From positions 1-57,217 of the forward strand of contig CALSCP010000656.1 of NCBI GenBank assembly GCA_943704425.1: a stretch of DNA of 57,217 bases, given 5' to 3'. The stretch comes from Ministeria vibrans ATCC 50519 (taxonomy: Eukaryota > Protista > Filasterea). The position numbers and the translations under genes were made by a program. Shown here in pieces: positions 1 through 57,217 of this stretch. How positions within the stretch are numbered: the first letter of the stretch is position 1; each line of letters begins with the position of its first letter. Under the pieces are notes generated by a model that was given only the letters and a program-made list of their open reading frames with translations, was not told the origin of the DNA and did no database searches.

Positions 1-25
1 CTCTATCACTTTGTTTCTTTCTCCC

Positions 26-28
<3 letters not shown>

Positions 29-114
<86 letters not shown>

Positions 115-115
115 C
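29..115. repeat. (CT)n microsatellite, probably in an AP3D1 intron
   Basis: Dinucleotide run seen directly, just upstream of an AG acceptor at 157-158. Confidence 0.95.
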
Positions 116-158
116 TATCGCTCCCTGATTCCTTGTCACCCTCCCCTTGGTCTCCCAG

Positions 159-3100
159 GCGCGCTTCATCTCACAGTCCATCGATGAGATCAGACAGGAG
201 CTCAAACAGGACAGCATCAACATCAAAACGCAAGCCATTGCCAAACTCACCTACGTACGCACCCACCACACCCCTGCTGCCTTCCTGGCATCCCCTCGCA
301 ACCCCCTCAACACCACAGCGATGTCTTGCCCTGTGAAAAGGCTCATCATGAGACCTTTTGTTGAGTCACTTTTGTCGTCCAAGAAAAAAAGAAAAAAAAC
401 TTAACCCCAAATCATTGCCACGCAATTCTTCCCCTTGGCCATTGCCCTCCCTTGCTTCCAGTGTATATCAGAATCGATCCGTCTTGTCCGTTCTTGTTTT
501 TTGCTCCAATCATTTGAGGTTTCATTTGCTATAAAAAAGAATCATCCGTTGAAAAATACGTAAAGCCAGCGTCACTGGCCCAGCCAAGCGGCCCATCTCG
601 TGACTCGCCTCATCGCCCGCCCCGTTTCATCGTGAGCCATCTATCTTTTCTCTCCCTTTCGTCGCAATTTCATGAAACTTGAAAAAAAAAAATGTCCTCC
701 TTCGCACTGTCGCCCTCAGATCAGTCACCAGAGGCCTCTGCTTCGTCCATCCTGCCCTCCCATGGTCCCCTGACCACGCCTGCTCCTCCTCCTTCTCCTA
801 TTTCTCCCGGGAAACACCCTCTACGCTCTTCTTTCGCAGTCACCACTCGAAAAACGTCGTTCAATTTTCTGCACTCCCACTTTGCAAACCGAGAAAAAGC
901 TCACCATTCTCTCTATTCTTCAGTTGCAAATGCTCGGCTACGATGTGGGTTTTGCTTCGTTCAACATCATCGAGGTCATGGCATCCCCAAAGTTCTCAGC
1001 CAAGCGCAGTAAGTCTACCGCTCTCCCCGCGACATGCACAACACGTCGTGTCATCATCATCATCATCATCATCATCAATCAATCAATTAATTAATTAATC
1101 AATCAATCAACTACGCCTCTCCTTTTGTTTAGTTGGCTACCTTGCCGCCTCGCAAGTGTTCAACGACGAAACGGACGTCCTCATGCTCACAACCAACATG
1201 GTGAAAAAGGTATCAATCAACACGGCGTGCCATCAACTCTTCTCAAATTTCTACAAATCCAACTAGGATCTCGCCTCCCACAACCAATTCGAGTCGGGAG
1301 TTGCCATGAACGGCCTCAGCAACTTCATCACCCCTGACATTGCTCGCGATCTTTCCAACGATCTCGTCGCCATGGTCACTTCCAGTCGCCCCTACGTCCG
1401 CAAACGTGCCACACTCATTCTCTACAAGGTACATTCCTCCGCCTCAACAATGACTTCACGCTCGATATGACCTCAACAATGACTTCACACTCGATATAAC
1501 CTCAAAAAATAACTTCACACTCGATATAACCTCCACTGCCTCTGTTTAGGTCTTCTTGAAGTTCCCCGATGCCCTTCGACCGGCCTTTTCACGTCTGCGA
1601 GACAAACTGGAAGACGCGGATCCGTCGGTGCAGAGCGCAGCAGTTAATGTCATTTGCGAACTCGCTCGCAAGAACCCCAAAAACTATCTGTCACTCGCAC
1701 CTGTCTTCTTCAAGCTGCTCACCGAGAGCCACAACAACTGGATGCTCATCAAGGTGGTGAAGCTGTTGGGTGCGCTGACGCCGCTCGAGCCGCGTCTTGG
1801 AAAAAAGCTTGTCGAGCCACTGAGCAACCTGATGACGTCGACGCCTGCCATGAGTCTCATGTACGAGTGCATCAACACAGTCATTGTGGGCATGAGCGAG
1901 CACAAGCCCATCATGCAGCTGTGTGTCAGCAAGCTGCGTCTGTTTGTTGACGACTCAGACCAGAACCTCAAGTACCTCGGTTTGCTGGCCATGGGCAAAA
2001 TCCTCAAGACACACCCTAAACTGGTCGCCGAGCACCGCGACCTGGTGCTCAAGTGTCTCGAGGAGGGCGACGAGTCTATCCGCATGCGCTGTCTCGACCT
2101 TCTCGTTGGCATGGCCACCAAGAAGAACATTGGTGACATTGTCAAGCGTCTCGTTTTTCACATGCAGTCGGCCGAGTCGACCATCTACCGAGACGAGGTC
2201 GTCGCCAAGATTATCCAGATGTGCAACCAGGACAACTACGCTCATATTTCCGACTTTGAGTGGTACGTCTCCGTCGTCATTGAGCTCACCAAGCTCGAAG
2301 CGACCCGCCACGGCCGTCTCATTGCCGCCCAGCTCATGGACGTCATCATTCGCGTCAAGGTCGTGCGTGCCTTTGCCGTGCCCCAAATGGCCGGGCTCCT
2401 TGCTAGCACACACCTCATGAATGGCAGTCAAGAGAAGAACGGAATGTGTGAAGTACGTTTTTATTTTTATTTTATTTTGTTCTTCTTCACTTCTTCCCCT
2501 CTGAATGTTTTCTTTCTCTTTTTTGGTAGGTTCTTTATGCTGCTGCTTGGATTGTCGGTGAAATGGCCGAGTTTGTGCAGCATCCGATTGTCGCGGTGAA
2601 CGCCATGATGCAGTCGCGTGTCATGTCGCTTCCAGGTCACATTCAGAGTGTATTTTTGCACAATGCCCTCAAGCTTTATGCGTTTTTGGTGCGCACGCTC
2701 GGCCACGAGAGCGAAGCGGCTCAGGAGGTTGCGACGGCCCTCAACAAGCGCCTGCCACAATTTGTGCTCTCGGGTGATCTTGAGGTGCAAGAGCGCGCGT
2801 GCTGTGTGCTTGAGCTCATGCGCTACTTTACTGCCAACTCGATGACGGAGGAGTCGGCACAGCAGTTTGTCGGTCTGTTTGCCGGTGAGTTGAACCCGGT
2901 CGCGCCCAAGGCCCAGAAGAAGGTGCCCGTGCCGGATGGACTTGATCTCGACAAGTGGATCAACGAGCCGCCCAAGGAGGAGTCGGACGAGTCGGACGAC
3001 GCCGAGGAGGCCTTCACGTTTGGCACCAATTCGTCGGGGCTTGCATCGTCGTCGTCGGGTGGTCGGCACGGAAAGAAGAAGGGTAGCAAGTCGTCGCGAG

Positions 3101-5116
3101 TGAGCGAGGGTGAGACGGAAGAGGAGCGCGAACGCAAGCGTCTGGCACGCATCGAAGCACAGCGTCAAAACCCTCACTACCTTGGTGGAGGCAGCAACGC
3201 GAGTACACCCGCGCGTAGTGCAATGGGCGCTGACATTGACGTGGATTCCATTCCCGTGCAACAGCTCGATCTTGGTGAAATGCCGCGTCTGACCCTCGAC
3301 ACCCCCGCATCGAGTATGCCGGCGTCGCTCAGCTCGAGCCCCCACGCATTTGGTGGTGGTTTCCGTATGCCCAAGCCAGCGCCCGAGAGCGAGACCAAGA
3401 CGAAGAAGAGCAGCAAGAAGGGCAAGAAGAAGAAGAGCAAGCGTGGTGGCGACGACGACGCCGACGTCGACACCAACGGACTCCAGTTTGCTATTGCCAC
3501 GGAACTGGAGATGCCTGAAGGGGCGACGCTGAGCGACGGTGAAGACGCAGGCGGTGCGGGCGGCGACGATGATGTCTACCGCGCACTCGACATGGACTTG
3601 GACGCACCATTGCGTGCGGAAGAATCTCTTCCCGTGCGCCAACATCGTCAGGTGTCGGGCATTCCCAGTGCAGTGAGTGCCACCAGCGATGCTGACGCAG
3701 AGGCACGCGCGGCCGCCAAGAAGCTGCGACGTGAGCAGAAGGAGAAGGAGAAGGAGAAGAAGAAGGAGAAGAAGCGGTCAAAGAAGGAAGCGACAAACAC
3801 GGAGGCGCCACTCGTTGCAGTGGAGTCTGGTCCGGCTGCCGATGATCTTGACTTTTGGCTTTCTCCCGCTGCCGCTGCTGCTGCGCCATCCTCTACGTCT
3901 GCACCCGCTGCTGCTGCTGCTGCTGCTTCTGCTGAAAGTAGCGAGACGGTGAAGAAGGACAAGAAGAAGAAGGACAAGAAGGACAAGAAGGACAAGAAGG
4001 ACAAGAAGGAGAAGCGACTGAGCAACAAGCAAGAGACGTTGCTCATGCTGGACGCAAGCGGCGACGACAAGAGCGTCTCCCCAACTCCCACCACCGCCTA
4101 TCGTCCCTTGGCATCCGATGCCCACATTGCTGTTGGTGTCTCCTGTGTTTGCAATCCCCTCTCGCCAAATCTTGTTCACATCGTCTTCCGCTTCCAGAAC
4201 CTCAGTCAACTAAACGTAACGAGAAACACCCATAATATGTGTCGTTTGACTGACAACCACGACCCCTTGATAGATTTCGAGCTTCACATACCAGACAATG
4301 GACAGTCTGAATGTGCAGATGTTGCGCGCAACACCCGACGCTGAAGTACCTTTGCCCATTTCACTCGCTGCAAGCTGTGTCAACGAAGCTCAGGTATCAA
4401 CTGACTCTTGTCTGTGTGTATGTGTGTGAGTACTTTCTCTCTCCATCACGTTGTTTTCTTTTCTCTTTGGTTCTCACCGTGTGTATGTTTTTTTTTTAGG
4501 TCTCGTACTCTGTGAAGAAGATCACAGTCGCTCAGAGACTGCGGGGCACTTTGACGTACATGGTGCAGACTGAGTCGGGCATGAGCAGTGAGAAGCTTGA
4601 CTTCAAACTGCCCCTCACGCCCACCAACTTCTTCTACCCGACGCCGTGTGAGCAAGGCGCGTTTGCCTCGTTACTTTCCAGTGGCGCACTTGGCTCCCCG
4701 GTCTCTGCCCGCACGCAGGCCAAGGATGCCACTGCTCCGTTTACTGCCACTGTCGCTCAAATCTGCGGAGCACTCCGCTTCTTCTGTGTCGAACAGGTCA
4801 CACACCACAACCCATCTACTTATTGATATGAGTCTGTCTAATCACAAAGTCTCTCTCTGTATGTGTAGATGGACTCGGCTGCATCACTCTACGGTTGCAG
4901 TGTGCAAAACCATCAAGTGGCGGTTCTCCTCAAGAAGATTGACTCAGGGTAAGTCTTGGCTTTTTTTTTTTCAATCATGATTGAAAACTGTTTTTGTTTT
5001 TTTGTTTGTGCGGACGGGTTGTTTGTAGAGTCAGTATTGATCTGAAGTGCAGCGACTCGGAGTTGGGCAGTGCCGTGATGGATGAGATCAAGGCAGTGAT
5101 TGAAGGGAAAGAGTGA
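159..5116 (+). CDS. AP3D1: AP-3 complex subunit delta (multi-exon, 5' partial)
   Basis: Spliced exons: ARFISQSIDEIRQELKQD..AKLTY, LQMLGYDVGFASFNIIEVM, VNVICELARKNPKNY, DSDQNLKYLGL, GELNPVAPKAQKKVPVPDGLDLD; Lys-rich hinge; ear domain ending IEGKE* at 5116; GT-AG introns. Confidence 0.95.
1441..1534. repeat. Intronic tandem repeat, ~29-30 bp x3
   Basis: cctcaacaatgacttcac(g/a)ctcgatat(g/a)a repeated head to tail. Confidence 0.85.
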
Positions 5117-5414
5117 GGGAGCGAAAGAGAGAATGAATCTAAAAGGAGAATTTTTAGCAATCGAGATATTGATGAGTAGTCAATGAGGATAAGTAACAAT
5201 CTAAAAACCCCCCTAAAAGGGGAATAGGACGTGATTAAGAAAACAAATAGATAATCGAGAGCAATGTCAAAACAAGACATACAATATAATACAATAAGAA
5301 AATAAATAGAAAATATAGAAATTATATTTTAATAAATTTTATTGTGAGATCACACTCTGCTAATGATTGTGTCTGTTGTGATTATGTATTAGTCTTTTTT
5401 TTCCTTCAATTCCA

Positions 5415-7195
5415 ATGACTGACGAAAATGCGACAACCCCTGTTCGCCAACAGCATGTCTTTGACGAAGGTGCTCTGTTGAAGTACCTCTGTGCCGAGGG
5501 AGTCTGTAGCATGCCTTGCAGCCTCACTGTGGGTCAGTTTACCTCTGGACAATCAAACCCGACGTTTCTGCTCAAACTGTCGTCGTCGACGCACTCTCCG
5601 CGCCACCTCGTGATGCGCAAGAAGCCTCCGGGGAAGCTCCTGCGTGGTGCGCATCAAGTTGAGCGTGAATTTCGCATTCAGAAGGTACAACACAAACAGC
5701 GAACGCTCTTTGACCGCTCAGCCTGTGACTCACGTAGGCTCTGCACTCCATTGGCTTTCCGGTGCCTCGCGTGCTCTGTCTGTGCGTCGACCGCAGCGTG
5801 TTGGGCACCGAGTTCTACGTGATGGAGCGTGTGGATGGGCGCATTTTCCGCGATCCGCGTTTGCCCGGAATGTCGCCGCACGAACGCACTGCCGTCTACG
5901 AGGCAATGGCGCAGACGCTGGCTCGGCTGCACGCCGTCGACTGGCGCGCACTTGACTTGGCCAACTTTGGCAAGGTGGGTGGCTTCTTTGCGCGTCAGGT
6001 CTCGACCTGGTCCAAGCAGTATGCGGCGAGTCAAGTGGACCCAGTTGACGAGATGGAGGAACTGGGCGCCTGGCTGCGCAACAACACCCCGCAAGGCGAT
6101 GCATCGTCGTCGGGCGAGACGACTCGCATTGTTCATGGCGACTACCGCATGGAGAACATGATTTTCCACCCGACAGAAGCGCGTGTGATCGCCGTGCTCG
6201 ACTGGGAACTGGCGACCCTCGGTGCGCCCGTGGCCGACCTCGCCTACGTCTGCATGCCCTACCGCATTCCTCCTGTCAGTGACAAGGCACCGGGCCTGCT
6301 CGACCTGGACTTTGCAGCGCTGGGCATCCCCACCGAGACGGCCTTTCACCAACACTACTGCGCCACGCACCGCTCGACCACATCCTTCGCTTACCCCATG
6401 CCCCACTTTGATTTTGCAGTCGCTTTCAGCTTCTACCGCCTTGCTGCCATTGCGCAGGGTGTCTACAAGCGCTCTCTGCAGGGCAACGCAAGCAGCGAGA
6501 GTGCAGGCGAGTACCGCATGGCCGTGCCTTTCCTCGCGTCCATTGGCGTCTCCGCCACCACACAACAATCGCCTCTCCCCACCTCCTCCCACTCCCTCCA
6601 TGCCCTCTCCCTTAGCAGCAGTGGTAGTGGTAGCAGCGCATTGCAGTCTATGTTTGAGTACTCTCCGCGTGTCACTGCCTTGCGCACCCAGCTCACCCAA
6701 TTTATGGACACGCACATATACGCTGCCGAGAAGGAGTACTTTGATTTTGTCGAGTCCTCCTCGGATCGCTGGGCTCACATTCCGCCCTGCATGGAGCGCC
6801 TCAAGTCTCTTGCACGCGCACAGGGCCTCTGGAACCTTTTTCTTCCGTCCGAGTCGGGTCTGTCGCAGTTGGAGTATGCTCCTCTTGCCGAGATTATGGG
6901 TCGCTCGCCCATTGCGCCAGAAGTGTTCAACTGTGCCGCACCAGACACAGGAAATATGGAGGTGTGCACACAATGTGTGTGAATCACATTTGACTTGTAC
7001 TCGTTCGTGACATGCTCACTCTCTGGCTGTGTTATTCAGGTGTTGCATTTGTACGGGTCTGAAGCACAAAAGAAGGAGTGGCTTGAGCCACTGTTGGACG
7101 GGCGCATCCGATCGTGTTTCTGCATGACAGAACCCGATGTGGCCAGTTCCGATGCGACCAACATTGCTTGTCAGTTTAGACGCGATGGGAATGAT
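5415..7195 (+). CDS. ACAD10/ACAD11-like APH-phosphotransferase + acyl-CoA dehydrogenase fusion; 3' part missing from the window
   Basis: [45 protein letters not shown], then [36 protein letters not shown]; last recognisable exon ends at a GT donor at 7196. Confidence 0.88.
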
Positions 7196-7442
7196 GTACG
7201 AGACAAACACAGAGAGAAAGCCAGACGAACAACAGAGTGTTTTTGCGCGTATATTGTGTGAGTGTGAAGTATAAGCTGTGATGTGTCGTTTGTGAATAGT
7301 TCACTTTGACTGTGATGTGCTGTTTGTGTGAACTGACAATGCATTATTTCGTTTTTTTTTTTTTTTTTTTTTTTGTGTTTTTGTGTTTTGTATTGTGTTT
7401 CGTTTCTCACACATTCTCTCCTCTTTCTTCTCTGATGTACAG

Positions 7443-8641
7443 CGACTGGTTTCCCTCGTGTCAAGGACCAGTTAGTTAACCCGTCTGCACGAACGACACT
7501 GTAAGTACACACGCCGCACCCGTTTTATCGTTTGCTTCTCTGCTGTGATGTCAAAAACTGTTTAGAATACTCAATGTGTCACTTATTGTGACTTATATGT
7601 GGATTCACTAGAGAGCCTGAGCAAACACCCTTACTCTGTCTATGTTCTTTGTGTTTCTGTTGTCTTCCACTGATTCACTTCTTTTTCTCATTACAGAGTG
7701 ACCATAAAGACTCAGAATGAAGAATGTGACTCTCATGACGTCTCTCTATCACCACTCTCACGTCAAAGAGCCTCCCAAATGTCTTAAGGAATGGTTCAGT
7801 TTACCAAGGAATGGTTGTCCCTTTTTTTTGTTGAAGAAAAGTGATTGTAATGCAGACACCAACCGTTTTTTTATTTACTTAAATTTTTGTCGATTAGTGT
7901 TGAGTGTGTACTACCTTGCAATGCAGAAACCCAACTCGAAACCAACTCGCGTTTTTTTTTGTACACTGTGATCCACCAACCAGTCGTTTATTATTCTTAT
8001 GCTGATGTGAACAGTTTCCGGACGGCCTCGGCATCGTCGCAGGCCTTGTCGCCCAGCATGGTCTCAACCTACACACACCACCGCCACCACCGGCTCGTTG
8101 CTGTTGCATTGCCACACCTTCAACCACAACGTACCTTGCCCTTGTGCATGAGAGTGGGAACACCCGAAACACTGTGTTTGGTGCGAAAGGGGTTCTCTTG
8201 GTCTTTCCAGCTAAACAGGCACAAACAGCCGAGTTGACATTTCGCTTTGATATGAATCTCCTTACAAAGTGCGACCGCCAACAAACACATGGAGGAGTGT
8301 GCCGGCAAGCTGCTCGTCGGCAGCAGCAGCCTCAACCACAGGCATGGCACGCACACAGTCGGGGCACCTGCGATGGACGACACCTCTCTATTAGCGCCAT
8401 CCCCTCACCCACCGCCCAACACAGCGTACCACGACTTTCCTGTCTCGCTATCAAGGTCGGCACAGAAGAACACCACAACCTTGGGCTCCTACAAGCACTC
8501 GTTAGAATGCGACAGACCGAGAGAGGAGACCAAAAAATGATCCATGTTGAGTTTTCATCATCCTACGTCCGCCAGGTCTGCGACAGCCTTGGTGAAGGCA
8601 TCATAGCCGTGAACAGTGATCGTCTTCATAATGATAGTTAG
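7443..8641 (+). CDS. Probable 3' exons of an unidentified gene
   Basis: AG/GT-bounded GC-richer blocks (e.g. 7443-7500, ~7697-7792) and an ORF ending at 8641; no ACAD motifs; exon structure uncertain. Confidence 0.3.
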
Positions 8642-8723
8642 AGAACAGTCAACAGAAAAAACACAGAAAAAATATTAAATAACACAATTGATCGAACTAA
8701 TTCGAACTAATTTTTTATTTGAG

Positions 8724-10354
8724 ATGCTCGTTGTACTAATAGCGACGCTCGCGTTGATCGTGAACCCCTCGTGGGCGCAGGTGCGACAGGTCTCGATCAA
8801 CCCGTGCGGCACGGGCGTCTGCTCCGACAATGTTGCTGTCGTCCGCTCCACAACCAGCGTCGACTCCATGGTCTACGTCTGGAGCACCGTGGGCGCCCCC
8901 GCCGTCTCCATGGCCTACTGCCCCTCGTCGGTACCCCTGTCGCCCTTCGATCCGTTCCCTATTGCTCATTCTGCTGTTGTCATATGCTTTTTTTTTTGCA
9001 GTCCGATTGCAACGTCTCCTTCAACCGAACAGAGCTTCTTGCGCTCCACCCCGGAGGAGCCATGTTCACCGGTGCCGCCGTGCTTGAGGCGCAGGCCTTT
9101 GTAGTGTCCACCGTCGTTGAATTTGACGATTCCGACAAGAGCTCTCTCTACGGTGCGCTTTTTTTCGGTTGTTTGCGAATCACGTCCTTACGCCTTCCAT
9201 TCCGTCGTTTAGCGCCCAGCAAGGTTGTGAAAACCATGGACTTGAGTCAGTCCAAGTGGACCACCATGGAGCTCGCCAGCAACAACCTCACCATCACCAC
9301 CTGTACCATTCCCAAAGTTGTCTGTCTGACGGTATGCTGATTGCACTCGATTGGCGCCACTTGAATGACCCCTCTCTTCAGTTCAACGCCGAGACACACA
9401 CCCAGCGTAGCCCCAACCCTCCACGCCAGCTGCTCAGTGCCAACGCCACTGCTGCACTCGTCGCTGTCCATAACTTTACTTTTGTCCAACCCAAAACCAA
9501 ACTTGCGCTGGGCCTCCAGTTCATCTCACTCGACACAAAACCCGTCGAACGTACGCACACACGCAAAAAAAAAAACATCCTTATTGAAAAAGAGACACCA
9601 AACTCAACAAATCCATGGAACCTTATACTTGTTAGACGCCTCACCCAACACCATCGGGTACTTTGACCACCGATCAATCGATGACGAGTACTCGCCGACT
9701 GTCTTTCACGTCATGCAAGTGCGCATGTCTAACAACACCCGGGCCCGTAACGCCGTCTACACCCAATGGAAGGTAATGCACTGCCCTGTGCATGCTATCT
9801 CCTCTCACTGTGTTTTTCCCTTCCGTGTCCAGCCTGTCGGGTACTCGTCGTCTCCCGCCGAAAACACCGCATCTACCAATGCACAGCTGTACCTTCCCGA
9901 GTTCAACAATGCAACGCAACCTCCACCCGTGCCTTCGATGGCGTCCGTCCTGGCTTCCACCCAGGGTCTCATTGGCCTGCGTGCGTCTCACATGGCCTTT
10001 GGCGAACCCCAAGACAAGAAGTACAGCCCCTCGCACATGCAGTGGTCCATCCAGGTATCCCCTCTCTCATATATTATAATAATAATGATAATAATAATGA
10101 TAATAATAATAATAATTTATTAATTTTATTATAATTATAATTATATATTATATGCGTACATACATGCCACACACTAAATGTCTCCTCCTTAGATTGGCTA
10201 TGGCTACTACATCGCAACGCCTCTCTCCGCCTCCATCATCACCATGATCGTTTTCTCCCTCGGCCTGCCCATCATCATCCTCGTCGGGGGTGCCATCTAC
10301 CTCTTCGTCAAGAAGCGCAAGGCCAAGACTGCCTCCTATGGCCCCATCAACTGA
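8724..10354 (+). CDS. GLMP: Glycosylated lysosomal membrane protein (NCU-G1 family), multi-exon
   Basis: Signal peptide; RQVSIN, YVWSTVGAPAV, SIDDEYSPTVF, YTQWK|PVGYS; C-terminal TM; tail KKRKAKTASYGPIN with a lysosomal YxxI motif. Confidence 0.88.
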
Positions 10355-10982
10355 GTGTGTTGTTCTCAGACAAGTAAAAGTACTCTTCTTAATTATAAAT
10401 CACATCCAAAAAGGAGTGCACTTCTGTGCAACGGCATAGTCTCATCCTTGACGACTCGCTTGGCTCACCGTTCTCTTAGCTCTTGCCATCTCGTCAATTT
10501 CTGGGTTGACACAGCCGCGTCGTCAGAAAAGAGAGCGCTGTGCATATTAGTAGACAGCGTGTTAATCTCATTGGTGCAGTAGTAACACCGTCTTCTCTCT
10601 TTGGGCGGATGATGCCTTGGCGGGGGTTAATTAAGACCACCACGTAAAACGCGTGACTCGTGCGTCACTCGCCGCCAGTTGTTGACACTCGTTGACAGTC
10701 GTCCGGGTTTCTCAATCTTCGGTTCATCTTCGACCGAAATGCCCCTTGGTGAACTCGACGTGACACAATAACAACAACAACAACATGATCCGTTTTGCTA
10801 CCACGCATCCGGACGTGAGGACAGCCATCGTTCTTCTCACTCCCATTAAAAATTGATACGAAGCTGTTCTTCTCCTGGGTTTCCCTTAAAATATCCCAAT
10901 TACTACCTAACGATCAGTCACGACTCTCGTGCGACTCTCCAGTGGTTGGTTAAAACAATGGATACCACCTCATGACTTATCA

Positions 10983-11004
10983 CTCATGACTCATGAGTCA
11001 TGAG
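10983..11004. promoter_or_regulatory. 22-bp perfect palindrome with two AP-1-like sites (TGACTCA/TGAGTCA)
   Basis: ctcatgactcatgagtcatgag, ~200 bp upstream of the ATG at 11200. Confidence 0.45.
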
Positions 11005-11199
11005 CATCAGAGCATGCCTACAATTCACATGAGATCTTTTTTACGTCCCTCAATGACGAAAAGAATATGAATACGTGTCGAAGAGTCAACGAACTTTTTC
11101 TCCGATAATTTTAATTAATTTTGGAATAATTTGGAATTTTGGATCACTTTTTTCCCCTCTTTCTTTTCCTCCACCTCAATCCTGCCTCTTGCTCTCGCC

Positions 11200-14100
11200 A
11201 TGTCTACAACGAGCAGCATGAGTGTGGACGAGGCTTTTCAACCGCACCTTTCAAAGTTCGAGCACTCCGTCAACGTGTACCGAACAAATCGCAATCTCGC
11301 GCAATTTTCCGCCACCCGCCAAGAGGTCATGCAAGCGATGCTTTCGGGGATGGGGCAGTCCCTAGACGATGTGCAGCAGTGGATGACCTTTGATATGCTT
11401 CCCACGACGAACAACGGCTTTCGACCTGCCGAACCTACCGCTCTAAAATTTCCCGATCATCTTTCGACATATGCGAGCATCGACGGACTTCGCGTCAACG
11501 CCGCCACCGGAGAGGTCAAAGTCCTTGCTACTCCGCCGTCCGCGTCGGCTCCTGCGCTCGTAAGCGACGCTGACATTGAGTTTGTCCTCCGCAACGGCAT
11601 CTCGGAAATGGCCTTCTCTCTCGACAATGCTGTGCGCGGTACACGCGTCCAGCCACTCCAAGAGGCTTCGGTGCGGCCCCAGATCGTGCAACGCGAAGGA
11701 GGCGACATCTTTAAGACGTTGATCAGCGCCGACATGCTCCTCAAGACACTCTCGACGGGGCAGGAAGTCTCACGTATGGGTCCCACGTTTGAGCAGCGAT
11801 CAACTGAGGATCGTCGCGGCATGATGAGGAGCCTTGACGCTCAGACAAGCTTTCAAGTGCGATCGGTCCAGTCGCGCACAGTCGAAGAACACCTCATGTA
11901 TGGAGAGCAGGCGAATTTGGCCCATGTCGCACGTAAGTGGTTTGACTCAAACACCATCGAGCACACCATGACAGTGGACGGTGACGAGACATTGTTCGTG
12001 CTGGGGCACTCCGAGCTCATCATTAAAGGACAGGTGTTTCGCAAGCGCACCAAAGAGGATGGTCCACCTCCAGCCTTTGACACAACCGGTGATTACTTGC
12101 TCCGCCACGGTCTTGTTGAAATGCCTAGCACCGGACGAACTCCGGACGAACAGTTCGTGAACGCGCTCAACCCTCACATGTCGTCGTTGTGTCAAACTTT
12201 CCCCGATCTTGCGCGTCTACGACAGCTCTATCGTATCGTGGCGGTGTGCAAGCTGCTAATGGCGCACGGCGACCATCTGGCAGCGAACAACCAGAACGAT
12301 ACAATCGAGCGACTGCACCGCCAGTCCACCTTTGCGTTGCTTCCCGCGCATCGCCCCGCAGCGCCCACAGGCCCAACATCTTCCACAAAGCGCCATTGTT
12401 TTATTCCTACAAGCGTGTGTCTTGGCGAGGACAACGACATCAAGGAAGACATGCAGCCAGCCGCTGAAAACAACGACGTGCCGCATCCTCTTGGTGCGGT
12501 TGTCGATGCGCAGGATGAGTATGCGATGTGGTTTACTGGCAAGATATTGATGGTTCAAGACCATCGTCGCTACGTGCATTTCGATAGTTGGGACTCCGCA
12601 TATGACACGTGGTTGCCCCTCGATCTGAACCGCATAGTGGACAAGAACACACATACGCCGCCTGGCCGGAGCAGCGGGCCCGGATCCGGTGTCTTTCGGC
12701 CAAACTTGGAAGAAGGAGCCATTGTTGAGGTATTGCACGGTCGTGCATCAAACGGCACGCTCGTATACAAGCCGGCAAAGTACGTCTCATCAACCGACGA
12801 AACCTGGACCGTCTGTTCCGAAGACGGCGGGGCCGGGGCACCGGTTGTGACTGCTCATTTTGCACAACAGGCTGGTCTCATTCGCCTTGCTCCCATCAAC
12901 AATTCGGCGACTATCCAAGAGATTTCATCAGGATTACTGCGTCCGGGCCACGACCTTGATGCGTGCGACGAATACGGCATCTGCTACACTGCCAGTGTAG
13001 TTGACGTTGATCTACCAACGAATACGGTCAAAGTCAAGTACGACGGCTGGGAAGACAAGTGGATGGCATGGCATCCCATGTCGACTGACACACTTGCGCC
13101 CATGTTCACCTATGTTCCGCAAGGCACTCGTACGACTCGGTGCGTTGTGAACGGTGTCACGGTCCGTATCGGCACCATGCCCCACCCGCATGCCTTTCCT
13201 GAGGGCACTCGTGTTGATGTGCGGTACCCGCCGACGCAGGGCACGTTCCACGAAGCCATTGTTTTGGAGCAGTTGAATGCTGGCCTGGAACGAAGCGTGC
13301 GCGTGCGTTTTTGCGACGAAGATGCAGCGCCAGAAAATCGCGAGGTTGTCTTAAAGATTGCTGATGGTCTTGTGCGCCAGAAAACGCCCAATCTTTTCAA
13401 TCCAGCAACACCCGAGGCTATTGTCACCGGTGATCTACGTGTGGGCCATGACGTTGACGTATGCGACGATTACTTTTGCTGGTCAACGGCAACCATCACG
13501 AAAGTGTCAAAGGAAAGTGTCACGTTGTCAGACGGCACTGAAGAACTCCAACCCGAGTCGGAGGATCAAAAGGCCTCTACAGTTGTCACGGTCACTTATC
13601 ATGGCTGGCCTGCTTTGTGGGACGAACGCATCGAGCTGCCATCGTCTCGTATTCAGCCGCTGCACACTCACACGCGAGCGGGATTCCGCTCCGCCGACAA
13701 TCGTATTGGACGTTTTGTGGTGCCACCTGTGCATTCGTCAGTTCTAATCCGACAGAGCTCACTAATGCCTGGCGAGACATCGAGTAGTCAAGCGAACTTC
13801 TACCAACGGGCAAAGATAGTCGCTGCGAACGACGCGGAGCACGTCTGTCTGCAGATCGAGGGCCAAAATGACACTGTGAGACTTTCGATAGCATCGTTGA
13901 CCCTTGGCCAGCTTAAAGATGACACGATTGTTCAGCGAGCTCCTACGCTGGCCGCCAACTACACATTTGGTGGCATCAAGATGAATCCCTTGTTGAAGCG
14001 CGTTGCGAACATCTCTCTTGGAGAATCGGCGTGTCATGTTGCACATTATATCGATCAACACATTCCTGCGATATCGCCATTTCAAGCACCGCCGAAGAAT

Positions 14101-14595
14101 GCCCCTGCGCATCCGGTCGACCATGGAGCTTCCGAACCCCGTGTGTTTGCGGTGACACGCAACTTCGAAATCTGTGACAGGGCTTTGCGTGTTGGCCCTG
14201 GAGCATTGAAGCACTCGGGTCTTCTTTTTCGGAATGAGCATAACTCTTATGGTTTGGTTGAGTTTGGGCCCGCAGGTGTTCAGGTTCGGAAGAACATCGA
14301 CCCAGGACCTGTCACGCAAGATGGGTTTACTGATCCTGACAACCAAACCATATCATGGAAGAAACATCCAAAGGGCGTTGCCACCGCGCCGGGGGTTACT
14401 GTTGACACGGCTGCTTTAGTGATGCGCACCAAAGGCAACCCCAATTACGACTTACTCCGCCTTGAATGGTGTCATCGAAAGAAGTTTGTCGCTCTACACA
14501 ATCTGGGAATTGTCAAATCTCCAGACACCAGCAACCTCCTGGAGAGCATCTTGTTCATAGGTCGTGGCCTCTTTAGTCCCTTGAGCATGGAGTGA
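11200..14595 (+). CDS. Large intronless protein: unknown N-terminal domain, ~6 Tudor/MBT/Agenet-like modules, probable permuted papain-like C-terminal domain
   Basis: Open 3.4-kb ORF; three repeats such as LRPGHDLDACDEYG..VKVKYDGWEDKWMAW; C-terminal KHSGLLF...NYDLLRLEWCH. Confidence 0.7.
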   Translation: MSTTSSMSVDEAFQPHLSKFEHSVNVYRTNRNLAQFSATRQEVMQAMLSGMGQSLDDVQQWMTFDMLPTTNNGFRPAEPTALKFPDHLSTYASIDGLRVNAATGEVKVLATPPSASAPALVSDADIEFVLRNGISEMAFSLDNAVRGTRVQPLQEASVRPQIVQREGGDIFKTLISADMLLKTLSTGQEVSRMGPTFEQRSTEDRRGMMRSLDAQTSFQVRSVQSRTVEEHLMYGEQANLAHVARKWFDSNTIEHTMTVDGDETLFVLGHSELIIKGQVFRKRTKEDGPPPAFDTTGDYLLRHGLVEMPSTGRTPDEQFVNALNPHMSSLCQTFPDLARLRQLYRIVAVCKLLMAHGDHLAANNQNDTIERLHRQSTFALLPAHRPAAPTGPTSSTKRHCFIPTSVCLGEDNDIKEDMQPAAENNDVPHPLGAVVDAQDEYAMWFTGKILMVQDHRRYVHFDSWDSAYDTWLPLDLNRIVDKNTHTPPGRSSGPGSGVFRPNLEEGAIVEVLHGRASNGTLVYKPAKYVSSTDETWTVCSEDGGAGAPVVTAHFAQQAGLIRLAPINNSATIQEISSGLLRPGHDLDACDEYGICYTASVVDVDLPTNTVKVKYDGWEDKWMAWHPMSTDTLAPMFTYVPQGTRTTRCVVNGVTVRIGTMPHPHAFPEGTRVDVRYPPTQGTFHEAIVLEQLNAGLERSVRVRFCDEDAAPENREVVLKIADGLVRQKTPNLFNPATPEAIVTGDLRVGHDVDVCDDYFCWSTATITKVSKESVTLSDGTEELQPESEDQKASTVVTVTYHGWPALWDERIELPSSRIQPLHTHTRAGFRSADNRIGRFVVPPVHSSVLIRQSSLMPGETSSSQANFYQRAKIVAANDAEHVCLQIEGQNDTVRLSIASLTLGQLKDDTIVQRAPTLAANYTFGGIKMNPLLKRVANISLGESACHVAHYIDQHIPAISPFQAPPKNAPAHPVDHGASEPRVFAVTRNFEICDRALRVGPGALKHSGLLFRNEHNSYGLVEFGPAGVQVRKNIDPGPVTQDGFTDPDNQTISWKKHPKGVATAPGVTVDTAALVMRTKGNPNYDLLRLEWCHRKKFVALHNLGIVKSPDTSNLLESILFIGRGLFSPLSME

Positions 14596-15151
14596 GTATT
14601 TTTTTCTTCTTTTTTCTTGTGAGCATGTGCGTGCATGTGTGTGTGTGTGTGTGTCTATTGGCCTCTGTTGAAAATAAAAATATAAAACGAAAGGAAAAAA
14701 CAAAATCGATGTTGTTATTATTAATTATACTCAAGAGGGAATATACTTCCAAAAAAATATTATTACTATAATAACATTGAGAGTCACAGGAAGCGCTGCG
14801 GAGAGTGGGAGGGGTCTGGACCCGTGGCTGTGGGCGATATTGGTCTTCTCTTGTTTTACCTTGTGTGTGTAACTTTCTTGTGACTTACACAGTTTGATTT
14901 GTCACGTCTTGATCGTAAAAAGTGTGTAAAATGATTATAATCTTATTGTAGTGTTATTGTATCTGATACCTATCGGATCACGTCTCTGGCCATGAGCGGA
15001 TGAGCCATCAGTCAACCTATATCCGTTGACCGTTCCCTCTTCAGTCTTTCGATGCTTCTCTAGGCAGTAGTTTTGAACTGATCATAAATAATTGGAAATG
15101 TTACTATCTTATTTCATTCATCCAATCATCAGACTTCAGAAAAATAACTCA

Positions 15152-15246
15152 ATGTCTGACGCAGCCGGCTCCTCCGAGGACACTGATAAGAATGTCGAAG
15201 TGTGGAAGATCAAGCGACTCATCAAGGGCTTAGAAGCGGCGCGCGG
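15152..15246 (+). CDS. ETF1: Eukaryotic release factor 1, first coding exon only (orphan)
   Basis: MSDAAGSSEDTDKNVEVWKIKRLIKGLEAARG followed by a GTGAGT donor; the expected NGTSMISL exon is absent from the window. Confidence 0.85.
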
Positions 15247-15535
15247 GTGAGTTGAACACGGCAGAAAAAAAAAACGGGTCTTGTCGCTTGCTTGGCGTGT
15301 CTGGCCATGCGGACGTGCGTTGAGAGGGTCACTGGTGGGGATGGTTGAGTGCAGACTCCGCGCAACCACCGCCTACGCTTCTTTTGCTCGATGTGTCTGT
15401 CAATAGGCTTTTTTTTTTTTTTTTTTTTTTTACATAGTCTGCGAGTGCTAATTCTCTCATGTCAGGTTTGAGCTAAAAAAAAAAGAACAAAAAGTTGTCG
15501 TTAATAATTTGGCTTCTTTGTGACTTGTGCGTGTG

Positions 15536-15720
15536 CTCACTTGTGATAACTATCAATTACTCTCATTCTCTCTCTTATTCTCTCTCACTTGTGCTACTTC
15601 TCTCAGTCACTCTCACTTCGCTCTCACTTGTGATGACTATCAATTACTCTCATTCTCTCTCTTATTCTCTCTCACTTGTGCTACTTCTCTCAGTCACTCT
15701 CACTTCGCTCTCACTTGCGA
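15536..15720. repeat. Tandem duplication of an ~85-90 bp unit
   Basis: ctcacttgtgat(a/g)actatcaattactctcattctctctc...ctctcacttcg occurs twice. Confidence 0.8.
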
Positions 15721-15731
15721 CTTTAAGCACC

Positions 15732-17701
15732 TGTAAAAAAAGCACAGCGACCGTCTCAGCTGCAACACGAAGGACTCGCGCGTCTTCAGGACCAAACTCA
15801 GTCTCAGTGCCACTGCAGTATTGTGGCCAGAAGAGATGTTCGTGACGGGAAGAGGGAGGGGAGAGGGTGTGCAGGGACGGTCCGTCCAAGAGCTAAACAC
15901 ACAGGGAAGCACAGAAGACAGAGTAAGGGGAAAAAAACAAAAGAAAGAATGAGACAGAGAAACAAGTGATAGAATAAGAGAAAAAAAAAGATAAAAAATG
16001 AGAAAGAGAGAGGTCAGAATGTATACGTGTGAAATTCATTTTGCGTCTCGTTGAGTGATATAAGATTCAATTTGCTTACGGGATCGACATGAAAGTGAGC
16101 GTAACGGGCAGTAAGAAGTCGAAAGATAAATTTGCGTGCGCGTTGAGCAGCATCGGTGGACGACTTGAGGGCAAAGAAGCGACGGACGAGCGCATGAATG
16201 TAGACACGGGCAGCGGCTTGGCGTTGGCGGGGAAGCCAGTAAGGCTGGATGGGAACCTATTTGAGGGAATAGGGATTTCAATATGGTACTGATTAGGCTT
16301 ACATATTAATATGATGGGAATGAAGTGCACTTGACATTATTAATTTTAGGGTTATAATAAAATTAATAATTATTATTAATAATAGTTATTATAGTATATA
16401 CTATTAGACACTTTGTCACTTTTGGGGTTACACCGTCAATAACGCCACGCTACTTTTCTTATTAATCCTTACTCGCTCCCGATATGCCTTCGCAATGGTC
16501 TGACGTGCGTTGGTCTGAAGAAACCCATTGACACTCACACTCAGTGGAGTAATGGCCGTCACATGATGAAACCTAAAAGACAACCCAAAACATAAGGTTC
16601 TTCCACTCTTCTCATGCTTCCGGCGCACCAAAAAGCCGGAATAATAAGGAGATCACCAGGGCCGAGAAGCGCCTCACGGCCGTCACAGGCAGCGCCCGAG
16701 TCAAAGAAGAGTGGGAAATCGCCCGAGAGACGTACGCCTGGCTGATCAATGTCCATTTGGGACTGGCGCGATGCCGGGTGGAGCGTAGAGAACTCGTAGA
16801 GAGCAAACGCATGACGCGGCGAGAAGAGCCGAAAGCGTTTGCGACCCGACACTTGCGTGTAGAGGTTGTCGCTGGCGTCGTAGTGGAGACGCGCCGTGAC
16901 GCTCGCACTGCCCAGCCAGATGTTGGGACCGCGCACGGGAAGACGCGACGCACGCACCAGTGCGCTGTAACTGCCAATATCGTTACTAAGCGTATCGCTC
17001 GTCGATGAGACGCTCGAGCTGTAGTACAGTCCATCACCGCGATCCGCTCGCTGGAAAAACTCACTGCTGCTCATGTTTGCCAATGCAGTGGGTTCGCGCA
17101 AGGTTAGACCTGCAGTGCGTCGCAGCAGCGCCTTTTCGCGGTTGTAGTAGAGAAAGGTCGAGCCGTGCGTGCTGTTCAACATAACATTGGCAAGATTCGG
17201 TGCGTGCTATGTGAATGGGAGGCGTCTTAGCAAAGATCATTCTCTCTCTCTCTCTTTCGCTCTCTCTTGAACCTGAATGAGATAGTCGCGGTCTCGCCAG
17301 CGCTCAAAGGCCGCCCACTGTTGCAATGCAGAGAGGTTCTCGACGACAGCGGGTTCGGCGCTGTCGAGAAGGGCGTCCATGAGCTGTCGTTGGTCGTTGT
17401 AGTCGCGCGCATCGATCCGTCGCACTGCCCGAAACTCCAACGGTCCGCCTGTAGCCACACAGCGTCCCAACGCGTCGTGGCCAGCCGGCGCGGTGGGTCC
17501 GTGTGCCAACGAGAAGAGCGAGGCGTACGTGAGGGCATGCATGATGCCGAGAGTGGCGACGAGAGCGGCAAGAAGGCGAATGACAAGTGACGAGAGTCGA
17601 CGCGGTGGATCTGGGTGCGCCCCAGTCTCGTTGGCGGCCGCCGTATCGCTGGCACTGCTACCTTCACTGAACGTTCCGAGTCGCCTGCGTGGCATCGGCA
17701 T
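15732..17701 (-). CDS. Membrane-anchored JmjC/Cupin_8 2-oxoglutarate oxygenase (multi-exon; 3' end uncertain)
   Basis: N-terminal TM; EPAVVEN..WAAFERW; NIWLGSASVTARLHYD (HxD); GRKRFRLF; LGPGDLLIIPAFW|FHHV. Confidence 0.78.
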
Positions 17702-17936
17702 GGTGGAGAAACGAATATTTTTGAAATTCCCCGCCAAAACCTCAGGATGATGAAATCGAAACGAAATCGGTGCGCGCTCTCCAAAAAGACACCCAAAGTA
17801 ATTCCAAGACTGGCGAGGTTACTTGTCAAATATACCGGCCGTCCAATAATAATTTCTATTCAGAATTTCTGATGAATAATTCTAGTATTATTTTTTTTGC
17901 AATTTTTTTATATTTATTTGTCGACCAGCCATAGAA

Positions 17937-19668
17937 ATGCTACGCGCCGACGATAATGGGTAAGGCTGAAGATCTCTTGTGCGTCTGTGGCTATGCACGG
18001 GTGCTAGTTTTGTGCACTTATTTTTCTTTTTTTTTTTTCTCTTTTTTTTTTTTCATCTCAACAACATTGACATGGCGTTTCTTCCTTCTCCGTCGACTCA
18101 CCGTCCCGCCTTCCTTTGCAGGGGCTCCTCGTCGAGAGCGCGCACCAGTGGCACCAAGCGAAGCTCGGTAAGATGGCTGGAACCGTCTTGGGACTATTCA
18201 TTGTTTTGCGCGCGAACGGAGAGAAGCGCTCTTTTTCCGAGAACCTTTTGCACTTTTGATTTCCGTTTTGGCGGGTCGCTCGCCTGATTGTGATCAATCG
18301 CGCCAAATGGCTGCCGATCACGCTGCTCGCTGCTGCGGAGGCCCACTCATGTGTTTATGGTTGCTGTAGGATTGCCTTGAGGCGCCAGTCTCGACGCGTA
18401 GCTCGAAGCGGGCGACGAGGGAAGGCGATTCTGATCGCCACCCTTTGTCGACGTCGGGCCGTCGCCCCCAGGCACCATCGGACGCGCTGCCGGGCCCAGC
18501 CATCATGATTGGACACCCCGAGGCGCCTGTGTCCTTTTGCGCCCCCGGAGAGATTGATATTTTGGCAGACGAGCGCGACACGGTCGTTTCATCAAAGCGC
18601 GCCCAAGTCGCAAGTGATTTGGGGTTTGGCGCCGACGACGACAACGACGACGACGACGACGACGCCACCTCCGCGTACGACCAACCCATGTCGTCGTCTA
18701 CACTGTACAGATCCACGTCGACCAGGTCGGCTCGATCATCGAGCAGAACACCCGAGAAGGTGACGCTTTTTTTTTTGCGTGTGACTGTAATCATCCTGAC
18801 ACTGTGTGATTTTTTTCTTATTCTTTTTCTTTTTTGCTTGTCTAGGCGTACTCAAGCGCCTCTCAATCTCAGACGACGGTGTCCACATCCACCCCAAGGT
18901 ACAGCCTAGCCTTTTGAATCATACATGCACAAGCATACTGATTATGATGATTATGATGGTCTTGTAATAGTTTGACAAAGCGCTCAGCACCTCCGCCCGT
19001 CTTTCCACTCGACGAGCCCCTTCACTCTACGCACAGCAGCAGCGACACAGCAATACCCCCACCACTGACAACATCAACAGCATCGACATCAACTGCCGCA
19101 CACACTGGCTCAGCAGCAGCAGAAGATGAGGAGCCAGTCGAGTACAGCCCCCTTCCGACTGTCCCTGATATGAAACGTGGTGCTTGGGCCCGTTTTTCCT
19201 CCGCAGAAACAGTAACAACAGCCAACAAAACACAAAAACACATAAGAGAGGAGATGGTAACCCATTCGTACAATAGGATGAAATCTCCGACGTGTGGACT
19301 GCTCTGTCACAGCGCGAACGTGACTGGATTGCCAATCCCTATCTGTGGGCTCAGCACACGGAACTGCGCGCACACATGCGAGTCGTTCTCATTGATTGGC
19401 TTAAAGAAGTATTTTTTTGATTGGCGCGTTATTGTTGGTTTGTGTTTTGACTTTGTAAGTGACACACTATTTCTTTTTTTTGTGTAGGTGAGTCAAGAAT
19501 ATGGGTTGCATCGCGAAACATTCTACTTGGCGGTGAATTATGTTGATCGATATCTCAGTTCGAAACGGTCCACCCCCAAAAAGTGTCTTCAGTTGCTCGG
19601 TACGAAAAATTTCTAAAAAGTTCATCCGTCTTTCAATTACCCTAATAATAATAATAATAATAATTATT

Positions 19669-19702
<34 letters not shown>

Positions 19703-21154
19703 CAATATCTCATGGGGTTCTTTTGTGCTTTTTGGTGCGTAGGAATATCCGCGCTATTTGTTGCGGCAAAATTGGAAGAGATATTTCCTCCCAAAGTGCA
19801 AAAATTTGAGTATGTGACGAATCAGGCGTGTTCGTGCGCGCAGATCTTCATTACGGAAATGGTCCTTTTGAAAGTAAGGAATACCATTTCATTACTCACT
19901 TATGCACTGATTCGCTTTTCTTTCTTACATTTTTTGTGTGTTTCACCGTCATTTAGGCACTAAAATGGAACTTGACCATCTCGACACCCGTTGCGTGGCT
20001 GCATCTCTTCATGCAGGTTAATGCTTTCCTAGACACAGCACAGCCCTTTCGCGGTTCCTTCCATCACGCCGGCCGTGGCAGCGATGATGATGATGATGAT
20101 GATGATGCTGACACTCCTGCTCACACTCCCTCCGTGTACATGTTTGGTACTCCCAACGGCTCTCCGCTCTTCCGTCGCATTCTATACGATCCCACTGTCT
20201 TTGAAGAGGCCATGAAGATTATCGATTTGGCCATACTCGGTATGAATATCAAATATCAAACACATTGCTGGAATGGTGTACTTATCACTCTTTCTCCTTG
20301 TTTTTCTATTTGTTTTTCTATTTGTTTTATTTGTTTTTTTCGACTTGTTTTTTCATAACATTGTTTCTCTCTGTATCACTTCGTTTTTTTCTCTCTCTCC
20401 ATCACTCGCTTTCTCTGTTGCGTATATAGACACACTGAGCATGCGGTTTGTCTCATCGGTTCTTGCTGCCTCAGCCTGGTTCCTTGCTGCCTCTCATGCA
20501 CTCCTTCCCGACTACTCTGTTGTCGACATCATTGCCATGACTGATCCCGCACTTCACACCATTGCAGATAAACTCCCCGAGGTAATAATAATCATCAACT
20601 GAGACTGAGAACGTCGTAATAATAAGCATTCATCGAGACTGTGTGCGTTCTAATAATTATTAATTATTTACTGAGACTGAGAGCGTCGTAATTGTATCAT
20701 TATTAATTTTTGTATTATTATCATTGTGTGTAGGTGACTGGGTACTCTTTGGCGCAGCTTCAGCCGTGTCTGTCGTTCCTTGCGACGTACGATCAGTTCA
20801 ACCGCACACACGTTCGTCGTGCTGTGCCCCCTCAGCGCCCCTCCAAGTCGGTACGTCAAAAGAACTTGTGTGACCACGATTCCCTTTTTTTTAAATTGGA
20901 AATGTCTTCTTCTTCTTCTATTATTTCTCTTCTTCTTTTTTTGCTTGTATAGGGTGCTTCTCGAAGCCATCTGATCCAGACGCACTATCATGGACTCACT
21001 CCCGCGGTAAAAGCAGACGCGTCTACTTGAATCCAATGTTGTTCTAAAACATGTCGTTACGTCTTATTGTTGTGTGTAGGATGAAACTCCCGAAGAGACA
21101 CACGCAGCTCAGTCCGCTTGCCATCTCTACAGTGTCGAGAGTGCTTTCCTCTGA
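17937..21154 (+). CDS. CCNE: Cyclin E-like G1/S cyclin (multi-exon)
   Basis: MRVVLIDWLKE|VSQEYGLHRETFYLAVNYVDRYLS, GISALFVAAKLEEIFPPK, EMVLLK|ALKWNL..PVAWL. Confidence 0.85.
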
Positions 21155-21261
21155 GCCCAACCGCACCCAAACCCTTTCTTTCCCCCCGTTTTCTTCAATC
21201 CTCTTGTTGTACACAAATTACAATACTATCTGAAAGTATTACATTATTTATACATGTGTGA

Positions 21262-23183
21262 TCAAAGCCACTGGAGGACAGTGGTTGCCGCAAGCGCACC
21301 TGCCGAGGCGACCATGGCCACCGCGGCCGTCGCCCACACGCCCTTGTCACCCGTCTCATCACTGCCATTTGTGCCCACTGCGTCTCTGTGCTCCACAAAC
21401 TCACCGACATCACCACACATCGCACTGTTGCTGCTGCTGCTCCCCATGAGTGTTTTCAGTTGCTCTCGTTTGCGCTGTCGCACGCGTTCCGCCCTCTCTT
21501 CAAGCACAAAATCGGGCGACTGCACATCCATTGACACACTCATCAGCTCGTGATACGCACACACTGCCTTGCTTGTGCCCACATCGAATGCCCCCATCGC
21601 ACTCAGACGCTCCAACGGCACTTCGCGCAGTAGAAAGTGCGCGCGTCCCAGAATATCTTCCCAAGGAACATTCTGTGGCACTTTGGCCTACACATGATAA
21701 GAAGAACATTATTATTTTGTTAGAATGACAGGGATGAAGTGGGAAGAATGAAAGAAACAAAGAAATACAGAGAAGGGAGGAAGAATGAAAGAGAGAAACA
21801 AAGTGATTAAAAGAAAAGAGAAACAAAGTGATAAAGAGAAAAGAGAAAGTGATAAAGAGAAAAGAGAAACAAGCGATTAAGACAAAAGAAGTGATGAAAG
21901 AAAAGAGAAACAAAGTGATAAAGAGAACAGAGAAAGTGATAAAGAGAAAGAGAAACAAGCGATTAAGAGAACAGAAGTGATAAAAGAAAAGAGAAACAAA
22001 GTGATAAAGAGAGAGACAAAGTGATGTAGAGAAACAAGCGATTAAGAGAACAGAAGTGATAAAGATAAACACATGATGAAGAGAAACAACAAAGTGATAG
22101 AGAGGGAGGGAAAAAGAGCAAAGTTAAAACACATATCGTATTACGAGAAGGCCATGAACTGAACTGAACTCACAGGGAGTCAAAAACACTTCTTTTCTCC
22201 TACAAATAAGAACCAGTTAGTGCAAAACTTTGTGTCGTGTTGTGCCTGACCTGTGATGAATGAGCGCAACAGAAACATACAAATGTGCCAGAGGGTGAGA
22301 GGAGAGGAGAAAGTCATAGACACGAGCAACCGTCTGCGGACAGTCAATGTCATGGGCAAACCAAGTGATGGCCCACGATATCGCCACGTACGGTTCAAGA
22401 GACGCACTATATATACAAAAAGACATTTGTGTGTGAGTTGAGGTGAGAGTTTGGTGATTGAACATATATTTATTCACGTGAGTGTCATTCAAATGACGTG
22501 TTACTGTGTGTGTGTGTGTGATTCAAACGTATAGTTGAGCGTAAGCCATTTGTTTGTGCGTGAAATTCAGTGTGTGATGATTTGTACGCTTTGAGGTAAT
22601 CTGCGAGCTTTTCGTCGAAAGAGCTGAGGAGAGGAAAGAGAAGGGAGAGCTGCGAGAGGGCGCCTTTCAGATTTTCGTTCATAAAGTCGCGCAGATGATA
22701 TAGTGCAAGTCGTTCGCAGATGGGAAATGCCGATTCGGCACCCAGAACCATGAGCACAATGGAGCAGACGTCGTTGAAACCCTATGAACAGTTTGTCAGA
22801 CATAATTTTTCTTCCAAGCCTGTCTTTCATGTTTCTTACTTGGTAGTAGTACAGCTGTGGGTTGCGTGAGAGGATGGCGAGAATAATGCGACGCAAGTGG
22901 CCCTGAAGAAGTTTCTTGTTGGCGACTCGTTCGCCTACAACAAAGAGACGAAAGGAGTGAGGCGAGACATCTTCAAAATTACTCTGGCAAGTTTACCACT
23001 GGCGAAACGGTGAAGCGAGCGATGAACGTCCATTTCAACCTGGTGAGTGTCACGATGATCGGGATCAATAAAACCTACGAGAAAGCATTGAAGAAGAAAG
23101 AAAGAACAGTTGAGAATGACGTATTACGTTTCAGACAAGGAACATTTTGCCAAAAAGTCGAATGTCACAATGAAACAACTGAC

Positions 23184-23221
<38 letters not shown>

Positions 23222-26200
23222 GAGAAAACGACAGACACTGTGCGGTCGCCAGGGGCCTTGGAGAAGGCTTTGAAGGCAGTCAATGGCCCGTGTGGGCACA
23301 CTGCATGTGCTCACATCACGCTGTGAGTCCCGTAAATGCCCCCAACGACCAGCGCAGGACATGACAGGCCAAGTTTTCGCCTTTCCGCTCCTCTCCGCTC
23401 TCCTTACCAACAACCAGGTCGTTATTTTCGTAGTAGCGGTTGCCCCAGGCATCTTCTCCCATCAAGGTGCCATCTCTGACCGTACCAGACCTGCACAATT
23501 CCACAGTGTCAAACAAGAACTCAAAAGCGCCTTCCGTACGTCCACATTTGCGTGTAGATGCGCTTCCACTGTCCCGTTCTAAACAAAGAGAGCCCTCTTG
23601 ACATGTTTCAACAGCGATTTTTTGAAATTTGTTATAATTGAGTAATGAGTTTTGACTTTTTTTTTGACTTTTCAATGACTTCTTTCATTGTCAAATCGAC
23701 CAGTTGACACTTGACAATTCTTGTTGTCGTCTTTATGGATCCTCGACCGGCCCGTCGAAGACAACCACAACAACAGCAGCCTGATGACGGAGACGATTCC
23801 CCTCCTCGTCGTCGTCGAGATTTTGACTACTACGCTGACAGTGCGGAATCGTCGTCGCCATCTCCGCCACCAACACCCCCGCGCGAGCCATCCGCCGCCC
23901 AACTTGCTTCCAGTGTCAAGTTAGACCTGGCTGAGAGTCGCTGGGAAGAACTCCCTGAGGCTCTCTTTGCCAATCGTCGTTTGAAGTCCCTCGATTTGTC
24001 TCACTCGCAACTGAAAACTTTGCCACCTCGCCTCTCTGCGCTATCGTCACTCGAGATGCTCGTTATACCCCATTCTCTTGTGCGTCTCATACCATCGTCG
24101 ATTGGTCGTTGTCGCAAGCTCAGGCTCCTCGACGTGTCTGGCTGCGAGCTCGAATCCCTCCCGCCGGACCTTGGCTCACTCCCCCACCTGGAGTCACTTA
24201 TTGCCTCGCACAATCGACTCACCACTGTGCCACGCGAGCTCTCACGGTGCCATGCACGTCTTCAACAGCTTGACCTCTCGCACAACCGGCTGGTGCGTCT
24301 TCCACCTGCCCTGGCGCTTCTCCATCGTCTCTCGTTTCTCCGCCTCCACGGCAATCCCAACCTTGTCGTACCCAAACCAATGGAAAACAACGCTTGCTTC
24401 CTGCCCGACAGACGACTAACCACCGACGACATCCGCTGCGTTCTTCACCTACTCAAGGCACACGAACTCCGTCGAGAGGCCTCTCTCACCGCAACAGCAC
24501 TAATGGTGCGGCGACAACCTGTCGTCTCGCCCTACCTCATCCGCGACATTCTCTCACATCTCTCCGATAGCGACTATCTTCCGCGTGCACGTGAGCTCAA
24601 CGCTTACAAGATCAAATTTCGCTAATAACTAATAATTATTAGTAAAACTAATAAATAACAGAAAGTACACTATACATCCGCCTGAGCGAGCGGCTGTGTC
24701 GACACCATCGATGACGAATGCACAAGGTCGGGCACAACAACAGCATCAGCATTAGCAGCAGCAGCAGCAGAGTCATCGCTAGTGACGGTGCTATTGCTAC
24801 CGCTGCTGTCGTTGTTGTTGTCATCGATGTTGTTGTTGTTGTTGTTGTCGTGAGCGCTCGTCGGTTCATCAGCAGAATTGGTAGTCGCGGGAGTAGTGAC
24901 AGTTGTTGCGGTTAAGGCTGTTGTGCTTGTTGTTGTTGTTGAGGGTGCCTTGTCTTTTGTTGCTATTGAACTCTCTGTCACGCGTCGGCGTTTGTGTGCA
25001 CTGTCGTCTGTGCGTGGCGGAGGCGACACAAAGTCATTGTCCATGTCCACATCGCTCACGGCAGACACACTCAGCTCGCTCACCAGAGAACTCACGGCCG
25101 GCTCTGACTTCTTCTTCTTCTCCGCCTCAGCTGTGGTTGTCGCTATGGTCGCTGTTGTTGATGATGAAACAGTCGGTCGTTTACGAGGTCGTGAGCGCGA
25201 CCGCGAACGAGATACAGGAGCACACGCTGTCATTGCCTCTTCGTTGTCCTCTTCGCGTCGCACTCGCTTGGGCGCAGGACTCGTTGTTGTGTCTGCCTCG
25301 AGTCCATTTGCCTTTCTATTGGGCGACACGGCCGTACTCTCTCCCCCATCGTCACTGGCCGACTCGTCGCCATTCGCCACAGTCGAAGGAGCCTTGCGCT
25401 TGCGCTCGGCGGCCGCACGCACACGCGCCGTCGGCTTGAGCGACTGCGTGTTACCCCAGTCCTCGTCCTCGTGCAACTCGGCACGTACAGCTGCGGCCGC
25501 CGCAAGATCCGCCTGACGCACCTCAGCAGCTCGACGGTACTCGTAGACTGGGTCGGTTTTCGAGAGAAGTGCGCGCAAGTGCATGCCCACCGCATCGCGA
25601 TACGCATCAAACTGGTCCTCGGGCGCATCCTCGGGATTCTTGCCGTAGCCTCCTTCAAACACAGACACAATGCGAGGCCCGTGTACACCGGCACAGCTCG
25701 AAATCGACTCGGCTATGTCAACAATGCTGCGTGTCATGGCGTAAAAGTCGGTGCTATTGAAAGACGCCAGTGCCATCCAATCGTCCTTGTGCGCGTCAAA
25801 ACCCGCCGAAATCATCACCAACTCAGGCTCAAATGCAACCATGGCCTCGCGCACACGATCCATCACTCCGGTGCCAAGCACGTCGCGCGTCCATTCGTAC
25901 GCTGCCGGCAGAGGGAAGTTGAGCACGTTGGGGTGCTTGTCGGCGCGCTCGTGCACCGTATTCGGGTAAATGCCCTCCTCGCACACATGGATGGAAATGA
26001 ACTGGTAGTTTTGCTCGCGCGGTCGCTTGTTGATCTCGCGCATGAGCAACTCTTCGGTACCGTTGCCGTGGTGCACATCAATGTCAATCACAGTGACGCG
26101 CTTCACACGAAGCACATCGTGTGCATAAACAGCGCCCAGTGCCACATTGTTGAAGAGGCAGAAACCCTGTGAGTCGGCGTGCAGCGCCACGCCCGCATAG

Positions 26201-29200
26201 CCCGCGTGGTGTCCTGGTGGACGCACCACGGAGAAGGCGGACGAGTGCAGACCGCGCACGACGAGGGAGGTCGCCTCGAGCACATTGCCAACGGCCGTCA
26301 GGGCCGACCGGTACGACTCTCGGTTCACAAAGGTGTCTGTGTTGCGCTCGGTGATCATGCGCGGCGCATCCGTTGCCTCGGCACACACGGTGCGCAGTCG
26401 GTGCAAGTAGCGCGGCTCGTGCATCAGCTTGACCCGTTCTTCGGCGAGCCTGGTGAAGCGCGCGTTGACATGCGAGCTCAGACGCAGACCCTCGGGGTAG
26501 TCCTTTTGCAATGCAACCACGGCGTTGACTGCGTTGAAGAGACGGTCGGGACGGTCATAGTGACCCGTCTGATGGGAGACACACACAGTGTCCCACAGCG
26601 CCAGAACTGTGTTGGACTCAGCAAGAGCAAGCGCTTTGTCACCCGACTCACTCCCGAGCACCAATCGTTGCCACTCCTGTTGGCCCAACTCCGCCGACTT
26701 AGACAGACGCGACGCGCGCTCCTGTTGCTCCTTGCAACTGCGACGAAACTGATCCAGACGCGTTTTGTTCTGCTCCGCAATCGCCAACTCACGACGCATC
26801 TCAAGCAACGTAGCGCGTTTCGCTGCCAACGCTCGCTCCATGGCAAGCACCTCGTCAGAAGTGTGCCGCACGCGCGCACGCAACGCCACAACATTCTTCT
26901 CGGAATCTTGACCGGCTGGCGCCTGCTTCGCCAGCTGTAACATGGTCTGATTGGCCTCGTTGAGCTCCTGTTCCAACGTGTGTGTACAACCCTGCATGTA
27001 CGCATTGACATAATCAATGGCAGCCGCACTCGGCGGTTCCTCGGGCCACTCGCACCAGCGACAGACCATCGCACGCACTGCTTCGCCATCCGACGGCTGC
27101 AACTTTGCATTCACTTGGCTCTCCTCAAGCACTTGACACAAGCCCGGAAGAACTCGCTCGGCAATTTGCATTCCGCGTCGAGGGACCTAGTAAAATATTT
27201 TTTCGTGAGAAAGAGTTGGTATTTTCAAGTGTGTTTTTGTACGTCAGGAATGGTGATGGGTGTGAGGGGAATCTGAAGAGGCGCAAGGGCGGCAAGATCG
27301 ATGGCCTTGTGATGGCAATTAATGCCACTGGCATACACAATCATGCTTGAGCCGAGACGCTCGGCGGGAACGCCCGGTCGGCCGTCGATCGAGGAGGAGC
27401 CGCGTGGCGCCCGTTTTCTTGGGGGTCTCGCTGGTGCGGGCGGCGCTGGTGCGGTCTCTGTTGATGTATTTGTCGTTGTCGTTGTTGCTGTTGTTGGCGG
27501 TGGTGGTGTTGCTGTTGCCGTTGTGACAGTGGTGGTATTTTTGGAAGAGGTGGCGCCAGTGGGAAGGGGTGCGGAAGAGTCAGAGGTAGACGGCGTAGGT
27601 GCAGTGCCGGATGATGTAGGGGGTGTCGAGGTTGTTGGTATTGCAGGGGTGGTGGCCATGGGCGTGGTGGTTGTAGTGCTGGTATTGGCAGTTGCAACTT
27701 CTGCTGCTGGTGTGTCGGTAGAGGGAGCACTTGTAGTGGAGGGGGGTGGAGGACGCCGGCGTCGCTTTTTGGGCGGCGGAGCAACAAGCAGACCTGTAGC
27801 AGGGTCAACAAGAGCAACAGCGGCAGCAGCAACAACATTGGCAGCGCCTGAAATTGGCGAGGGACTGGACGAGGAGGAGGTTCTCTTTTCGCGTGGACGA
27901 CGAATAGGCTCAAGATTGAAGTGTTTGCGATGCGCTGAGCAGAAACCAGTGCCGTCGGGTGCTTTTCCGCAGGGACCACCTTTGACGTAAAAAAATTAAT
28001 ATGCATACTTCTTTCCCACAACGGTTTCTCTAATTAGGTACCTCGTTGATTTTTCGCTTGGCAGCGAGGCTGGTTGGGACCAAAGCGAGGGTTGAGAGTG
28101 GAGGCATCGACGCCATCTGTGAGCGGATCAATGATGGAGGGGGCAGACGGAGCGCCAGAGGCACTGACGGAGGCTGCAGGAGCGGCGGCGGCGGCGGCGG
28201 CGGTGGTGGTGGTGGTGGTGGTGATGACGATGGCGGGACTGGAGAGCACCGAGGGCTTGGTGGGTGCTTTGGAAGGGGAGAGGGGTGAGGGAGAGTTTGG
28301 AACGGGAGGGAGAGAGTCCTGGAGAGCCTCGAGGACGCGGTAGCCGGCGGTGCGAGGGCGCTTTGCAAGTGGGGGCGACGAAGGCGCATCGGTGGGCGCA
28401 TCGGCATTGGCAGGTGGTGTGGGCAGACGAGGTGGCGTGGGGGGAGCGGGTGCGACGGTGGGGGGTTCAAAGGCGAGGGCGGCCGTCTTGGCGGCGGCTT
28501 CGTCGTCGACAATGGGCTGTCCGATGAGCGTCTCTGGTGAAAACTGGTCGGAAAATTGCTGTGAGGCCAGCTCGGCCACAATGGTGTCGCCGGCAATGGC
28601 TGAGGCGGCGAGACGCACCATGTCACCTGGGTCGATGTTTGGCACAAGATTCGTTGTGGGCGTTTCATCTTGAGGGGTCACTGTTGTTGGTGGTGGCAGT
28701 GGTTCGGATATGGGTGCAGGGGCATCGGACTGATCGAGCGATTTAGAGGAAATCAAGGCCATGTTGGCAAGTGCTTGGAGGCTGCTGCGGTCGATGGCGA
28801 GTGGAGGAGTCGGTGATGAGGAGGAGGTGACTGACGCAGCAAGAGCCTGGCGCGAGGCCTCCGACGTCGCATCGGCTGGCGCCTTGGATGTAACTTGCGT
28901 CGCAAATGATTGCATCGCCTGCTGCTGCTGCTGCTCGAGGACTGTGTTATCGGCAGCAGCGGGTACGACAGGAGGTGATGTTGATGTGGGAGTGTCGTCG
29001 GCAGTCTTCTCCTCACCTCTGTTGTCATCGACTGCAACCGCGGCAGTCTCATTGATCGGAGCGTCGGCAGTGGATGTCGGGAGGCACGTGGTCGGCGATG
29101 GTGCGCACGGAGGCGCCTCACTGCTGTCGGGCTCCATGGTCGAAGGCTTGGTGTGTCACACAATGCGTCTTCGACGAACCACAAAGAACGGCGCTTTTGA

Positions 29201-29703
29201 GGAGAATCTAAAGCGCGCAACGTGTACAACACCGATACTACGCTACACTCTCAACGAGGCAAGAAGGATAACAGCGAACAAAGGTCAGTGGAGTCGACGA
29301 CACACGCGAACTTTTTTTTCGTTGGAAGGGTGTCGAAGACGGCAAAAGGGTCAAAAGTGCTACTTGACCCNNNNNNNNAAAAAAAAAAAGAGCGCCATTC
29401 GAAGAGACGCAGAGGAGATAGGTACCGTCAATGTCGTCAACGTCTACGGCATACAGGTCGACGGCGGTCATCTTGGGCCAGGCGCGTCGGCGAATGTCGT
29501 CGCGAACAAGTCCGCCGCGTCCGCGCGCTGCGTCGCGGATGGCAGCCGCGTCAACATGCGGCGTTGTGCGCACTGCCGTGTTGATGCGTCGAATGCGAGC
29601 CTCGATCATCGTGTGCGTCGCTAAGGAAAGCGACAGAGACACACAGAGAGACAGAAGAGAGAGTCAGTTTTGGGGTTTCGTGTTGACTTTTGGGATTACC
29701 CAT
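21262..29703 (-). CDS. TBC1D20: TBC1D20/Gyp8-like Rab GAP; first exons at 29703-29426, remaining exons at 23074-21262
   Basis: VDAAAIRDAARGRGGLVRDDIRRRAWPKM; QVEMDVHRSL; LYYYQ|GFNDVCSIVL; HLRDFM; WAITWFAHDI; RVYDFLLSSHPLAHLY; matching phase-1 junction across a 6.3-kb gap. Confidence 0.85.
21790..22100. repeat. Intronic degenerate minisatellite (agagaaacaaagtgat family)
   Basis: Reverse complement of the ctctatcactttgtttct unit also seen at 1-18 and 50323-50512. Confidence 0.75.
23408..23604 (-). CDS. NDUFA12: NADH dehydrogenase subunit NDUFA12, first two exons only
   Basis: Spliced MSRGLSLFRTGQWKRIYTQMWT|SGTVRDGTLMGEDAWGNRYYENNDLVVG then a GTAAGG donor; the expected RxRWV..VPPEW exon is absent. 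Confidence 0.8.
23735..24625 (+). CDS. Intronless leucine-rich repeat protein with a possible C-terminal F-box-like motif
   Basis: LKSLDLSHSQLKTLP, LRLLDVSGCELESLP, LQQLDLSHNRLVRLP; C-terminal SPYLIRDILSHLSDSDY. Confidence 0.85.
   Translation: MDPRPARRRQPQQQQPDDGDDSPPRRRRDFDYYADSAESSSPSPPPTPPREPSAAQLASSVKLDLAESRWEELPEALFANRRLKSLDLSHSQLKTLPPRLSALSSLEMLVIPHSLVRLIPSSIGRCRKLRLLDVSGCELESLPPDLGSLPHLESLIASHNRLTTVPRELSRCHARLQQLDLSHNRLVRLPPALALLHRLSFLRLHGNPNLVVPKPMENNACFLPDRRLTTDDIRCVLHLLKAHELRREASLTATALMVRRQPVVSPYLIRDILSHLSDSDYLPRARELNAYKIKFR
24670..29137 (-). CDS. Large class II-type histone deacetylase with low-complexity N-terminus, C3H zinc motif and coiled coil
   Basis: RPPGHHAG, GFCLFNNVA, IDIDVHHGNGTE, SAGFDAH, FEGGY; spliced RCQAKNQRG|GPCGKAPDGTGFCSAH. 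Confidence 0.85.
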
Positions 29704-29894
29704 GTCGAAGAAAAGAAGCCGTCTCGTCTTCACACTCGTCTTCAGACACCCGGCAGGTTGCGTTTAGTTAATGTTGGTCAAAGACGAATAAAAGACTAAT
29801 CAGTAATCACGGTTATTCACGGAAGTGAGTAGTGATGGACTCATGGAATTCACCAAAAATCCAAAATCAACAATTATTCAACATTATTCCCTTC

Positions 29895-31084
29895 ATGATG
29901 CCCGCTTGTCTTACTGTGACACTCAGCTTGGCAGTGCTGATGGTATCGGGAGTTTCGGGGGCTGCACCGCAGGATCTGCTGCTGAACACGCTTGTTTCGG
30001 CGTCGGGGAAGGCCCCGCCGGCCTGTGCGTCGCCCACGCTGAGCGCACGCAGCATAGGCTCGATCCAGACGCGCCTGGTTAGCGAGGGAGACTGGTTCAT
30101 CCAGCTGCCCTATGTGAACGTCGGCCTGAAGCTGACGGCGTTGAATTCCAATGTCACTGTACGAATGACTTGTCGTTGTTGTTCACTCACCAAAGATTTG
30201 TCTTCAGCCGATGCTGAACGACAGTATGCTCACTTGAGTGTGAGCATTTTGTTGTTGTTTTGTGTGTGTGCGTGGTCATCGTCGTCTAAGAAGTCTGTGT
30301 TTACTTGTGCGGGTTTGCGCTGATCCACTCTCCTTTTCATTGCAGAGTTACAATCTATTGTACCGCTGTGTCTGTCCAGTGTCACTCAGTGCGCCCCCCT
30401 GTGCACAAGGGGAGCAAGTAAGCTGCGGCGTCAACACGACCATTGTCATGGACGACTGTGCGACTGGCATGAACGAGACATTCCAGCTCCTCAATGCGAC
30501 CACGGGCTGTGCTCTGTCGCCGTCCAACGCCACCAACCCCGTCTTTGCCGCAGGGACCGTCGGCAAAGTTGAAGGGCTCAATGGACATGTGTGTGGTCTT
30601 GACGAGTACTACACTCCTCACTTATACTACACAATGCAACTCCTTGAAGTCTCCTCGACGTGTGTCCCGGGCCCCTCTGGCTTTTCTTCGGTACAGTTAC
30701 ACACACACGCACACACATCCACACTATACCACAACTTACTCCTCTGCACAGCACATTCTCAATGTCACCGACACAACCGTCTCCTTCATCGAATACCAAA
30801 CCAACAACTGCACTCTGCCCACGCGCCAGACGTACGCTGGGCCCGTCAACGTCTGCACTCCTTCCCCGGCACCTCATCTCAATGCCTTTGAATTTGTCCT
30901 CTTCCTCCCCTGTGCCCCCTTCACCTCCTCCTACACTCCTCCTCCCCCTTCGCCGCACAAGAAGAACCAGCAGATTACCATTGCCTGTCTCTCCGTTGCC
31001 ATTGGCGGAACCGTATCTTTTCTCGCCGTTAAATACGCTTTACGGCGCAAGCGAATGTCATATAATATCATCGACACAGCATAA
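29895..31084 (+). CDS. Cys-rich type I membrane glycoprotein of unknown family (multi-exon)
   Basis: Signal peptide, several NxS/T sites and Cys residues, Pro-rich stalk, TM ITIACLSVAIGGTVSFLAV, tail RRKRMSYNII. Confidence 0.65.
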
Positions 31085-31158
31085 CTAACTTAACATTCAT
31101 TAAAATATAAGAAATTAAGGTATACGTTTTCAGTTTTATTCGTTTTCTTTAGTTAGAT

Positions 31159-32606
31159 CTACCAATCTAAATCGGTCCGTGAGCACACGCTCTGCCCTTC
31201 GTCAACTCTCTCCTTCTGTTCCGTCGCACTTGTGTGTGCCGGTGTTTCTGGCTTCTTCCAGTCGAATATTCCGCCCCGTTGACGGAAACTCTCGTCGTCA
31301 TAGCCACTTTGTGCAATTGCTTCTGCAACTGTCACGTCCAGCAGTGACTGCGATGGTGTCTTTCCGCCCTCAGAGCAGTTGAGGAAGCGCAGTTTCTCAT
31401 CGAGAATTAGATAGCTGTTCCGCATCAGATCGTTTCCTTCGGCCACTGGCAAAAACCGCTTGTGTCGCTCGCAAAACGCATCAAACTGCTCTGTTGTCAC
31501 AAGAAACTCCTTCACATTGCGCAAGTCTCCTTCGCGCCCGCTGTTTTCGCCCGCAATTTCCAAACACTGAAAGACCTATAAAAAAAAACAACAGGAAGAA
31601 ATTAGCAGGGATCTTTTTATATCTTCTCTGGCTCTACAAATTAAAAGCAAGAAAAACAAAAATCTTATTCTTTTCATATGTTATTAATTGAAAAAAAGAA
31701 GAAGAAGAAAAAGAAAGAATACCAATTGAAACAACAGACAAAATAATAATAATTGTTTACCTTCCAGCGCTTAATGAGACCCAAATCCTCGAGACCTTCA
31801 CTCATGTCTTCCATATAGTTGTGCGCATTGACCACCGTGTTCAACTTGAATGGAATACCCAGTTCGTGGCACATGTGTGCAACTTCCGTCACCACTTGTC
31901 GCTGAAAAGAAAAGTACAATAACATTAGTAGTTATTATAATTATTATTATTATTACAATCATCATAATATCTTTGATATGTTTGTTTTTCTGCTTACTTG
32001 AGAGCGATGTGATCCATCACTGCGTCCAATCAGTTCATTGGTTTCATCTTTGAAGCTGTCGCACGAGACGGCGAGGATGTCGATGTTGTCGCGATTGCGA
32101 AGCAACCAGGAGCGCTTGATTTTGGAACCGTTGCTCACAATGGTGACGCCCACTTTAAGCGTGTTGTGACAAAAGTCGCATAGTTGCTCCAGAAACTTGG
32201 GCTGTAAGAAGGGTTCGCCTCCGGCAAAGTTGATCTTTTGCATCCCAGCGTCCTATAATTTAGAAGAAGAAAAATGAATAATAAGAAAAATAATTATTCA
32301 AAAGGAATTTTTCCGGAATTTTTAAGAAATTTGCTTTTGTACCTTGAGTTTTTGGAGGACTTTCTTGGCGTCGTCGAGCTTGGCGACTTCGCTAGTGCGG
32401 GCTGTGTGATAGCAGAAGCCGCACTTGTAGTTGCACTGGCGGGTAATGTGGTAGTTGACACACGTTGGTGTTTTCTGCTCTGGCGTGTTTTTCGTCGCGC
32501 CTTTCCACAGTCGGCTGACGGCGAGCATCGACACGGACGACAGAAGGAAAAGGAACGCTGCCGATTGCTGATCAAAGGGAATGCTTGTAATCAAGTTGAC
32601 GAGCAT
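31159..32606 (-). CDS. RSAD2: Viperin, radical SAM ddhNTP synthase (exons 32606-32343, 32252-31998, 31901-31761, 31575-31159)
   Basis: [20 protein letters not shown] (CxxxCxxC), [37 protein letters not shown]|[26 protein letters not shown]-terminal LDW; N-terminal hydrophobic anchor. Confidence 0.96.
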
Positions 32607-33140
32607 TTTGTTGTGATGTGTTGTGTTTTTTTGTTGTTGTTGGTGTTTGTTTCGTTGGTGTTCTATCGTGCGCAGTCGTCTTGCTTGTGAGCGAGTGCTT
32701 ATAGACGTGGGAATGCCGAATGAGAGCGAAGAAAAGCAAGGTCAGTCTTTCAGGTGAAGTTGTGAGAAAAAGACTGATTGAAAAGAGCTTGGGGGATTTT
32801 CGGCTATTTGTTTTTTTCAACTCCACTCGACCAACAACTCAACCCGTAAACCCACTGTTTACTACGTAGTGAACCTCAGAGCGTTACGCATTATATGTGG
32901 AGTAGAACCATTTGCCAGTGGGTGGAAGGCGAACACTCACAGCAAGTGCCAAATGGCGACGACGGTCGCTTTTCTGTTCTTGAGTCTGTCAACTCCGGAA
33001 AAGACCTTGGTTGTTTGTTTTTCGACGGTGACTCAACCCAGAAATGTCTTTTTCTACTTCACTTTAGAGTTTAGATTTAGACTTCAGTCTTATTCACCAC
33101 TTTAAGACTCACATTACGACTCAAGAATACAGAATCCAGC

Positions 33141-33893
33141 ATGGACTCGGTTGTGTTGTACACATCTTTCAACAGTGCCGTTGGCGCACTCAACACCGTT
33201 AGCGAGAACAAGGGTCTGCGGCAAGCCATTGCCGAAGCCTTGGCGCAGCCCGTCACGATGGGAGAGACACTCGCACGATGGATTGTGGTCGAAGGCCTTG
33301 ATGGGGTGGGCAAGAGCACCGTGTGCACTGCGATTCGCGATCATTTTGGCGACCATGCTCGACTGTTTACCACGCCGCCCGACGACCTTGTAATTCTCCG
33401 CCCTCATTTTGACGGCACTCCCGAACACCAGAGACGGGCATACTATACGCTTGGCAACTACCTTGTCGCAGGACGCATCCGTGCCTGGCTTGCTGCCGAT
33501 CCGAGTCGCGTTGCCGTCTGCGATCGTCACTTCCTGTCGACGGCAGCGTACGCATTGGCGCGTCTCGACGTGGACGGACGCGTCGATGAAGCCGAGAGGC
33601 TTGCGTGCGGTGGCTGGCCGCAAGATTTGCCCTCGCCTGGCACCGTGTTTTTGTTGACACTTGACGAAAAGACCCGCACTGAGCGGCTCTACGCGCGGCA
33701 AGGTGGGGCGCAGAATTTGTCGGGGGAGGAGAAACTCATGGAGCGCAACCGAGCTCTCTCGACGGCCGTGAGTGCGCAATATGCGCGCCTTTGCCAGGCA
33801 AGCGAGAAACGCTTTCAAACTGTTTCAGTAGACGCGAGTCAAGAGAAGGCCAAGGTGTTGGAGTGTGTGTTGAAAATGTGTGTCAAACAATAA
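33141..33893 (+). CDS. CMPK2: CMPK2-like UMP-CMP kinase (thymidylate kinase fold), intronless
   Basis: IVVEGLDGVGKST P-loop; RRAYYTLGNYLVA, DRHFLSTAAYA and WPQDLPSP match the CMPK2 motifs RRAFYSLGNYIVA, DRYWHSTATYA and WPEDLLKP. Confidence 0.9.
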   Translation: MDSVVLYTSFNSAVGALNTVSENKGLRQAIAEALAQPVTMGETLARWIVVEGLDGVGKSTVCTAIRDHFGDHARLFTTPPDDLVILRPHFDGTPEHQRRAYYTLGNYLVAGRIRAWLAADPSRVAVCDRHFLSTAAYALARLDVDGRVDEAERLACGGWPQDLPSPGTVFLLTLDEKTRTERLYARQGGAQNLSGEEKLMERNRALSTAVSAQYARLCQASEKRFQTVSVDASQEKAKVLECVLKMCVKQ

Positions 33894-34009
33894 AATAATC
33901 TTTGTTATTGTCTTAACGCAAGAACTGAAAAGATTGAAGACCGTATGCTCATGGATTAGAATATTAATATACATGAACAGATGTTTTTTTTACAATACAG
34001 TGCGTCTCG

Positions 34010-34789
34010 CTACGCCTTGACACCTTTTGCTTGCAAAAGTCCACACTCGTCAAGCGCACGCCACGTTGCCGGGACATACTCCGAGATGTACTGGAGAACC
34101 TTTCCTTTGGGCTGCACACTCTCATGGGGTGCACTGGGCTCTCCAAGTTCACGCGCAAGCTCGGTCACAATGCTTTCTGCATGCGCGCGATCGCCGCCTT
34201 CGCTCAGCATCACCTCCACCTCGGCAATGGAAGTGGAACTGAGAATGTGCCTGTCGGAATCCTCTTGGCTCCCCTCCTTCTTCTTCTCCTGAGAGGCAAG
34301 CGCCAGCAGCGAGCGGGGTGCCTCGAAGAAGTCGCAGCGGTCCACGTCGACCCGCACTCGCACACCGTCGTCGCGCAGCGGCAGCTCAAATGTGTCGCGC
34401 TGAGTGCGAATCGAGGCAAAACAGGCCAGCGCATGAGAGTGCATCCACGAGACAAGGCTGCGCGTGTTGTTGCGCGTGTCCTTGCGGATCTGCAGTGCGC
34501 GCATCAACTCCGTTTTGATCTCATCTTCCGCGCACATCTCTCGATAGGCGTCGACGCGCGGCGACGACTCGCCGACCGCCGCCATCACCATGGGGCTTTT
34601 CAATTCCCAGGCGCCGTTCCTCGAGCGAAGCCACATGTCCTGGCGAGCGAGCGTCGCGTCAGACTGGTCGACGTAAATGTCGTGAAGCACTTGAGACTTT
34701 GCGATGCGACCACACCGTTCCATGAGCAACTCACGCCCGCGCGCGCCCAGTCTAAACTTGATTTCAATCTCAAGAAGCGATCGAAGCAT
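34010..34789 (-). CDS. THTPA: CYTH-domain triphosphate tunnel metalloenzyme, thiamine-triphosphatase-like
   Basis: LEIEIKF (ExExK), DIYVD, DMWLRSRNGAWELKSP, AYREM, VDVD, IAEVEVML, GKVLQYI. Confidence 0.85.
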   Translation of the reverse strand: MLRSLLEIEIKFRLGARGRELLMERCGRIAKSQVLHDIYVDQSDATLARQDMWLRSRNGAWELKSPMVMAAVGESSPRVDAYREMCAEDEIKTELMRALQIRKDTRNNTRSLVSWMHSHALACFASIRTQRDTFELPLRDDGVRVRVDVDRCDFFEAPRSLLALASQEKKKEGSQEDSDRHILSSTSIAEVEVMLSEGGDRAHAESIVTELARELGEPSAPHESVQPKGKVLQYISEYVPATWRALDECGLLQAKGVKA

Positions 34790-35028
34790 ACTGACGATGA
34801 AAAATGATTGTGTGTGTGACTGTGTGAGAGTGTGTGTAACGGATTGTAAATCGGACATGATCGTTTAACTTTCTCTTTTTACTTTTATTTTCTTATTTTT
34901 TTTTTTGACTTTGTGCGTCTCGATCCGTTGAAAACTTGACATGTATCATACCATTGTGGTGTTGTGGACTTTTTTTTTTTACTAAAACCCCTTCTTGTTC
35001 TTTTCGATAGAGTGCACGGAATAGTTTC

Positions 35029-35478
35029 ATGTCAACAAAAACAAAAAAGACGCCTACCGACTTGGGGCTGGTGGAAGAGCTGCGCAAAGCGTTTGCACAG
35101 GCGAGTGACGAGGGGGGAAAGGATGTGAGCGAGCGGAACATGTTTGGAGGGGTGTGCTTTTGCGTGAATGGCAATATGGCGGGGGGAATCAATGGAGCCG
35201 CACTCATGATGAAATGCGACAAGGACATCGCCGTCAAGGAGGTTGCTCAGGAAGTGGGCGTCAACGCTGTGGAAATGCGGTTTACAGGCCGCGCATTGCG
35301 GGGGTTTTATCAAGTAGACGGACCTGTGTCCAAGGGAGCAGTGCACAAGTGTGCTGTGTACTCGTACAAACATGCACGGTCACTTCCTGCGAAAACCAAA
35401 GGGAAAGCACCGAAGCGCAAGCCGGATGTCAGCGAAGAAGGAGAAGACGAAGACAAGAAAAAGAAGAAGAAGAAATAA
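35029..35478 (+). CDS. TfoX N-terminal domain protein (bacterial type) with Lys-rich tail
   Basis: ERNMFGGVCFCVNGNMAGGI, MRFTGRALRGFYQV, ARSLPAK; intronless. Confidence 0.8.
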   Translation: MSTKTKKTPTDLGLVEELRKAFAQASDEGGKDVSERNMFGGVCFCVNGNMAGGINGAALMMKCDKDIAVKEVAQEVGVNAVEMRFTGRALRGFYQVDGPVSKGAVHKCAVYSYKHARSLPAKTKGKAPKRKPDVSEEGEDEDKKKKKKK

Positions 35479-35496
35479 TAAAACAAACACAATGTA

Positions 35497-37646
35497 TTAT
35501 TTGAAAGTGGACCCTCTGAGCGACGGTGGCATTTCGGCCATTAATCGTTCGTATCGCTCTTTCCATCGCGCAATCTCAGCCCGTTCTGCTTCCACTGATT
35601 TTGCATTAAGAAGTTGAGTGATTTGCGTTTCTCGTTCCTCCTAAAACAAAACACAATTGAAATTATATTAAAATCATAAAATATAATTATTATTAATAAT
35701 TAAATTGTTTCTTGTTGCGTACCTTTCGAGTGAGCGCCAACGAGAGAAGTTGAGTCAAATTTGCAATTTCTCCGCTCAATTCCTTTTCTCGTTCTCGTTT
35801 CATTTCCTCTTTTGCCACTGAGAGTTCCTCTGAAAACAAACAAGTCATTCATAAGATGAGTACAAATCGATTTTCGTACTGTTGCATTTCTTACGATTCA
35901 CTTTCTTTTGCTTTTCGCAAATTTCTCCAATTTCCAAAATGATTTTCTCTCTCTCACAATCTTGAGAAAACTACAAAAACACAATCGTTCGTAAGAATGA
36001 TGCCGATTGAATTGGTTCTCTTCTTTTTTTTTTCTTTTCGTACAGTCCACAAACGAAATTGATTTCTCAGTTGAGACTCATTTTCGCTCAATTGGTCCAC
36101 ATTTTGACTATGTATGTGGTCTGTTTCGTCCAAAGTTTTGCCGATTCGCTCTTTTTGCTCATTTTCCCTACAAAAACGCAACGACAATCAAAATTAATCA
36201 CAAAATAAATAAGTCTTTCTCACTGATCACAATCAGGTTTTCTTGCCACCCACTCCCCTCACTCAAACACACGCTACACCAATCAAACGTACAAGAGCCT
36301 CTGCTGCGCCACCGCACACTCCATCCGCTCTTCATAGCCCCGCCGTTCCCCTTCCAGTATCGCATCCCTCCGCTCTCGCTCCCGTTTCATGCGTGCATAG
36401 AACAGCTGATGCTCCACTGCTGCCTCTGCTTGCGACGTCAAAATTAACTGACGCGCCTCTGCGCCATCTCGAAGGTCTGTGCTTTCCAGTGCGCTCTCCA
36501 GACGCGTTTGGGCGTTTGCAGAATTGATTGATTCGAGTGCGAGTGCGTCAGTGCGCATTTGTGATTGAATGTGTGACAGTTGTGCAGTGCGCTCCTCCTC
36601 GTGTGCCGTCAGTGTCTCAGTCGCGGCATGTGCAAGACGCGCCTGTGTCGCAAGAGTCTCTGCAACGGCATTGTGTGCGTCACGTTCGCGTTGAGATGCG
36701 GCGAGTGCCTGTTGCTGAGCGGCGTGTGAGCGGTCGTGCTCTTGCAGTAGTTGATGGGTGCGCTGCTGCTCTTCGCGTTCGCGCGCGTTGCGCTGCGTTG
36801 CCTCTTCGATGCGCCGTGCTTCTTCTTGGCGAATGGCAATGAGTGTGTCGTGGGGTGTCGTTGTGGCGGTGACGGTGGTCGTCGTCGCGACGGTTTTACT
36901 CTTGGTGGTGAGTGATGCCCCTAGAAAGGCGAGGGTGGCGGCGACGCCTTGGGCGAGTGTGTCGCGCGGTGGAAAGCGCAGCTTGATGTTGCCGTCGATG
37001 ACAAGGAGCTCGGTGAGGTGTGAGAGGCGCCCCAGCGAGCGCGGCAGTTCCTCAATGAGGTTGTCGCGCAGGTCGAGGTGCACCAGCTGCAGCATAGACG
37101 TGGTCACGACGTTTGGGACCACATCCAGCTTGTTCCGTGCCAGCACCAGCTTCACGACATGCGTGCCCCAGTCGTCGGGCAGCGACACGAGTTGGTTGCC
37201 GGAGAGATCGACGACGCGCAAGCGAGTGAGCGACGGAAGAGCCGGGAAGACAGTCAGTTGGCAGTCGTGCACCAGCAGCGTCTCCAGGTCCGTCAGCGTG
37301 TCCAGCGCGTCGGCAGCTGTCGTCAGATTGTTGCAGCTGGCATCGAGGCATCGTTTTTGCCGCATTTTAATGATAGCAAAGAGTTCTTTGGGAATCTGAA
37401 AAATAGACAAGAAGTTTTGTTTTAAAGAAGTTCACAACAAGAAAACACGAGAGACACAAAGAATCAAGTGGGGCCAGGCACAGCAGCGGAGAGGGTGTAC
37501 GGTACCTCGAGGAGCTTGAGGCTGGCGAGGTTGGCGGTGGAGGACGGTGAGTTGTGCAGTTCCCATTCGCGCTTTTGCAGAAGGGCTTTGGACGCCTTGT
37601 CCGGCGACCCATATCGATGCTGATGGTGGTGCCGCAAGAATGGCAT
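35497..37646 (-). CDS. LRSAM1-like LRR + coiled-coil protein lacking SAM and RING domains (multi-exon)
   Basis: IPKELFAIIKMRQKRCL, LRRs, FPPRDTLAQGVAATLAFL, long coiled coil, last exon WKERYERLMAEMPPSLRGSTFK*. Confidence 0.75.
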
Positions 37647-37799
37647 TGGCTGAAAACAAACCAAAACTAAGAACAAAAATTGTGTGTGTGTGAAATAGTT
37701 AATAGTTCGTCAAATTAACAAAATCGTTTGACTATCATACTGACCCGGCTCACGCAAGACTCAAGACTGTCGTCAGTCGTCACTCGTCTAGGCGCTAGC

Positions 37800-38531
37800 T
37801 AAGGCTCCAAATTACTATGTAACTGGTTTCAAAAGAGGGAGTAAAAGTAAAAGAGTAATTACGCTCGACGCTGAAAACTCGAGTAAAGTAATTACCATTA
37901 TTTACCATTTTACTCGTAAATATTTCATAGTAGTTTTATTATTGGTGAAAAAGTGTCCAGTTGAAGTCTGAGGGTGGGTAGTAGGCGTTATTGGTGTGGA
38001 GGAATGTGTTGCGAATGACAGTTTTGGGAAGCATCGAGCTACGATCACCTTTCCAGGCGTGCTTTGGGACTTTGTTCACTCGCTCTACACCGCATTGTGT
38101 TGGAACAAATGAGGCGATACGACGCACAACACGGCGCAAGACCGAGTCCGGCTCCTTCCTCCAGTAGTCGAGCAGCGTGAAAGACGCGTCATGGCTCTTG
38201 GGGTTGCGGTGGAGCCATGGGCAGCTCGCTGTCACTGTTGCCGACACTTCCACTCTCTAAAGACATCTTTCTTTTGTATCAGTCTCTGTCTCTCTGATCG
38301 GAAAGATTCTTCAACGAAATCGAAACGTCTCACCTGGTACTCACTGCGGACTGTCAGACTCACTCAGTACGCCGTTAAAAAAAAGTACCAATTTACTCGA
38401 GTAAAGTCTTGACCGAGATCAACGAGTAAAGTAATTCACAAAGTACTCCACGCCCTGAACACAAGCTACTATGTAATTACCAATTTACCATTTACTTTAC
38501 CATTTACTTTACATAGTAATTTGGAGCCTTA
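37800..38531 (-). mobile_element. Non-autonomous (internally deleted) hAT DNA transposon
   Basis: Perfect 23-bp TIRs TAAGGCTCCAAATTACTATGTAA; 8-bp TSD GCGCTAGC (37792-37799 and 38532-38539); subterminal gagtaaagtaa/ttaccatttac repeats. Confidence 0.93.
37939..38253 (-). pseudogene. hAT transposase C-terminal dimerisation domain remnant
   Basis: LDYWRKE..LRRVVRRIASFVPTQCGVERVN...RSSMLP..FLHTN fits the hAT dimerisation consensus. Confidence 0.8.
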
Positions 38532-38678
38532 GCGCTAGCCCTGCGGGCTGGGGCCGAAATCTGACTCTCTGATCACTCTCGTATCTTAATTTGCACTCAT
38601 TGTCTTTCATTCATTTCAATAATAATTCATTATTCAATTTCTTCTTCATTTTTTTTTTCCCCTGTCCAACACACAAAG

Positions 38679-41600
38679 ATGAAGCGTGTTACGGTTGTTC
38701 GCGACAATTGCCCTCTGAGAAGCGTGAAAGCAGATTCCCACGATGCGTTTGTCGTGCGCCTTAAGGCGTTGGGACATGTGCCAGCGCAAACACCCACAGA
38801 CAGAGTCGAAATATTTTTACTCAGTGGCAGCATTGTCGCGTGGGAAGACCTGTGTAATGGCACCTCTGAAGGCGAGCCTGACCATGTACGCGTTGTCGTG
38901 ACAGATGCGGCGGCGACTGCTGCTGCAGGCGGAGTAACAGCTTCATCCGCCCCTCACAACAAGAAATGTGGCTACACCCGGCCCGGCCGCCTGGCAACAT
39001 GCTGCCACATGCTCCAGTCCAACGGTTTGAGCGAGCTCGACCGGGCCTACGATGCAGCAGAGCGGGATGAGACGGATTTTTGCCAGGTATGAGGTAGAAA
39101 GGAGGTAGAAACTGAAACCATTTGTAAGAATTACTCAGACGCGTTTGCTACACCCACAGACATACAACGACATCATCAGACTCGCGATGCGCGCCTTTCT
39201 CACCGACACCATCTTCAACCTCAGCGACGACAAGAAGCTCGGCATCACAGCGTCGCTCAAGACGACAATGGCCACTGCAGACAGCCGTCGTATACGTCTC
39301 TACGCCGCGTTTCGAGCGACAGCCGCCAGGCTTGCCGACTGCGGCGTCGTGTTCACCGTGCAGCTCGACAGCAAAGATAAGGTTGTGGATTCGCTGCTGC
39401 GGTCGCCCCGCAAGGCCAAGCTACTCGCGCTGCTTCTGCATCGCAGCATTGACTCAGACGTGATCCGTAAGCACGTCGCTGCTCTCAGCGAGCTACTTGC
39501 CCGAGACTTCTTTGGCTACCCGCGCGACCTTTTCAAGGCCTTTCGTGCGCTCGACCGGCACGCTTCTCCCAATGCTTTGCCGCGCACTGTCGACGAGATC
39601 ATCGTCGACGCCGGCTTGGAACCCGCCAAGCGTAGCACAGAGACCACCGTCACGGTCAGCCCCCACTCTGAGGCGGCTCTCCGCCTCCGCCTTGCTCTCC
39701 ACCAGGTAAGCACGTTAGGAAGCTTACTCTACAATTTGTCGTCGGACTGATCTTCATTGTATTGTAGCTCGGAAAGGCCACTGACGTCGTACGCGCCATT
39801 CTCAGCTTCAACACGACCTCATCTACGCACGCCACATTGGCCGCCGCGCTCGCCGCCACCGGCATTGGCGAAAACACGGTGCCAATTGAGGACCATCCGG
39901 GCAACTGGGATTCGTACAGCTTGTGTCAGTCCATCATCAAGCTTAAAACAACGTCGTTTCAAGAGTTCTTCGCCGCCCAGTCGCTTGACATGCACGACCT
40001 CAGCGAACTTGTCCGTCTGGCTCAGGTGGTGTTCTCGCTGCGCAACGACTCTGTCCACTCGTTCGTCTCGAGCAAACGCATCGAGCGCGACTGGCCAAGC
40101 ATCATTGCTCTATGCGATGCTCTCGGTCGTGTTGCTGCTTGCGCTCACCCGGCCTCGGTTGCCCCGCTCGCCGAGGCTTCCACAGAGATTCACCGGTGTG
40201 CTTTTGCGCCTCTTCATCACGACCAATTGGAGCTCACCAACAGCAACATCAGCGTCCGTGCGGAAGCAAAAGGGGAAACCGTAGTCCTCAAGCTTGACGA
40301 TCGCGATCTCGCTTTTCTTCGCCTGCACATGGGCATGCTTCGCTTCATTGCGAGCGTCTTCCCGATCGTCAAAGCGGACCTTGAGCGCGTCGCCGCGGCT
40401 GCCCGAACCGGTGGCATCGTTCTACCAGCCCCCGTTATGACTCTTACAGCGAAAGCAGCAGACGCGCCTGCTCTACCGCCATGGGCTGCTATCGCGGCGG
40501 CTGCTCGCTGGGCTGCGGATGCCGGGGCTGTCCGGTGGATCCAATTGCACGACAACAATCGTTTGTACTTTGTCGACGCCTGGTGGACGCTTGACAGTCT
40601 TTTTCACTACCTTCCTCTTATGCTGAACCGTCACCAGCTTGACGGCATTCAGTTTGGTGCGACAATAAATTGCGTTGCACTGCAGCAAGTGCAGATTGAC
40701 GCCAGCGATTTCCGTGCAGTTCTGTGTGTGGTGAACGAGAGTCGCCACGAGCGCGATGTTCCTGTTGACGATGTCGACGAGTGTCTCAGCACAATGCAGG
40801 ACATTCTTTGGCAGGTTCTTAAGACGAGCAGCGCGAGCGTCAGGCAGGGCGCAGTGGGCGACGCTTCTTGCGCCCTCTCGCGACTCGTCAACGTACGCCT
40901 GGCGCTGCCTCAGCATCAGTTGCTGTCGTTTAATGTGCAGCACCCTGCGTGGTCTGACGAGGCTAAGCGCAAGTTCCGCGGGCGAGACATCTTCCGTGAT
41001 GCAATCTTTGACGCGTTGCATGTGCCAAACAAGCGCGCTGTCCTTGTCATGGCGCCCATGGGCTTTGGCAAGAGTGCACTGGCGGCGCACATCGCGTCTG
41101 GGTCAAGCAAGGTGTGCGTTGTATCCACAAGCGTGTGCTACTACCGCGATAGCGACAGCCTCAGCCCAATGCGTTTTGTTCGCAACCTCTTATCGGATCT
41201 GCGGCGCAACCTGTCACCCGAGTTTACTTTCCGCTGCACCGCGCTCAATGTGCCCACGTGCATCAACGATGGCGACGTTCTTCATATAATTGTCGAAAGC
41301 GTTGTTGAGGCGCTCCGCTCCATGAGTGCTCCGCCCGATTTCACTGTCAACGGCACCGTGTCTGTTGTGCTTGTCGATGGCATCGATGAGGCCGTCGCCA
41401 AGGGCAATCGTGAGCTGGTGGTTGTACTGCACGGCCTTGCACGCATGGTCCCCCCATGGCTGCGTGTGCTGGTGACGAGCTGTGACGATGCGGAGGTACT
41501 GGATGTTATCTCGGCGGACGCACGCGACTACGAAATGGTCTCGTTTGGTGCGCCCAAGTTGCGCCAGGCAGCCACCGACGACGTGATTGCGGTGCTACGT

Positions 41601-43918
41601 GAGTTCCTGAGGGAGAACCCGACTGTTGCGGCACGTGTGTCGGGTATTGATGAGAACAAATTTGCCGAGGTGTCCACCGGCCTCATGCTTTGGACGACAA
41701 CAGTGCTGAGGGAGATGTGCGACCGTGGCAACTTTGACTGGCTCTCTTGCCAGGGAATGGCGCAGCTCTACGATTGTCAATTTCGACTTCGCTTTGGCGA
41801 CTTGTTCAACGAACAAGTTCGACCTGTGTTTGAGGTGTTGCTGGCCGCGTTTGAGCCGCTGACGCTGGAGCAGCTTGCTCGCGTTGCATTTCCTTTCATC
41901 CGTGCGTCGCCGGATGAGACTCTTGCATTGGTGCGTCCCATGCTGGTGGAGCAGGCGGTGACTTCTACCGGAGGGACACGCGAGACGAGGTTTGGTGTGC
42001 AGCTAGCACTCGACAAGTGGCTGCGCGGCGACGGTGGTGTGAAACACAATTTTCGCATTGATGTTGCGCTTGGCCATGGGCGCTTGGCGAACGCTGGGTT
42101 TGGACAGCTCGACGGTGGAGGCGCGATTCCCGAGCCGTTGGGCTTGGATTTTTGCGCACCCGTGCTTGTGCGACATGTGGCAGAGAGTGAACAGGTTGTG
42201 ACGGGCGCTCAGTTTGGCCACGAGATGTGGCGTCGTGTGTATGAGGCGGTTGCGAAATGCCACCTGTGGAGTGACGAGCGGGCCTTTGGACACATGGCTG
42301 TTGCGTCTGCCGTCAAGGTATTTTTGGCGGCCAATGGAGATCCCAAGCTGGTTGTTGGCGACTCACTTCTAGCGAAGGTGGTGACGAATGGCGACGATAG
42401 TTTGGCGTGCGACCTCTTGATCAAGGCAGGTGCCGACCCGCTGACACCATCGACCAATGGTTGGACGGCGTTGTTCTCTGCGGCATATAGCGGACGCCTA
42501 GAGTGTATGCGGAAGGTCTTGGCGTATATTCGTGGACACTCCCAGGACGCACCAACTGTCGTGAATCAATGTTTGGAGGACACCGGCTCATCGCCATTGA
42601 AGCTGGTGTGCCGCTTCGGACACATTGCGATTGTGGAGTTGCTGCTGAGTGAAGGAGCCGACGTGAACCAAGTCGCCGGCGAATACTCGGCGCTGACGTC
42701 TGCTGTGCGCGAAGGACACATTGAGATTGTAGAGTTGCTTCTGGACGTGAGGAGCGAGCGTGATGCGGCAACGCGGGCGGACGTGAACCAAGTCGCCGGC
42801 GAGTACTCGGCGCTGACGACTGCTGTGCGACACGGACACATTGAGATTGTAGAGTTGCTTCTGGACGTGAGGAGCGAGCGTGATGCGGCAACGCGGGCGG
42901 ACGTGAACCAAGTCGCCGGCGAGTACTCGGCGCTGACGAATGCTGTGCGACACGGACACATTGAGATTGTAGAGTTGCTTCTGGACGTGAGGAGCGAGCG
43001 TGATGCGGCAACGCGGGCGGACGTGAACCAAGTCGCCGGCGNNNNNNNGCGCTGACGACTGCTGTGCGACACGGACACATTGAGATTGTAGAGTTGCTTC
43101 TGGACGTGAGGAGCGAGCGTGATGCGGCAACGCGGGCGGACGTGAACCAAGTCGCCGGTGGGTACTCGGCGCTGACGTCTGCGGTGCGACACGGACACAT
43201 TGAGATTGTAGAGTTGCTTCTGGACGTGAGGTGCGAGCGTGACGAGTCAACCCGCGCGAAGGTTGACCTCTTGGTCGGTACCCGCTGGCCGCTACGCTTG
43301 GCCGCACAGACCAATCGAATCGACCTTGTGAAATTGCTGCTGAAGCAAGGAGCGAATCCCTCTCTGGAGGTGCAGAACGGCTGCAAAACGTTCACTGCAT
43401 GGCGTTCTGCGCGCAGCGGAAGCGAAGCCCAGCGTCTCATTGGTTAGACCACACGATTGCTTCAGTTTGTCTGTTCTCACCCATTATTTTGTTCGTTTTG
43501 CTTCTCCTCTCGAACATGTACAGGGGATGCACAACGCTTGTCTCAGCAGTCCAACACTGCCCAGCGACAAAGGCAGGCAGGGCCCATGGAACGTACCGTT
43601 CCCTTCCGCAGTGGCGCAGGTCCAACAAGTGCGGCACCTGACGCGGACGGCCAATCGCGCTTTCCCCGACGCCAGACTTCATACGCTCGTGCTTCACAGC
43701 ATCCTGATCGCGGGCACACAGCCGGGAGCGCCCAATCGGACAATTGGCACCATCAGCGCCCCCCGCCACCGCGCGTCGACGACCCTGGCCCCTCCTCGCT
43801 TTCTGATGTCGATGGGTGGCAGGTCGTGCCCTCCAGACGCCGTCCACCGCCTCGCCGAACCCAAGATCGACCCGACTCCTATCATTGTCGCAGTGACGAC
43901 ACTCGTCAACGGTGGTGA
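38679..43918 (+). CDS. NLR-like STAND protein: unknown N-terminal region, NACHT-type NTPase, ankyrin repeats (4 exons; N gap inside the repeats)
   Basis: Walker A APMGFGKS; Walker B VVLVDGIDEA; PPWLRVLVTS; winged-helix-like LLAAFEPLTLEQL; ankyrin units ADVNQ..SALTxAVRHGHIEIVELLL; in-frame introns near 39088, 39705 and 43443. Confidence 0.88.
42660..43240 (+). repeat. Near-identical 120-bp coding tandem repeats (40-aa ankyrin unit), at least 5 copies
   Basis: Units start at 42660, 42780, 42900, 43020 and ~43139; N gap at 43042-43048. Confidence 0.95.
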
Positions 43919-44195
43919 TTAATTGTCATTATGAAACGAAATTGAGAAGAGCAAAAATTACATCCATCGTTCACAAATGGTACTAGTATTATTATTATGA
44001 TTCTTATTGTACCTTCGTAATCTCCACCACCCGGAATCCTCGCTCGTCGTACATAGTGTTGTTGCAGCTAGCAACTTAAACGTATGTCTGTGTAACATTC
44101 CTGCGGTTGTATTTGTTGTCGCTTCGAAAAATATTATTCAGTTTCACACACACACAGTTTTGTTTGTTTTTTTACTCCGCATCTCCTCAAATTAA

Positions 44196-45176
44196 ATGAC
44201 TTTCACGGTCCTCCTCATCCAGGACGACGACCTCCACGACGTCAGGCTCCAAGAGGGGCTACTTTCGGACGCGGGCCTTGGCGTCAAGATCGCCAAGGTG
44301 TCGAGTGAAGTGGAGATTATTGCGGCGGCACAGCAGTGCGATGCCATTGTGAGTCGCAACGCCAATTTGACCGGACGCGTCCTGCACGCCCTGCCTCGGC
44401 TCAAGATTGTCAGTCGGCAAGGGGTTGGCTTTGACTCTGTCAGCGCCGCCGACGCCCGATCGCTGGGCATCTGGGTCAGCAACGTTCCCGACTACGGCTT
44501 TCTCGAGGTTGCCTCGCACGGCTTTGCCATGGCGCTCTCGCTCACCCGACACCTTGCATTCTTCGACCGGGACGTCCGTCGGGGTGTGTGGGACCACGGA
44601 TCGACCGGAAGCGACCTCAAGCGTCCCTCCACGATGACAGTCGGTCTGTTGGGTGTCGGTCGCACTGGTCGTTGCTTTGCCAATCTTGCTGCGCCACTCT
44701 TTGGCAAAATTGTCGGCTACGACCCCTTCCTCAAGCCCGAACAGTTCCCAGCGGGTGTCCAGGTTGCCGACACGATAGAGTCTATCTTTGAGCTCTGCGA
44801 CATTGTCTCGCTGCACTTGCCGCTCAACGACGAGACGCACAACATTGTGGGCACGCGCATGCTCAATCTCATGAAACGTGGCAGCTTTATTGTCAACGTT
44901 GGTCGTGGACCCCTCATTGACCCCGACGCGCTGCTCGAGGCGCTCAACTCGGGCCACATTGCGGGCGCAGCGCTCGACGTGCTTCCCACTGAGCCACCCG
45001 CGCACAACGACCCACTCGTGCACCACCCGCGCACTCTCGTCTCGCCCCACGCAGCCTTCTACTCGGTCGAGTCCTACATCGAACTGCGCACCAAAACCGC
45101 CCAGAATGTCGTGACGTATGCGCGCACAGGCAAGCCCGACTACACTGCCATTGCCGGCACAAGAACACCCGAATGA
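44196..45176 (+). CDS. D-isomer-specific 2-hydroxyacid dehydrogenase (bacterial CtBP-like type), intronless
   Basis: RQGVGFDSV, NVPDYG..EVA, GLLGVGRTG, SLHLPL, VNVGRG, GAALDV..EPP, SPHAAFYS. Confidence 0.92.
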   Translation: MTFTVLLIQDDDLHDVRLQEGLLSDAGLGVKIAKVSSEVEIIAAAQQCDAIVSRNANLTGRVLHALPRLKIVSRQGVGFDSVSAADARSLGIWVSNVPDYGFLEVASHGFAMALSLTRHLAFFDRDVRRGVWDHGSTGSDLKRPSTMTVGLLGVGRTGRCFANLAAPLFGKIVGYDPFLKPEQFPAGVQVADTIESIFELCDIVSLHLPLNDETHNIVGTRMLNLMKRGSFIVNVGRGPLIDPDALLEALNSGHIAGAALDVLPTEPPAHNDPLVHHPRTLVSPHAAFYSVESYIELRTKTAQNVVTYARTGKPDYTAIAGTRTPE

Positions 45177-45636
45177 AACAGAGAAATAAAAAAATAATAT
45201 CTAAATATTCTACAGGACTCTGGGCGATATGCTGAACCATCTGGCACCTTTAGACACCCCATTTCAACACACATGGATGAAGCGTGCATTTTTTTTTTTG
45301 TGTTTGTTTACAATAACAAACAGGTTTGAACTTATGCGTCGTTTGGCTCTCTTGCGCCTTCTCACTTACCAGAAACGCACATACTCTATTGTGCTTAAGC
45401 AATGACAACTGGCGGAGTGCCGGGTGTCGTGAGGAGATGTAATAACCGGCGAAATTTCCTTATCTTTCTTTTGCAGAAGTTCACTCTCTCCTTGTCCAAA
45501 CCCCCTCCAAACGGCTGCAGTGAGTGTTGATTGACTTGGTACTGCCCACTGCACAGTCGCTTGTTTGATTGATGCGATGATTAAGAGAATACGTTTTTAT
45601 TGTTCACAAGTTCACCGGTGTGTGCGTCACAGCGGC

Positions 45637-45895
45637 CTATTGGTACATCGGGTCGCCGGCGTCCGGCTCATGCGTCTCCACATCGTCAATTCCGGCCTAG
45701 GGACGAGGCGACGATGCAAATGTCAGTCTGGGTATTGCGATGCGTTACTGAACTTGCGAGTGTGTTTCGTACGATTCCCCACGCAAATCGTCCTGCGCCG
45801 CCCTTGGCCACCGTGCGCTTTGGTGTACGCCCGACGACAGTGTCGCGGTGACGACGCTCACTTGGAGCAACAGGACGGGTCTTCTGAGGGCGCAT
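45637..45895 (-). CDS. 60-aa microprotein with a PDCD4/SERBP1/Stm1-type ribosome-binding motif (exons 45895-45773, 45696-45637)
   Basis: MRPQKTRPVAPSERRHRDTVVGRTPKRTVAKGGAGRFAWGI|AGIDDVETHEPDAGDPMYQ*; phase-0 GT-AG intron. Confidence 0.6.
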
Positions 45896-46114
45896 GGTTG
45901 GTAAATAAAGAAAGATCACAAATGTAGAAAAAAGACTGACTAATTTTTCGAAGTGACTGATCTTGAATGAAACGGAACCATCGATCAGAAACGTAACGCG
46001 ACAACACAAACAGCGCAAATCCACTTACTAGAGTTACTACTAAATAACTACTTAGCACTTTGGTGACTTTGAGGCTTGAGGATTCTTCTTTTTTTTTAAC
46101 TTTAAGAGGGTATT

Positions 46115-46292
46115 AATCACATCCTTAGTCCTTACTGATCACCGATCAGTGACGCAATCGGAACCAGCTCCACCATATTCTGGGAGGGCCCGAATGGACA
46201 TATGGCTCTGCCAGGGCAACTGGGCAAGGCTGTCACTGGGCAGGGAGAGCAAGCTCCCCCACCGGAGGGGGGACTGAGGGGTGGCGTGATCA
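46115..46292. ncRNA. Candidate structured non-coding RNA of unknown family
   Basis: GC-rich island with nested complementary helices and GCAA-containing hairpin loops. Confidence 0.4.
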
Positions 46293-46328
46293 TTTGAATA
46301 GTTTCAGTTTGTTTCATTCACGAATACG

Positions 46329-47774
46329 ATGAAGCCTGCCATAACTGGACGCACTGCGACGCTAGCAGCCATGTCCTTTTCCTTGATTCCCGGCAACAAC
46401 GGATCAATTGTTGGCGTTGCCGATGTGGTCGAGGTGGACGACGCGACGGTCACCACTCTGGAGCGACTTGAACACGCCGCACAGGCACTCCTGGCGCACC
46501 ATCCCTTGCTGCGCACTCACTTTGTGCAGCAGACAGAATACACGTATGATTTGGTCGACGCGAATCGGGAGGCGGCGGCCTATGTGGAGCGGAGGGAGGT
46601 CGCGAGCGATGAGGCGCGCGCCGCGGCGCGTGACGTGGCCCCTTTGAGATGCTGCGACGCCGTCCCAGCGACATTCCCTTCCACATGCTGCTCCTTGTGT
46701 GCCCCTCCACCTCGAGTGCATCCTTGGTCATCTTCATGCACCATTCAATCGGGGATCTCCAGTCCATGGCAACGGCCCTCACCGACGCACTAGCCGAGCT
46801 CGACGACCCGGGCTCGACTAAAGGCGCCGCTGCTCGACGGCGTCGCTGCTGATGCTGATGCTGATGCTGCCGAGGTTGCCTCGATTGACCTCCCTCCATC
46901 TATCATCAGGGCGGTGCCCAAACACTGCGTGAGTTGGTGGAGTGTCATCAAATCGATTCCGTCGATGGGCCGCCTCTCGTCGCTTCCCAAGTTGGCTGCA
47001 AAGGAGGATCTACAGTTTCGCACTGCCGCATCACCCGATCCGGGCAACGTGGAAGACGCTATTCCCGGTCGCGTCGAGCACAAAATGCCTGTGGACACCC
47101 TCCTGGCAGCGGCGCGCGCCCACAAGACGACGGTGCAAGGCGCTCTGCAAGCGGCCCTGTGCTATGCCATTGTGGCCATGCGCATCCAGCAAGGACGCAT
47201 GCCCCATCCCAAGAGCCGCCTTTCCATGGCATCCACCGGTACTGTCGACCTGCGCCGACACCTCGCTGAGCCCCTCGACCCACGCACCGTCTCCAACTAC
47301 AGCTCTGGCGCATCTATCCTCGCCACGGTCAACGCAGCGGAGCTCTCGGCCGACTCGCCCTTTCCGCCCAAGGAGATCTTTTGGGCGCTCGCAACACAAC
47401 TTTCGCGCGACTTGCGTGCGGTCGCGACAAACGGGTCGATTTATGCTCTGATCAAGCTGCTTGATTTCATGGGCGCCAGGCGGGTAAAGAAGGCCTTTGC
47501 CGCACTGACAGAGGGATCGGGTATGACAAGTGTGGCGAATGTCGGGCGCATTGCTCTGCGTGGACCTCTGAAGCATATGCGGCTAAGTGCCGGTTTGACC
47601 ATCGAGCATGTGATGGTTGCGATTCGGGACGGAGTGGCAATGCACTGCAATTCGTGCGAGGGTATCCTAACGATGGTCATCAATTTCTCATTGCCCTCGA
47701 TGGACGCAACTGAGATGGAGCGCCTCCTCGAATTGGTGGTGGCTAATCTTACGCGTGCCAGCGTTGAGGTGTAG
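46329..47774 (+). pseudogene. Condensation-domain / PapA5-like acyltransferase with two frameshifts
   Basis: HHPLLRT, HHSIGD (HHxxxD), LLAAARAHKTTVQGAL, VDLRRHL, FWALA, VANVGR spread across three ORF pieces. Confidence 0.7.
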
Positions 47775-48018
47775 AACATAATAATAATATGATTATAATA
47801 AATTGTATGAAATTTTAGCCTTATTATTGATATTCAAAGCCTCACTCTCTCAGTCTCTCTGTAAGTGAGTGCTTAGTATTCCGACTTCCGACTTCCGAGG
47901 GCGTACTAACCAGGAGATGAGTGGAGATCAGAGAACAGAGATGGGAAGATGGGACAAATCGATTTTGGTTGAGATCGAACAGCGACAGACTGAATGACTG
48001 ATCATAATTGTTTTCACC

Positions 48019-50854
<2,836 letters not shown>

Positions 50855-51009
50855 ACTCTCTGACTGTCTGACATCAAAAATTATTCTGAACCATCAATAA
50901 TAATAAATAAATTTAATATTTTGTCTTAACTCTCTGACATCAATAGTTATCAACAATAATAATAGTAATAATTTTTATATATTACATTGGTATTTATTAA
51001 TATTTCTAC

Positions 51010-52083
51010 TTAAAAGTGTGTTCTGGGAGTGAGCGCAGTCACACAGGTGTTCTGGAAGGGCCGTTGGTGGCACGAGCAGTGACAGCCATCGTTGCAGTGT
51101 TCTTCGGTGACATTAGGCAGGGAGTGAGAGCGAGTGAGGCGCACTCGTTTGGTCGGTTGTTGCTCGGCAGGCGGAGGAGGAGTAACACGCATTGATGATT
51201 CTTCTTCTGTGTTGTCTTCGTCTTGTGCCTCCATTGGCGCTTCTTCTGTGTTGTCTTCGTCGTGTGCCTCCATTGGCTCTTCGTCGGATTCCTCCGCACT
51301 CATCTCCACGTCACTTTCTTCCTCCGCTTCTTCTGCACTCATCTCCATTGCCTCCGGTTGCTCTTGCTCCTTTTGCTTCTCCTCGTGCTTCACGTCGCTG
51401 CTGAGAATGCCATTGATGGTGGCGGCGAGAGCCTTGCGTGCGGCGCGCACGTCCGCATCGCCGTGCGTGGGCACTCCGTCCATCTTGAGCAGCTGTTGCG
51501 TCAAAAGCTCGTCCAGTGCCACATCCGAGAGGGTCCGATCGCGCACCAGTTCCCACACGCGCGACTCAATCTGAGCAAGTTGCTTCAGCGACGCTCGGTG
51601 ACGTTGCGATCGCTTCAGAGCGCACGCGCGTGCCATGGCGCGCTGAATGACCCGCGCTGCTCGCTCCTGTCGAGCCGCACGACGCGGTGCCATGGCGGCA
51701 CGGAACCACCGCTGAATGGTCGTGGCGGCGCGTGTCACTGTGCGCATGTAGATCCGGTCGAGACCCACTTTGCGTGCCTGCTGCTGTCGGGCCTGCTTCA
51801 CGCGTTGCTGGCGCTGCTGCTGAGCCTCCTGCTGCGCCTCGTAGTAGCTGCGGCGTCGCTCGGCCTCCTCGGCCTCTTGCATCGCGCGCATCTGCGCATA
51901 GCGGTGCTGCTGCTGTTGCTGTTGGCGCCGGTAGGCGGTCTCCTGCGCGGCGCGTCGGCGGCGCATTTCTTCTTCCATCATTGCGTCGCGACGTTGCGGC
52001 GCAAAGGGATCGACATAGTATCCGCTGCGTTGCGGCTGGCGCGCACGGCGCATCGTCTCAAATGGGTAGTCGTTCCACAGCAT
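51010..52083 (-). CDS. IQ-motif + BAG-domain Hsp70 co-chaperone, intronless
   Basis: AATTIQRWFR and AARVIQRAM IQ motifs; ELLTQQLLKMDGV..DVRAARKAL BAG helix; acidic tail. Confidence 0.85.
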   Translation of the reverse strand: MLWNDYPFETMRRARQPQRSGYYVDPFAPQRRDAMMEEEMRRRRAAQETAYRRQQQQQQHRYAQMRAMQEAEEAERRRSYYEAQQEAQQQRQQRVKQARQQQARKVGLDRIYMRTVTRAATTIQRWFRAAMAPRRAARQERAARVIQRAMARACALKRSQRHRASLKQLAQIESRVWELVRDRTLSDVALDELLTQQLLKMDGVPTHGDADVRAARKALAATINGILSSDVKHEEKQKEQEQPEAMEMSAEEAEEESDVEMSAEESDEEPMEAHDEDNTEEAPMEAQDEDNTEEESSMRVTPPPPAEQQPTKRVRLTRSHSLPNVTEEHCNDGCHCSCHQRPFQNTCVTALTPRTHF

Positions 52084-52171
52084 TGTGTTGTGTAGATTTC
52101 GGTGTGTGTGTAACGGTGGTTTGTAGTCAAAGAGTGAGAAAAAAGTGAATGCTTGGAAACAAAAATCGCGG

Positions 52172-52375
52172 CTTTTATACTGAGGGTCGAGCATTTTCTC
52201 GCCAAGTCGGGAAAATTCTCGCACTGTCTGGAAAACAATTCCAAAACAGCCCCTCTGCCTTCTCTTTGCCCACCATCACACCGATGCACACTACGAAATA
52301 TCTCTACAATGCCTTTTATCGTCATGGAATGTCGCAGAATCGTCTGGAGACGACCCGACGATTCTCGTCCTTTCG
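52172..52375. promoter_or_regulatory. Bidirectional promoter with TATA box and degenerate heat-shock elements
   Basis: TATAAAAG on the - strand (52172-52179); in-phase nGAAn/nTTCn arrays at 52186-52233 and 52327-52374. Confidence 0.6.
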
Positions 52376-52598
52376 GCCACGTCACCAAAACCCAAACCCT
52401 GATTCATCGCTCGAGCTACACTCATCTAATCAGCCAGTCACCTTTGGAAATACACCCTTCGACATGACATGCGCACCGTAGTCGCTTTTTCTGCCAAATG
52501 AGAGATTACTTGAATGAACTTGCCAAAATAAGTCGAAAGTCGAAAGTTAATAACGTTCACTTTTTTTTCCCCCTTTCTTACCCGACCTTTACTCTTTT

Positions 52599-54010
52599 AT
52601 GCCAACGATGACGCAAAATAACGAATGCTACTACAAAGTGCTTGGTGTCGACCGAAAGGCATCGCCGGGCGACCTCAAAAAGGCGTACTACAAACTGGCG
52701 AAAAAATGGCATCCCGACAAACACAGTGGATCGCAGCGTGCCGCGGCCGAAGCAAAGTAAGGTGACGCGTTGAGCACACGAACCTTTCTCACTATTGGTG
52801 GTCATGTACTGCGAGTGGCTCACCGACACGGCCGAACGTCTTATGAAGGACGACGGACTGCCCGTCACTATTGGTGGTTTTTTTTTTCTTTTTTTTTTTT
52901 TCTGTTTTTTTTTGTGTTTGGTGTAGATTCAAGACAATCTCGGCTGCGTATGAGACGCTGAGCGATCCTGAGAAGCGCAAAATGTACGACCTTGGCGGGA
53001 CAGGTGCACCGCCACCCCCTCCGCAATCAGGCGCCGGCGGGTTTTCTGGATTCTCGCGTGGAGGAGGTGGAGGTAGCAGTGGGACGTCGACCCGCGGCTC
53101 AGGCTGGACGTCGTCCGCTTCGTCGTCCTCGGCCGGCGCCAATCCATTTAGCTCCTTCAGCACCAGCAGCACGACTGGCATGCCTGGCGGCTTTTCATTT
53201 ACCAACACGCAACACGGCGGCGGCGGCATGCCCAGTGGCTTCACTGGCGGCTTCAGCGACCCCCGCGACTTCTTCACTCACGTATTCGGCATGGGCACAC
53301 CGAGCGATGACGACGACGACGACGGCGACGGGTTTCCCACCTCCTCCACCTTTGCATCCTCCATGCCGCAGTATCAACAACACCAACGACAGTCTCAACG
53401 CCAACAGCAGCAACATCAACCAAGGTTTAGCGCGGGCGCCTTTGGCTCACAACCCCCCGAACAGTCGCAACAGCATACACGCGTCGAGACGAAACTGTCG
53501 CTGTCCCTGGACGAGCTCATGCGTGGCGTCACCAAGAAGATGAAGTTGACCAAGCGGGTGCAGGACACGCAGACGCGCGTTGTCACGACGCAGGCGGATG
53601 TGCTCGAGGTGACGTTGCGCGCAGGCACCAAGGGCGGCACCAAAGTGACGTTTGCGGGTGCTGGAGACTCGCTGGTGGGCCAAGCACCGCAGGACATTGT
53701 GTTTGTGGTGGAGGAGCAGAAGCACGCAGTGTGGACGCGCGACGGTGAGTCGCTCAAGTGTCGTCTGGACATTCCACTCAAAGAGGCGCTCTTGGGTGTC
53801 GACCGTCGCATTGCTGCGCTCGCAGGACACCCTCCCGTGCACGTCAGCATCCACGACCATGTGGTCGCCGAGGGCGAGCAGGTGCGTGTCAAGGGTGCCG
53901 GCTGGCTTCGTAAGGACGGATCTCGTGGCGATGCTCTCATATCCCTCCACATTGTCATGCCCAAGAAACTCACCAACGAGCAGAAGTCGCAGATTGAGAG
54001 AATACTCTGA
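52599..54010 (+). CDS. Class II (DNAJB/Sis1-type) Hsp40, two exons
   Basis: [22 protein letters not shown]|[21 protein letters not shown]; G/F-rich linker; C-terminal domain with DIVFVVEE and LKEALLG. Confidence 0.93.
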
Positions 54011-54306
54011 AAAATCAGTATTTTTAATTGATCATTAATTATTTTCATTATTATTATTTATTTGTACTTCTTCCAATGAAAAATAATTGTATTAATTATA
54101 ATAACAATAAAAAATAAAATTTAATAATATTATTTTTTATTATTAGAAAATAAATAGATAATCAAGAGCTGTACTCAATGTCAAAACAAGACTAAAATAT
54201 AAGAGTGACTCCCATTAATAAATAATATTATTGGGGTAAACTTTTGAGGAAAACACAACCAAATAATATAAGAAAATTGATCATAAATTATTCATAATTT
54301 TTTTGG

Positions 54307-56711
54307 ATGCCCTGTTGTACCTTCCCCTTGATCCTACTGATACTTCTTGCCGGCACACACGCCCAAGAGCCATGTACGTTTGTCGTGGACGGCGTCACGC
54401 TGACTCTCCCGCAAGCATTGGATCAAGCCGCCGCCTGCTCGACCCCTGCCACTCTCCAGCTTGCACTCGTGGCACATCGTGTCACTGAAACTCTATTGTT
54501 GGGTCCCCAGCACCGGGGGCTCACCATGGAGCCCGTACCAAACGCCAACGCCAACCGCCGCAGAATACACAACAACAATGACATCCCATCCGTCAGCGGA
54601 GGCATCCCTCTCAGCGGCACCTGGTCGGACATGCCCGACTCAAAGGGACGATGGTCCTTGCACGTCAGTCCGCCGGTCAAGGTAACCTACTGTGTGTGTC
54701 TCACGAGACGCGACGGCAACTTTGTTTATTTTTGTAGTCCTTTCTACAACTTTTCGCGGACGACCGCCGCGCCCAGCGTGCGCGAGATCCCAACCCAGGC
54801 TACTATTATCTCATGGACCACACTCTCCCGCCATCGGCACCATCGGACTCGATGGGATTCGTCTATTCCGCAAGCGACCTTGACGCGCTGGCTGTGTTGC
54901 CTGCTTCCGCACGAGACGTCGCCGAGCTTGTCATATACTCCTCGTGGATGACAGCTCGTCGTCAAGTGCGCAATGTGGACAACACCACCCGCCAGGTGCT
55001 CATCAATGCCGCGGCGCGCATCGAAGTTCAACCGTTGGCCAACAGCGGATCGCGTTACTACGTCGAGAACACACTATATGCATGTGACGCGCCCAACGAA
55101 TGGTTCTTCGATGCGTCCACTCAGACGTTGTACTACGTGCCACCAACCAGCGAGCACGATCCACGTCAAATGGAGTTCATTGTGCCGCAACTCAACGACA
55201 CGCTTGTGCGTCTGGAGAACACAAGCGACATTCGTGTGCGCGGCATCTCCTTCGAACACACCGACTGGCCCATCACACCAACACTCACACAATCAGGCAC
55301 TGTCCAAGCTGCCTCCTTTCTGCCCATCGCCACCGTCCATCTTGTCCACGCACAATCCTGTCTCTTCGATGCAATCCGTGTCGAGCAGGTTGGCTCATAC
55401 GGTGTGTGGATCGACACAGGCTCCCATCACAATGTTCTCTCCGGGGCCTTTGTGGGAGATGTGGGCGCAGGAGCAGTGCGCATTGGCCGCGGAAAGCCAC
55501 TGACACCCGACTCACCGGCGAGCGAACGACCGTTCAACAATACAGTGGTGGACAGCACACTCGTGCTGGGCTCGCTCGTGTTTGCCGAAGGGAACGGTGT
55601 GCTCCTCCAGCAGGCGCGGAGCACTCGCATTGTACGCTGTCAGGTGGCCTTCTTTGACCATTGCGCTGTCTCCGTCGGTTGGACCTGGGACTATGAAGCG
55701 TCGCAGGCCAGCAACAATCTCATTCGCGATTGCGACATCCACAACATTGGGAATGCTGAGCTGTCAGACTTTGGCGGAATTTGTACAAACAAACAAACAA
55801 ACAAACAAACAAACACAAATATAATATTTTTAACACTTTCCACCAATGTCTTGTAGACCTTCTTGGAATCAGCCCAAATACAACCGTCTCGCACAACCGC
55901 GTAGCTCATGCCCTACCATTCTATCACTACGGACACGGCATCTATCTTGACCAGGCGTCCCAAGGCATCACTGTACGCGACAATTTGGTACACGACTCGT
56001 TTGCCTCCGCGTTTTACCAGCACTTTGGAAGGGCTAATTTTGTTTCAAACAACATTTTTGCTATGCCGTCGGGCGGTCTGGGGACACTGTGGCAAGCGAA
56101 CATGCAATATGCGCAGTTTGGGCCGTCCGACGTGTCCTTTTCGCATAATATAGTGTATCAGTCGCGCTCGTCCGATCCCGTGTTCTCTTCTCCCTTCAAT
56201 GGCACTTGGAAGAGCGATTGGAACCTGTACTGTTCGCAAAGTGAGTCGTTGTCCGCTGAAGAATGCTCTGTGTCGCATTCCTTTCCCTCTGACCCCGACG
56301 GAGCACAGGACAATTCGTGTGCGCTGTCTCTGTCACAATGGCAATCAAAATACGAACAGGACACTCATTCGCTCACTGTCGATCCACTCTTTGCCAATGT
56401 GACTCAGCGCAATTTCACACTCGCCACAGACTCACCGGCCGTCAGCAAACTGGGCTTTGTCCCTTTCGATCAGTCGCACTACGGTCCGTCCGCTGCGCTG
56501 CAGTTCCAATGGCGCGCAGACTGTGTGTGTCGCGCACTCCACTCGTTTCCCACCGGAACTTATGGCGGAACGGACAGTCGCTCTGACGCCAGAATCATTG
56601 CTCTGTGCTCTCCCGGCACTGTGCTCGTGCGGGGCCCGCGTGTGCGTCGCTGTGTGTGCAATGACACTGTTGCCCAGTGGGTTCCCTCTGAATTGCCCGT
56701 TTGTGACTGTA

Positions 56712-56767
<56 letters not shown>

Positions 56768-57157
56768 AGAAGAAGAAGAAGAAGAAGAAAAAGAAGCACG
56801 AAGTGATAGAGAGTGATAGGGAGAGAGATAGTGAGTGACATTTTTATTGATTGTTCTCTTCTTGTAGTTATGCGATTGTATTCTGAGGACTATATGGCTC
56901 GAGGAGAGTCGTTGATTGGCGAAAAGGCTCTTTTTTCCGCTCAAATGCAGACAGACGGAAATTTCTGCATTTACAAAGGTAAATAGAAGGAAGCACACAA
57001 TAAAATATACAAACACAATAAAATACAAATATAATAATAATAATAATAACTATTATTATTATTTTTTGTAGAGGGTAGCTCTGCGCCAAGTATATGGTGT
57101 ACTATGACTACGAGCAAAGATGAAACTGCTCGCGCGACATTAAGTGACACAGGACAG
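54307..57157 (+). CDS. Secreted right-handed beta-helix (GH141-like) protein with a sushi-like module and a bulb-type lectin domain; 3' partial
   Basis: Signal peptide; RYYVEN..DAPNEWFFD, VSVGWTW, LSDFGGI, GIYLDQAS, VDPLFAN; C..G..L.G...R.C....W..P.C; QMQTDGNFCIY..SIWCT. Confidence 0.8.
56713..56790. repeat. (GA)n + (GAA)n microsatellite in an intron
   Basis: Seen directly. Confidence 0.9.
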
Positions 57158-57217
57158 TAAGACTAAAAAATAACATAATTATTTTATTAAGGCGGTCTGG
57201 CTGTGTCTTCGCGTGGT

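What the first reader, a model, noticed from the sequence alone, without database searches (positions are those of the whole stretch)
32343..33893. Vertebrate-style head-to-head RSAD2/CMPK2 arrangement outside vertebrates
Seen: the start codons at 32606 (-) and 33141 (+) share a 534-bp spacer. The kinase has CMPK2-specific motifs but lacks the long vertebrate N-terminal extension. Known: vertebrate RSAD2 and CMPK2 are adjacent, divergent and co-induced by interferon, and some prokaryotic viperins are linked to kinases. Inference: either the linkage predates animals and interferon, or it arose convergently.
Basis: partly seen in the sequence, partly recalled or inferred. Interest (0 to 1): 0.82.

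Follow-up and report, generated by a model that had tools for sequence, protein, structure and literature searches.

The report
Protist viperin and CMPK2-like kinase pair
An unidentified microbial eukaryote carries the antiviral enzyme viperin back-to-back with a CMPK2-like nucleotide kinase, as vertebrates do, but this conserved linkage across the tree of life was already published in 2023, so the locus is one more example and not a discovery.

Summary
A four-exon viperin gene (minus strand, ATG at 32606) and a single-exon 250-aa kinase (plus strand, ATG at 33141) diverge from a 534-bp spacer.

The viperin is the animal type. It is 50-55% identical to animal RSAD2, has the CxxxCxxC motif, and has the Cys/Lys pocket linked to CTP selectivity.

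The kinase scores far closer to CMPK2 than to thymidylate kinase: 145 bits against an animal-CMPK2 profile and 65 against a Tmk-like profile. It lacks the animal N-terminal domain. Trees do not resolve whether it is a true CMPK2 orthologue.

Of 80 metagenome loci encoding relatives of this kinase, 44 also carry a viperin within 2 kb. Three other eukaryote-like contigs and a rodent show the same divergent orientation.

Shomar et al. (bioRxiv 2023) already reported that viperin-kinase linkage is conserved from prokaryotes to eukaryotes. They also reported that the CMPK2 N-terminal domain is a late, mainly deuterostome, addition. This locus is therefore a new member of a known kind.

The organism could not be named. 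"Holozoa" is unproven, and a metazoan origin is unlikely.

One new lead: a thiamine-triphosphatase-like CYTH gene flanks the pair here and lies between the two genes in a second, distant eukaryotic contig.

The parts
32343..32606 (-). Viperin exon 1 (88 codons): hydrophobic N-terminal helix and the radical-SAM CxxxCxxC motif
   Evidence: ORF and splice donor CTCAAG|GTAC. TIGR04278 viperin 68 bits, model positions 48-99. 69% identity to Octodon RSAD2 exon 1.
32412..32435 (-). CNYKCGFC (Cys58, Cys62, Cys65): the [4Fe-4S] cluster-binding motif of radical-SAM enzymes
   Evidence: Translation. The role of the motif is established knowledge of the radical-SAM family.
32253..32342 (-). Viperin intron 1 (90 nt, GT..AG, phase 0, 20% GC)
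   Evidence: It lies 7 nt upstream of the animal intron 1 (phase 1, in the Gly codon of EAG^M) seen in Octodon, Lingula and Asterias.
31998..32252 (-). Viperin exon 2 (85 codons): GGEPF SAM-binding region
   Evidence: TIGR04278 92.8 bits, model positions 100-183. Pfam Radical_SAM 31.7 bits.
31902..31997 (-). Viperin intron 2 (96 nt, phase 0)
   Evidence: No counterpart in the Asterias gene.
31761..31901 (-). Viperin exon 3 (47 codons)
   Evidence: NF038283 30.7 bits and TIGR04278 23.8 bits, model positions 191-232.
31576..31760 (-). Viperin intron 3 (185 nt, phase 0) between RWK and VFQC
   Evidence: Same position and phase as intron 4 of Asterias rubens RSAD2.
31159..31575 (-). Viperin exon 4 (138 codons plus stop): C-terminal nucleotide-binding extension, ending in ...DLDW
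   Evidence: TIGR04278 121 bits. Best PDB matches: mouse viperin 5VSL 109.5 bits, Nematostella 7N7H 107 bits, fungal 7N7I 83 bits.
31360..31377 (-). Beta-8 loop FLNC(287)SEGGK(292): Cys and Lys at the positions of mouse Cys314 and Lys319, the CTP-selective pocket
   Evidence: Alignment to 5VSL/6Q2P. Residue roles from Shomar et al.. Coordinates.
32607..33140 (.). 534-bp divergent intergenic spacer, a candidate bidirectional promoter
   Evidence: No ISRE core. Only short weak repeats. Promoter function was not tested.
33141..33893 (+). CMPK2-like (viperin-associated) nucleotide kinase, 250 aa, single exon
   Evidence: Pfam Thymidylate_kin 60.5 bits. 81.7 bits and 39% identity to Octodon CMPK2. 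145 bits against an animal-CMPK2 profile versus 65 against a Tmk-like profile. PADLOC VakA 27.6 bits and PDC-M51B 67.2 bits.
33294..33320 (+). P-loop GLDGVGKST (Gly52-Thr60)
   Evidence: Invariant columns E51 G52 L53 D54 G57 K58 T60 in alignment A1.
34010..34858 (-). CYTH / thiamine-triphosphatase-like gene (282 aa), tail-to-tail with the kinase (116 bp apart). A possible third member of the cluster.
   Evidence: Pfam CYTH 37.2 bits. Best PDB matches are human and mouse ThTPase at 52.8 bits. A homologue lies between viperin and kinase in L029.

Best explanation
This is a native eukaryotic antiviral gene pair. A CTP-type viperin (ddhCTP synthase) and a CMPK2-like nucleotide kinase are transcribed divergently from a 534-bp spacer.

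By analogy with human CMPK2/RSAD2 and with bacterial pVip plus its associated kinase, the kinase would raise the local supply of CTP. Viperin would then convert CTP, by radical-SAM chemistry, into 3'-deoxy-3',4'-didehydro-CTP, a chain terminator for viral RNA polymerases.

The pairing is an inherited, selected linkage that is widespread in prokaryotes and eukaryotes. It is not a vertebrate or interferon-era invention.

Shown here: gene models, family assignments, conserved catalytic and pocket residues, and recurrence of the pairing. Inferred: enzymatic activities, co-regulation from a shared promoter, and the antiviral role.
For: Viperin:
- The four exons are colinear on TIGR04278.
- They are 50-55% identical to animal RSAD2 over about 280 aa, compared exon by exon.
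- CxxxCxxC is present.
- Cys287 and Lys292 sit at the positions of mouse C314 and K319.
- One of the three introns is at the same position and phase as a starfish intron.

Kinase:
- The best 150 of 556 hits include many proteins of 417-480 aa with the match in the C-terminal half, which is the CMPK2 architecture. One is annotated CMPK2 of Octodon degus.
- Profile scores are 145 (animal CMPK2), 115 (prokaryotic viperin-adjacent kinases) and 65 (Tmk-like) bits.
- It hits PADLOC VakA.
- P-loop, DR and LID arginines are invariant in the alignment.

Linkage:
- 44 of 80 metagenome loci with a kinase relative have a viperin within 2 kb.
- Kinase-radical-SAM fusions exist among the relatives: P0083, P0055 and P0167.
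- The divergent orientation recurs in the eukaryote-like contigs L003, L029 and L091, and in Octodon.
- Every kinase taken from a viperin-less locus falls in the Tmk-like clade or on an unstable branch beside it, except L053, which groups with the L029 kinase.

Native origin: GC3 of the pair is 0.57-0.72 against 0.60-0.73 for neighbouring genes.

Literature: Shomar et al. 2023.
Against: - The phylogeny is unresolved. The window kinase plus P0041 sit on a basal polytomy. The AU test does not reject forcing them with the Tmk clade (p 0.318) or with animal CMPK2 (p 0.466).
- No expression data exist, so co-regulation is unproven. No ISRE-like core is present.
- Three invertebrate loci checked (Potamilus CMPK2, Lingula RSAD2, Asterias RSAD2) have no partner within 10 kb. 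The linkage is therefore not universal.
- The nearest kinase by identity, P0040, has no radical-SAM neighbour.
- The full-length viperin was never scored as one protein, because the exons were not joined.
Confidence: 0.8

Rival explanations
1. A housekeeping thymidylate kinase happens to lie next to viperin. There is no functional coupling.
For: The only Pfam family above threshold is Thymidylate_kin. The AU test cannot reject a grouping with the Tmk clade. P0040, the relative with the highest identity, has no viperin neighbour.
Against: The kinase scores 50 bits on TIGR00041 dTMP kinase, below the 83-bit cutoff. PDB thymidylate kinases score 18 bits or less, and no human TMPK hit appears even at E<=10. 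The CMPK2 profile scores 145 bits against 65 for Tmk-like. Pairing with viperin is seen in 44 of 80 loci of relatives and in three other eukaryote-like contigs.
Confidence: 0.05
2. This is a recent horizontal transfer of a prokaryotic pVip-kinase operon into this eukaryote, so the arrangement says nothing about ancient eukaryotic linkage.
For: Prokaryote-like contigs very often carry viperin plus this kinase family. The window also holds bacterial-type domains: TfoX_N, PapA_C and GH141_M.
Against: - The viperin scores higher on the eukaryote-type model TIGR04278 than on NF038283 in three of four exons.
- It is closest to mouse and Nematostella structures.
- It has the Cys/Lys CTP pocket, which Shomar et al. 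report only in eukaryotes.
- It has three spliceosomal introns, one shared with a starfish.
- It has host-like GC3.
- Prokaryote-like loci are co-directional or fused, not divergent.
Confidence: 0.04
3. The linkage arose convergently in this lineage. Viperin and a CMPK2-like kinase were re-associated independently of the vertebrate pair.
For: The kinase is not inside the animal CMPK2 clade, which has SH-aLRT 95. Three invertebrate loci lack the partner within 10 kb. Shomar et al. themselves document convergent recruitment of CMPK1 in fungi.
Against: The same divergent orientation is found in four eukaryote-like contigs and a rodent. Forcing the kinase with animal CMPK2 costs only 1.5 lnL units. 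The kinase family is viperin-linked in prokaryotes too.
Confidence: 0.15
4. The contig is metazoan, or it is a chimeric assembly, so the pair is not 'outside animals'.
For: The viperin is as similar to animal viperins as animal viperins are to each other's distant members. One intron position is shared with a starfish. Two short N runs exist, at 29371-29378 and 43042-43048.
Against: - At least 17 Pfam-supported genes lie in 57 kb, and introns are 90-185 nt.
- The HDAC6-like protein is at most 31% identical to any animal protein in the list and 35% identical to Diphylleia rotans.
- The kinase lies outside the animal clade and lacks the N-terminal extension.
- Proteins identical to the window's CYTH and TfoX products occur on short environmental metagenome contigs.
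- The pair and the CYTH gene lie in one gap-free stretch of uniform composition.
Confidence: 0.06

Closest known systems
Vertebrate RSAD2 (viperin) / CMPK2 divergent, interferon-induced gene pair
   Same: The two protein families are the same and the orientation is head-to-head, as confirmed in Octodon degus. The viperin has the CTP-type Cys/Lys pocket, an N-terminal hydrophobic helix and a C-terminal ...DW. The kinase domain shares the CMPK2 motifs.
   Different: The spacer is 534 bp here and about 7.9 kb in the rodent. The kinase is 250 aa and lacks the roughly 200-aa animal N-terminal region. No ISRE core is present. The kinase is not inside the animal CMPK2 clade. Intron 1 of viperin is offset by 7 nt from the animal intron.
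Viperin-associated kinases across the tree of life (Shomar et al. 2023, doi 10.1101/2023.09.13.557418); prokaryotic pVip + VakA and pVip-kinase fusions (PADLOC)
   Same: The kinase belongs to this viperin-linked family. It scores 115 bits against a profile of prokaryotic viperin-adjacent kinases and hits PADLOC VakA. 44 of 80 relatives sit next to a viperin. This locus fits the published pattern of a linkage conserved into eukaryotes.
   Different: Prokaryote-like loci are co-directional operons or fusions, whereas this one is divergent with separate promoters and introns. This particular organism and locus were not identifiable among published examples.
Thymidylate kinase (bacterial Tmk / eukaryotic DTYMK)
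   Same: Same Pfam family and P-loop NMP-kinase fold class.
   Different: The kinase is below the TIGR00041 cutoff. It scores 18 bits or less to PDB TMKs. It has TPP where E. coli Tmk has TREPGG. E. coli Tmk groups with a separate clade made of kinases from viperin-less loci.
Mammalian 25-kDa thiamine triphosphatase (THTPA, CYTH/TTM family). This comparison concerns the neighbouring gene at 34010..34858.
   Same: It is the best PDB match, 52.8 bits to 3BHD. ExExK and the WLR-R block are conserved. From my own recollection, not tested here, the Trp at the position of human W53 is conserved both here and in L029.
   Different: It has about 50 extra residues. Its substrate is unknown. It is physically linked to viperin and the kinase in two eukaryotic contigs. 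To my knowledge the vertebrate THTPA gene is not linked to RSAD2/CMPK2; this was not tested here.

Membership tests
Viperin (RSAD2; radical-SAM ddhNTP synthase) | CxxxCxxC [4Fe-4S]/SAM motif | tested here: met
   CNYKCGFC in exon 1.
Viperin (RSAD2; radical-SAM ddhNTP synthase) | Full-length colinear match to curated viperin models | tested here: met
   The four exons hit TIGR04278 at model positions 48-99, 100-183, 191-232 and 233-342. On NF038283 the exon scores sum to about 208 bits against a cutoff of 180. Scores are per exon; the joined protein was not scored.
Viperin (RSAD2; radical-SAM ddhNTP synthase) | C-terminal extension with a beta-8 loop nucleobase pocket (Cys/Lys = CTP-selective) | tested here: met
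   FLNCSEGGK aligns to mouse FLNCTGGRK.
Viperin (RSAD2; radical-SAM ddhNTP synthase) | Production of ddhCTP and antiviral activity | not testable with these tools
   Needs expression plus LC-MS and infection assays.
CMPK2-like / viperin-associated kinase | Thymidylate_kin-type P-loop NMP kinase domain with intact P-loop, DR motif and LID arginines | tested here: met
   Pfam 60.5 bits. Invariant columns in A1.
CMPK2-like / viperin-associated kinase | Closer to CMPK2 than to Tmk/DTYMK | tested here: met
   145 versus 65 bits on clade profiles. 81.7 bits to Octodon CMPK2 versus 39 bits to a named dTMP kinase and 18 bits or less to PDB TMKs.
CMPK2-like / viperin-associated kinase | Monophyly with animal CMPK2 in a phylogeny | tested here: inconclusive
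   The kinase sits on a basal polytomy. AU p is 0.466 when held with animal CMPK2 and 0.318 when held with Tmk.
CMPK2-like / viperin-associated kinase | Genomic linkage to a viperin gene | tested here: met
   The 534-bp divergent spacer. Recurrence of the pairing.
CMPK2-like / viperin-associated kinase | Human-type N-terminal domain with mitochondrial targeting | tested here: not met
   Absent. According to Shomar et al. this domain is a deuterostome addition, so it does not define the wider family.
Interferon-stimulated bidirectional RSAD2/CMPK2 locus | Head-to-head orientation | tested here: met
Interferon-stimulated bidirectional RSAD2/CMPK2 locus | ISRE/IRF elements in the shared upstream region | tested here: not met
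   No GAAANNGAAA in 32607..33140. There are 6 matches elsewhere in the window against 3.4 expected by chance.
Interferon-stimulated bidirectional RSAD2/CMPK2 locus | Co-induction on infection | not testable with these tools
   Needs transcript data.
CYTH / thiamine triphosphatase (neighbour gene) | CYTH domain with N-terminal ExExK | tested here: met
   Pfam CYTH 37.2 bits. LEIEIKF motif. ThTPase is the best PDB hit.

The most novel reading that the evidence does not exclude
In some microbial eukaryotes the antiviral module has three genes, not two: viperin, a CMPK2-like kinase and a thiamine-triphosphatase-like CYTH (triphosphate tunnel) enzyme.

The CYTH gene abuts the kinase in the window. 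It lies between viperin and the kinase in the unrelated contig L029. The three proteins are only about 55%, 33% and 24% identical between the two loci, and no other flanking gene is shared.

The CYTH enzyme might act on the triphosphate of ddhCTP or CTP, for example to limit self-toxicity or recycle the product. That mechanism is a guess.
Probability: 0.3. Interest if true: 0.55.

Novelty: new member of a known kind. Interest (0 to 1): 0.3.

Why it matters
The locus adds an intron-bearing protist example to the published evidence that viperin and a CMPK2-type kinase have stayed physically linked since before animals and interferon. It is a rare case of operon-like functional linkage persisting in eukaryotes.

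It also supports two smaller points:
- The divergent orientation, as opposed to the co-directional or fused prokaryotic layout, recurs in eukaryote-like contigs.
- A ThTPase-like CYTH gene may be a further partner. If confirmed, this would point to an unstudied step in ddh-nucleotide metabolism.

The headline idea itself is not new.

Tried and rejected
Organism identification:
- Exact look-ups of eight window ORFs found only the CYTH and TfoX proteins, on unnamed metagenome contigs of 1.4-1.6 kb.
- A search with the HDAC domain gave nothing above 35% identity. The best by identity was Diphylleia rotans, which is not diagnostic.
- Rfam and tRNA scans of the window found nothing.
- Sample accessions are not mentioned in any searchable paper.

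Kinase searches and trees:
- The first word-indexed search returned only unnamed or 'thymidylate kinase' metagenome proteins, because of its length filter.
- PDB holds no close relative.
- Two trees (175 and 113 rows, quick method) and two AU tests did not place the kinase.

Microsynteny in invertebrates:
- Potamilus, Lingula and Asterias show no partner within 10 kb.
- Look-ups for Nucella and Nematostella found no record.

Spacer: there is no ISRE core. The bacterial-type promoter and terminator scan is irrelevant for a eukaryote. Only weak short repeats were found.

CYTH as a general viperin neighbour: a Pfam census of 145 neighbour ORFs from 46 viperin-plus-kinase loci, mostly prokaryote-like, did not show CYTH among the 25 commonest families listed. 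PADLOC has no match for it.
Full report
OBSERVATION

The coordinates are right. On the minus strand a four-exon gene starts at the ATG at 32606. Its exons are 32606..32343, 32252..31998, 31901..31761 and 31575..31162, with the stop codon at 31161..31159. The three introns are GT..AG, phase 0, 90, 96 and 185 nt long, and about 20% GC against about 50% for the exons. On the plus strand an uninterrupted 250-codon ORF runs from 33141 to 33893. The two start codons are separated by exactly 534 bp.

Every viperin search was made exon by exon, by reference.

WHAT THE TWO GENES ARE

Viperin:
- The four exons match the NCBIfam viperin model TIGR04278 colinearly, at model positions 48-99, 100-183, 191-232 and 233-342 (68, 93, 24 and 121 bits). 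On the general viperin model NF038283 they sum to about 208 bits, against a cutoff of 180.
- Exon 1 carries CNYKCGFC.
- Exon 4 is closest to mouse viperin (5VSL, 109.5 bits) and Nematostella viperin (7N7H, 107 bits). It is further from fungal viperins (83 bits).
- Compared exon by exon with 120 named viperins, it is 50-55% identical to insect, fish, bird and echinoderm RSAD2 over about 280 residues, with no taxon standing out.
- The beta-8 loop reads FLNCSEGGK against mouse FLNCTGGRK. Cys and Lys therefore occupy the positions of mouse C314 and K319. Shomar et al. show that these residues define the CTP-selective pocket, and they found it only in eukaryotes.

Kinase:
- It matches Pfam Thymidylate_kin at 60.5 bits but falls below the curated dTMP-kinase cutoff, at 50 against 83 bits.
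- It has no PDB relative better than 18 bits.
- Against 1.84 billion representative proteins the best hit is only 104 bits and 40% identical. Many of the top hits are 417-480 aa long with the match in their C-terminal half. One is annotated 'UMP-CMP kinase 2, mitochondrial' from Octodon degus (81.7 bits, 39% identity, residues 258-445). Others are from molluscs.
- Relatives include kinase-radical-SAM fusions, among them a Cladocopium ARM-kinase-viperin protein.
- On profiles built from tree clades, the window kinase scores 145 bits against animal CMPK2, 115 against prokaryotic viperin-adjacent kinases and 65 against Tmk-like kinases. E. coli Tmk scores only 31 bits on the CMPK2 profile.
- PADLOC's viperin-associated kinase model VakA is also hit.
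- The motif blocks EGLDGxGKST, TPP, R..FD, RRAYY.LGNY, DR..ST.AY and WP.DL, and the LID arginines, are shared with CMPK2-clade proteins.
- The protein begins where residue 180-200 of animal CMPK2 aligns. No exon resembling the animal N-terminal region exists in the window.

PHYLOGENY

Phylogeny does not settle orthology.
- In a 175-row tree and in a 113-row tree rooted with E. coli Adk and Cmk, the window kinase is sister to P0041 (SH-aLRT 95-97). The pair sits on a basal polytomy.
- It lies outside the animal CMPK2 clade (SH-aLRT 95).
- It also lies outside the clade joining E. coli Tmk with most of the kinases from viperin-less loci (five inside it, a sixth, L055, on an unstable long branch beside E. 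coli Tmk; the seventh, L053, groups with the L029 kinase). That clade has SH-aLRT 89 and the tool gave a long-branch warning.
- AU tests reject neither a forced grouping with Tmk (lnL difference 7.2, p 0.318) nor one with animal CMPK2 (lnL difference 1.5, p 0.466).
- The assignment 'CMPK2-like' therefore rests on similarity, motifs and genomic association. It does not rest on a resolved tree.

IS THE LINKAGE REAL?

Yes.
- Of 80 JGI metagenome loci encoding relatives of the kinase, 44 carry a viperin within 2 kb. Nearly all of these are co-directional or fused, the prokaryotic layout.
- P0041, the sister of the window kinase, sits on a 6.3-kb contig (L003) with split PPDK exons. An intronless viperin there is head-to-head with the kinase.
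- L029 is a 22-kb contig flanked by Brr2-like and CPSF73-like genes. It has viperin (minus), then a CYTH gene (plus), then the kinase (plus).
- L091 carries HSP90 and F-box genes. It has viperin (minus), three genes, then the kinase (plus).
- Octodon degus has RSAD2 (minus) about 7.9 kb upstream of CMPK2 (plus).
- The divergent orientation thus recurs in eukaryote-like DNA.
- Three invertebrates checked (Potamilus, Lingula, Asterias) had no partner within the 10-kb flanks, so the linkage is not universal.

NATIVE OR FOREIGN? METAZOAN?

- GC3 of the pair (0.57-0.72) matches neighbouring genes (0.60-0.73). The only N runs, of 8 and 7 nt, lie outside the pair.
- Intron 3 (RWK|VFQC, phase 0) is at the same position and phase as intron 4 of Asterias rubens RSAD2. 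That site is a typical AG|G proto-splice site, so parallel gain is possible.
- Intron 1 lies 7 nt upstream of the intron shared by Octodon, Lingula and Asterias. Intron 2 has no starfish counterpart.
- The window holds at least 17 Pfam-supported genes in 57 kb.
- Its HDAC6-like protein is at most 35% identical to any named protein, the best being Diphylleia rotans.
- Its CYTH and TfoX proteins occur, identical, on short environmental metagenome contigs.
- A metazoan origin is unlikely. The organism could not be named, and 'Holozoa' is unproven.

MECHANISM

Inferred from human CMPK2/RSAD2 and bacterial pVip, as summarised: the kinase boosts CTP supply, and viperin converts CTP to the chain terminator ddhCTP. 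The conserved catalytic and pocket residues are shown here. The activities, the co-regulation and the antiviral role are not shown. The spacer has no GAAANNGAAA ISRE core.

COMPARISON WITH WHAT IS KNOWN

Shomar et al. 2023 (doi 10.1101/2023.09.13.557418) reported the following:
- Nucleotide kinase genes lie within three genes of 12% of bacterial, 5% of archaeal and 70% of fungal plus metazoan viperins.
- Most of these kinases are related to the CMPK2 kinase domain.
- The association was vertically inherited.
- Viperin-kinase fusions exist.
- The human-type CMPK2 N-terminal domain is essentially a deuterostome innovation.

This locus is a further member of a known kind.

SIDE OBSERVATION

The gene tail-to-tail with the kinase (34010..34858) encodes a CYTH protein whose best PDB matches are mammalian thiamine triphosphatases. 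Its homologue lies between viperin and the kinase in L029. It scores Pfam CYTH 63.7 bits there and aligns end to end with the window protein at 24% identity, E about 1e-11 to 1e-14 depending on the BLAST search.

The same three families are therefore clustered, in different orders, in two diverged eukaryotic contigs that share no other neighbour. [quoted passage not shown] No searchable paper pairs viperin with thiamine triphosphatase.

With two cases this is only a lead. CYTH is not among the 25 commonest neighbour families listed for the mostly prokaryote-like loci.

No contig taken for human was met.

Noticed in passing
window 34010-34858 (-); L029 6175-7248 (+): A thiamine-triphosphatase-like CYTH gene is an immediate neighbour of the viperin/kinase pair in the window. 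It lies between the two genes in the distant eukaryote-like contig L029. It may be a third module member.
   Followed up: partly
window 35029-35478 (+): A 149-aa protein with a TfoX_N domain (37 bits), a domain I know mainly from bacteria (my recollection, not tested here), lies divergent from the CYTH gene across 170 bp. An identical protein occurs on a Logan contig from run SRR23272272.
   Followed up: partly
window 39837-43055 (+), 36283-37410 (-), 23711-24625 (+): A STAND-type NTPase (NPHP3_N/NACHT-like, TANC1-like wHTH, ankyrin repeats) and two LRR proteins lie within 10 kb of the viperin cluster. The neighbourhood may be enriched in immune-type architectures.
   Followed up: no
L091 1959-2363 (+) next to viperin 2477-3474 (-): In another eukaryote-like contig the gene next to viperin is a NUDIX hydrolase. 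This is a second kind of nucleotide-phosphate hydrolase beside a viperin.
   Followed up: no
window 31576-31760 (intron 3) and 32253-32342 (intron 1); L010, L009, L008: Viperin intron 3 is at the same position and phase as a starfish RSAD2 intron. Intron 1 is shifted 7 nt from the intron shared by rodent, brachiopod and starfish.
   Followed up: yes
proteins P0055/L017, P0083, P0167, P0069, P0160, P0065, P0072: Relatives of the kinase come in several architectures: ARM-repeat-kinase-viperin (Cladocopium), kinase-viperin and viperin-kinase fusions, tandem P-loop kinase pairs, and DUF3293-kinase fusions.
   Followed up: partly
window 46914-47774 (+) and 54813-55856 (+): ORFs with domains I take to be bacterial-type (PapA_C condensation-like; GH141 insertion domain) sit among ordinary eukaryotic genes. 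They are possible old horizontal acquisitions.
   Followed up: no
window 29371-29378 and 43042-43048: Two short N runs (8 and 7 nt), presumably small assembly gaps. Neither lies inside the viperin-kinase-CYTH stretch.
   Followed up: yes
L023, L024, L032, L047, L049, L058, L061 (about 50 bp downstream of the kinase): Seven ORFs among the neighbours of the viperin/kinase pairs match HNH_5. They are probably the ~120-aa ORFs that directly follow the kinase in these related prokaryote-like contigs, though the census did not list which ORFs matched. They may be a further component of those operons.
   Followed up: no
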